Source: Mobula hypostoma (lineage: Eukaryota). From it: a stretch of DNA of 64,000 nucleotides. Within the stretch, counting starts at the first letter, position 1; each line of letters opens with the position of its first letter. The translations under genes and the position numbers were made by a program. The stretch is from NCBI RefSeq assembly GCF_963921235.1, contig NC_086108.1, forward strand, positions 1,240,001 through 1,304,000, written 5' to 3'. Under the pieces are notes generated by a model. It saw only the letters and a program-made list of their open reading frames with translations, was not told the DNA's origin and did not search any database. Of this stretch, positions 1-64,000 are shown in pieces.

Positions 1-718
1 GGCACATGGACAGGACGAGAACACAAAGCCTTGACTTGGACAGATCAAGGTTCTTGGAGGTGGCTTGGACAGGACAAAATTCTTGGATGTGGCTTGGACA
101 GGACAAGAGACTCCTGGACAGGACGAGGGAACCCCAGCACAGGACAAGGGAACCCCAGCACCCGGCTGGGTGGACAGGACGAGAACACGAAGGCTTGACT
201 TGGTTGAGGGAGACAGGAACGCAGAGCCTTGGTCTTAGGAGACAGGAACACAGAGCCAGGACCCCTCCTTGGGAACAGGATGCAGGGCCGGGACTCATAC
301 ACAGAACACAGAGAGACAGTTCCCAACAGAAGGTAGCAGCAAATGGCCGGACCTACCTAGCGATGGCGTGGACACAGAGACAGTTCCCAACACAAGGTAG
401 CGGCAAACGGCCGGACCTACCTAGTGAAGGCGTGGACACAGAGACAGTTCCAAACAATGATAGACAGTTCCTTATCTAGACACAGCAAGGCTCTGGTCTT
501 GCTCCGGCGGTAGAACTTGACAGTGATACAGGCGAGGACGCAGGCAAGGCTTCAGGAGGAAGGTGAAGGGAAAGGAAGGGAACAGTCCAGCCCAAAATGC
601 GAATCAGGTGCCTCAATTAGAGCATCGAACAGAACAAGGGAAAACCGGAAAACCTGGAATAAGGAACATGGACTGGACTGTGAACCGGAATGCTGACTTT
701 ACGGACTGGACCATGACA
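1..718. mobile_element. Probable LTR / non-autonomous LTR-element segment, left end outside the window
   Basis: Purine-rich and internally repetitive (GGACAGGAC motifs). Ends in ...GGACCATGACA at 718, a TG...CA-type LTR terminus, followed by an abrupt switch to AT-rich DNA. No coding domain seen. Confidence 0.4.
308..456 (+). repeat. 64-bp tandem repeat, about 2.3 copies
   Basis: Unit ACACAGAGACAGTTCCCAACACAAGGTAGCGGCAAACGGCCGGACCTACCTAGTGAAGGCGTGG starts at 372 and again at 436, with a diverged copy from about 308. Confidence 0.9.
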
Positions 719-939
719 ATTGTGTATTTCATATTTGAGTAATATTGTAAATATGTTGTTGATAAAGCATTCTCTGTCTAAATAATTACGAGTTGTATGT
801 AAAAATACATGAGTTCCATATGTTACCATTTGATACATGAATACCTCACCTAAAATAAACTCGGTTAGGCCCACATTCCTGGACTCCTGTGTCTTCCTTT
901 GAATTGTCCATGACTCATGACTGTGTAGGTCTGATCTTA

Positions 940-1455
940 GACGCCCTTTGTGGATCCGGGGGTGGCGAGGGAGCACCTCTGGTGAGGGGGCTTGTCTTGT
1001 CCGTTCCAGGGCAGCTCACTCACCTTTGCTCCCCACCAGACTCTCAGCTCTGACCTGCGGCTCCAAGTAGCCGTCTGCATGCGACAATGGCCATGCTCGG
1101 GTACACCACCTTGACGGGTGTGCTGAACCACATGAGGGTAGCTGGCGAATCTCATTCCCCAGCATACAACCTGAGCTCTGGTGGACTGGGCAGATGAGAT
1201 CTACAGTGAAACCAACAACCGGGAAGGTGGTGCTGAAATGCTCCGTGGAGAGCGAGGGACATGGCAAGACACAGGAGGTGTCACGGTCATCCACTGCAAC
1301 CAAGGAAGGCCCCAGTTTTATGGCACTTGTTCACACCACTGGACCCCAACTTCTGAGATCGCGAGAGTGGAACTGTCCCAGTGTGCCAGATTTTCCACTT
1401 TAAAAACTCTCCTGCATAGGTTTCCTGTCATGGTCAGACGTGACGGACAATCACC
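940..1455 (+). mobile_element. Non-coding retroposon (RTE-related SINE-like), diverged relative of the element inserted in the satellite
   Basis: Collinear blocks shared with 15710-16215: CACCTTTG(C/G)TCCCCACC, TGCATGCGACA, TGAGGGTAGC, CCCAGCAT and GGTCATCCACTGC (1285-1297 vs 16019-16031). Confidence 0.65.
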
Positions 1456-1459
1456 ATAC

Positions 1460-1535
1460 AGGAACAATGATGGACCATTCAGAAATCTGATGGCAGAAGG
1501 GAAGAAGCTTCTCTTGAAACACTGAGCATGGGTCA
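1460..1535 (-). mobile_element. Rex1/Babar-like LINE ORF C-terminal fragment
   Basis: Minus strand reads QCFKRSFFPSAIRFLNG, matching the sequence just after the ORF at 8340-8996 (TTCAGGAACAGCTTCTTCCCCTCCGGCATCCGATTTCTGAATGGAC). Confidence 0.7.
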
Positions 1536-1544
1536 TCAGTTCCC

Positions 1545-1587
1545 TGCGCGAGAAGAGGGGAAACGTGCAAACTCCACACAGACAGCA
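1545..1587 (-). mobile_element. V-SINE-like body fragment
   Basis: GGGGAAACGTGCAAACTCCACACAGACAGCA resembles the reverse complement of the V-SINE central region, compared from memory. Confidence 0.6.
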
Positions 1588-1794
1588 TTGAACGCAGAAC
1601 TCTGCTTGGACTCACACAGCAGAGGAACAGGCGTACAGTCCACAATCTCCGTGAACCCGTGGTCTGGCCCTCCAGAGCCCATATGGACGGTACAGTGCAC
1701 ACCATTCTGCACAGTATCAGAAAAAGCTTGTAGGGGTTTGGTAAGCACAACCAGGTCCCTCACCAGCTGAGGCATGCCCTCAACTTGTTACTAG

Positions 1795-1935
1795 CATTGG
1801 GGAGGAGGTACAGGAGCCCAAAGACCCATGCTCAACCATAAGAGCTTAAAACCAGCATTTTAGTAACAGACTGTTCATCTCCACCATCAGATTTCTGAAC
1901 GGTCCATGAACATTTTGCTTTCTTTTGACACTATC
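1795..1935 (+). mobile_element. Rex1/Babar-like LINE 3' end, first piece
   Basis: GGGAGGAGGTACAGGAGCC (GRRYRS) and CCATCAGATTTCTGAACGG, homologous to 8957-9045. The 3' UTR appears to resume at 4137-4182 and 4546-4692. Confidence 0.65.
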
Positions 1936-1940
1936 AATCC

Positions 1941-4136
1941 AGTCATAGTCATACTTCATTGATCCCGAGGGAAATTGGTTTTCATTACAGTTGCACCATA
2001 AATAATTAAATAGTAATATGTAAATTATGCCAGGAAGTAAGTCCAGGACCAGCCTATTGGCTCAGGGTGTCTGACCCTCCAAGGGAGGAGTTGTAAAGTT
2101 TGACGGCCACAGGCAGGAATGACTTCGTATGACACTCTGTTGCATCTCGGAGGAATGAGTCTCTGGCTGAATGTACTCCTGTGCCCACCCAGTACATTAT
2201 GTAGTGGATGGGAGACATTGTCCAAGATGGCATGCAACTTGGACAGCATCCTCTTTTCAGACACCACCGTGAGAGAGTCCAGTTCCATCCCCACAACATC
2301 ACTGGCCTTATGAATGAGTTTGTTGATCCTGTTGGTGTCTGCTACCCTCAGCCTGCTGCTCCAGCACACAACAGCAAACGCTATCGCACTGGCCACCACA
2401 GACTCGTAGAACATCCTCAGGATCGTCCGATAGATGTTGAAGGACCTCAGTCTCCTCAGGAAATAGAGATGGCTCTGACCCTTCTTGTAGACAGCCTCAG
2501 TGTTCTTTGACCAGTCCAGTTTATTGTCAATTCGTATCCCCAGGTATTTGTAATCCTCCACCATGACCACACTGACCCCCTGGATGGAAACAGGGGTCAC
2601 TGGTACCTTAGCCCTCCTCAGGTCTACCACCAGCTCCTTAGTCTTTTTCACATTAAGCTGCAGATAATACTGCTCACACCATGTGACAAAATTTCCTACC
2701 GTAGCCCTGTACTCAGCCTCATCTCCCTTGCTGATGCATCTAACTATGGCAGAGTCATCCGAAAACTTCTGAAGATGACAAGACTCTGTGCAGTAGTTGA
2801 AGTCCGAGGTGTAAATGGTGAGAGAAAGGGAGACAAGACAGTCTCCTGTGGAGCCCCAGTGCTGCTGATCACTCTGTCAGACACACAGTGTTGCAAGCAC
2901 ACGTACTGTGTTCTGCCAGTCGGGTAATCAAGAATTCATGACACCAGGAAAGCATCCACCTGCATCGCTGTCAGCTTCTCCCCCAACAGAGAAGGGTGGA
3001 TGGTGTTGAATGCACTGGGGAAGTCAAAAAAACATGACCCTCACAGTGCTCGCTGCCTTGTCCAGGTGGGCGTAGACACGGTTCAGCAGGTAGACGATGG
3101 CATCCTCAACTCCTAGTCGGGGCTGGTAGGCGAACTGGAGGGGATCTAAGTGTGGCCTGACCATAGGCCGGAGCAGCTCCAGAACAAGTCTCTCCAGGGT
3201 CTTCATGATGTGGGAGGTCAATGCCACCGGTCTGTAGTCATTGAGGTCGCTGGGGCGCGGCGTCTTCGGCACAGGGACGAGGCAGGACGTCTTCCACAGT
3301 ACAGGAACCCTCCAGAGCCTCAGGCTCAGGTTGAATACATGGCGAAGTACTCCACATAGCTGAGGGGCACAGGCTTTGAGCACCCTGGTACTGACACCAT
3401 CCGGTCCTGCAGCCTTGCTTGGGTTGAGACATTTCAGCTGTCTTCTCACCTGTTCAGCTGTGAAGCCCACCGTGGTGGTTTCGTGTTGGGAAGGGGTATA
3501 GTCATGAGAGCAGGGTGGGGGACTGTGAGGAGGAGTAGGAGGGGAGAGTGGAATATGTGATGGTTGGGGGTCGACAACAGATGGCTCATGTGGGGGATGG
3601 GCAGGGGTCACAATGTCAAATCTGTTAAAGAACAGGTTAAGTTCGTTGGCCCTGTCCACACTGCCTTCAGCTCCTCTGTTGCTAGTTTGCCGGAACCCAG
3701 TGATGGTCCTCATCCCCCTCCAGACCTCTCTCATGTTGTTCTGCTGGAGTTTCAGCTCAAGCTTCCTCCTGTACCTGTCTTTAGCCTCCCTGATCCTGGC
3801 TTTCAGGTCCCTCTGTATTGCCCTCAGCTCCTCCCTATTTCCATCTCTAAACGCCCTCTTTTTAGTGTTCAGGATGTCCTTAATGTCCTTTGTCACCCAT
3901 GGCTTGTTATTTGAATAACAAAGGACAGTTCTTGTCGGAACATTGCAGTCCACACAGAAGTTGATGTAATCAGTGATGCACTCTGTGAGCCCAACAATAT
4001 CCTCTCCATGTGGCTCACAGAGTGCCTGCCAGTCTGTCACCTCAAAACAACCCTGGAGCGCCTCATAAGCCTCCTCCGACCATTTCCTCACTGTCCTCGA
4101 GGTTGCAGGTTTACTCTTCACCAGAGGCACGTAGCA
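1941..4136 (-). mobile_element. 5'-truncated Rex1/Babar-clade LINE with a disrupted reverse transcriptase ORF
   Basis: ORFs 3024-4130 (KAAGPDG, WKTSCLVPVPK, DYRPVALTSHIMKTLERL, LQFAYQ) and 2025-2651 (YKYLG, YFLRRLRSF). The intervening frame has IYTSDF...QKFSDDSAIV (RT catalytic motif, about 2745-2815). Frameshift in the A7 run near 3026, a TGA near 2937, and further frameshifts near 2822 and 2130. The 3' tail on the minus strand reads CGGGATCAATGAAGTATGACTATGAC. Confidence 0.92.
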
Positions 4137-4182
4137 GGTTTAATTAATTGGTTTATGTATTGGTTTATTTATTTATATACAC

Positions 4183-4545
4183 TTTTGGGTGGTGGGGTGG
4201 AGATACATCTCTACCAAATGAGGTGCAGGGTGCTCCTTCCCTTCGCTAGATCACTCTGGGCAAGGTGTAGCACCTGCTTAGCCCCCGATCAGGGTCACGT
4301 GAAGCCATGGGACCAGGTGGTGGATGGTCAGTTCATATCACAATCCTGGTTATGTGACCACTGACACCAGGCAGACAATCTCTGAAGAGTATTGCTAATG
4401 GCTGGGGTCACCTGTCTTGTAAAGACACTGCCCAGAAGAAGGCATTGGCAAACCACTTCTGTAGAAAAATTTGCCACGAGCAGTCATGGCCATGGGAAGA
4501 CCATTATCGCCCATGTCATACGGCATGGCACACAATGATGATGAT
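4183..4545 (+). mobile_element. RTE-related SINE (Bov-A-like motif) with an (ATG)n tail
   Basis: AGAAGAAGGCATTGGCAAACCACTTCTGTAG resembles the RTE/BovB-type GGAAATGGCAAACCACTCCAGTA motif. Ends ...GGCACACAATGATGATGAT. Confidence 0.65.
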
Positions 4546-4692
4546 TCATCAATTTATCTATCTATTTATTCTTATTGTAACTTTTAGAATTCATTTTATA
4601 TATTTCACCAAATTACTATATATATTGCCACAATACAACAAATTTCGCAGCATATTGTATGTCATTGACAATAAATCTGATTCTGATTCTGA
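4546..4692 (+). mobile_element. Rex1/Babar-like LINE 3' UTR and tail
   Basis: ACAACAAATTTCGCAGCATAT...AATAAATCTGATTCTGATTCTGA, homologous to the tail at 9205-9260. Confidence 0.7.
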
Positions 4693-4705
4693 CTCATCTT
4701 CAAGA

Positions 4706-5070
4706 GAACTACAGCCTTGTTGTAGGGTTTGGAGAGCAGCGTGCCTCGATGACCCAGAGAGCTATGTTGGCTGGAGTCAGGGCTTTATGCTTTGGATCTT
4801 AGTACGGTCACCCACGCCCAACAGGTCAAAGGGTAGAGACCAGACTCAGAGTGATCCATCAGTCCTCCAGGAGTGGAGGTTCAGCTCAGGGCTAACAACC
4901 CTGACTGGCCAAACAGAACTGTTACGGAAACAGCAATGAAGAATCCTTCTACATCTGAGCGAGATGCTATTCCTGAGTCTCCAGCTGGAATCTGCATGAC
5001 TGACAGTAGTGGAAACTGAGAGGAAGCTACTGACACGATAAAGGAAGCCCTGAGCACCATCAGAGTTGGA
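4706..5070 (+). mobile_element. RTE-clade 5' UTR-derived element
   Basis: Motifs GCCTTGTTGT, ATGACCCAGAGAGCTATGTTGGC, GGTCAAAGGGTAGAGACCAGAC, TCCTCCAGG and GGGCTAACAACCCT resemble RTE 5' UTRs, compared from memory. Confidence 0.6.
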
Positions 5071-5079
5071 GTAGGTGAT

Positions 5080-5141
5080 CCCGACTCAGGATTGAACCTG
5101 GGTTCCTGGAGGTAGGAGGCATCAGTACTACCTCTCTGCCA
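5080..5141 (-). mobile_element. tRNA-derived SINE head (B box), probably the continuation of the V-SINE at 1545-1587
   Basis: GGATTGAACC is the reverse complement of the B box GGTTCAATCC. It joins 1587 collinearly as ...ACAGACAGCA|CCCGACTCAGGATTGAACC. Confidence 0.55.
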
Positions 5142-5402
5142 GCGTCGGGAGTAAACGGAACAAAAATTTCACATTAAGTCTGACGATTGGGGAAAGTGAT
5201 CCAAAGATCGCTCAAAGGAGGAGAAGGAGGTGGGTATGTTGTGGGAAGGAATTCCGGGTTTTGGGAATCCACCCGGACCCAGGAAACGGAGGCCACGGTC
5301 TCCAGTGGTGAAATAAAGAGGGGGGAGATTAGTGTACTGGGGAAATCTGAAACCAATTAAGCAGTTTGTGCATAATGGTGTTCCTTAAATGACATGGCTA
5401 GA

Positions 5403-5490
5403 GAAAAATTTGCATACCAATAGCACCTTTCACAAGTTCTAGCAGTTACAACTGTCAAAATGTTCTTTAAGTGTGGTCACTGTTGTTACA
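5403..5490 (-). mobile_element. DeuSINE-like 3' tail
   Basis: TTGCATACCAATAGCACCTTTCACAA and AAGTGTGGTCACTGTTGT resemble the reverse complement of the recalled DeuSINE 3' region (TTGCATTTATATAGCGCCTTTCACGA...AAGTGTAGTCACTGTTGT). Confidence 0.55.
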
Positions 5491-5494
5491 GATT

Positions 5495-5864
5495 TATGTT
5501 CAAAGTACAAAGTAAACTTATTATCAAAGTACATATATGTCTCCAGATAAACCCTGGAATAATTTTTCTTGTGGCCATATTCTGCAAATCAATACAATAG
5601 AGCAGGATCAACTAAAGATCAAACGTAGTGCAGAAGACAACAAACAGTGCAAATATAAATACAAATAAAGAGCAATAAATAACAAGAATAGGAGATAATG
5701 AGATAACAAGTCCTTAAAGTGAGATCGTCGGTTGTGGGAACATCTCAATGATGGGGCGTGAGTGTAGATATCCCATTTTATTCAAGAGTATGATGGTTGA
5801 GGGGTAGTAACTGTTCCTGAACCTGGTGGTGTGAGTCTGGAGGTTCTTGTACCTTCTACCTGAC
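5495..5864 (-). mobile_element. Rex1/Babar-like LINE 3' end, continuing at 7143-7250
   Basis: Minus strand reads SGRRYKNLQTHTTRFRNSYYPSTII. Tail-like GTTCAAAGTACAAAGTAAACTTATTATCAAAG lies at the left end. Confidence 0.75.
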
Positions 5865-7137
5865 AACAGACACTAGACAATAGGTGTAGGAGTAGGCCAT
5901 TCAGCCCCTCGAGCCAGCACCGCCATTCACTATGATCATGGCTGATCATCTACAATCAGTGTCCAGTTCCTGCCTTCTCCCCATAACCTTTGATTCCGCT
6001 ATCTTTAAGAGCTCTATCCATCTCTTTCTTGAAAGCATCCAGAGACTTGGCCTCCACAGCCTTCTGGGGCAGAGCATTCCATATATCCACCAGTCTCTGG
6101 GTGAAAAAGTTTTTCCTCAACTCCGTTCTAAATGACCTACCCCTAATTCTTAAACTGTGGCCTCTGGTTCTGGACTCACCAATCAGTGGGAACATGTTTC
6201 CTGCCTCCAGCGTGTCCAATCCCTTAATATGTTTCAATAAGATCCCCTCTCAGCCTCTAAATTCCAGAGTATACAAATCCAGTCGTTCAAATCTTTCAAC
6301 ATATGACAGTCCCGCCATCCCGGGAATTAACTTTGTGAACCTACGCTGCACTCCTTCAATAGCAAGAATGTCCTTCCTCAAATTTGGAGACCAAAACTGC
6401 ACACGGTACTCCAGGTGTGGTCTCACCAGGGCCCTGTACAGCTGCAGAAGGACCTCTTTGCTCTTATACTCCACTCCCCTTGTTATGAAGGCCAGCATGC
6501 CATTAGCTTTCTTCACTGCCTGCTGTACTTGCATGCTTGCTTTCAGTGACTGATGTAGAAGAACACCTAGATCTCGTTGTGCTTCCCCTTTTCCAAACTT
6601 GACTCCATTTAGATAATAATCTGCCTTCCCGTTCTTACCACCAAAGTGGATAACCTCACATTTATCCACATTAAACTGCATCTGCCCACTCACTCAGCCT
6701 GTCCAAGTCACCTGCATTCTCATAACATCCTCCTCCCATTTCACCCTGCCACCCAGCTTTTTGTCATCAGCAAATTTGCTAATGTTACTTTTAATTCCCT
6801 CATTGAAATCATTAATATATATTGTAAACAGCTGCGGTCCCAGCACTGAACCCTGCGGTACCCCACTGGTTACCACCTGCCATTCTGAAAGGGACCCGTT
6901 AATCGCTACTCTTTGTTTTCTGTCAACCAGCCAATTTTCAATCCATGTCAGTACTCTGCCCCCAATACTGTGTGCCCTAATTTTGCCCACTAATCTCCTA
7001 TGTGGGACTTTATCAAAGGGTTTCTGAAAGTCCAGGTACACTACATCCACTGGCTCTCCCTTGTCTATTTTCATATTTACATCCTCAAAAATTTCCAGAA
7101 GATCAGTCAAGCACGATTTCCCCTTCGTAAATCCCGG
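5865..7137 (-). mobile_element. 5'-truncated CR1-clade LINE (RT pseudogene)
   Basis: Broken ORFs 6694-7164 (GFTKGKSCLT, YLDFQKPFDKVPH, SGVPQGSVLGP, KFADD), 6250-6693 (QFNVDKCEVIHFG, LYRALVRPHLEY) and 5956-6237 (TRGHSL, FFTQR, WNALP). CR1-type 3' end GGGCTGAATGGCCTACTCCTACACCTATTGTCTA on the minus strand. Confidence 0.93.
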
Positions 7138-7142
7138 CTGAC

Positions 7143-7250
7143 GGCAGCAGGGAGAAGAGAGCACGGTCTGGGTGGTGGGGATCTCTGACGATGGATGCAG
7201 CTTTTTTACAAGAGCGTTTCATGTCAATGAGGTCAATGGTTGGGAGGGCT
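7143..7250 (-). mobile_element. Continuation of the Rex1/Babar-like LINE interrupted by CR1
   Basis: Minus strand reads approximately ASIVRDPHHPDRALFSLLP, which directly precedes the SGRRY motif near 5860. Confidence 0.75.
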
Positions 7251-7304
7251 CTAGTGGTAGAAACAGAGTCATAGACCACTACAGCCCTTCAGCCCATCTA
7301 GTCG

Positions 7305-7612
7305 GATTAGTCCCAAAGCCTTTCCCCATGAGTGGGTACAGCAGCAAAACAACGGAGGTCTGAGATCAGAGCTTTCCTTCTCCTGGATGAGCTACCAAAA
7401 GTGGCAGACAAGCCCCATCTGCCTGAAGCAACTGGTTTTATGCTGCCAGTAAAATGCCTTTTTACCCTTCCCCTGTCAGTGGAAACAGTTCTGTTGGGCT
7501 TGGTGGCTAAGTCTCACGTGAAGGCCAGGAACTGGACTTGGTTGTCAGAGGTGCATGCGATTGGCAACACTTAATTCAGTAGTGGGAGCTTGTCCCCATT
7601 ACCACCACCACC
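7305..7612 (-). mobile_element. RTE-related non-coding element
   Basis: AGAGCTTTCCTTCTCCTGGATGAGCTACC is the reverse complement of an RTE-like GGTAGCTCATCCAGGAGAAGGAAAGCTCT motif, compared from memory. Confidence 0.45.
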
Positions 7613-7654
7613 ACACTATTACAAAGTCAAAGAATGTTAGTGTGCTGTAATCCC

Positions 7655-8085
7655 GAGCAACACTGGAGGAACTCAGCAGGTCAGGCAGCATCTATGGAGG
7701 AGAGTAAACAGTCATGGTTTCAGGTCAAGACCCTTCATCAGGACTGGGAATGAACCAGGATCAGGTTTATAATCACCGGCATGTGAGGTGAAGTTTGTTA
7801 ACTTTGGTTTAGAAGCCGGAATAAGGAGGACTGAGGGAAAGAGTTCAAGCTGGCAGGTGATAGGTGAAACCAGCTGAAGAGGGAAGTTGAGTGGGGAGGA
7901 AGGGGATGAAGGACGAAGGAGGAAGGAATAAGTGGAGGAGATCAAGGGCTGAAGAAGAAGGAATGGATAGGAGAGGAGAGTGGGCCATGGGAGAAAGAGT
8001 AGGAGGAGGGAAAGCAGTGGGAGGTGGAGGGAAGGCGAAGAGAAGAGAGGGGAACGGAAAAAGAAAGAAGGGGGAGTGGAAGAAA
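7655..8085 (-). mobile_element. Penelope-like element terminal-repeat remnant, interrupted by a short LINE tail at about 7752-7805
   Basis: Hammerhead motif followed by ATAGATGCTGCCTGACCTGCTGAGTTCCTCCAG on the minus strand, preceded by a long pyrimidine-rich tract. Confidence 0.7.
7709..7746 (-). ncRNA. Minimal type I hammerhead ribozyme motif, degenerate
   Basis: Minus strand: CAGTC-CTGATGA-A-GGGT CTTG ACCT-GAAAC-CAT-GACTG. Helix I is CAGTC/GACTG, helix II is present and the core boxes are intact. CAT replaces the usual GTC cleavage triplet. Confidence 0.8.
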
Positions 8086-8224
8086 TTGTTGGACATTAGA
8101 GAATGCTGTTTTTTATTCACTGTTAAAGAAATGGTGTACATTTCTGTAGCATCATTCACATCCCTTTCAGAATATTCCGGAACACACCATGGGTCATAGT
8201 ATATATATTTACAGAGTAGCGATT

Positions 8225-9260
8225 GCAGCAATCTGTGCAGACTGGAAGTAATATCTCTCCCTCACTAACAATCAAAACGAGCTCATCTCAGGGGTCTGTG
8301 CCTTGCCCGCTGTTCTACTCTCTCTAGACTCATCACTGCATGGCTAGGCACAGTCCAAATGCCATCTATAAACTTGCTGATGATACGACCATTGTTGGTA
8401 GAATCTCAGGTGAAGATGAGAGGGTGTATAGCAGAGAGATATACCAAGTGCCACAGTGCTGTCACAGCAACCTTGCACTCAATGTCAGTGAGACCAAAGA
8501 GCTGATTGTGGACTTTTGGAAGGGTAGGATGAGGGATCATGTACCAATCCACATAGAGGGATCAGAAGTAGAGAGAGCAAGCAACTTCAGGTTCCTAAGT
8601 GCCAACATCTCTGAGGGTCTGACCTGCTCCCAACATATTGGTGCAAGTGGAAAGAAGACAAGAGAGCAGCTGTATTTCACCAGGAGTTTGAGGAGATCTG
8701 GTATGATGCATAAAATGCTCGGAAACTTCTACAGATGCACTGAGGAGAGCACTTTGACTCGCTGCATCACCATCTGGTCTGGGGAGGGGGCAGTTGCACA
8801 GGATTTAAAGAAGCAAAATAAACTTACAGGATTCATCAAAGGTACGAGCTGCTGTAGTATCAATGACATCTACATGGAGCCTCGTCTCAGTAAGCCAATG
8901 TACATCGCTAAAGACATCCTTCACCTAGGACCTACACTCTTCTCATTACGACTATCAGGGAGGAGGTACAGGAGCCTGAAGGCACACACTCAATGATTCA
9001 GGAACAGCTTCTTCCCCTCCGGCATCCGATTTCTGAATGGACATTGAACACGTGAACACAACATCACTTTTTCAAAATGTCTGTTTTTGCACAACTTTTC
9101 TTAACTCAGTTATTTAATATATGTACATATATACACAAACACATTACAAATTATTCATTAATTTATTTCCCATATTTATTATGTATTCCATTGTACTGCT
9201 GCTGCTAAGTTAACAAATTTCACAACATATGCTGATAGTATTAAATTGGATACTGATTCT
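8225..9260 (+). mobile_element. 5'-truncated Rex1/Babar-like LINE (degenerate RT)
   Basis: ORF 8340-8996 (KLADDTTIVG, LNVSETKELIVDF, FRFL, LYFTRSLRR, SGRRYRSLK). An upstream QG..L.PLFYSL-like segment and an AT-rich 3' UTR ending in CTGATTCT. Confidence 0.88.
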
Positions 9261-9284
9261 GCTGGAGAGTCAACGGTCAGTCCA

Positions 9285-9426
9285 ATGTCGCAGGTGATGT
9301 TGATCAGATCTTAGGTTGTTTGTGATGTTTTGCAGAGATAACATTAGCTGCCAGGATTGTGGAGTATTGTTAGAACATTTCAAACTCTATTCATAGGATT
9401 TCACCTGGGAAAGAGTGGACTTCCTA
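9285..9426 (-). mobile_element. Degraded DeuSINE-like central domain abutting the satellite
   Basis: Ordered blocks TGATCAGAT, GTGATGTT, GAGATAA, GCCAGGA, CATAGGAT and CACCTGGGA resemble the recalled reverse-complement Deu domain (TGACCAGAT..GTGATGTT..GGGATAA..GCCAGGA..CATGGGAT..CACCTGAGA). Confidence 0.55.
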
Positions 9427-12400
9427 TCTGACAGTGAGACACTCACTCAACTGTCCCTCAGACAGTGCGACACTCCGTCAGTACTGTCCCTCTGACAGTG
9501 TGAGACTCCCTCAGTACTGTCCCTCTGACAGTGTGAAACTCCCTCAGTACTGTCCCTCTGACAGTGTGAAACTCCCTCAGTACTGTCCCTCTGACAGTGT
9601 GAGACTCCCTCAGTACTGTCCCTCTGACAGTGTGAGACTCCCTCAGTTCTGTCCCTCTGACAGTGTGAAACTCCCTCAGTACTGTCCCTCTGACAGTGTG
9701 AAACTCCCTCAGTACTGTCCCTCTGACAGTGAGACACTTCCTCAGTACTGTCCCTCTGACAGTGAGACACTTCCTCAGTACTGTCCCTCTGACAGTGTGA
9801 GACTCCCTCAGTACTGTCCCTCTGACAGTGTGAAACTCCCTCAGTACTGTCCCTCTGACAGTGTGAGACTCCCTCAGTACTGTCCCTCTGACAGTGTGAA
9901 ACTCCCTCAGTACTGTCCCTCTGACAGTGTGAAACTCCCTCAGTACTGTCCCTCTGACAGTGTGAGACTCCCTCAGTACTGTCCCTCTGACAGTGTGAGA
10001 CTCCCTCAGTTCTGTCCCTCTGAAAGTGAGACACTCCCTCAGGACTGTTCCTCTGACAGTGTGAAACTCCCTCAGTACTGTCCTTCTGACAGTGAGACAC
10101 TTCCTCAGTACTGTCTCTCTGACAGTGTGAGACTCCCTCAGTACTGTCCCTCTGACAGTGAGACACTTCCTCAGTACTGTCTCTCTGACAGTGTGAGACT
10201 CCCTCAGTACTGTCCCTCTGACAGTGTGAAACTCCCTCAGTACTGTCCCTCTGACAGTGTGAAACTCCCTCAGTACTGTCCCTCTGACAGTGTGAGACTC
10301 CCTCAGTACTGTCCCTCTGACAGTGTGAGACTCCCTCAGTTCTGTCCCTCTGACAGTGTGAAACTCCCTCAGTACTGTCCCTCTGACAGTGTGAAACTCC
10401 CTCAGTACTGTCCCTCTGACAGTGAGACACTTCCTCAGTACTGTCCCTCTGACAGTGAGACACTTCCTCAGTACTGTCCCTCTGACAGTGTGAGACTCCC
10501 TCAGTACTGTCCCTCTGACAGTGTGAAACTCCCTCAGTACTGTCCCTCTGACAGTGTGAGACTCCCTCAGTACTGTCCCTCTGACAGTGTGAAACTCCCT
10601 CAGTACTGTCCCTCTGACAGTGTGAAACTCCCTCAGTACTGTCCCTCTGACAGTGTGAGACTCCCTCAGTACTGTCCCTCTGACAGTGTGAGACTCCCTC
10701 AGTTCTGTCCCTCTGAAAGTGAGACACTCCCTCAGGACTGTTCCTCTGACAGTGTGAAACTCCCTCAGTACTGTCCTTCTGACAGTGAGACACTTCCTCA
10801 GTACTGTCTCTCTGACAGTGTGAGACTCCCTCAGTACTGTCCCTCTGACAGTGAGACACTTCCTCAGTACTGTCTCTCTGACAGTGTGAGACTCCCTCAG
10901 TACTGTCCCTCTGGCAGTGTGAAACTCCCTCAGTACTGTCCCTCTGACAGCGAGACACTCCCTCAGTACTGTCCTTCTGACAGTGAGACACTCCCTCAGT
11001 ATTGTCCCTCTGACAGTGTGACACTCCCTCAGTACTGTGCTTCTGACAGTGAGACACTCCCTCAGTATTTTTGCTCTGACAGTGTGACACTCCCTCAGTA
11101 CTGTCCCTCTGACAGTGAGACACTCCCTCAGTACTGTTCCTCCGACAGTGAGACACTCCCTCAGTACTGTCCCTCTGACAGTGTGACACTCCCTCAGTAC
11201 TGTCCCTCTGACAGTGTGACACTCCCTCAGTACTGTCCCTCCGACTGTGTGACTCTCCCTCAGTACTGTCCCTCCGACAGTGTGACGGCCCCTCAGTACT
11301 GTCCCTCTGACTGTGTGACTCTCCCTCAGTCCTGTCCCTTTGACAGTGAGAAACTCCCTCTGTACTGTCCCACTGACAGTGTGATGCTCCCTCGGTACAG
11401 TCCCTCTGACAGCGAGGCACCCCCTCGATACAGTCCCTCTGACAGGGACACTCCCTCAGTACCGCACCTCTGAGAGTGTGACACTCCCTCAGTATTGTCC
11501 CTCTCACAGTGTGACACTCCCTTAGTAATGTCCCTCTGACAGTGTGACACTCCCTCAGTACTCTCCCTCCAACAGTGGCACGGTCCGTCAGTACTGTCCA
11601 TCCGAGGCTGAGACAATCCCTCAGTATTGTCCCTCCGAAAGTTAACCATTCCCTCAGTACAGTCCCTCTGACAGTGAGGCACTCGCTCAGTACTGTCCCT
11701 CCGACAGTGAGACACTCCCTCACTACTGTCCCTCCAACAGTGGGATACACCCTCAGTACTGTCCCTCTGATAGTCTGCACTCACTCAGTACTGTCCCTCT
11801 GACAGGGAGACACGCTCTCAGTAATGAGCCTCTGACAGTGAGACACTCCCTCGGGAATGTCCCTCTGACTGTGAGACTCTCCGCCTGTACTCTCCCTCTG
11901 ACAGTGTAATATTCCCTCAGTACTGTCCCTCTGACAGTGAGATACTCCCTCACTACTGTCCCTCTGACAGGGAGACACTCCCTCACTACTGTCCCTCTGA
12001 CAGTGTGACACTACTTCAGTACAGTCCATCTGACGGTGTTACACTCCCTCAGCAATGTCCCTCTGACAGTGTGGTACTCCCTCAGTACTGACCCTCTGAC
12101 AGTCTGACACTCCCTCAGTCCGGTCCCTCTGACAGTGAGACATTCTCTCAGTACAGTCCCTCTGACAGTGAGACGCTCCCTCAGTACTGACCCTCTGACA
12201 GTGACAGTCCCTCAGTAAGGTCCCTCTGACAGTGTGACACTCCTTCAGTACTGGCTCCCTGACTGTGAGGCACTCCCTCAGTACTGTCCCTCCGACTGTG
12301 TGACTCTCCCTCAGTACTGTCCCTCCGACAGTGTGACGGCCCCTCAGTACTGTCCCTCTGACTGTGTGACTCTCCCTCAGTCCTGTCCCTTTGACAGTGA

Positions 12401-15400
12401 GAAACTCCCTCTGTACTGTCCCACTGACAGTGTGATGCTCCCTCGGTACAGTCCCTCTGACGGCGAGGCACCCCCTCGATACAGTCCCTCTGACAGGGAC
12501 ACTCCCCAAGTACCACACCTCTGAGAGTGTGACACTCCCTCAGTATTGTCCCTCTCACAGTGTGACACTCCCTTAGTAATGTCCCTCTGACAGTGTGACA
12601 CTCCCTCAGTACTCTCCCTCCAACAGTGGCACGGTCCGTCAGTAATGTCCATCCGAGGCTGAGACAATCCCTCAGTACTGTCCCTCCGAAAGTTAACCAT
12701 TCCCTCAGTACAGTCCCTCTGACAGTGAGGCACTCGCTCAGTACTGTCCCTCCGACAGTGAGACACTCCCTCACTACTGTCCCTCCAACAGTGGGATACA
12801 CCCTCAGTACTGTCCCTCTGACAGTCTGCACTCACTCAGTACTGTCCCTCTGACAGGGAGACACGCTCTCAGTAATGAGCCTCTGACAGTGAGACACTCC
12901 CTCGGGAATGTCCCTCTGACTGTGAGACTCTCCGCCTGTACTCTCCCTCTGACAGTGTAATATTCCCTCAGTACTGTCCCTCTGACAGTGAGATACTCCC
13001 TCACTACTGTCCCTCTGACAGGGAGACACTCCCTCACTACTGTCCCTCTGACAGTGTGACACTACTTCAGTACAGTCCATCTGACGGTGTTACACTCCCT
13101 CAGCAATGTCCCTCTGACAGTGTGGTACTCCCTCAGTACTGACCCTCTGACAGTCTGACACTCCCTCAGTCCGGTCCCTCTGACAGTGAGACATTCTCTC
13201 AGTACAGTCCCTCTGACAGTGAGACGCTCCCTCAGTACTGACCCTCTGACAGTGACAGTCCCTCAGTAAGGTCCCTCTGACAGTGTGACACTCCTTCAGT
13301 ACTGGCTCCCTGACTGTGAGGCACTCCCTCAGTACTGTCCGTCTGACAGTGAGACACTCCCTGAATACTGTCCCTCTGACAGTGTGACACTACTTCAGTA
13401 CAGTCCATCTGACGGTGTTACACTCCCTCAGCAATGTCCCTCTGACAGTGTGGTACTCCCTCAGTACTGACCCTCTGACAGTCTGACACTCCCTCAGTCC
13501 GGTCCCTCTGACAGTGAGACATTCTCTCAGTACAGTCCCTCTGACAGTGAGACGCTCCCTCAGTACTGACCCTCTGACAGTGACAGTCCCTCAGTAAGGT
13601 CCCTCTGACAGTGTGACACTCCTTCAGTACTGGCTCCCTGACTGTGAGGCACTCCCTCAGTACTGTCCGTCTGACAGTGAGACACTCCCTGAATACTGTC
13701 CCTCTGACAGTGAGACACTCCCTCATTACCTTCCCTCTGACTGTGTGAAATTCCTCAGTTCTGTCCCTCCGACAATGAGAGTCTCCCTCAGTACTGTCCC
13801 TCTGACAGTGAGACACTCCCTTAGTACTGTCCCTCTGACAGTCTGCACTCACTCAGTGCTGTCCCTCTGACAGAGAGACACGCTCTCAGTAATGACCCTC
13901 TGACAGTGAGACTGTCCACCAGTACTCTCCCTCTGACAGTGTGACACTTCTTCAGTACTGTCCCTTTGATAGTGAGAAGCTCGCTCAGTTCTGTCCCTCA
14001 GACTGTGTGACACTCCGTTAGTACTGTCCCTCCGACAGTGAGGCACTCCCTCAGTACAGTCACACTGATATTGAGACACTCCCTCAGTACGATCCCTCTG
14101 ACAGTGAGACACTCCCTCTGTACTGTCCCTCTCACGGTGAGACACTCACTCAGTACGGTCCCACTGACAGTGTGTAATTCCCTCAGTGCAATCCCTCCGA
14201 CTGTGAGACACTCTTTCAGTACTGTCCCTCTGACAGTGAGATACTCCCTCGGTACTCTCCTTCTGACAGTGAGACACTCGCTCGGTACGGTCCCTCCGAC
14301 AGAGAGACGATCCCTCTTTACTGTGCCTCTGACAGTGTGACATTCCCTCAGTACTGTCCCTCCGACAGCGTGACACTCCCAACGTACTGTCCCTCTGACA
14401 GTGTGACACTCCCTCAGTACTGTACCTCTGACAGTGAAACACTCCCTCAGTACTGTCCCTCTGACAGCGTGACACTCCCAACGTACTGTCCCTCTGACAG
14501 TGTGACACTCCCTCAGTACTGTCCCTCTGACAGTGAGACACTCACTCAGTGCTGTCCCTCTGACAAGGAGACACGCTCTCAGTAATGACCCTCTGACAGT
14601 GAGACTGTCCACCAGTACTCTCCCTCTGACAGTGTGACACTCCCTCAGTACTGTTCCTCTGACAGTTTGACACTCCCTCGGGAATGTCCCTCTCACAGTG
14701 AGACTCTCCGCCTGTACTCTCCTTCTGACAGTGTAACATTCCCTCAGTACCGTCCCTCTGACAGTGAGACACTCCCTCAGTACCGTCCCTCTGACGGTGT
14801 GACAGTCCCTCCGTACCATTCCTCTGAGAGTGAGACACTCCCTCACTACTGTCCCTCTGAAAGTGTGACACTCGGTCAGTACTGTCCCTCTGACAGTGTG
14901 ACACTCCCCCAGTACTCTCCTCCTGACATTGAGACACTCCCTCGGTACGGTCCTTCCGACAGTGAGACGCTCCCTCTGTACCGTCCCTCTGACAGTGTGA
15001 CACTCCCTCAGTACTGCCGCTCTGACAGTGTTGTACTCCCTCAGTACTGTCCCTCTGACGGTGTTTCACTCCCTCAGTACAGTCCCGCTGACAGTGAGAC
15101 ACTCCCAACATACTGTCCCTCTGACAATGAGACACTCCCTCAGCACCGTCCCTCTGACATCTGACACTCACTCAGTACTGTCCCGCTGACAGTGTGACAC
15201 TCCCTCAGCACCGTCCCTCTGACATCTGACACTCACTCAGTACTGTCCCGCTGACAGTGTGACACTCCCTTAGTACTGTCCCTCTGACAAGTCTGCACTC
15301 AATCAGTACTGTCCCTCTGACAGAGAGACACGCTCTCAGTAATGACCCTCTGACAGTGAGACTGTCCACCAGTACTCTCCCTCCGACAGTGAGACACTCC

Positions 15401-15709
15401 CTCAGTACTGTCCCTCTGACAGTGTGACACTCCCTTAGTAATGTCCCTCTGACAGTGTGACACTCCCTCAGGACTGTCCCTCTGACAGTGAGACACTCCC
15501 TCAGTACTGTCCATCAGACAGCGTGACACTCCCTCAGTACTGTCCCTCCGACAGTGTGACACTCCCTCAGTACTGTCCGTCTGACAGTGTGACACTCCCT
15601 CAGTACTGTCTGTCTGACAGTGTGCACTCACTCAGTAATGTCCCTCTGACAGTGAGGTACTCCCTCAGTTCCGTCCCTCTAACAGTGTGACTCTCCCCCA
15701 GTACTGTCC

Positions 15710-16215
15710 TTTTCAAGGCGTTTAGTCCACCTTTGGTCCCCACCTGGCACTCAGCTCTCACCTTTGGCTCCCCGTAGCTGTTTGCATGCGACAGCGGCCA
15801 CACCACGGGCAATGGCTTCGACAAGCCGGCAAAACCAGGTGAGGGTAGCCGACGGGTCTCAAACCTTAAGTGAGATAGGGAGTTGTCTATCCCAGCATGT
15901 GAAGACAGACTCCGGTGGATTGAGTGGACGAGACCAATGGAAGGTCCAACGGTCAAGAAAGCGGTCTCTACAAGCGTCGAGGAACGTGTAGAGCAGGAAA
16001 AGATACAGAAGACGTCCTGGTCATCCACTGCGCCTAGTCCCATCTCACGCCGTCTCGACTCTGTCTTGCCACTGGATCCAGATGGGAATTGGGAAGAGAG
16101 AGTGAGGCTGATGCTGCCCAAATCTCCCTCACTTAAATCCAAGTCACGCGCTAGTCTCGACACCACCAATAATGGTGTCGAGGTCCTCATCGATGTTGAC
16201 GATGTACGAACACAC
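15710..16215 (+). mobile_element. 506-bp non-coding retroposon inserted into a satellite monomer
   Basis: Unique sequence flanked by the TSD ACTGTCC (15703-15709 and 16216-16222) with a short (AC)n 3' tail. Homologous to 940-1455. Confidence 0.9.
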
Positions 16216-19200
16216 ACTGTCCATTTGACAGTGTGACACTCCCTCAGTACTGCCCCTCCCGCAGTGTAATGCTCCCTCAGTTCTGTCCCTCTGACAGTGA
16301 GATACTCCCTCAGTACTGTCCATCGGACAGTGAGACACTCCCCCAGTACTGTCCCTCCGAAAGTGTGACGGTCCCACAGTACTGTCCATCCGACAGTAAG
16401 ACACTCCCTCAATACTCTCCAATCGACAGTTTGGCACAACCTCAGTCCTGTCCCTCTGACAGTGAGACACTCCCTCAGTCCTGTCCCTCTGACAGTGAGG
16501 CACTCCCTCAGTACTGTCCCTCTGACAGTGAGGCACTCCCTCAGTACTGTCCATCGGACAGTGAGATATTCCCTACGTATTAACCCTCTGACAATGTGAC
16601 ATTCCATCAGTATCGTCCCTCTGACAGTGTGACACTGCCCCAGTACCGTCCTTCTGACAGTGTGACACTCCCTCAGTACCTCTCCCTGACAGTGTGACAC
16701 TCCCTCAGTACCATCCATCTGACAGTGAGACGCTCTCTCAGTACTGTCCCTCTGACAGTGAGACACTCCCTCAGTACCGTCCATCTGACGGTGTGATATT
16801 CCCTCAGTGCTGTCCCTCCGACTGTGAGACACTCCCTCAGCACTGTCCTTCTGACAGTGTGACACTCCCTCAGTACTGTGCATCTGACAGTGAGACACTC
16901 CCTCAGCACTGTCCTTCTGACAGTGTGACACTCCCTCAGCACTGTCCTTCTGACAGTGTGACACTCCCTCAGTACTGTACATCTGACAGTGAGATACTCC
17001 CAGAGTACAGTCCCTCTGACAGTGAGACCCTCCTTCAGTGCTGTTCCTCTGACAGTGTGACAATCCGTCAGTACTGTCCCTCTGACAGTGTGACACTCCC
17101 TCAGTACTCTCCTTCTGACAGCGAGTCACACCGTCAGTAGTATACCCCTGACAGTGTGACACTCCCTCAGTACTGTCCCTCTGACAGCGAGACACTCCCT
17201 CAGTCCTGTCCCTCTGACAGTGTGTCACTCGGTCAGTACTGTCCCTCTGACAGTGTGATATTCCCTCAGAGCTGTTCCTCCGACTGTGAGATACTCCCTC
17301 AGTACTGTACCTCTGACAGTGAGACACTCCCCCAGTAGTCTAGCTCTGACCTTGAGACACTCCCTCGGTACGGTCCTTCTGACAGTGAGACCTTCCCTCA
17401 GTGCTGTCCCTCTGACAATGTGACACACCGTCAGTACTGTCCCTCTGACAGTGTGACATTCCCTCAGTCCCGTCCCTCTGACAGTGTGTCACTCGGTCAG
17501 TTCTGTCCCTCTGACAGTGTGATATTCCCTCAGAGCTGTCCCTCCGACTGTGAGATACTCCCTCAGTACTGTACCTCTGACAGTGAGACACTCCCCAGTA
17601 GTCTTGCTCTGACCTTGAGACACTCCCTCGGTACGGTCCTTCTGACAGTGAGACTCTCCCTCTGTACCGTAGCTCTGACTGTGAGACACTCCCTCAGTAC
17701 TATCCCTCTGACGGTGTGACACTCCCTCAGTACTGTCTCTCTGACAGTGCTACTTTCTCTCTGTACTGTCCCTGCAAGAGTGAAACACTGCCTTACTACA
17801 GTCCCTCCGACAGTGAGATCCTCCCAGAGTACAGTCCCTCTGAAAGTGAGACCTTCCCTCAGTTCTGTCCCTCTGACAGTGCGAGACTCCCTCAGCACTG
17901 TCCCTCCGACAGTTTGACATTCCCTCGAGAATGTCCCTCTTACAGTCAGGCACTCCCTCTGTAATGTCCCTCTGACAGTGAAACTCTCCGCTTGTACTCT
18001 CCCTCTGAGAGTGTGACATTCCCTCAGTACCGTCCCTCTGACGGTGAGGCACTCACTCAGTAGTATACCACTGACAGTGAGACACTTCCTTAGTACTTTT
18101 CATCTGACTGTGAGATACTCCCACAGTACTGACAGCGTGACACTCAGTCAGTACCGTCCCTCTGACAGTGTGATATTCCCTGAGTGCTGTCCCTCCGACT
18201 GTGAGACACTCCCTCAGTACTGTACCTCTGCAGTGAGATACTCCCTGAGTACTGTCCCTCTGACAGAGTGACACATTCGCAGTACTGTTCTCTGACAGTA
18301 TGACACCCCCCTAATACTCTCGATCGGACAGTGAGACACTCCATCGGTACGGTCCCTTTGACAGTGAGAGACTCCCTCAGTACTGTCCCACTGACAGCCT
18401 GACAATCCCTCAGTACTGTCCCTTCGACAGTGTGACACACCCTAAGAACTGTCCGTCTGACAGTGTGACACTCCCTCAGTACCGACCCACTGACGGTGTG
18501 ACACTTCCTCAGTACTGTCCCTCTGACAGTGTAACACTCCCTCAGTTCTGTCCCTCTGACAGTGTGACACTCCCTCAGTCCTGTCCCTCTGACAGTGTGC
18601 ACTCACTCAGTACTGTTCCTCCGACAGTGAGACACCCCCTCAGCACTGTCCCTCTGACAGTGTGACACTCCCTCAGTTCTGTCCCTCTGACAGTGTGACA
18701 CTCCCTCAGTACTGTCCCTCTGACAGTGTGACACTCCCTCAGTACTGTCCCTCTGACAGTGTGCACTCACTCAGTACTGTCCCTCTGACAGTGTGACACT
18801 CCCTCAGTTCTGTCCCTCTGACAGTGTGACACTCCCTCAGTACTGTCACTCTGACAGTGTGCACTCACTCAGTACTGTCCCTCTGACAGTGTGACACTCC
18901 CTCAGTACTGTCCCTCTGACAGTGAGACACTCCCTCAGCACAGTTTCTCTGACAGTGAGACACTGCCTCAGTACTGTCCCTCTGACAGTTTGACATTCCC
19001 TCGGGATTGTCCCTCTGACAGTCAGGCACTCCCTCTGTAATGGCCCTCTGACAGTGAAACTCTCCGCCTGTACCCTCCCTCTGAGAATGTGACATTCTCT
19101 CAGTACCGCCCCTCTGACGGCGTGACACTCCCTTAGTACCGTCTCTCTGATGGTGTGACACGCCCTCAGTACTGTCCCTCTGACAGTGTGATATTCCCTG

Positions 19201-22200
19201 AGTGCTGTCCCTCCGACTGTGAGACACTCCCTCAGTACTGTACCTCTGCAGTGAGATACTCTCTGAGTACTCTCCCTCTGACAGAGTGACACATACTCAG
19301 TACTGTCCTCTGACAGTAAGACACTCCCCTAGTACTCTCGCTTGGACAGTGAGACACTCCTTCGGTACGGTCCCTTTGACAGTGAGACACTCCCTCAGTA
19401 CTGTCCATCTGACAGTGAGACACTCCCTCAGTACTGTCCCTCTGACAGTGTGCACTCACTCAGTACTGTCCCTCCGACAGTGAGACACTCCCTCAGCACT
19501 GTCCCTCTGACAGTGTGACACTCCCTCAGTACTGTCCCACCGACAGTGAGACACTCCCTCAGCACTGACCCTCTGACAGTGTGCACTCACTCAGTACTGT
19601 CCCCCTGAAAGAGTGACACTCCCTCAGTACTGTACCCCTGCAGTGAGATACTCTCTGAGTACTCTCCCTCTGACAGAGTGACACATACTCAGTACTGTCC
19701 TCTGACAGTAAGACACTCCCCTAGTACTCTCGCTTGGACAGTGAGACACTCCTTCGGTACGGTCCCTTTGACAGTGAGACACTCCCTCAGTACTGTCCAT
19801 CTGACAGTGAGACACTCCCTCAGTACTGTCCCTCTGACAGTGTGCACTCACTCAGTACTGTCCCTCCGACAGTGAGACACTCCCTCAGCACTGTCCCTCT
19901 GACAGTGTGACACTCCCTCAGTACTGTCCCACCGACAGTGAGACACTCCCTCAGCACTGACCCTCTGACAGTGTGCACTCACTCAGTACTGTCCCCCTGA
20001 AAGAGTGACACTCCCTCAGTGCTGTCCCTCTGACAGTGAGTGACTCCATCAGTACTGTCCGTCTGACTGTTTGACACACCCTCAGTACGGTCCCTCTGAC
20101 AGTGTGACACTCCTTCACTGCTGTCCCTCTGACTGTGAGACACTCCCCCAGTACTGTCCCTCTGACTGTGAAACACTCCGTCAGTACTGTCCCTCTGACA
20201 GTGTGTCACTCACTCAGTACTGTCCCTCTGACAGTGAGACACTCCCTCACCACTGTCTTTCTGATAGTGAGACACTACCTCAGTTCTGTCTGTTTGCAGT
20301 GAGACACTCCCTCAGTTCTGTCCCTCTGACAGAGAGACACTCACTCAGTATGGTCCCTCAGACAGAGTGACTCTCCCTCAGTACAGTCCCTCTGAGAGTG
20401 AGACACTCCCTCAGTACTGTCCCTCCGACAGTGAGACGCTCTCGCAGTACTGTCCATCTAAGAGTGTGGCACTCTCTCAGTACCGTCTCTCTGATAATGA
20501 ACATTCCCCAAGTACTGTCCCTCTGAAAGTGTGTCAGTCCCTCAGTACTGTTCATATGACTGTCAGACACTCCCTCAGTACTGCTCTCTGACAGTCACGC
20601 ACTCCGTCAGTACTGTCCCTCTAACAGTTTGACATTCCCTTAGTGCCATCCCTCTGATGGTGTGACACTCCGTCCGCACTTTCCCTCTGACAGTGTGACT
20701 CTCCCTCAGTCCTGTCCCTCTGACAGTGTGACTCTCCCTCAGTTCTGTCCCTCTGATGGTGTGACACTCCGTCCGCACTTTCCCTCTGACAGTGTGACTC
20801 TCCCTCAGTCCTGTCCCTCTGACAGTGAGACACCCCCTCAGTACTGTCCTTCTGGCAGTGTGACACTCCCTCAGTATTGTCCCTCCGACAGTTAGACACT
20901 CCATCAGTACTGTCCCTACGTGAGTGAGTCACTCCCTTACTACTGTCCCTCCGACTGTGAGACACTCAGTCAGTATTGTCCCTCTGACAGTGAGACACTC
21001 CCTCCGTACGGTCCCTCTGACCGTGAGACACTCCCTCAGTACTGTCCCTCTGACTGTGACATTCCCTCAGTACTGTCCCTCTGAGAGTGTGACTCTCCCT
21101 TAGTACAGTCCCTCTGACTGTGAAACACTCCCTCAGTACTGTACCCCTGACGTGTGACACTCCCTCAGTACTGTCCCTCTGACAGTGAGGCACTCCCTCC
21201 GTGTGGTCTCTCTGACAGTGTGATACTCCCTCAGTACTGTCCCTCAGAGAGTGTGACTCTCACTTAGTACTGCTCTTCTGACAGTGAGACACTTCCTCAG
21301 TACTGTCCCTCTGACAGTGTGACAGTCCCTCAGCAATGTCCCTCTGACAGTGAGACATCCCCTCAGTACTGTCCCTCCAAGAGTGAGACTCTCCCTTAGT
21401 ACTGTCCCTCCAACTGTGAAACACTCCCTCCGTACGGTCCCACCGACAGTGAGCCACTCCCTCAGTACAGTCCCTCTGACAGTGTGACACTCCCTCAGTA
21501 CTGTCCGTCCGACAGTTGGACACTCCCTCAGTACTGTCACTCTTAGAGTGTGACTCTCACTTAGTACTGCTCCTCTGACAGTGAGACACTTCCTCAGTAC
21601 TGTCCCTCTGACACTGTGACAGTCCCTCAGTAATGTCCCTCTGACAGTGAGACATCCCCTCAGTACTGTCCCTCCAAGAGTGAGACTCTCCCTTAGTACT
21701 GTCCCTCCAACAGTGAAACACTCCCTCAGTAAGGTCCCACCGACAGTGAGACACTCCCTCGGTACTGTCACTCTTAGAGTGTGACACACCCTTAGTACTG
21801 TCCCTCCGACTGTGAGACACTCCCTCACTACCCTCCCTCTGACAGTGTGACACTCCCTCAGTACCGTCCCTCTGACAGTGTGACACTCCCTCAGTACCGT
21901 CCCTCTGACTGTGACATTCCCTCAGTACCGTCCCTCTGACAGTGAGACACTCCCTCAGTAACGTCCCTCTGACAGTCAGACACTCCTTCAGTACTGTCTC
22001 TAAGAGTGAGACACTTCCTCAGTACTGTTCCTCCGACAGTGTGACACTCCCTCAGTGCTGTCCCTCTGACAGTGTAAGACTCCCTCAGTACTTTCCCTCC
22101 GACAGTGAGACAAACCCTCAGTACGGTCTCTCTGACAATGAGACACTCCCTCATTACTGTCCCTCTGATGGTGTGACACTCCCTCAGTATGGTCTCTCTG

Positions 22201-25200
22201 AGAATGAGACAATCCCGCAGTACTGTACCTCTGACAGTGTGAGACTCCCTCGGTACTGTCCCTCAGAGAGTGTGACTCTCACTCAGTACTGTCCCTCTGA
22301 CAGTGAGACATCCCCTCAGTACTGTCCCTCCAAGAGTGAGACTCTCCCTTAGTACTGTCCCTCCAACTGTGAAACACTCCCTCAGTACGGTCCCACCGAC
22401 AGTGAGACACTCCCTCAGTACAGTCCCTCTGACAGTGTGACACTCCCTCAGTACTGTCCGTCCGACAGTTAGACACTCCCTCAGTACTGTCACTCTTAAA
22501 GTGTGACACACCCTTAGTACTGTCCCTCCGACTGTGAGACACTCCCTCAGTACCCTCCCTCTGACAGTGTGACACTCCCTCAGTACCGTCCCTCTGACAG
22601 TGTGACACTCCCTCAGGACCGTCCCTCTGACTGTGACATTCCCTCAGTACTGTCCCTCTGACAGTGTGACACTCCCTCAGTACCATCCCTCTGACAGTGA
22701 GACACTCCCTCAGTACCGTTCCTCTGACAGACAGACCCTCCTTCAGTACTGTCTCTAAGAGTGAGACACTTCCTCAGTACTGTTCCTCCGACAGTGTGAC
22801 ACTCCCTCAGTGCTGTCCCTCTGACAGTGTAAGACTCCCTCAGTACTTTCCCTCCGACAGTGAGACAATCCCTCAGTACTGTCTCTCTGACAATGAGACA
22901 CTCCCTCATTACTGTCCCTCTGATGGTGTGACACTCCCTCAGTACGGTCTCTCTGAGAATGAGACAATCCCGCAGTACTGTACCTCTGACAGTGTGAGAC
23001 TCCCTCGGTACTGTCCCTCAGAGAGTGTAACTCTCACTCAGTACTGTCCTTCTGACAGTGAGATACTCCCTCAGTACCGTCCCTCTGACAGTGAGATACT
23101 CCCTCAGTACTGGCCCTCTGACAGACCGACACTCCCTCAGTACCGTCCCTCTGACAGTCAGACACTCCTTCAGTACTGTCTCTAAGAGTGAGACACTCCC
23201 TTAGTACTGTCCCTCTGACAGTGTGACATTCCCTCAGTACCGTCCCTCTGACAGTGTGACACTCCCTCAGTACCATCCCTCTGACAGTGAGACACTCCCT
23301 CAGTACCGTCCCTCTGACAGTCAGACACTCCTTCAGTACTGTCCCTCTGACAGTGAGATACTCCCTCACTACTGTCCCTCTGACAGGGAGACACTCCCTC
23401 ACTACTGTCCCTCTGACAGTGTGACACTACTTCAGTACAGTCCATCTGACGGTGTTACACTCCCTCAGCAATGTCCCTCTGACAGTGTGGTACTCCCTCA
23501 GTACTGACCCTCTGACAGTCTGACACTCCCTCAGTCCGGTCCCTCTGACAGTGAGACATTCTCTCAGTACAGTCCCTCTGACAGTGAGACGCTCCCTCAG
23601 TACTGACCCTCTGACAGTGACAGTCCCTCAGTAAGGTCCCTCTGACAGTGTGACACTCCTTCAGTACTGGCTCCCTGACTGTGAGGCACTCCCTCAGTAC
23701 TGTCCCTCCGACTGTGTGACTCTCCCTCAGTACTGTCCCTCCGACAGTGTGACGGCCCCTCAGTACTGTCCCTCTGACTGTGTGACTCTCCCTCAGTCCT
23801 GTCCCTTTGACAGTGAGAAACTCCCTCTGTACTGTCCCACTGACAGTGTGATGCTCCCTCGGTACAGTCCCTCTGACGGCGAGGCACCCCCTCGATACAG
23901 TCCCTCTGACAGGGACACTCCCCAAGTACCACACCTCTGAGAGTGTGACACTCCCTCAGTATTGTCCCTCTCACAGTGTGACACTCCCTTAGTAATGTCC
24001 CTCTGACAGTGTGACACTCCCTCAGTACTCTCCCTCCAACAGTGGCACGGTCCGTCAGTAATGTCCATCCGAGGCTGAGACAATCCCTCAGTACTGTCCC
24101 TCCGAAAGTTAACCATTCCCTCAGTACAGTCCCTCTGACAGTGAGGCACTCGCTCAGTACTGTCCCTCCGACAGTGAGACACTCCCTCACTACTGTCCCT
24201 CCAACAGTGGGATACACCCTCAGTACTGTCCCTCTGACAGTCTGCACTCACTCAGTACTGTCCCTCTGACAGGGAGACACGCTCTCAGTAATGAGCCTCT
24301 GACAGTGAGACACTCCCTCGGGAATGTCCCTCTGACTGTGAGACTCTCCGCCTGTACTCTCCCTCTGACAGTGTAATATTCCCTCAGTACTGTCCCTCTG
24401 ACAGTGAGATACTCCCTCACTACTGTCCCTCTGACAGGGAGTCACTCCCTCACTACTGTCCCTCTGACAGTGTGACACTACTTCAGTACAGTCCATCTGA
24501 CGGTGTTACACTCCCTCAGCAATGTCCCTCTGACAGTGTGGTACTCCCTCAGTACTGACCCTCTGACAGTCTGACACTCCCTCAGTCCGGTCCCTCTGAC
24601 AGTGAGACATTCTCTCAGTACAGTCCCTCTGACAGTGAGACGCTCCCTCAGTACTGACCCTCTGACAGTGACAGTCCCTCAGTAAGGTCCCTCTGACAGT
24701 GTGACACTCCTTCAGTACTGGCTCCCTGACTGTGAGGCACTCCCTCAGTACTGTCCGTCTGACAGTGAGACACTCCCTGAATACTGTCCCTCTGACAGTG
24801 TGACACTACTTCAGTACAGTCCATCTGACGGTGTTACACTCCCTCAGCAATGTCCCTCTGACAGTGTGGTACTCCCTCAGTACTGACCCTCTGACAGTCT
24901 GACACTCCCTCAGTCCGGTCCCTCTGACAGTGAGACATTCTCTCAGTACAGTCCCTCTGACAGTGAGACGCTCCCTCAGTACTGACCCTCTGACAGTGAC
25001 AGTCCCTCAGTAAGGTCCCTCTGACAGTGTGACACTCCTTCAGTACTGGCTCCCTGACTGTGAGGCACTCCCTCAGTACTGTCCGTCTGACAGTGAGACA
25101 CTCCCTGAATACTGTCCCTCTGACAGTGAGACACTCCCTCATTACCTTCCCTCTGACTGTGTGAAATTCCTCAGTTCTGTCCCTCCGACAATGAGAGTCT

Positions 25201-27125
25201 CCCTCAGTACTGTCCCTCTGACAGTGAGACACTCCCTTAGTACTGTCCCTCTGACAGTCTGCACTCACTCAGTGCTGTCCCTCTGACAGAGAGACACGCT
25301 CTCAGTAATGACCCTCTGACAGTGAGACTGTCCACCAGTACTCTCCCTCTGACAGTGTGACACTTCTTCAGTACTGTCCCTTTGATAGTGAGAAGCTCGC
25401 TCAGTTCTGTCCCTCAGACTGTGTGACACTCCGTTAGTACTGTCCCTCCGACAGTGAGGCACTCCCTCAGTACAGTCACACTGATATTGAGACACTCCCT
25501 CAGTACGATCCCTCTGACAGTGAGACACTCCCTCTGTACTGTCCCTCTCACGGTGAGACACTCACTCAGTACGGTCCCACTGACAGTGTGTAATTCCCTC
25601 AGTGCAATCCCTCCGACTGTGAGACACTCTTTCAGTACTGTCCCTCTGACAGTGAGATACTCCCTCGGTACTCTCCTTCTGACAGTGAGACACTCGCTCG
25701 GTACGGTCCCTCCGACAGAGAGACGATCCCTCTTTACTGTGCCTCTGACAGTGTGACATTCCCTCAGTACTGTCCCTCCGACAGCGTGACACTCCCAACG
25801 TACTGTCCCTCTGACAGTGTGACACTCCCTCAGTACTGTACCTCTGACAGTGAAACACTCCCTCAGTACTGTCCCTCTGACAGCGTGACACTCCCAACGT
25901 ACTGTCCCTCTGACAGTGTGACACTCCCTCAGTACTGTCCCTCTGACAGTGAGACACTCACTCAGTGCTGTCCCTCTGACAAGGAGACACGCTCTCAGTA
26001 ATGACCCTCTGACAGTGAGACTGTCCACCAGTACTCTCCCTCTGACAGTGTGACACTCCCTCAGTACTGTTCCTCTGACAGTTTGACACTCCCTCGGGAA
26101 TGTCCCTCTCACAGTGAGACTCTCCGCCTGTACTCTCCTTCTGACAGTGTAACATTCCCTCAGTACCGTCCCTCTGACAGTGAGACACTCCCTCAGTACC
26201 GTCCCTCTGACGGTGTGACAGTCCCTCCGTACCATTCCTCTGAGAGTGAGACACTCCCTCACTACTGTCCCTCTGAAAGTGTGACACTCGGTCAGTACTG
26301 TCCCTCTGACAGTGTGACACTCCCCCAGTACTCTCCTCCTGACATTGAGACACTCCCTCGGTACGGTCCTTCCGACAGTGAGACGCTCCCTCTGTACCGT
26401 CCCTCTGACAGTGTGACACTCCCTCAGTACTGCCGCTCTGACAGTGTTGTACTCCCTCAGTACTGTCCCTCTGACGGTGTTTCACTCCCTCAGTACAGTC
26501 CCGCTGACAGTGAGACACTCCCAACATACTGTCCCTCTGACAATGAGACACTCCCTCAGCACCGTCCCTCTGACATCTGACACTCACTCAGTACTGTCCC
26601 GCTGACAGTGTGACACTCCCTCAGCACCGTCCCTCTGACATCTGACACTCACTCAGTACTGTCCCGCTGACAGTGTGACACTCCCTTAGTACTGTCCCTC
26701 TGACAAGTCTGCACTCAATCAGTACTGTCCCTCTGACAGAGAGACACGCTCTCAGTAATGACCCTCTGACAGTGAGACTGTCCACCAGTACTCTCCCTCC
26801 GACAGTGAGACACTCCCTCAGTACTGTCCCTCTGACAGTGTGACACTCCCTTAGTAATGTCCCTCTGACAGTGTGACACTCCCTCAGGACTGTCCCTCTG
26901 ACAGTGAGACACTCCCTCAGTACTGTCCATCAGACAGCGTGACACTCCCTCAGTACTGTCCCTCCGACAGTGTGACACTCCCTCAGTACTGTCCGTCTGA
27001 CAGTGTGACACTCCCTCAGTACTGTCTGTCTGACAGTGTGCACTCACTCAGTAATGTCCCTCTGACAGTGAGGTACTCCCTCAGTTCCGTCCCTCTAACA
27101 GTGTGACTCTCCCCCAGTACTGTCC

Positions 27126-27631
27126 TTTTCAAGGCGTTTAGTCCACCTTTGGTCCCCACCTGGCACTCAGCTCTCACCTTTGGCTCCCCGTAGCTGTTTG
27201 CATGCGACAGCGGCCACACCACGGGCAATGGCTTCGACAAGCCGGCAAAACCAGGTGAGGGTAGCCGACGGGTCTCAAACCTTAAGTGAGATAGGGAGTT
27301 GTCTATCCCAGCATGTGAAGACAGACTCCGGTGGATTGAGTGGACGAGACCAATGGAAGGTCCAACGGTCAAGAAAGCGGTCTCTACAAGCGTCGAGGAA
27401 CGTGTAGAGCAGGAAAAGATACAGAAGACGTCCTGGTCATCCACTGCGCCTAGTCCCATCTCACGCCGTCTCGACTCTGTCTTGCCACTGGATCCAGATG
27501 GGAATTGGGAAGAGAGAGTGAGGCTGATGCTGCCCAAATCTCCCTCACTTAAATCCAAGTCACGCGCTAGTCTCGACACCACCAATAATGGTGTCGAGGT
27601 CCTCATCGATGTTGACGATGTACGAACACAC
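27126..27631 (+). mobile_element. Second copy of the 506-bp retroposon, produced by the 11.4-kb duplication
   Basis: Same sequence, same TSD (27119-27125 and 27632-27638) and same flanking variant monomers, exactly 11416 bp downstream. Confidence 0.9.
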
Positions 27632-30600
27632 ACTGTCCATTTGACAGTGTGACACTCCCTCAGTACTGCCCCTCCCGCAGTGTAATGCTCCCTCAGTTCT
27701 GTCCCTCTGACAGTGAGATACTCCCTCAGTACTGTCCATCGGACAGTGAGACACTCCCCCAGTACTGTCCCTCCGAAAGTGTGACGGTCCCACAGTACTG
27801 TCCATCCGACAGTAAGACACTCCCTCAATACTCTCCAATCGACAGTTTGGCACAACCTCAGTCCTGTCCCTCTGACAGTGAGACACTCCCTCAGTCCTGT
27901 CCCTCTGACAGTGAGGCACTCCCTCAGTACTGTCCCTCTGACAGTGAGGCACTCCCTCAGTACTGTCCATCGGACAGTGAGATATTCCCTACGTATTAAC
28001 CCTCTGACAATGTGACATTCCATCAGTATCGTCCCTCTGACAGTGTGACACTGCCCCAGTACCGTCCTTCTGACAGTGTGACACTCCCTCAGTACCTCTC
28101 CCTGACAGTGTGACACTCCCTCAGTACCATCCATCTGACAGTGAGACGCTCTCTCAGTACTGTCCCTCTGACAGTGAGACACTCCCTCAGTACCGTCCAT
28201 CTGACGGTGTGATATTCCCTCAGTGCTGTCCCTCCGACTGTGAGACACTCCCTCAGCACTGTCCTTCTGACAGTGTGACACTCCCTCAGTACTGTGCATC
28301 TGACAGTGAGACACTCCCTCAGCACTGTCCTTCTGACAGTGTGACACTCCCTCAGCACTGTCCTTCTGACAGTGTGACACTCCCTCAGTACTGTACATCT
28401 GACAGTGAGATACTCCCAGAGTACAGTCCCTCTGACAGTGAGACCCTCCTTCAGTGCTGTTCCTCTGACAGTGTGACAATCCGTCAGTACTGTCCCTCTG
28501 ACAGTGTGACACTCCCTCAGTACTCTCCTTCTGACAGCGAGTCACACCGTCAGTAGTATACCCCTGACAGTGTGACACTCCCTCAGTACTGTCCCTCTGA
28601 CAGCGAGACACTCCCTCAGTCCTGTCCCTCTGACAGTGTGTCACTCGGTCAGTACTGTCCCTCTGACAGTGTGATATTCCCTCAGAGCTGTTCCTCCGAC
28701 TGTGAGATACTCCCTCAGTACTGTACCTCTGACAGTGAGACACTCCCCCAGTAGTCTAGCTCTGACCTTGAGACACTCCCTCGGTACGGTCCTTCTGACA
28801 GTGAGACCTTCCCTCAGTGCTGTCCCTCTGACAATGTGACACACCGTCAGTACTGTCCCTCTGACAGTGTGACATTCCCTCAGTCCCGTCCCTCTGACAG
28901 TGTGTCACTCGGTCAGTTCTGTCCCTCTGACAGTGTGATATTCCCTCAGAGCTGTCCCTCCGACTGTGAGATACTCCCTCAGTACTGTACCTCTGACAGT
29001 GAGACACTCCCCAGTAGTCTTGCTCTGACCTTGAGACACTCCCTCGGTACGGTCCTTCTGACAGTGAGACTCTCCCTCTGTACCGTAGCTCTGACTGTGA
29101 GACACTCCCTCAGTACTATCCCTCTGACGGTGTGACACTCCCTCAGTACTGTCTCTCTGACAGTGCTACTTTCTCTCTGTACTGTCCCTGCAAGAGTGAA
29201 ACACTGCCTTACTACAGTCCCTCCGACAGTGAGATCCTCCCAGAGTACAGTCCCTCTGAAAGTGAGACCTTCCCTCAGTTCTGTCCCTCTGACAGTGCGA
29301 GACTCCCTCAGCACTGTCCCTCCGACAGTTTGACATTCCCTCGAGAATGTCCCTCTTACAGTCAGGCACTCCCTCTGTAATGTCCCTCTGACAGTGAAAC
29401 TCTCCGCTTGTACTCTCCCTCTGAGAGTGTGACATTCCCTCAGTACCGTCCCTCTGACGGTGAGGCACTCACTCAGTAGTATACCACTGACAGTGAGACA
29501 CTTCCTTAGTACTTTTCATCTGACTGTGAGATACTCCCACAGTACTGACAGTGTGACACTCAGTCAGTACCGTCCCTCTGACAGTGTGATATTCCCTGAG
29601 TGCTGTCCCTCCGACTGTGAGACACTCCCTCAGTACTGTACCTCTGCAGTGAGATACTCCCTGAGTACTGTCCCTCTGACAGAGTGACACATTCGCAGTA
29701 CTGTTCTCTGACAGTATGACACCCCCCTAATACTCTCGATCGGACAGTGAGACACTCCATCGGTACGGTCCCTTTGACAGTGAGAGACTCCCTCAGTACT
29801 GTCCCACTGACAGCCTGACAATCCCTCAGTACTGTCCCTTCGACAGTGTGACACACCCTAAGAACTGTCCGTCTGACAGTGTGACACTCCCTCAGTACCG
29901 ACCCACTGACGGTGTGACACTTCCTCAGTACTGTCCCTCTGACAGTGTAACACTCCCTCAGTTCTGTCCCTCTGACAGTGTGACACTCCCTCAGTCCTGT
30001 CCCTCTGACAGTGTGCACTCACTCAGTACTGTTCCTCCGACAGTGAGACACCCCCTCAGCACTGTCCCTCTGACAGTGTGACACTCCCTCAGTTCTGTCC
30101 CTCTGACAGTGTGACACTCCCTCAGTACTGTCCCTCTGACAGTGTGACACTCCCTCAGTACTGTCCCTCTGACAGTGTGCACTCACTCAGTACTGTCCCT
30201 CTGACAGTGTGACACTCCCTCAGTTCTGTCCCTCTGACAGTGTGACACTCCCTCAGTACTGTCACTCTGACAGTGTGCACTCACTCAGTACTGTCCCTCT
30301 GACAGTGTGACACTCCCTCAGTACTGTCCCTCTGACAGTGAGACACTCCCTCAGCACAGTTTCTCTGACAGTGAGACACTGCCTCAGTACTGTCCCTCTG
30401 ACAGTTTGACATTCCCTCGGGATTGTCCCTCTGACAGTCAGGCACTCCCTCTGTAATGGCCCTCTGACAGTGAAACTCTCCGCCTGTACCCTCCCTCTGA
30501 GAATGTGACATTCTCTCAGTACCGCCCCTCTGACGGCGTGACACTCCCTTAGTACCGTCTCTCTGATGGTGTGACCACGCCCTCAGTACTGTCCCTCTGA

Positions 30601-33600
30601 CAGTGTGATATTCCCTGAGTGCTGTCCCTCCGACTGTGAGACACTCCCTCAGTACTGTACCTCTGCAGTGAGATACTCTCTGAGTACTCTCCCTCTGACA
30701 GAGTGACACATACTCAGTACTGTCCTCTGACAGTAAGACACTCCCCTAGTACTCTCGCTTGGACAGTGAGACACTCCTTCGGTACGGTCCCTTTGACAGT
30801 GAGACACTCCCTCAGTACTGTCCATCTGACAGTGAGACACTCCCTCAGTACTGTCCCTCTGACAGTGTGCACTCACTCAGTACTGTCCCTCCGACAGTGA
30901 GACACTCCCTCAGCACTGTCCCTCTGACAGTGTGACACTCCCTCAGTACTGTCCCACCGACAGTGAGACACTCCCTCAGCACTGACCCTCTGACAGTGTG
31001 CACTCACTCAGTACTGTCCCCCTGAAAGAGTGACACTCCCTCAGTGCTGTCCCTCTGACAGTGAGTGACTCCATCAGTACTGTCCGTCTGACTGTTTGAC
31101 ACACCCTCAGTACGGTCCCTCTGACAGTGTGACACTCCTTCACTGCTGTCCCTCTGACTGTGAGACACTCCCCCAGTACTGTCCCTCTGACTGTGAAACA
31201 CTCCGTCAGTACTGTCCCTCTGACAGTGTGTCACTCACTCAGTACTGTCCCTCTGACAGTGAGACACTCCCTCACCACTGTCTTTCTGATAGTGAGACAC
31301 TACCTCAGTTCTGTCTGTTTGCAGTGAGACACTCCCTCAGTTCTGTCCCTCTGACAGAGAGACACTCACTCAGTATGGTCCCTCAGACAGAGTGACTCTC
31401 CCTCAGTACAGTCCCTCTGAGAGTGAGACACTCCCTCAGTACTGTCCCTCCGACAGTGAGACGCTCTCGCAGTACTGTCCATCTAAGAGTGTGGCACTCT
31501 CTCAGTACCGTCTCTCTGATAATGAACATTCCCCGAGTACTGTCCCTCTGAAAGTGTGTCAGTCCCTCAGTACTGTTCATATGACTGTCAGACACTCCCT
31601 CAGTACTGCTCTCTGACAGTCACGCACTCCGTCAGTACTGTCCCTCTAACAGTTTGACATTCCCTTAGTGCCATCCCTCTGATGGTGTGACACTCCGTCC
31701 GCACTTTCCCTCTGACAGTGTGACTCTCCCTCAGTCCTGTCCCTCTGACAGTGTGACTCTCCCTCAGTTCTGTCCCTCTGATGGTGTGACACTCCGTCCG
31801 CACTTTCCCTCTGACAGTGTGACTCTCCCTCAGTCCTGTCCCTCTGACAGTGAGACACCCCCTCAGTACTGTCCTTCTGGCAGTGTGACACTCCCTCAGT
31901 ATTGTCCCTCCGACAGTTAGACACTCCATCAGTACTGTCCCTACGTGAGTGAGTCACTCCCTTACTACTGTCCCTCCGACTGTGAGACACTCAGTCAGTA
32001 TTGTCCCTCTGACAGTGAGACACTCCCTCCGTACGGTCCCTCTGACCGTGAGACACTCCCTCAGTACTGTCCCTCTGACTGTGACATTCCCTCAGTACTG
32101 TCCCTCTGAGAGTGTGACTCTCCCTTAGTACAGTCCCTCTGACTGTGAAACACTCCCTCAGTACTGTACCCCTGACGTGTGACACTCCCTCAGTACTGTC
32201 CCTCTGACAGTGAGGCACTCCTTCCGTGTGGTCTCTCTGACAGTGTGATACTCCCTCAGTACTGTCCCTCAGAGAGTGTGACTCTCACTTAGTACTGCTC
32301 TTCTGACAGTGAGACACTTCCTCAGTACTGTCCCTCTGACAGTGTGACAGTCCCTCAGCAATGTCCCTCTGACAGTGAGACATCCCCTCAGTACTGTCCC
32401 TCCAAGAGTGAGACTCTCCCTTAGTACTGTCCCTCCAACTGTGAAACACTCCCTCCGTACGGTCCCACCGACAGTGAGCCACTCCCTCAGTACAGTCCCT
32501 CTGACAGTGTGACACTCCCTCAGTACTGTCCGTCCGACAGTTGGACACTCCCTCAGTACTGTCACTCTTAGAGTGTGACTCTCACTTAGTACTGCTCCTC
32601 TGACAGTGAGACACTTCCTCAGTACTGTCCCTCTGACACTGTGACAGTCCCTCAGTAATGTCCCTCTGACAGTGAGACATCCCCTCAGTACTGTCCCTCC
32701 AAGAGTGAGACTCTCCCTTAGTACTGTCCCTCCAACAGTGAAACACTCCCTCAGTAAGGTCCCACCGACAGTGAGACACTCCCTCGGTACTGTCACTCTT
32801 AGAGTGTGACACACCCTTAGTACTGTCCCTCCGACTGTGAGACACTCCCTCACTACCCTCCCTCTGACAGTGTGACACTCCCTCAGTACCGTCCCTCTGA
32901 CAGTGTGACACTCCCTCAGTACCGTCCCTCTGACTGTGACATTCCCTCAGTACCGTCCCTCTGACAGTGAGACACTCCCTCAGTAACGTCCCTCTGACAG
33001 TCAGACACTCCTTCAGTACTGTCTCTAAGAGTGAGACACTTCCTCAGTACTGTTCCTCCGACAGTGTGACACTCCCTCAGTACAGTCCCTCTGACAGTGT
33101 GACACTCCCTCAGTACTGTCCGTCCGACAGTTAGACACTCCCTCAGTACTGTCACTCTTAAAGTGTGACACACCCTTAGTACTGTCCCTCCGACTGTGAG
33201 ACACTCCCTCAGTACCCTCCCTCTGACAGTGTGACACTCCCTCAGTACCGTCCCTCTGACAGTGTGACACTCCCTCAGGACCGTCCCTCTGACTGTGACA
33301 TTCCCTCAGTACCGTCCCTCTGACAGTGTGACACTCCCTCAGGACCGTCCCTCTGACTGTGACATTCCCTCAGTACTGTCCCTCTGACAGTGTGACACTC
33401 CCTCAGTACCATCCCTCTGACAGTGAGACACTCCCTCAGTACCGTTCCTCTGACAGACAGACCCTCCTTCAGTACTGTCTCTAAGAGTGAGACACTTCCT
33501 CAGTACTGTTCCTCCGACAGTGTGACACTCCCTCAGTGCTGTCCCTCTGACAGTGTAAGACTCCCTCAGTACTTTCCCTCCGACAGTGAGACAATCCCTC

Positions 33601-36600
33601 AGTACTGTCTCTCTGACAATGAGACACTCCCTCATTACTGTCCCTCTGATGGTGTGACACTCCCTCAGTACGGTCTCTCTGAGAATGAGACAATCCCGCA
33701 GTACTGTACCTCTGACAGTGTGAGACTCCCTCGGTACTGTCCCTCAGAGAGTGTAACTCTCACTCAGTACTGTCCTTCTGACAGTGAGATACTCCCTCAG
33801 TACCGTCCCTCTGACAGTGAGATACTCCCTCAGTACTGGCCCTCTGACAGACCGACACTCCCTCAGTACCATCCCTCTGACAGTCAGACACTCCTTCAGT
33901 ACTGTCTCTAAGAGTGAGACACTCCCTTAGTACTGTCCCTCTGACAGTGTGACATTCCCTCAGTAACGTCCCTCTGACAGTGTGACACTCCCTCAGTACC
34001 ATCCCTCTGACAGTGAGACACTCCCTCAGTACCGTTCCTCTGACAGTCAGACACTCCTTCAGTACTGTCTCTAAGAGTGAGACACTTCCTCAGTACTGTT
34101 CCTCCGACAGTGTGACACTCCCTCAGTGCTGTCCCTCTGACAGTGTAAGACTCCCTCAGTACTTTCCCTCCGACAGTGAGACACCCCTCAGTTCTGTCCC
34201 TCTGACAGTGTGACACTCCCTCAGTACTGTCTCTCTGACAGTGTGACACTCCCTCAGTTCTGTCCATCTGACAGTGAGACACTTCCTCAGTACTGTTCCT
34301 CTGACAGTGTGACACACCCTCAGTACTGACCATCTGACAGTGTGACACACTGTCAGTACTGTCACTCCCAGAGTGAGACACTCCCTTAGTACTGTCCCTC
34401 CGTCTGTGAGACACTCCCTCAGTACTGTCCCTCTGACAGTGTGACACTCCCTTAGTGCTGACCCTCTGACAGTGTGACACTCCCTCAGTTCTGTCTCTCT
34501 GACAATGAGACACTCCCTCAGTACTGTCCCTCTGACTGTGTGACACTCCCTCAGTACTGTCCCTCTGATGGTGTGACACTCCCTCAGTACTGTCCCTCTG
34601 ATGGTGTGACACTCCCTCAGTACTGTCCCTCTGACAGTGAGACACTTCCTCAGTACTGTCCCTCTGACAGTGAGACACTTCCTCAGTACTGTCCCTCTGG
34701 CAGTGAGGCACCTCTCAGTTCTGTCCCTCTGACAGTGTGACGCATCGTCAGTACTGTCCCTCTGACACTGTGACACTCGGTCAGTACCATCCTTCTGACA
34801 GTGAGACACTCACTCAGTACTGTCCATCTGACGGTGTGACACTTCCTCAGTACTGTCCCTCTGACAGTGTGACACTCCCTCAGTGCTGTCCCTCTGACAG
34901 TGAGACACTCCCTCAGCACTGTCCCTCTGACAGTTTAACACTCCCTCAGTTCTGTCTCTCTGACAGTGTGACACTCCCTCAGTACTGTCCCTCCGTCTGT
35001 GAGACACTCCCTCAGTACTGTCCCTCTGACAGTGTGACACTCCCTCAGTGCTGTTTCTCTGACAGTGTGATACTCCCTGAGTACTGTCCCTCTGACAGTG
35101 TGACACTCCCTCAGTTCTGTCTCTCTGACAATGAGACACTCCCACAGTACTGTCCCTCTGACGGTGTGACACTCCCTCAGTACTGTCCCTCTGATGGTGT
35201 GACACTCCCTCAGTACTGTCCCTCTGACAGTGACACACTCCCTCACTACTGTCCTTCTGGCATTGTGACACTCCCTCAGTACTGTCCCTCCGACTGTGAG
35301 ACACTTCCTCAGTACTGTTCCTCCGACAGTGTGACACTCCCTCAGTGCTGTCCCTCTGACAGTGTGAGACTCCCTCAGTACTGTCCCTCCGACAGTGAGA
35401 CACTCCCTCAGTACTGTCTCTCTGACAATGAGACACTCCTCATTACTGTCACTCTGATGGCGTGACACTCCCTCAGTACTGTCCCTCTGACGGTGTGACA
35501 CTCCCTCAGTTCTGTCCCTCTGACAGTGTGACACTCCCTCAGTACTGTACCTCTGACAGTGTGAGACTCCCTCAGTACTGTCCCTCAGAGACTGTGACTC
35601 TCACTCAGTACTGTCCCTCTGACAGTGAGACATCACTCAGTTCTGTCCCTCTGACAGTGTGACACACCGTCAGTACTGTCCCTCTGACACTGTGACACTC
35701 GGTCAGTACCATCCTTCTGACAGTGTGACACTTCGTCTGTACTGTCCCTCTGACAGTGTGACACTCCCTCAGTGCTGTCTCTCTGACAGTGTGACACTCC
35801 CTCAGTACTGTCCCTTTGACAGTGTGACACTCTCTCAGTACAGTCCCTCTGACAGTGCAACACTTCCTCAGTTCTGTCCCTCTGACAGTGACACACTCCC
35901 TCACTGCTGTCCTTCTGGCATTGTGACACTCCCTCAGTACTGTCCCTCTGAAAGTGTAACACTCCTTCAGTACGGTCTCTCTGAGAATGAGACAATCCCG
36001 TAGTACTGTACCTCTGACAGTGTGAGACATCCTCGGTAATGTCCCTCAGAGAGTGTGACTCTCGCTCAGTACTGTCCCTCTGACTGTGAGACACCACTCA
36101 GTACTGTCCCTCTGGCAGTGAGACAACCCTCAGTTCTGTCCATCTGACAGTGAGACACTTCCTCAGTGCTGTTCCTCTGACAGTGTGACACACCCTCAGT
36201 ACTGACCGTCTGACAGTGTGACACACCGTCAGTACTGTCACTCCCAGAGTGAGACACTCCCTTAGTACTGTCCCTCCGTCTGTGAGACACTCCCTCAGTA
36301 CATTCCCTCTGACAGTGTGACACTCCCTCAGCTCTGTCTCTCTGACAATGAGACACTCCCTCAGTACTGTCCCTCTGACGGTGTGACATTCCCTCAGTAC
36401 TGTCCCTCTGATGGTGTGACACTCCCTCAGTACTGTCCCTCTGACAGTGACACACTCATTCACTACTGTCCATCTGGCATTGTGACACTCCCTCAGTACT
36501 GTCCCTCTGACAGTGTGACACTCCTTCAGTACGGTCTCTCTGAGAATGAGACAATCCCGCAGTACTGTACCTCTGACAGTGAGACACTCCCTCAGTACTG

Positions 36601-39399
36601 TCTCTAAGAGTGAGACACTCCCTTAGTACTGTCCATCTGACAGTGTGACATTCCCTCAGTACCGTCCCTCTGACAGTGTGACACTCCCTCAGTACCATCC
36701 CTCTGACAGTGAGACACTCCCTCAGTACCGTTCCTCTGACAGTCAGACACTCCTTCAGTACTGTCTCTAAGAGTGAGACACTTCCTCAGTACTGTTCCTC
36801 CGACAGTGTGACACTCCCTCAGTGCTGTCCCTCTGACAGTGTAAGACTCCCTCAGTACTTTCCCTCCGACAGTGAGGCACCCCTCAGTTCTGTCCCTCTG
36901 ACAGTGTGACACTCCCTCAGTACTGTCTCTCTGACAGTGTGACACTCCCTCAGTTCTGTCCATCTGACAGTGAGACACTTCCTCAGTACTGTTCCTCTGA
37001 CAGTGTGACACACCCTCAGTACTGACCGTCTGACAGTGTGACTCACCGTCAGTACTGTCACTCCCAGAGTGAGACACTCCCTTAGTACTGTCCCTCCGTC
37101 TGTGAGACACTCCCTCAGTACTGTCCCTCTGACAGTGTGACACTCCCTCAGTGCTGTCCCTCTGACAGTGAGACACTCCCTCAGCACTGTCCCTCTGACA
37201 GTTTAACACTCCCTCAGTTCTGTCTCTCTGACAGTGTGACACTCCCTCAGTACTGTCCCTCCGTCTGTGAGACACTCCCTCAGTACTGTCCCTCTGACAG
37301 TGTGACACTCCCTCAGTGCTGTTTCTCTGACAGTGTGATACTCCCTGAGTACTGTCCCTCTGACAGTGTGACACTCCCTCAGTTCTGTCTCTCTGACAAT
37401 GAGACACTCCCACAGTACTGTCCCTCTGACGGTGTGACACTCCCTCAGTACTGTCCCTCTGATGGTGTGACACTCCCTCAGTACTGTCCCTCTGACAGTG
37501 ACACACTCCCTCACTACTGTCCTTCTGGCATTGTGACACTCCCTCAGTACTGTCCCTCCGACTGTGAGACACTTCCTCAGTACTGTTCCTCGAACAGTGT
37601 GACACTCCCTCAGTGCTGTCCCTCTGACAGTGTGAGACTCCCTCAGTACTGTCCCTCCGACAGTGAGACACTCCCTCAGTACTGTCTCTCTGACAATGAG
37701 ACACTCCTCATTACTGTCACTCTGATGGTGTGACACTCCCTCAGTACTGTCCCTCTGACAGTGTGACACTCCCTCAGTTCTGTCCCTCTGACAGTGTGAC
37801 ACTCCCTCAGTACTGTACCTCTGACAGTGTGAGACTCCCTCAGTACTGTCCCTCAGAGAGTGTGACTCTCACTCAGTACTGTCCCTCTGACAGTGAGACA
37901 TCACTCAGTTCTGTCCCTCTGACAGTGTGACACTTCGTCTGTACTGTCCCTCTAACAGTGTGACACTCTCTCAGTACAGTCCCTCTGACAGTGCAACACT
38001 TCCTCAGTTCTGTCCCTCTGACAGTGACACACTCCCTCACTGCTGTCCTTCTGGCATTGTGACACTCCCTCAGTACTGTCCCTCTGAAAGTGTAACACTC
38101 CTTCAGTACGGTCTCTCTGAGAATGAGACAATCCCGCAGTACTGTACCTCTGACAGTGTGAGACATCCTCGGTAATGTCCCTCAGAGAGTGTGACTCTCG
38201 CTCAGTACTGTCCCTCTGACTGTGAGACACCCCTCAGTTCTGTCCATCTGACAGTGAGACACTTCCTCAGTGCTGTTCCTCTGACAGTGTGACACACCCT
38301 CAGTACTGACCGTCTGACAGTGTGACACACCGTCAGTACTGTCACTCCCAGAGTGAGACACTCCCTCAGTACTGTCCCTCCGTCTGTGAGACACTCCCTC
38401 AGTACATTCCCTCTGACAGTGTGACACTCCCTCAGCTCTGTCTCTCTGACAATGAGACACTCCCTCAGTACTGTCCCTCTGACGGTGTGACATTCCCTCA
38501 GTACTGTCCCTCTGACAGTGACACACTCATTCACTGCTGTCCATCTGGCATTGTGACACTCCCTCAGTACTGTCCCTCTGACAGTGTGACACTCCTTCAG
38601 TACGGTCTCTCTGAGAATGAGACAATCCCGCAGTACTGTACCTCTGACAGTGTGTGACTCCCTCAGTACTGTCCCTCACAGAGTGTGACTCTTGCTCAGT
38701 ACTGTCCCTCCGAAAGTGAGACACCACTCACTTCTGTCCCTCTGGCAGTGAGATACCCCTCAGTTCTGTCCCTCTGACAGTGTGACACTCCCTCAGTACT
38801 GTCTCTCTGACAGTGTGACACTCCCTCAGTTCTGTCCATCTGACAGTGAGACACTTCCTCAGTACTGTTCCTCTGACAGTGTGACACACCCTCAGTACTG
38901 ACCGTCTGACAGTGTGACTCACCGTCAGTACTGTCACTCCCAGAGTGAGACACTCCCTTAGTACTGTCCCTCCGTCTGTGAGACACTCCCTCAGTACTGT
39001 CCCTCTGACAGTGTGACACTCCCTCAGTGCTGTCCCTCTGACAGTGTGAGACTCCCTCAATACTGTCCCTCCGACAGTGAGACACTCCCTCAGTACTGTC
39101 TCTCTGACAATGAGACACTCCTCATTACTGTCACTCTGATGGTGTGACACTCCCTCAGTACTGTCCCTCTGACAGTGTGACACTCCCTCAGTTCTGTCCA
39201 TCTGACAGTGAGACACTTCCTCAGTACTGTTCCTCTGACAGTGTGACACACCCTCAGTACTGACCGTCTGACAGTGTGACTCACCGTCAGTACTGTCACT
39301 CCCAGAGTGAGACACTCCCTTAGTACTGTCCCTCCGTCTGAGACACTCCCTCAGTACTGTCCCTCTGACAGTGTGACACTCCCTCAGTACTGTCTCTCT

Positions 39400-42300
39400 G
39401 ACAATGAGACACTCCTCATTACTGTCACTCTGATGGTGTGACACTCCCTCAGTACTGTCCCTCTGACAGTGTGACATTCCCTCAGTTCTGTCCCTCTGAC
39501 AGTGTGACACTCCCTCAGTACTGTACCTCTGACAGTGTGAGACTCCCTCAGTACTGTCCCTCAGAGAGTGTGACTCTCACTCAGTACTGTCCCTCTGACA
39601 GTGAGACATCACTCAGTTCTGTCCCTCTGACAGTGTGACACACCGTCAGTACTGTCCCTCTGACACTGTGACACTCGGTCAGTACCATCCTTCTGACAGT
39701 GTGACACTTCGTCAGTACTGTCCCTCTGACAGTGTGACACTCCCTCAGTGCTGTCTCTCTGACAGTGTGACACTCCCTCAGTACTGTCCCTTTGACAGTG
39801 TGACACTCTCTCAGTACAGTCCCTCTGACAGTGCAACACTTCCTCAGTTCTGTCCCTCTGACAGTGACACACTCCCTCAGTACTGTCCCTCTGACAGTGT
39901 GACACTCCCTCAGTACTGTCCCTCTGACGGTGTGACACTCCCTCAGTACTGTCCCTCTGATGGTGTGACACTCCCTCAGTACTGTCCCTCTGACAGTGAC
40001 ACACTCCCTCACTACTGTCCTTCTGGCATTGTGACACTCCCTCAGTACTGTCCCTCTGACAGTGAGACACTTCTTCAGTACTGTTCCTCCGACAGTGTGA
40101 CACTCCCTCAGTGCTGTCCCTCTGACAGTGTGAGACTCCCTCAGTATTGTCCCTCCGACAGTGAGACACTCCCTCAGTACTGTCTCTCTGACAATGAGAC
40201 ACTCCTCATTACTGTCACTCTGATGGTGTGACACTCCCTCAGTTCTGTCCATCTGACAGTGTGACACTCCCTCAGTACTGTCCCTCTGAGAATGAGACAA
40301 ATCCGCAGTACTGTACCTCTGACAGTGTGAGACTCCCTCAGTACTGTCCCTCAGAGAGTGTGACTCTCACTCAGTACTGTCCCTCTGATAGGGAGACATC
40401 ACTCAGGACTGTCCCTCTGACAGTGAGACACTTCCTCAGTACTGTCCCTCACAGAGTGTGACTCTCGCTCAGTACTGTCCCTCTGAAAGTGAGACACCAC
40501 TCACTTCTGTCCCTCTGGCAGTGAGACACCCCTCAGTTCTGTCCCTCTGACAGTGAGACACTTCCTCAGTACTGTCCCTCTGGCAATGATGCACCTCTCA
40601 GTTCCGTCCCTCTGACAGTGTGACACACCGTCAGTACTGTCCCTCTGACACTGTGACACTCGGTCAGTACCATCCTTCTGACAGTGTGACACTCCCTCAG
40701 TACTGTCCATCTGACGGTGTGACACTTCCTCAGTACTGTCCATCTGACGGTGTGACACTTCCTCAGTACTGTCCCACTGACAGTGTGACACTCCCTCAGT
40801 GCTGTCCCTCTGACAGTGAGACACTCCCTCAGCACTGTCCCTCTGACAGTGTGACACTCCCTCAGTTCTGTCTCTCTGACAGTGTGACACTACCTCAGTA
40901 CTGTCCCTCCGTCTGAGAGACACTCCCTCAGTACATTCCCTCTGACAGTGTGACACTCCCTCAGCTCTGTCTCTCTGACAATGAGACACTCCCTCAGTAC
41001 TGTCCCTCTGACGGTGTGACATTCCCTCAGTACTGTCCCTCTGATGGTGTGACACTCCCTCAGTACTGGCCCTCTGGCAGTGACACACTCATTCACTACT
41101 GTCCATCTGGCATTGTGACACTCCCTCAGTACTGTCCCTCTGACAGTGTGACACTCCTTCAGTACGGTCTCTCTGAGAATGAGACAATCCCGCAGTACTG
41201 TACCTCTGACAGTGCGTGACTCCCTCAGTACTGTCCCTCACAGAGTGTGACTCTTGCTCAGTACTGTCCCTCCGAAAGTGAGACACCACTCACTTCTGTC
41301 CCTCTGGCAGTGAGATACCCCTCAGTTCTGTCCCTCTGACAGTGTGACACTCCCTCAGTACTGTCTCTCTGACAGTGTGACACTCCCTCAGTTCTGTCCA
41401 TCTGACAGTGAGACACTTCCTCAGTACTGTTCCTCTGACAGTGTGACACACCCTCAGTACTGACCGTCTGACAGTGTGACTCACCGTCAGTACTGTCACT
41501 CCCAGAGTGAGACACTTCCTTAGTACTGTCCCTCCGTCTGTGAGACACTCCCTCAGTACTGTCCCTCTGACAGTGTGACACTCCCTCAGTGCTGTCCCTC
41601 TGACAGTGAGACACTCCCTCAGCACTGTCCCTCTGACAGTTTAACACTCCCTCAGTTCTGTCTCTCTGACAATGTGACACTCCCTCAGTACTGTCCCTCC
41701 GTCTGTGAGACACTCCCTCAGTACTGTCCCTCTGACAGTGTGACACTCCCTCAGTGCTGTTTCTCTGACAGTGTGATACTCCCTGAGTACTGTCCCTCTG
41801 ACAGTGTGACACTCCCTCAGTTCTGTCTCTCTGACAATGAGACACTCCCACAGTACTGTCCCTCTGACGGTGTGACACTCCCTCAGTACTGTCCCTCTGA
41901 TGGTGTGACACTCCCTCAGTACTGTCCCTCTGACAGTGACACACTCCCTCACTACTGTCCTTCTGGCATTGTGACACTCCCTCAGTACTGTACCTCCGAC
42001 TGTGAGACACTTCCTCAGTACTGTTCCTCGAACAGTGTGACACTCCCTCAGTGCTGTCCCTCTGACAGTGTGAGACTCCCTCAGTACTGTCCCTCCGACA
42101 GTGAGACACTCCCTCAGTACTGTCTCTCTGACAATGAGACACTCCTCATTACTGTCACTCTGATGGTGTGACACTCCCTCAGTACTGTCCCTCTGACAGT
42201 GTGACACTCCCTCAGTTCTGTCCCTCTGACAGTGTGACACTCCCTCAGTACTGTACCTCTGACAGTCTGAGACTCCCTCAGTACTGTCCCTCAGAGAGTG

Positions 42301-45300
42301 TGACTCTCACTCAGTACTGTCCCTCTGACAGTGAGACATCACTCAGTTCTGTCCCTCTGACAGTGTGACACACCGTCAGTACTGTCCCTCTGACACTGTG
42401 ACACTCGGTCAGTACCATCCTTCTGACAGTGTGACACTTCGTCTGTACTGTCCCTCTGACAGTGTGACACTCCCTCAGTGCTGTCTCTCTGACAGTGTGA
42501 CACTCCCTCAGTACTGTCCCTTTGACAGTGTGACACTCTCTCAGTACAGTCCCTCTGACAGTGCAACACTTCCTCAGTTCTGTCCCTCTGACAGTGATAC
42601 ACTCCCTCACTGCTGTCCTTCTGGCATTGTGACACTCCCTCAGTACTGTCCCTCTGAAAGTGTGACACTCCCTCAGTACTGTACCTCTGACAGTGTGAGA
42701 CTCCCTCAGTACTGTCCCTCAGAGAGTGTGACTCTCACTCAGTACTGTCCCTCTGACAGTGAGACATCACTCAGTTCTGTCCCTCTGACAGTGTGACACT
42801 TCGTCTGTACTGTCCCTCTGACAGTGTGACACTCCCTCAGTGCTGTCTCTCTGACAGTGTGACACTCCCTCAGTACTGTCCCTTTGACAGTGTGACACTC
42901 TCTCAGTACAGTCCCTCTGACAGTGCAACACTTCCTCAGTTCTGTCCCTCTGACAGTGACACACTCCCTCACTGCTGTCCTTCTGGCATTGTGACACTCC
43001 CTCAGTACTGTCCCTCTGAAAGTGTAACACTCCTTCAGTACGGTCTCTCTGAGAATGAGACAATCCCGCAGTACTGTACCTCTGACAGTGTGAGACATCC
43101 TCGGTAATGTCCCTCAGAGAGTGTGACTCTCGCTCAGTACTGTCCCTCTGACTGTGAGACACCCCTCAGTTCTGTCCATCTGACAGTGAGACACTTCCTC
43201 AGTGCTGTTCCTCTGACAGTGTGACACACCCTCAGTACTGACCGTCTGACAGTGTGACACACCGTCAGTACTGTCACTCCCAGAGTGAGACACTCCCTCA
43301 GTACTGTCCCTCCGTCTGTGAGACACTCCCTCAGTACATTCCCTCTGACAGTGTGACACTCCCTCAGCTCTGTCTCTCTGACAATGAGACACTCCCTCAG
43401 TACTGTCCCTCTGACGGTGTGACATTCCCTCAGTACTGTCCCTCTGATGGTGTGACACTCCCTCAGTACTGTCCCTCTGACAGTGACACACTCATTCACT
43501 ACTGTCCATCTGGCATTGTGACACTCCCTCAGTACTGTCCCTCTGACAGTGTGACACTCCTTCAGTACGGTCTCTCTGAGAATGAGACAATCCCGCAGTA
43601 CTGTACCTCTGACAGTGTGTGACTCCCTCAGTACTGTCCCTCACAGAGTGTGACTCTTGCTCAGTACTGTCCCTCCGAAAGTGAGACACCACTCACTTCT
43701 GTCCCTCTGGCAGTGAGATACCCCTCAGTTCTGTCCCTCTGACAGTGTGACACTCCCTCAGTACTGTCTCTCTGACAGTGTGACACTCCCTCAGTTCTGT
43801 CCATCTGACAGTGAGACACTTCCTCAGTACTGTTCCTCTGACAGTGTGACACACCCTCAGTACTGACCGTCTGACAGTGTGACTCACCGTCAGTACTGTC
43901 ACTCCCAGAGTGAGACACTCCCTTAGTACTGTCCCTCCGTCTGTGAGACACTCCCTCAGTACTGTCCCTCTGACAGTGTGACACTCCCTCAGTGCTGTCC
44001 CTCTGACAGTGTGAGACTCCCTCAATACTGTCCCTCCGACAGTGAGACACTCCCTCAGTACTGTCTCTCTGACAATGAGACACTCCTCATTACTGTCACT
44101 CTGATGGTGTGACACTCCCTCAGTACTGTCCCTCTGACAGTGTGACACTCCCTCAGTTCTGTCCCTCTGACAGTGTGACACTCCCTCAGTACTGTACCTC
44201 TGACAGTGTGAGACTCCCTCAGTACTGTCCCTCAGAGAGTGTGACTCTCACTCAGTACTGTCCCTCTGACAGTGAGACATCACTCAGTTCTGTCCCTCTG
44301 ACAGTGTGACACACCGTCAGTACTGTCCCTCTGACACTGTGACAGTCGGTCAGTACCATCCTTCTGACAGTGTGACACTTCGTCAGTACTGTCCCTCTGA
44401 CAGTGTGACACTCCCTCAGTGCTGTCTCTCTGACAGTGTGACACTCCCTCAGTACTGTCCCTTTGACAGTGTGACACTCTCTCAGTACAGTCCCTCTGAC
44501 AGTGCAACACTTCCTCAGTTCTGTCCCTCTGACAGTGACACACTCCCTCAGTACTGTCCCTCTGACAGTGTGACACTCCCTCAGTACTGTCCCTCTGACG
44601 GTGTGACACTCCCTCAGTACTGTCCCTCTGATGGTGTGACACTCCCTCAGTACTGTAGCTCTGACAGTGACACACTCCCTCACTACTGTCCTTCTGGCAT
44701 TGTGACACTCCCTCAGTACTGTCCCTCTGACAGTGAGACACTTCTTCAGTACTGTTCCTCCGACAGTGTGACACTCCCTCAGTGCTGTCCCTCTGACAGT
44801 GTGAGACTCCCTCAGTATTGTCCCTCCAACAGTGAGACACTCCCTCAGTACTGTCTCTCTGACAATGAGACACTCCTCATTACTGTCACTCTGATGGTGT
44901 GACACTCCCTCAGTACTGTCCCTCTGACAGTGTGACACTCCCTCAGTTCTGTCCCTCTGACAGTGTGACACTCCCTCAGTACTGTCCCTCTGAGAATGAG
45001 ACAAATCCACAGTACTGTACCTCTGACAGTGTGAGACTCCCTCAGTACTGTCCCTCAGAGAGTGTCACTCTCACTCAGTACTGTCCCTCTGATAGTGAGA
45101 CATCACTGAGGACTGTCCCTCTGACAGTGAGACACTTCCTCAGTACTGTCCCTCACAGAGTGTGACTCTCGCTCAGTACTGTCCCTCTGAAAGTGAGACA
45201 CCACTCACTTCTGTCCCTCTGGCAGTGAGACACCACTCAGTTCTGTCCCTCTGACAGTGAGACACTTCCTCAGTACTGTCCCTCTGGCAATGATGCACCT

Positions 45301-48300
45301 CTCAGTTCCGTCCCTCTGACAGTGTGACACACCGTCAGTACTGTCCCTCTGACACTGTGACACTCGGTCAGTACCATCCTTCTGACAGTGTGACACTCCC
45401 TCAGTACTGTCCATCTGACGGTGTGACACTTCCTCATTACTGTCCCTCTGACAGTGTGACACTCCCTCAGTGCTGTCCCTCTGACAGTGAGACACTCCCT
45501 CAGCACTGTCCCTCTGACAGTGTGACACTCCCTCAGTTCTGTCTCTCTGACAGTGTGACACTCCCTCAGTACTGTCCCTCCGTCTGTGAGACACTCCCTC
45601 AGTACTGTCCCTCTGACAGTGTGACACTCCCTCAGTGCTGTTTCTCTGACAGTGTGATACTCCCTGAGTACTGTCCCTCTGACAGTGAGACACTCCCTCA
45701 GTACTGTCCCTCTGACAGTGTGACACTCCCTCAGTTCTGTCTCTCTGACAATGAGACACTCCCACAGTACTGTCCCTCTGACGGTGTGACACTCCCTCAG
45801 TACTGTCCCTCTGATGGTGTGACACTCCCTCAGTACTGTCCCTCTGACAGTGACACACTCCCTCACTACTGTCCTTCTGGCATTGTGACACTTCTTCAGT
45901 ACTGTTCCTCTGACCGTGTGACACACCCTCAGTACTGAACGTCTGACAGTGTGACACACCGTCAGTACTGTCACTCCCAGAGTGAGACACTCCCTGAGTA
46001 CTGTCCCTCTGACAGTGTGACACTCCGTCAGTTCTGTCTCTCTGAGAATGAGACACTCCCTCAGTACTGTCCCTCTGACGGTGTGACACTCACTCAGTAC
46101 TGTCCTTCTGACGGTGTGACACTCCCTCAGTACTGCCCCTCTGATGGTGTGACACTCCCTCAGTACTGTCCCTCTGACAGTGACACACTCATTCACTACT
46201 GTCCTTCTGGCATTGTGACACTCCCTCAGTACTCTCCCTCTGACAGTGTGACACTCCTTCAGTATGGTCTCACTGAGAATGAGACAATCCCGCAGTACTG
46301 TACCTCTGACAGTGTGTGACTCCCTCAGTACTGTCCCTCACAGAGTGTGACTCTTGCTCAGTACTGTCCCTCCGAAAGTGAGACACCACTCACTTCTGTC
46401 CTTCTGGCAGTGAGACACCCCTCAGTTCTGTCCCTCTGACAGTGAGACACTTCCTCAGTACTGTCTCTCTGACAGTGTGACACTCCCTCAGTACTGTCCC
46501 TCTGACAGTGTGACACTCCCTCAGTGCTGTCCCTCTGACAGTGAGACACTCCCTCAGCACTGTCCCTCTGACAGTGTAACACTCCCTCAGTTCAGTCTCT
46601 CTGACAGTGTGACACTCCCTCAGTACTGTCCCTCCGTCTGTGAGACACTCCCTCAGTACTGTCCCTCTGACAGTGTGACACTCCCTCAGTGCTGTTTCTC
46701 TGACAGTGTGATACTCCCTGAGTACTGTCCCTCTGACAGTGTGACACTCCCTCAGTGCTGTTTCTCTGACAGTGTGATACTCCCTGAGTACTGTCCCTCT
46801 GACAGTGTGACACTCCCTCAGTTCTGTCTCTCTGACAATGAGACACTCCCACAGTACTGTCCCTCTGACGGTGTGACACTTCCTCAGTACTGTCCCTCTG
46901 ATGGTGTGACACTCCCTCAGTACTGTCCCTCTGACAGTGACACACTCCCTCACTACTGTCCTTCTGGCATTGTGACACTCCCTCAGTACTGTCCCTCCGA
47001 CTGTGAGACACTTCCTCAGTACTGTTCCTCCGACAGTGTGAGACTCCCTCAGTACTGTCCCTCCGACAGTGAGACAGTCCCTCAGTACTGTCTCTCTGAC
47101 AATGAGACACTCCTCATTACTGTCACTCTGATGGTGTGACACTCCCTCAGTACTGTCCCTCTGACAGTGTGACACTCCCTCAGTACTGTCCCTCTGACGG
47201 TGTGACACTCACTCAGTACTGTCCTTCTGACGGTGTGACACTCCCTCAGTACTGCCCCTCTGATGGTGTGACACTCCCTCAGTACTGTCCCTCTGACAGT
47301 GACACACTCATTCACTACTGTCCTTCTGGCATTGTGACACTCCCTCAGTACTCTCCCTCTGACAGTGTGACACTCCTTCAGTATGGTCTCACTGAGAATG
47401 AGACAATCCCGCAGTACTGTACCTCTGACAGTGTGTGACTCCCTCAGTACTGTCCCTCACAGAGTGTGACTCTTGCTCAGTACTGTCCCTCCGAAAGTGA
47501 GACACCACTCACTTCTGTCCTTCTGGCAGTGAGACACCCCTCAGTTCTGTCCCTCTGACAGTGAGACACTTCCTCAGTACTGTCTCTCTGACAGTGTGAC
47601 ACTCCCTCAGTACTGTCCCTCTGACAGTGTGACACTCCCTCAGTGCTGTCCCTCTGACAGTGAGACACTCCCTCAGGACTGTCCCTCTGACAGTGTAACA
47701 CTCCCTCAGTTCAGTCTCTCTGACAGTGTGACACTCCCTCAGTACTGTCCCTCCGTCTGTGAGACACTCCCTCAGTACTGTCCCTCTGACAGTGTGACAC
47801 TCCCTCAGTGCTGTTTCTCTGACAGTGTGATACTCCCTGAGTACTGTCCCTCTGACAGTGTGACACTCCCTCAGTGCTGTTTCTCTGACAGTGTGATACT
47901 CCCTGAGTACTGTCCCTCTGACAGTGTGACACTCCCTCAGTTCTGTCTCTCTGACAATGAGACACTCCCACAGTACTGTCCCTCTGACGGTGTGACACTT
48001 CCTCAGTACTGTCCCTCTGATGGTGTGACACTCCCTCAGTACTGTCCCTCTGACAGTGACACACTCCCTCACTACTGTCCTTCTGGCATTGTGACACTCC
48101 CTCAGTACTGTCCCTCCGACTGTGAGACACTTCCTCAGTACTGTTCCTCCGACAGTGTGAGACTCCCTCAGTACTGTCCCTCCGACAGTGAGACAGTCCC
48201 TCAGTACTGTCTCTCTGACAATGAGACACTCCTCATTACTGTCACTCTGATGGTGTGACACTCCCTCAGTACTGTCCCTCTGACAGTGTGACACTCCCTC

Positions 48301-51300
48301 AGTTCTGTCCCTCTGACAGTGTGACACTCCCTCAGTACTGTACCTCTGACAGTGTGAGACTCCCTCAGTACTGTCCCTCAGAGAGTGTGACTCTCACTCA
48401 GTACTGTCCCTTTGACAGTGAGACATCACTCAGTTCTGTCCCTCTGACAGTGTGACACACCGTCAGTACTGTCCCTCTGACACTGTGACACTCGGTCAGT
48501 ACCATCCTTCTGACAGTGTGACACTTCGTCAGTACTGTCCCTCTGACAGTGTGACACTCCCTCAGTGCTGTCTCTCTGACAGTGTGACACCCCCTCAGTA
48601 CTGTCCCTTTGACAGTGTGACACTCTCTCAGTACAGTCCCTCTGACAGTGCAACACTTCCTCAGTTCTGTCCCTCTGACAGTGACACACTCCCTCACTGC
48701 TGTCCTTCTGGCATTGTGACACTCCCTCAGTACTGTCCCTCTGAATGTGTAACACTCCTTCAGTACCGTCTCTCTGAGAATGAGACAATCCCGTAGTACT
48801 GTACCTCTGACAGTGTGAGACATCCTCGGTAATGTCCCTCAGAGAGTGTGACTCTCGCTCAGTACTGTCCCTCTGACTGTGAGACACCACTCAGTTCTGT
48901 CCATCTGACAGTGAGACACTTCCTCAGTGCTGTTCCTGTGACCGTGTGACACACTCTCAGTACTGACCGTCTGACAGTGTGACACACCGTCAGTACTGTC
49001 ACTCCCAGAGTGAGACACGCCCTTAGTACAGTCCCTCCGTCAGTGAGACACTCCCTCAGTACATTCCCTCTGACAGTGTGACACTCCCTCAGTTCTGTCT
49101 CTCTGACAATGAGACACTCCCTCAGTACTGTCCCTCTGACGGTGTGACATTCCCTCAGTACTGTCCCTCTGATGGTGTGACACTCCCTCAGTACTGTCCC
49201 TCTGACAGTGACACACTCATTCACTACTGTCCATCTGGCATTGTGACACTCCCTCAGTACTGTCCCTCTGACAGTGTGACACTCCTTCAGTACGGTCTCT
49301 CTGAGAATGAGACAATCCCGCAGTACTGTACCTCTAACAGTGTGAGACTCCCTCAGTACTGTCCCTCACAGAGTGTGACTCTTGCTCAGTACTGTCCCTC
49401 CGAAAGTGAGACACCACTCACTTCTGTCCCTCTGGCAGTGAGATACCCCTCAGTTCTGTCCCTCTGACAGTGTGACACTCCCTCAGTACTGTCTCTCTGA
49501 CAGTGTGACACTCCCTCAGTTCTGTCCATCTGACAGTGAGACACTTCCTCAGTACTGTTCCTCTGACAGTGTGACACACCCTCAGTACTGACCGTCTGAC
49601 AGTGTGACACACCGTCAGTACTGTCACTCCCAGAGTGAGACACTCCCTTAGTACTGTCCCTCTGTCTGTGAGACACTCCCTCAGTACTGTCCCTCTGACA
49701 GTGTGACACTCCCTCAGTGCTGTTTCTCTGACAGTGTGATACTCCCTGAGTACTGTCCCTCTGACGGTGAGACACTCCCTCAGTACTGTCCCTCTGACAG
49801 TGTGACAGTCCCTCAGTTCTGTCCCTCTGACAATGAGACACTCCATCAGTACTGTCCCTCTGACAGTGTGACACACCGTCAGTACTGTCACTCCCAGAGT
49901 GAGACACTCCCTTAGTACTGTCCCTCTGTCTGTGAGACACTCCCTCAGTACTGTCCCTCTGACAGTGTGACACTCCCTCAGTGCTGTTTCTCTGACAGTG
50001 TGATACTCCCTGAGTACTGTCCCTCTGACGGTGAGACACTCCCTCAGTACTGTCCCTCTGACAGTGTGACAGTCCCTCAGTTCTGTCCCTCTGACAATGA
50101 GACACTCCATCAGTACTGTCCCTCTGACGGTGTGACACTCCCTCAGTACTGTCCCTCTGATGGTGTGACACTCCCTCAGTACTGTCCCTCTGACAGTGAC
50201 ACACTCCCTCACTACTGTCCTTCTGGCATTGTGACACTCCCTCAGTACTGTCTCTCTGACAGTGTGAGACTCCCTGAGTACTGTAACTCTGACAGTGAGA
50301 CACTCCCTCAGTACTGTCCCTCTGACAGTGAGACACTCCCTCAGTACTGTCCCTCTGACAGTGTGACACTCCCTTAGTGCTGTCCGTCTGACAGTGTGAG
50401 ACTCCCTCAGTATTGTCCCTCCGACAGTGAGACACTCCCTCAGTACTGTCTCTCTGACAATGAGACACTCCTCATTACTGTCACTCTGATGGTGTGACAC
50501 TCCCTCAGTACTGTCCCTCTGACAGTGTGACACTCCCTCAGTTCTGTCCCTCTGACAGTGTGACACTCCCTCAGTACTGTCCCTCACAGAGTGTGACTCT
50601 CGCTCAGTGCTGTCCCTCTGAAAGTGAGACACCACTCACTTCTTTCCCTCTGGCAGTGAGACACACCTCAGTTCTGTCCCGCTGACAGTGAGACACTTCC
50701 TCAGTACTGTCCCTCTGGCAGTGAGGCACCTCTCAGTTCCGTCCCTCTGACAGTGTGACACACCGTCAGTACTGTCCCTCTGACACTGTGACACTCGGTC
50801 AGTACCATCCTTCTGACAGTGTGACACTTCCTCAGTACTGTCCCTCTGATAGTGTGACACTCCCTCAGTGCTGTCCCTCTGACAGTGAGACACTCCCTCA
50901 GTACTGTCCCTCCGTCTGTGAGACACTCCCTCAGTACTGTCCCTCTGACAGTGTGACACTCCCTCAGTGCTGTTTCTCTGACAGTGTGATACTCCCTGAG
51001 TACTGTCCCTCTGGCAGTGAGACACTCCCTCAGTACTGTCCCTCTGACAGTGTGACACTCCCTCAGTTCTGTCTCTCTGACAATGAGACACTCCCACAGT
51101 ACTGTCCCTCTGACGGTGTGACACTCCCTCAGTACTGTCCCTCTGATGGTGTGACACTCCCTCAGTACTGTCCCTCTGACAGTGACACACTCCCTCACTA
51201 CTGTCCTTCTGGCATTGTGACACTTCCTCAGTACTGTTCCTCTGACCGTGTGACACACCCTCAGTACTGTCCCTCTGACGGTGTGACACTCCCTCAGTAC

Positions 51301-54300
51301 TGTCCCTCTGATGGTGTGACACTCCCTCAGTACTGTCCCTCTGACAGTGACACACTCCCTCACTACTGTCCTTCTGGCATTGTGACACTCCCTCAGTACT
51401 GTCCCTCTGACAGTGTGACACTCCTTCAGTACGGTCTCTCTGAGAATGAGACAATCCCGCAGTACTGTACCTCTGAAAGTGTGAGACTCCTTCAGTACTG
51501 TCCCTCACAGAGTGTGACTCTTGCTCAGTACTGTCCCTCCGAAAGTGAGACACCACTCACTTCTGTCCCTCTGGCAGTGAGACACCCCTCAGTTCTGTCC
51601 CTCTGACAGTGTGACACTCCCTCAGTACTGTCTCTCTGACAGTGTGACACTCCCTCAGTACTGTCTCTCTGACAGTGTGACACTCCCTCAGTTCTGTCCA
51701 TCTGACAGTGAGACACTTCCTCAGTACTGTTCCTCTGACAGTGTGACACACCCTCAGTACTGACCGTCTGACAGTGTGACACACCGTCAGTACTGTCACT
51801 CCCAGAGTGAGACACTCCCTTAGTACTGTCCCTCCATCTGTGAGACACTCCTACAGTACTGTCCCTCTGACAGTGTGACACTCCCTTAGTGCTGACCCTC
51901 TGACAGTGTGAGACTCCCTCAGTGCTGTTTCTCTGACAGTGTGAGACTCCCTGAGTACTGTCCCTCTGACTGTGTGACACTCCTTCAGTACGGTCTCTCT
52001 GAGAATGAGACAATCCCGCAGTACTGTACCTGACAGTGTGAGACTCCCTCAGTACTGTCCCTCACAGAGTGTGACTCTTGCTCAGTACCCTCCCTCCGAA
52101 AGTGAGACACCCCTCAGTTCTGTCCCTCTGACAGTGTGACACTCCCTCAGTACTGTCTCTCTGGCAGTGAGACACCCCTCAGTTCTGTCCATCTGACAGT
52201 GAGACACTTCCTCAGTACTGTTCCTCTGACAGTGTGACACACCCTCAGTACTGACCGTCTGACATTGTGACACACCGTCAGTACTGTCACTCCCAGAGTG
52301 AGACACTCCCTTAGTACTGTCCCTCCGTCTGTGAGACACTCCCTCAGTACTGTCCCTCTGACAGTGAGACACTCCCTCAGTACTGTCCCTCTGACTGTGT
52401 GACACACCCTCAGTACTGTCCCTCTGACTGTGAGACACCACTCAGTTCTGTCCCTCTGACAGTGTGACACTCCCTCAGTACCATCCCTCTGACAGTGTGA
52501 GACTTCCTCAGTACTGTCCCTCAGAGAGTGTGACTCTCGCTCAGTACTGTCCCTCTGACTGTGAGACACCACTCAGTACTGTCCCTCTGGCACTGAGACA
52601 CCCCTCAGTTCTGTCCATCTGACAGTGAGACACTTCCTCAGTACTGACCCTCCGACAGTGTGACACTCCCGCAGTACTGTACCTCTGACAGTGTGACACT
52701 TCCTCAGTACTGTCCTTCAGAGAGTGTGACTCTCGCTCAGTACTGTCCCTCTGACTGTGAGAAACCACTCAGTACTGTCCATCTGACAGTGAGACACTCC
52801 CTCAGTTCTGTCTCTCTGACAATGAGACACTCCCTTAGTACTGTCCCACTGACAGTGAGACGTTTCCTCAGTACTGTCCCTCTGGCAGTGAGACACTTCC
52901 TCAGTACTGTTCCTCTGACAGTGTGACACACCCTCAGTACTGACCGTCTGACAGTGTGACACACCGTCAGTACTGTCACTCCCAGAGTGAGACACTCCCT
53001 TAGTACTGTCCCTCCGTCTGTGAGACACTCCCTCAGTGCTGTCCCTCTGACAGTGTGACACTCCCTCAGTGCTGTCTCTCTGACAATGAGACACTCCTCA
53101 TTACTGTCACTCTGATGGTGTGACACTCCCTCAGTACTGTCCCTCTGACAGTGTGACATTCCCTCAGTTCTGTCCCTCTGACAGTGTGACACTCCCTCAG
53201 TACTGTACCTCTGACAGTGTGAGACTCCCTCAGTACTGTCCCTCAGAGAGTGTGACTCTCACTCAGTACTGTCCCTCTGACAGTGAGACATCACTCAGTT
53301 CTGTCCCTCTGACAGTGTGACACACCGTCAGTACTGTCCCTCTGACACTGTGACACTCGGTCAGTACCATCCTTCTGACAGTGTGACACTTCGTCAGTAC
53401 TGTCCCTCTGACAGTGTGACACTCCCTCAGTGCTGTCTCTCTGACAGTGTGACACTCCCTCAGTACTGTCCCTTTGACAGTGTGACACTCTCTCAGTACA
53501 GTCCCTCTGACAGTGCAACACTTCCTCAGTTCTGTCCCTCTGACAGTGACACACTCCCTCAGTACTGTCCCTCTGACAGTGTGACACTCCCTCAGTACTG
53601 TCCCTCTGACGGTGTGACACTCCCTCAGTACTGTCCCTCTGATGGTGTGACACTCCCTCAGTACTGTCCCTCTGACAGTGACACACTCCCTCACTACTGT
53701 CCTTCTGGCATTGTGACACTCCCTCAGTACTGTCCCTCTGACAGTGAGACACTTCTTCAGTACTGTTCCTCCGACAGTGTGACACTCCCTCAGTGCTGTC
53801 CCTCTGACAGTGTGAGACTCCCTCAGTATTGTCCCTCCGACAGTGAGACACTCCCTCAGTACTGTCTCTCTGACAATGAGACACTCCTCATTACTGTCAC
53901 TCTGATGGTGTGACACTCCCTCAGTTCTGTCCCTCTGACAGTGTGACACTCCCTCAGTACTGTCCCTCTGAGAATGAGACAAATCCGCAGTACTGTACCT
54001 CTGACAGTGTGAGACTCCCTCAGTACTGTCCCTCAGAGAGTGTGACTCTCACTCAGTACTGTCCCTCTGATAGGGAGACATCACTCAGGACTGTCCCTCT
54101 GACAGTGAGACACTTCCTCAGTACTGTCCCTCACAGAGTGTGACTCTCGCTCAGTACTGTCCCTCTGAAAGTGAGACACCACTCACTTCTGTCCCTCTGG
54201 CAGTGAGACACCCCTCAGTTCTGTCCCTCTGACAGTGAGACACTTCCTCAGTACTGTCCCTCTGGCAATGATGCACCTCTCAGTTCCGTCCCTCTGACAG

Positions 54301-57300
54301 TGTGACACACCGTCAGTACTGTCCCTCTGACACTGTGACACTCGGTCAGTACCATCCTTCTGACAGTGTGACACTCCCTCAGTACTGTCCATCTGACGGT
54401 GTGACACTTCCTCAGTACTGTCCATCTGACGGTGTGACACTTCCTCAGTACTGTCCCACTGACAGTGTGACACTCCCTCAGTGCTGTCCCTCTGACAGTG
54501 AGACACTCCCTCAGCACTGTCCCTCTGACAGTGTGACACTCCCTCAGTTCTGTCTCTCTGACAGTGTGACACTACCTCAGTACTGTCCCTCCGTCTGTGA
54601 GACACTCCCTCAGTACATTCCCTCTGACAGTGTGACACTCCCTCAGCTCTGTCTCTCTGACAATGAGACACTCCCTCAGTACTGTCCCTCTGACGGTGTG
54701 ACATTCCCTCAGTACTGTCCCTCTGATGGTGTGACACTCCCTCAGTACTGGCCCTCTGGCAGTGACACACTCATTCACTACTGTCCATCTGGCATTGTGA
54801 CACTCCCTCAGTACTGTCCCTCTGACAGTGTGACACTCCTTCAGTACGGTCTCTCTGAGAATGAGACAATCCCGCAGTACTGTACCTCTGACAGTGCGTG
54901 ACTCCCTCAGTACTGTCCCTCACAGAGTGTGACTCTTGCTCAGTACTGTCCCTCCGAAAGTGAGACACCACTCACTTCTGTCCCTCTGGCAGTGTGATAC
55001 CCCTCAGTTCTGTCCCTCTGACAGTGTGACACTCCCTCAGTACTGTCTCTCTGACAGTGTGACACTCCCTCAGTTCTGTCCATCTGACAGTGAGACACTT
55101 CCTCAGTACTGTTCCTCTGACAGTGTGACACACCCTCAGTACTGACCGTCTGACAGTGTGACTCACCGTCAGTACTGTCACTCCCAGAGTGAGACACTTC
55201 CTTAGTACTGTCCCTCCGTCTGTGAGACACTCCCTCAGTACTGTCCCTCTGACAGTGTGACACTCCCTCAGTGCTGTCCCTCTGACAGTGAGACACTCCC
55301 TCAGCACTGTCCCTCTGACAGTTTAACACTCCCTCAGTTCTGTCTCTCTGACAGTGTGACACTCCCTCAGTACTGTCCCTCCGTCTGTGAGACACTCCCT
55401 CAGTACTGTCCCTCTGACAGTGTGACACTCCCTCAGTGCTGTTTCTCTGACAGTGTGATACTCCCTGAGTACTGTCCCTCTGACAGTGTGACACTCCCTC
55501 AGTTCTGTCTCTCTGACAATGAGACACTCCCACAGTACTGTCCCTCTGACGGTGTGACACTCCCTCAGTACTGTCCCTCTGATGGTGTGACACTCCCTCA
55601 GTACTGTCCCTCTGACAGTGACACACTCCCTCACTACTGTCCTTCTGGCATTGTGACACTCCCTCAGTACTGTACCTCCGACTGTGAGACACTTCCTCAG
55701 TACTGTTCCTCGAACAGTGTGACACTCCCTCAGTGCTGTCCCCTGACAGTGTGAGACTCCCTCAGTACTGTCCCTCCGACAGTGAGACACTCCCTCAGTA
55801 CTGTCTCTCTGACAATGAGACACTCCTCATTACTGTCACTCTGATGGTGTGACACTCCCTCAGTACTGTCCCTCTGACAGTGTGACACTCCCTCAGTTCT
55901 GTCCCTCTGACAGTGTGACACTCCCTCAGTACTGTACCTCTGACAGTCTGAGACTCCCTCAGTACTGTCCCTCAGAGAGTGTGACTCTCACTCAGTACTG
56001 TCCCTCTGACAGTGAGACACTCACTCAGTTCTGTCCCTCTGACAGTGTGACACACCGTCAGTACTGTCCCTCTGACACTGTGACACTCGGTCAGTACCAT
56101 CCTTCTGACAGTGTGACACTTCGTCTGTACTGTCCCTCTGACAGTGTGACACTCCCTCAGTGCTGTCTCTCTGACAGTGTGACACTCCCTCAGTACTGTC
56201 CCTTTGACAGTGTGACACTCTCTCAGTACAGTCCCTCTGACAGTGCAACACTTCCTCAGTTCTGTCCCTCTGACAGTGATACACTCCCTCACTGCTGTCC
56301 TTCTGGCATTGTGACACTCCCTCAGTACTGTCCCTCTGAAAGTGTAACACTCCTTCAGTACGGTCTCTCTGAGAATGAGACAATCCCGCAGTACTGTACC
56401 TCTGACAGTGTGAGACATCCTCGGTAATGTCCCTCAGAGAGTGTGACTCTCGCTCAGTACTGTCCCTCTGACTGTGAGACACCCCTCAGTTCTGTCCATC
56501 TGACAGTGAGACACTTCCTCAGTGCTGTTCCTCTGACAGTGTGACACACCCTCAGTACTGACCGTCTGACAGTGTGACACACCGTCAGTACTGTCACTCC
56601 CAGAGTGAGACACTCGCTCAGTACTGTCCCTCCGTCTGTGAGACACTCCCTCAGTACATTCCCTCTGACAGTGTGACACTCCCTCAGCTCTGTCTCTCTG
56701 ACAATGAGACACTCCCTCAGTACTGTCCCTCTGACGGTGTGACATTCCCTCAGTACTGTCCCTCTGATGGTGTGACACTCCCTCAGTACTGTCCCTCTGA
56801 CAGTGACACACTCATTCACTACTGTCCATCTGGCATTGTGACACTCCCTCAGTACTGTCCCTCTGACAGTGTGACACTCCTTCAGTACGGTCTCTCTGAG
56901 AATGAGACAATCCCGCAGTACTGTACCTCTGACAGTGTGTGACTCCCTCAGTACTGTCCCTCACAGAGTGTGACTCTTGCTCAGTACTGTCCCTCCGAAA
57001 GTGAGACACCACTCACTTCTGTCCCTCTGGCAGTGAGATACCCCTCAGTTCTGTCCCTCTGACAGTGTGACACTCCCTCAGTACTGTCTCTCTGACAGTG
57101 TGACACTCCCTCAGTTCTGTCCATCTGACAGTGAGACACTTCCTCAGTACTGTTCCTCTGACAGTGTGACACACCCTCAGTACTGACCGTCTGACAGTGT
57201 GACTCACCGTCAGTACTGTCACTCCCAGAGTGAGACACTCCCTTAGTACTGTCCCTCCGTCTGTGAGACACTCCCTCAGTACTGTCCCTCTGACAGTGTG

Positions 57301-58900
57301 ACACTCCCTCAGTGCTGTCCCTCTGACAGTGTGAGACTCCCTCAGTACTGTCCCTCCGACAGTGAGACACTCCCTCAGTACTGTCTCTCTGACAATGAGA
57401 CACTCCTCATTACTGTCACTCTGATGGTGTGACACTCCCTCAGTACTGTCCCTCTGACAGTGTGACACTCCCTCAGTTCTGTCCCTCTGACAGTGTGACA
57501 CTCCCTCAGTACTGTACCTCTGACAGTGTGAGACTCCCTCAGTACTGTCCCTCAGAGAGTGTGACTCTCACTCAGTACTGTCCCTCTGACAGTGAGACAT
57601 CACTCAGGTCTGTCCCTCTGACAGTGTGACACACCGTCAGTACTGTCCCTCTGACACTGTAACAGTCGGTCAGTACCATCCTTCTGACAGTGTGACACTT
57701 CGTCAGTACTGTCCCTCTGACAGTGTGACACTCCCTCAGTACTGTCCCTCTGATGGTGTGACACTCCCTCAGTACTGTAGCTCTGACAGTGACACACTCC
57801 CTCACTACTGTCCTTCTGGCATTGTGACACTCCCTCAGTACTGTCCCTCTGACAGTGAGACACTTCTTCAGTACTGTTCCTCCGACAGTGTGACACTCCC
57901 TCAGTGCTGTCCCTCTGACAGTGTGAGACTCCCTCAGTATTGTCCCTCCGACAGTGAGACACTCCCTCAGTACTGTCTCTCTGACAATGAGACACTCCTC
58001 ATTACTGTCACTCTGATGGTGTGACACTCCCTCAGTACTGTCCCTCTGACAGTGTGACACTCCCTCAGTTCTGTCCCTCTGACAGTGTGACACTCCCTCA
58101 GTACTGTCCCTCTGAGAATGAGACAAATCCACAGTACTGTACCTCTGACAGTGTGAGACTCCCTCAGTACTGTCCCTCAGAGAGTGTCACTCTCACTCAG
58201 TACTGTCCCTCTGATAGTGAGACATCACTGAGGACTGTCCCTCTGACAGTGAGACACTTCCTCAGTACTGTCCCTCACAGAGTGTGACTCTCGCTCAGTA
58301 CTGTCCCTCTGAAAGTGAGACACCACTCACTTCTGTCCCTCTGGCAGTGAGACACCCCTCAGTTCTGTCCCTCTGACAGTGAGACACTTCCTCAGTACTG
58401 TCCCTCTGGCAATGATGCACCTCTCAGTTCCGTCCCTCTGACAGTGTGACACACCGTCAGTACTGTCCCTCTGACACTGTGACACTCGGTCAGTACCATC
58501 CTTCTGACAGTGTGACACTCCCTCAGTACTGTCCATCTGACGGTGTGACACTTCCTCATTACTGTCCCTCTGACAGTGTGACACTCCCTCAGTGCTGTCC
58601 CTCTGACAGTGAGACACTCCCTCAGCACTGTCCCTCTGACAGTGTGACACTCCCTCAGTTCTGTCTCTCTGACAGTGTGACACTCCCTCAGTACTGTCCC
58701 TCCGTCTGTGAGACACTCCCTCAGTACTGTCCCTCTGACAGTGTGACACTCCCTCAGTGCTGTTTCTCTGACAGTGTGATACTCCCTGAGTACTGTCCCT
58801 CTGACAGTGAGACACTCCCTCAGTACTGTCCCTCTGACAGTGTGACACTCCCTCAGTTCTGTCTCTCTGACAATGAGACACTCCCACAGTACTGTCCCTC
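39400..58900 (+). repeat. Non-adjacent duplication: about 39.4-45.8 kb repeated at about 53.1-58.9 kb
   Basis: Matching ORFs at offsets 13682 (39438/53120, 41575/55257), 13320 (43114/56434, 44109/57429) and 13122 (44899/58021, 45205/58327). Confidence 0.88.
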
Positions 58901-61900
58901 TGACGGTGTGACAGTCCCTCAGTTCTGTCCCTCTGACAATGAGACACTCCATCAGTACTGTCCCTCTGACGGTGTGACACTCCCTCAGTTCTGTCCCTCT
59001 GACAGTGAGACACTTCCTCAGTACTGTCTCTCTGACAGTGAGACACTCCCTCAGCACTGTCCCTCTGACAGTGTAACACTCCCTCAGTTCAGTCTCTCTG
59101 ACAGTGTGACACTCCCTCAGTACCGTTCCTCTGACGGTGTGACACTCGCTCAGTACTGTCCCTCTGATGGTGTGACACTCCCTCAGTACTGTCCCTCTGA
59201 CAGTGACTCACTCCCTCACTACTGTCCTTCTGGCATTGTGACACTCCCTCAGTACTGTCCCTCTGGCAGTGAGACACCCCTCAGTTCAGTCCATCTGACA
59301 GTGAGACACTTCCTCAGTACTGTCCTCTGACAGTGAGACACTTCTTCAGTTCTGTCCCTCTGACAGTGAGACACTCCCGCAGTACTGTCCCTCTGACAGT
59401 GAGACACTCCCTCAGTACTGACCCTCTGACAGTGTGACAATCCCTCAGTACTGTCCCTCTGACAGTGTGACACTCCCTCAGTACGGTCTTGCTGAGAATG
59501 AGACAATCCCGCAGTACTGTACCTCTGACAGTGTGAGACTCCCTCAGTACTGTCCCTCACAGAGTGTGACTCTCGCTCAGTACTGTCCCTCCGAAAGTGA
59601 GACACCACTCACTTCTGTCCCTCTGACAGTGTGACACTCCCACAGTACTGTACCTCTGACAGTGTGAGACTTCCTCGGTACTGTCCTTCAGAGAGTGTGA
59701 CTCTCGCTCAGTACTGTCCCTCTGACTGTGAGACACCACTCAGTACTGTCCCTCTGGCAGTGAGACACCCCTCAGTTCTGTCCCTCTGACAGTGTGACAC
59801 TCCCTCAGTACTGTCTCTCTGACAGTGTGACACTCCCTCAGTTCTGTCCATCTGACAGTGAGACACTTCCTCAGTACTGTTCCTCTGACAGTGTGACACA
59901 CCCTCAGTACTGACCGTCTGACAGTGTGACACACCGTCAGTACTGTCACTCCCAGAGTGAGACACTCCCTTAGTACTGTCCCTCCGTCTATGAGACACTC
60001 CCTCAGTACTGTCCCTCTGACAGTGTGACACTCCCTTAGTGCTGACCCTCTGACAGTGTGAGACTCCCTCAGTGCTGTTTCTCCGACAGTGTGAGACTCC
60101 CTGAGTACTGTCCTTCTGACAGTGAGACACTCCCTCAATACTTTCCCTCTGACAGTGTGACACTCCCTCAGTTCTCTCCCTCTGACAGTGAGACACTCCC
60201 GCAGTACTGTCCCTCTGACAGTGAGACACTCCCTCAGTACTGACCCTCTGACAGTGTGACACTTCCTCAGTACTGTCCCTCTGACAGTGTGACACTCCCA
60301 CAGTACTGTACCTCTGACAGTGTGAGACTTCCTCGGTACTGTTCTTCAGAGAGTGTGACTCTCGCTCAGTACTGTCCCTCTGACTGTGAGACACCACTCA
60401 GTACTGTCCCTCTGGCAGTGAGACACCCCTCAGTTCTGTCCATCTGACAGTGAGACACTTCCTCAGTACTGTTCCTCTGACCGTGTGACACACCCTCAGT
60501 CCTGACGCTCTGACAGTGTGACACTCCGTCAGCACTGTCACTCCCAGAGTGAGACACTCCCTCAGTACTGTCCCTCTGACAGTGTGACACTCCTTCAGTA
60601 CGGTCTCTCTGAGAATGAGACAATCCCGCAGTGCTGTACCTGACAGTGTGAGACTCCCTCAGTACTGTCCCTCACAGAGTGTGACTCTTGCTCAGTACCG
60701 TCCCTCCGAAAGTGAGACACCACTCACTTCTGTCCCTCTGGCAGTGAGACACTCCCTCAGTTCTGTCCCTCTGACAGTGTGACACTCCCTCAGTACTGTC
60801 TCTCTGACAGTGTGACACTCCCTCAGTTCTGTCCATCTGACAGTGAGACACTTCCTCAGTACTGTTCCTCTGACAGTGTGACACACCCTCAGTACTGACC
60901 GTCTGACAGTGTGACACACCGTCAGTACTGTCACTCCCAGAGTGAGACACTCCCTTAGTACTGTCCCTCCGTCTATGAGACACTCCCTCAGTACTGTCCC
61001 TCTGACAGTGTGACACTCCCTTAGTGCTGACCCTCTGACAGTGTGAGACTCCCTCAGTGCTGTTTCTCTGACAGTGTGAGACTCCCTGAGTACTGTCCCT
61101 CTGACAGTGAGACACTCCCTCAATACTTTCCCTCTGACAGTGTGACACTCCCTCAGTTCTCTCCCTCTGACAGTGAGACACTCGCGCAGTACTGTCCCTC
61201 TGACAGTGAGACACTCCCTCAGTACTGACCCTCTGACAGTGTGACACTTCCTCAGTACTGTCCCTCTGACAGTGTGACACTCCCACAGTACTGTACCTCT
61301 GACAGTGTGAGACTTCCTCGGTACTGTCCTTCAGAGAGTGTGACTGTCGCTCAGTACTGTCCCTCTGACAATGAGACACTCCCTGAGTACTGTCCCACTG
61401 ACAGTGAGACATTCCCTCAGTACTGTCACTCCCAGAGTCAGACACTCCCTTAGTACTGTCCCTCCGACTGTGAGACACTCCCTCAGTACTGTCCGTCTGA
61501 CGGTGTGACACTCCCTCAGTGCTGTCCCTCTGACAGTGTGACACTCCCTTAGTGCTGAACCTCTCACAGTGTGAGACTCCCTCAGTACTGTCCATCTGAC
61601 AGTGAGACACTCCCTCAGTTCTGTCTCTCTGACAATGAGACACTCCCTGAGTACTGTCCCACTGACAGTGAGACATTCCCTCAGTACTGTCCCTCTGGCA
61701 GTGAGGCACCTCTCAGTTCTGTCCCTCTGACAGTGTGACACTCCCTCAGTACCATCCCTCTGACAGTGTGAGACTTCCTCAGTACTGTCCCTCTGACAGT
61801 GTGACACTCCCACAGTACTGTACCTCTGACAGTGTGAGACTTGCTCGGTACTGTCCTTCAGAGAGTGTGACTCTCGCTCAGTACTGTCCCTCTGACTGTG

Positions 61901-64000
61901 AGACACCACTCAGTACTGTCCCTCTGGCAGTGAGACACCCCTCAGTTCTGTCCATCTGACAGTGAGACACTTCCTCAGTACTGTTCCTCTGACCGTGTGA
62001 CACACCCTCAGTACTGACGCTCTGACAGTGTGACACTCCGTCAGCACTGTCACTCCCAGAGTGAGACACTCCCTTAGTACTGTCCCTCCGTCTGTGAGAC
62101 ACTCCCTCAGTACTGTCCCTCTGACAGTGTGACACTCCCTCAGTACTGTCCCTCTGACAGTGTGACACTCCTTCAGTACGGTCTCTCTGAGAATGAGACA
62201 ATCCCGTAGTGCTGTACCTGACAGTGTGAGACTCCCTCAGTACTGTCCCTCACAGAGTGTGACTCTTGCTCAGTACCGTCCCTCCGAAAGTGAGACACCA
62301 CTCACTTCTGTCCCTCTGGCAGTGAGACACCCCTCAGTTCTGTCCCTCTGACAGTGTGACACTCCCTCAGTACTGTCTCTCTGACAGTGTGACACTCCCT
62401 CAGTTCTGTCCATCTGACAGTGAGACACTTCCTCAGTACTGTTCCTCTGACAGTGTGACACACCCTCAGTACTGACCGTCTGACAGTGTGACACACCGTC
62501 AGTACTCACTCCCAGAGTGAGACACTCCCTTAGTACTGTCCCTCCGTCTATGAGACACTCCCTCAGTACTATCCCTCTGACAGTGTGACACTCCCTTAGT
62601 GCTGACCCTCTGACAGTGTGAGACTCCCTCAGTGCTGTTTCTCTGACAGTGTGAGACTCCCTGAGTACTGTCCCTCTGACAGTGAGACACTCCCTCAATA
62701 CTTTCCCTCTGACAGTGTGACACTCCCTCAGTTCTCTCCCTCTGACAGTGAGACACTCCCGCAGTACTGTCCCTCTGACAGTGAGACACTCCCTCAGTAC
62801 TGACCCTCTGACAGTGTGACACTCCCACAGTACTGTCCCTCTGACTGTGAGACACCCCTCAGTTCTGTCCATCTGACAGTGAGACACTTCCTCAGTGCTG
62901 TTCCTCTGACAGTGTGACACACCCTCAGTACTGACCGTCTGACAGTGTGACACACCGTCAGTACTGTCACTCCCAGAGTGAGACACTCCCTCAGTACTGT
63001 CCCTCCGTCTGTGAGACACTCCCTCAGTACATTCCCTCTGACAGTGTGACACTCCCTCAGCTCTGTCTCTCTGACAATGAGACACTCCCTCAGTACTGTC
63101 CCTCTGACGGTGTGACATTCCCTCAGTACTGTCCCTCTGATGGTGTGACACTCCCTCAGTACTGTCCCTCTGACAGTGACACACTCATTCACTACTGTCC
63201 ATCTGGCATTGTGACACTCCCTCTGTACTGTCCCTCTGACAGTGTGACACTCCTTCAGTACGGTCTCTCTGAGAATGAGACAATCCCGCAGTACTGTACC
63301 TCTGACAGTGTGTGACTCCCTCAGTACTGACCCTCACAGAGTGTGACTCTTGCTCAGTACTGTCCCTCCGAAAGTGAGACACCACTCACTTCTGTCCCTC
63401 TGGCAGTGAGATACCCCTCAGTTCTGTCCCTCTGACAGTGTGACACTCCCTCAGTACTGTCTCTCTGACAGTGTGACACTCCCTCAGTTCTGTCCATCTG
63501 ACAGTGAGACACTTCCTCAGTACTGTTCCTCTGACAGTGTGACACACCCTCAGTACTGACCGTCTGACAGTGTGACTCACCGTCAGTACTGTCACTCCCA
63601 GAGTGAGACACTCCCTTAGTACTGTCCCTCCGTCTGTGAGACACTCCCTCAGTACTGTCCCTCTGACAGTGTGACACTCCCTCAGTGCTGTCCCTCTGAC
63701 AGTGTGAGACTCCCTCAATACTGTCCCTCCGACAGTGAGACACTCCCTCAGTACTGTCTCTCTGACAATGAGACACTCCTCATTACTGTCACTCTGATGG
63801 TGTGACACTCCCTCAGTACTGTCCCTCTGACAGTGTGACACTCCCTCAGATCTGTCCCTCTGACAGTGTGACACTCCCTCAGTACTGTACCTCTGACAGT
63901 GTGAGACTCCCTCAGTACTGTCCCTCAGAGAGTGTGACTCTCACTCAGTACTGTCCCTCTGACAGTGAGACATCACTCAGTTCTGTCCCTCTGACAGTGT

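Follow-up and report, generated by a model that had tools for sequence, protein, structure and literature searches.

The analysed window comprises 64,000 nucleotides of Mobula hypostoma contig NC_086108.1 (C50 in the coordinates below), and from position 9427 to its last base it is occupied by an array of a 33-bp unit, for which TRF returned 1,659.3 copies with 80% matches and a period of 33. The array runs past the end of the window to approximately C50:1323135 (L071:9135), and a total of ~73.7 kb with 2,208 units was found; with a short, non-coding unit repeated head to tail over such a length, it is a satellite in the classical sense. An initial annotation of the window had described a 54-kb array of ~1,600 or more copies. 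The array and its 1,659 in-window copies are real, but its full length is ~73.7 kb. The features of the locus are presented in Table 1.

Table 1. Features at the locus (window positions unless a contig is named; profile positions refer to the parent SINE).
Feature	Position	Strand	Basis
Host-SINE 3' tail remnant, profile 341-456, separated by later insertion	8110..8228	-	End-to-end profile alignment and nhmmer
Highly abundant retrotransposon-like repeat, copy truncated at its 5' end, within the SINE remnant	8229..9262	+	40 other copies; LINE label inferred
Host-SINE remnant, putative Deu region, profile 162-354, abuts the array	9263..9426	-	Profile alignment; unique in genome
33-bp satellite array	9427..64000, on to C50:1323135	-	TRF, continuation and unit table
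Near-perfect internal duplication, first copy	13027..18135	.	Second copy 24443-29551, offset 11,416, exact 5,109-base run

The reverse-complement consensus returned by TRF is identical to the column consensus of the 2,208 units, and both agree with the monomer string given in the initial annotation; in a split of the array into units, exactly 13 bore this sequence. The mean number of differences from the consensus per unit lies between 2.8 and 4.1 along the array. The central triplet is TCA in 1,156 and TCT in 778 of the 2,208 units, and CTG, the central triplet of the parent SINE described below, is found in none of them. Most units (1,852/2,208) end in GA, the bulk of the array ending in GGA, and the endings TA and GG are minor variants with 66 matches. 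At the 5' edge, the two outermost units are decayed, and each closes with GTG, as in the SINE, where the following unit joins.

A large block also appears to be duplicated within the array. At an offset of 11,416 the identity was 1.00 in 1-kb samples taken at 12000, 14000, 16000 and 18000, while the same offset elsewhere in the array gave 0.16-0.45 and the other offsets tried gave 0.15-0.73. The units show marginal hairpin potential (z of -2.2, -1.9 and -1.6), and in the array interior the value is 0.06; hairpin propensity as a cause of slippage was dropped on account of these marginal values and of its lack in the array interior.

The unit has a counterpart in a SINE of the same genome. The SINE profile was built from 59 copy matches within this genome, and the element is ~460 bp long, with copies ~72% similar to their own consensus (mean 72.5% for solitary copies). 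The minus-strand unit corresponds to profile positions 103-135, where the array consensus is identical at 28/33 positions, with the mismatches confined to unit positions 17-19 and 32-33. One edge unit was aligned with the profile at 27/31 positions (nhmmer E 6.8e-6). These alignments show, at the level of sequence, that the unit and the SINE are homologous, and they bear out the earlier proposal that the unit came from an internal segment of a SINE, here one with a putative tRNA head; a SINE with this motif is present in the genome. In the SINE consensus, the candidate A and B boxes are TGGCTCAGTGA (position 6) and GGTTCAAGTCC (position 48), each with one mismatch from the box consensus. ARAGORN detected a tRNA-Leu-like fold at positions 3-70 of the consensus under a relaxed threshold and nothing at default, and a search of six SINE copies against Rfam gave no match at E up to 1. 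The unit sequence itself has no T-run able to stop polymerase III.

Judged by the published description, the parent SINE fits SacSINE1. LmeSINE1 and SacSINE1 are assigned to the DeuSINE superfamily (Luchetti et al. 2017, PMC5499810; Nishihara et al. 2016, PMC4824008), and the parent SINE resembles them, as far as these sources describe them, in an A-/B-box-like head, a long conserved body and a length of ~460 bp. In cartilaginous fishes, SacSINE1 copies of up to 463 bp with 74-75% identity were reported (PMC5499810). The motif had been placed just 5' of the Deu domain in the initial annotation; going by the published coordinates of SacSINE1 alone, in which the Deu domain spans 124-258 (PMC5499810, Table 1), it rather touches or spans the 5' border of that domain and is not clearly 5' of it. 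In the available passages of PMC5499810 and PMC4824008 tandem arrays are not mentioned, and the word 'tandem' does not occur in the available text of the former.

To the left of the array, the 3' part of a SINE copy was recognised in two pieces (Table 1). Joined (9426 to 9263 and 8228 to 8110) and aligned end to end with profile positions 162-456, they scored 48.5 bits (z 7.9), which was reached by 0/5,000 shuffles and 0/1,446 genomic controls; in this test the inserted repeat at 8229-9262 was set aside, a choice made after a weak match had been seen, and the support for the flank comes from a custom scoring scheme. Aligned end to end on its own, the piece at 8110-8228 gave 33.9 bits (0/2,000 shuffles, 1/1,626 genomic controls), and nhmmer matched 8185 to 8125 with profile 384-441 at E 0.009, the top match across positions 1-9426 on both strands. 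The piece at 9263-9426 alone gave 16.8 bits (22/2,000 shuffles, 49/1,586 controls). The 250 nt next to the left end of the array, taken unedited and compared with the SINE past the motif, scored 31.6 bits, a value reached by 4/1,000 shuffles, and profile 175-306 was aligned with window 9413 to 9292 on the strand of the units. The ordered blocks reported to the left of the array on the same strand were upheld as the downstream part of the SINE. The flank abuts the array in register and begins ~26 profile positions past the motif, the piece at ~136-161 being absent from the junction.

Other tests of the flanks were negative. With three successive profiles, plain nhmmer returned no significant match to the SINE for 9263-9426 or for the far flank, and the alignment of an nhmmer search anchored on two units did not extend into the left flank. 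A pairwise comparison of the flank with an early consensus was not significant (62/500 shuffles), the first profile gave no significance either, whether aligned locally or end to end, and hmmalign did not place the flank of the window on the SINE profile. A reading of the left flank on the opposite strand was the best in early searches (E 0.89; 7/500 shuffles) and was rejected when it fell to 2.4 bits with 168/1,000 shuffles under the improved profile.

The repeat that separates the two pieces is represented by 40 other copies with 70-76% identity, which were taken from 16,964 first-look candidates and in which query 330-1362 corresponds to window 8229-9261. It contains an open frame of 222 codons (8328-8996), for which the only Pfam hit was ALKBH8_N, below the cut-off. 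By eye, no target-site duplication was seen around the repeat, and its 3' end is not shared with the SINE tail.

At the far end of the array, where a minus-strand SINE head had been predicted, the flank matches the head at profile 50-95 (local score of 23.9 bits, 0/2,000 shuffles, 9/1,610 controls), and the match stops 7 profile positions before the motif. Nothing was found on the other strand of this flank, and an end-to-end test of 110 nt of it was not significant (356/2,000 shuffles). The three flank pieces lie on the same strand and in the correct order and spacing along the SINE. By these alignments, head, array, body and tail stand in register at the locus, so that the array divides one SINE copy at the motif. 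The linkage of one flank to the other over the 74-kb satellite depends on how the region was assembled. Neither flank has a second copy in the genome, and the array therefore does not belong to any larger multi-copy element.

Genome-wide, 8,803 junctions between units were counted on many contigs, in a pattern of one cluster per contig, 975 of them in the window array, and the control pattern gave 0. Of 15 arrays located on other contigs, 11 have a consensus unit identical to that of the window array. The existence of a dispersed family of this satellite is well established by these counts and comparisons; literature searches with the unit string and for shark and skate satellites returned no description of it. 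A part of the SINE was found at an end of 8 of the 15 other arrays (7 by a uniform test): the SINE head at 4/14 other 5' ends and the SINE tail at 4/11 other 3' ends (8/25 in all), compared with just 3 SINE matches in 92.6 kb of control DNA. Judged on sequence comparison, SINE parts are enriched at the ends of the other arrays, whose placement relative to the SINE is not random. Anatomy like that of the window was seen at L092, L093, L094, L102, L103, L012 and L010, and plain nhmmer detected the SINE arrangement at other arrays with E values of 1e-5 to 1e-22; at L092 the head gave E 0.0026 and the tail E 1.8e-12. The offset of the 3' junction varies by locus (0, -65, +21 and +26), L092 and L094 giving +21 and +26. 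The host SINE parts beside arrays are 59-71% similar to the SINE consensus, against the mean of 72.5% for solitary copies, and their mutual identity is 0.37-0.50 (3 pairs), against 0.55 +/- 0.07 for random copies (496 pairs). The loci have their units in common but host old and mutually unlike SINE copies, and either the arrays exchanged sequence or new arrays were seeded from other ones.

With a dispersed family of 8,803 junctions, an identical consensus in 11/15 arrays and CTG in 0/2,208 units, the birth of the satellite at this locus, as the initial annotation had it, is unsupported as written. Growth of the array in place at this SINE copy nevertheless seems the likelier origin. We infer the order of events, the mechanism of duplication and the exchange between loci as follows. 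An old, minus-strand, tRNA-headed SINE copy of Deu type, ~460 bp long, would have been present at the locus, and its internal 33-nt segment (profile 103-135) would have been duplicated in place, head to tail, short direct repeats at the borders of the segment having likely allowed slippage or unequal exchange. Unequal crossing-over and multi-kb block duplications would then have enlarged the proto-array to ~2,200 units and 73.7 kb, driving the SINE head and the body with the tail 74 kb apart. A retrotransposon would later have inserted into the tail part of the SINE. The units would also have been homogenised with other arrays of the dispersed family, which may be why the outermost units alone still show SINE-type bases. 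The edge units that end in GTG, the intermediate TA and GG endings and the exact duplication of a 5,109-base block support growth in place, together with the homology of the unit, the unique flanks in register and the like anatomy of other arrays. The gap of ~26 positions after the motif, like those of +21 and +26 at L092 and L094, is not predicted by simple slippage and speaks against it, as do the 0/2,208 CTG units and the marginal hairpin potential.

It is less probable that this SINE family gave rise to the satellite once, at another site, and that the satellite later entered this old SINE copy and others via the shared 33 bases, by repair of a break with another array as template or by recombination with a circular satellite piece, in which case the SINE halves would flank the array in register without local birth. 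As the consensus is identical in 11/15 other arrays, the bulk of the array is indistinguishable from imported sequence. An imported array is also favoured by the decay of the host SINE parts, whose mutual identity is no higher than that of random copies, and by the lack of CTG-type units. At L012, a resident SINE-type copy is adjoined by a homogeneous family-type array, from which it differs at ~11/33 positions, and in the window, L094 and L092 the 3' junction lies at a second small patch of similarity ~26 positions past the motif. However, the two decayed SINE-type units with SINE-type junctions at the 5' edge suggest local duplication before homogenisation, and 33 bases with five mismatches make a poor recombination substrate. 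Moreover, concerted evolution, reported for the SINE-derived satellites of squamates (PMC10702118), explains the common units equally well. Old SINE copies may serve as dispersed landing pads, the satellite copying itself into new sites via the shared 33 bases. If so, the arrays would be far younger than their hosts and yet flanked in register at many loci, and satellites could disperse by homology without transposition.

Retrotransposition of a SINE subfamily with a pre-existing internal run of the 33-mer, followed by later expansion of the copy found here, is very improbable. It would be consistent with the in-register SINE parts at 8/25 other array ends and with units free of a polymerase III-stopping T-run. 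Against it, the array-side SINE parts are decayed like solitary copies and are no closer to one another than random copies, the offsets of the 3' junctions differ, and the flanks diverged between loci while the array consensus did not. A search for the head joined to the family unit also gave 0 matches with <=2 mismatches, a result of low power, as the SINE-type junction itself gave 3. We consider it just as unlikely that the flank similarity is due to chance or to unrelated repeats, the array being one more site of the dispersed satellite: nhmmer alone gave nothing significant for 9263-9426, the best match of an early search was an insignificant one on the opposite strand and several tests preceded the one that passed, but neither shuffles nor real-DNA controls reached the joined-flank score, three separate pieces agree in strand, order and spacing, and plain nhmmer found the same arrangement at other arrays.

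The beginnings of satellites are mostly inferred from the likeness of the unit to a transposable element. Here, the array sits at a 33-base piece of a SINE of which both halves still flank it, and the locus is therefore a clear example of satellite DNA seeded by a mobile element; until now, such events have been described in scaled reptiles. We know of few arrays around which recognisable halves of the hosting element copy were shown. SINE-derived satellites are extended by this case beyond squamates, to a probable member of an ancient and widely distributed SINE type, and can attain the size of true satellites. As the host SINE copy can still be read to either side of the 74-kb array, and as the arrangement recurs elsewhere, the seed, its exact borders and the later growth of a satellite can be studied directly. 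Likewise, the identity of units between loci, set against old and dissimilar host SINEs, makes exchange between arrays and invasion of homologous sites testable against each other.

The closest known systems are the SINE-derived satellites (sSats) of squamates (Vassetzky, Kosushkin and Ryskov 2023, PMC10702118). As described there, the sSat unit is a portion of a tRNA-related SINE, and terminal units pass into the adjoining SINE up to its end, on one side and rarely on both. They occur at many loci with units homogeneous between loci, short variable loci standing beside long uniform ones. The locus studied here shares these traits: a unit with homology to an internal SINE segment, homogeneous units at many loci, and terminal units running into the SINE, on the 3' side to position 456 and on the 5' side at 50-95. 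The host differs, and the SINE is putatively of Deu type here and Squam1-3 there. The authors considered the occurrence of such satellites outside squamates uncertain. The birth of satellites from other transposable elements is reviewed in the Background of the same paper, and the present array resembles these in that an internal piece of a dispersed element is the unit of a long array; unlike them in general, it leaves both halves of the actual hosting copy recognisable. Squamate sSats are reported to reach up to 1,000 units and not to be amplified like typical satellites, in contrast to the ~2,200 units and 74 kb found here. They are also said there to prefer subtelomeric regions, a tendency not clearly apparent here: the present array lies at 1.25-1.32 Mb of a 118-Mb contig, 1.25 Mb from one of its ends, but other clusters are located mid-contig, for example at 27-29 Mb of the 63.8 Mb of C67 and at 29-31 Mb of the 70.7 Mb of C63.

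The block starting at window 9427 is one array that runs to the window end with a period of 33, 1,659.3 copies and 80% matches (Tandem Repeats Finder). In the next 20 kb beyond the window, which itself spans C50:1240001–1304000, it ends at about C50:1323135 (L071:9135 in the fetched piece), which gives a total length of about 73.7 kb and 2,208 units by fuzzy matching. The 54-kb array of the initial annotation is therefore present, with its size understated, and the 33-bp unit named there is exactly the minus-strand column consensus. The G + C content is 0.52–0.54, and the GC skew is strongly negative along the whole length. An exact run of 5,109 bases occurs twice within the array, and 1-kb samples taken between about 12000 and 19000 showed an identity of 1.00 for the duplicated blocks; the block was either duplicated very recently or doubled by an artefact of the assembly.

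For 26 nt of the string given in the initial annotation, the assembly (3.48 Gb in 200 contigs) yielded 318 matches at no more than one mismatch (control pattern, 0), mainly inside other tandem arrays, with few solitary ones. One of the solitary matches, L013, represents a complete element about 460 bp long. SINE copies were gathered with L013 and then L041 as queries, and nhmmer profiles were built iteratively, the final one covering 462 positions and drawing on 59 hits. Over positions 136–462, the mean identity of solitary copies to the profile consensus is 72.5% (range 60–85%, n = 40). The consensus carries an A-box-like motif at position 6 and a B-box-like motif at position 48, each one mismatch from the polymerase III box consensi. 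A tRNA-like fold was detected at 3–70 at a relaxed threshold only (ARAGORN), and Rfam gave zero matches in six SINE copies. In PMC5499810, SacSINE1 of cartilaginous fishes is described with copies of up to 463 bp, 74–75% identity, a tRNA head, a Deu domain and an L2 tail; the parent SINE, likened to it by this published description only, agrees in its length, its head and the divergence of its copies. SacSINE1 and Deu are accordingly putative names for it, based on description.

The satellite unit corresponds to SINE profile positions 103–135 (the motif). The consensus of the array agrees with that of the SINE at 28 of 33 positions, the mismatches being confined to 17–19 (TCA or TCT versus CTG) and 32–33 (GA versus TG), and a single edge unit was aligned by nhmmer with 27 of 31 positions identical (E 6.8e-6). 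The central triplet is framed by two short inverted arms, AGTG and CACT; it is TTG, CTT or CTG in other arrays, and not one of the 2,208 units of this array has the CTG of the SINE. Judged by the SacSINE1 coordinates of PMC5499810 alone, whose Table 1 places the conserved Deu core at 124–258, the unit may lie at the 5' edge of the Deu domain or straddle it.

The key flank statistics come from our own profile-alignment scoring against shuffles and real-DNA controls, and were passed after several failed tests. In the first profile tests, the minus strand of the left flank was not significant (400/1,000 shuffles as high locally, 34/500 end to end), and nhmmer alone found no SINE similarity in 9263–9426 with successive profiles. 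The opposite-strand reading of this segment, an early top nhmmer match (E 0.89), was rejected after scoring 2.4 bits (168/1,000 shuffles). The strongest nhmmer match in the whole 9.4-kb left flank is situated a little to the left of an inserted repeat. With this repeat set aside, the two remaining minus-strand pieces occupy adjoining profile ranges and together align end to end to profile 162–456 with 48.5 bits (z 7.9), a score reached by 0/5,000 dinucleotide shuffles and 0/1,446 real-DNA controls; a longer sequence scored before this one reached 27.7 bits (0/1,000 shuffles, 0/950 controls). The raw flank without excision also aligned to the post-motif part of the profile. In total, 165 of 248 aligned positions are identical to the SINE consensus, and about 26 profile positions immediately past the motif are absent at the left junction.

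The inserted repeat belongs to a very abundant family and is truncated at its 5' end; 40 other copies of 8229–9261 were obtained at 70–76% identity from 16,964 first-look candidates. It contains an open frame of 222 codons on the plus strand, and Pfam returned ALKBH8_N alone, below the cut-off. At another array, L093, the 3' end of the same repeat family adjoins the satellite.

At the far end of the array, the SINE 5' part that the initial annotation considered missing was located on the minus strand, with 30 of 47 columns identical; the other strand gave no head match (1,825/2,000 shuffles as high). The alignment stops seven profile positions short of the motif. The end-to-end test of 110 nt of this flank was not significant (356/2,000 shuffles), and nhmmer found no SINE match there. 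The SINE head is separated from the regular units by two decayed ones that end in the SINE-type GTG, as against GGA in the bulk. At the search sensitivity used, neither flank has a second copy in the genome, and the pairing of the two across 74 kb of satellite rests on the assembly.

Positions of the features at the array locus and of related arrays in the genome
Feature	Position	Strand	SINE profile	Result
Left flank, next to array	window 9426->9263	minus	162–354	16.8 bits; 22/2,000 shuffles, 49/1,586 controls
Left flank, beyond inserted repeat	window 8228->8110	minus	341–456	33.9 bits; 0/2,000 shuffles, 1/1,626 controls
Strongest nhmmer match	window 8185->8125	minus	384–441 (3' end)	E 0.009
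Raw 250 nt left of array	window 9413->9292		175–306	31.6 bits; 4/1,000 shuffles
Inserted repeat	window 8229–9262
Weak likeness to SINE head	window 6963–7027	minus	35–110	E 0.077; may be another decayed SINE copy
Far flank, SINE head	150 nt past array	minus	50–95	23.9 bits; 0/2,000 shuffles, 9/1,610 controls as high
Duplicated run	window 13027–18135 and 24443–29551			offset 11,416
5' array ends (SINE head)				14 captured, 4 with SINE part (L010, L092, L093, L103)
3' array ends (SINE tail)				11 captured, 4 with SINE part (L012, L092, L094, L102)
Motif and Deu start amid array region	L097:1376–1437		103–183	E 1.1e-5; two arrays may abut
Array clusters	C22 119.6–120.8 Mb; C36 96.4–98.9 Mb; C45 103.8–111.5 Mb
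Array clusters	C67 27.3–29.0 Mb; C63 29.2–31.4 Mb; C73 27.5–27.7 Mb

The satellite is not restricted to this locus. A 331-nt array piece had at least 346 matches, at 86–91% identity (37 of 779 candidates scored), on contigs C63, C36, C45, C22, C67, C73, C81, C24 and C50. For a 30-nt junction between adjacent units, the genome contains 8,803 matches at up to two mismatches (control pattern, 0), and the window array holds 975 of these, therefore about one ninth of the family. Sixteen other arrays were fetched, a small and non-random sample: thirteen were chosen from the 331-nt matches as seemingly short, and three came from the 26-nt search, which biases them towards arrays with the SINE-type unit; at one, L096, neither end was captured. 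The consensus unit is the same as in the window in 11 of 15 arrays and differs by 1–4 bases in the remaining four. Array ends were all scored in the same way, by a local profile score that no more than 5/1,000 shuffles reached, and the SINE-bearing ends gave E values of 1e-4 to 3e-22 with nhmmer alone. Including L101, with a SINE tail 300 nt beyond the array (E 6.8e-10), at least one SINE part was found at 8 of the 15 arrays and none at seven; control DNA gave 3 SINE hits in 92.6 kb, so the association is far above chance. L098 and L099, on opposite strands of C22 at 120.77 and 119.94 Mb, are not independent because their 5' flanks (L098:1312–1760, L099:1–435) share 92% identity across some 435 nt; either the arrays were copied with their surroundings or both lie beside one younger repeat.

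The SINE parts beside the arrays are 59–71% identical to the SINE consensus. Over profile 136–300 their identity to one another is 0.37–0.50 (3 pairs, all from arrays other than that of the window), versus 0.55 ± 0.07 for random SINE copy pairs (496 pairs). The units are thus common to different loci, whereas the host SINE copies are old and independent, a combination that requires either that arrays exchange sequence or that SINE copies be seeded by arrays already present. A local start of the array in this SINE copy is favoured, in line with the in situ birth suggested initially, although the array proved to be one of a dispersed family with shared units. Positions 103–135 of this copy would have been duplicated head to tail, leaving the SINE-type junctions at the array 5' edge as a trace. 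Growth would have followed through unequal exchange and block duplication, of which the 5,109-base run may be an example, and the bulk would then have been homogenised with the other arrays of the family; the inserted repeat, a presumed retrotransposon, would have landed in the SINE tail part later than the array growth. That family units were instead imported into the SINE copy via the shared 33 bases seems less likely to us; import would account for the absence of CTG units and for the recurring junction about 26 positions past the motif (window; L094, +26; L092, +21). For hairpin-driven slippage, the hairpin values were marginal at most. Shared units in old, independent host copies rule out that an old SINE subfamily already carrying the array was the only cause.

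The closest known system is the SINE-derived satellites of squamates (PMC10702118). In both, the unit comes from part of a SINE, the terminal units continue into that SINE, and the units occur at many loci and are homogeneous from one locus to another. The SINE family and the host differ, the unit here is short, and the array has about 2,200 units versus up to 1,000. The Discussion of that paper interprets the homogeneity within and between loci as concerted evolution, and its authors leave open the existence of such satellites outside squamates. Literature searches, in which most subscription journals were not covered, gave no paper with the unit string and none describing this satellite.

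Several arrays depart from the common unit. At C12:122.50 Mb (L010, L015–L035) the unit is 48 bp and consists of the 33-mer, with the SINE-type CTG or CAG at its centre, and a partial copy of 15 nt; a SINE head part lies at the 5' edge. Same-unit arrays at C45:111.47 Mb and C36:61.97 Mb, in which the central triplet is TTG or, with a frequent spacing of 66 bp, CTT, look like sub-families. On each contig the family arrays are concentrated within a single stretch of a few Mb, in many cases mid-contig, which would fit pericentromeric DNA. The 3' flank of L095 is a different interspersed repeat, presumably resembling another common SINE of cartilaginous fishes. In the window itself, four short tandem repeats at 35–456 (periods 29, 21, 29 and 64) bear no relation to the satellite.
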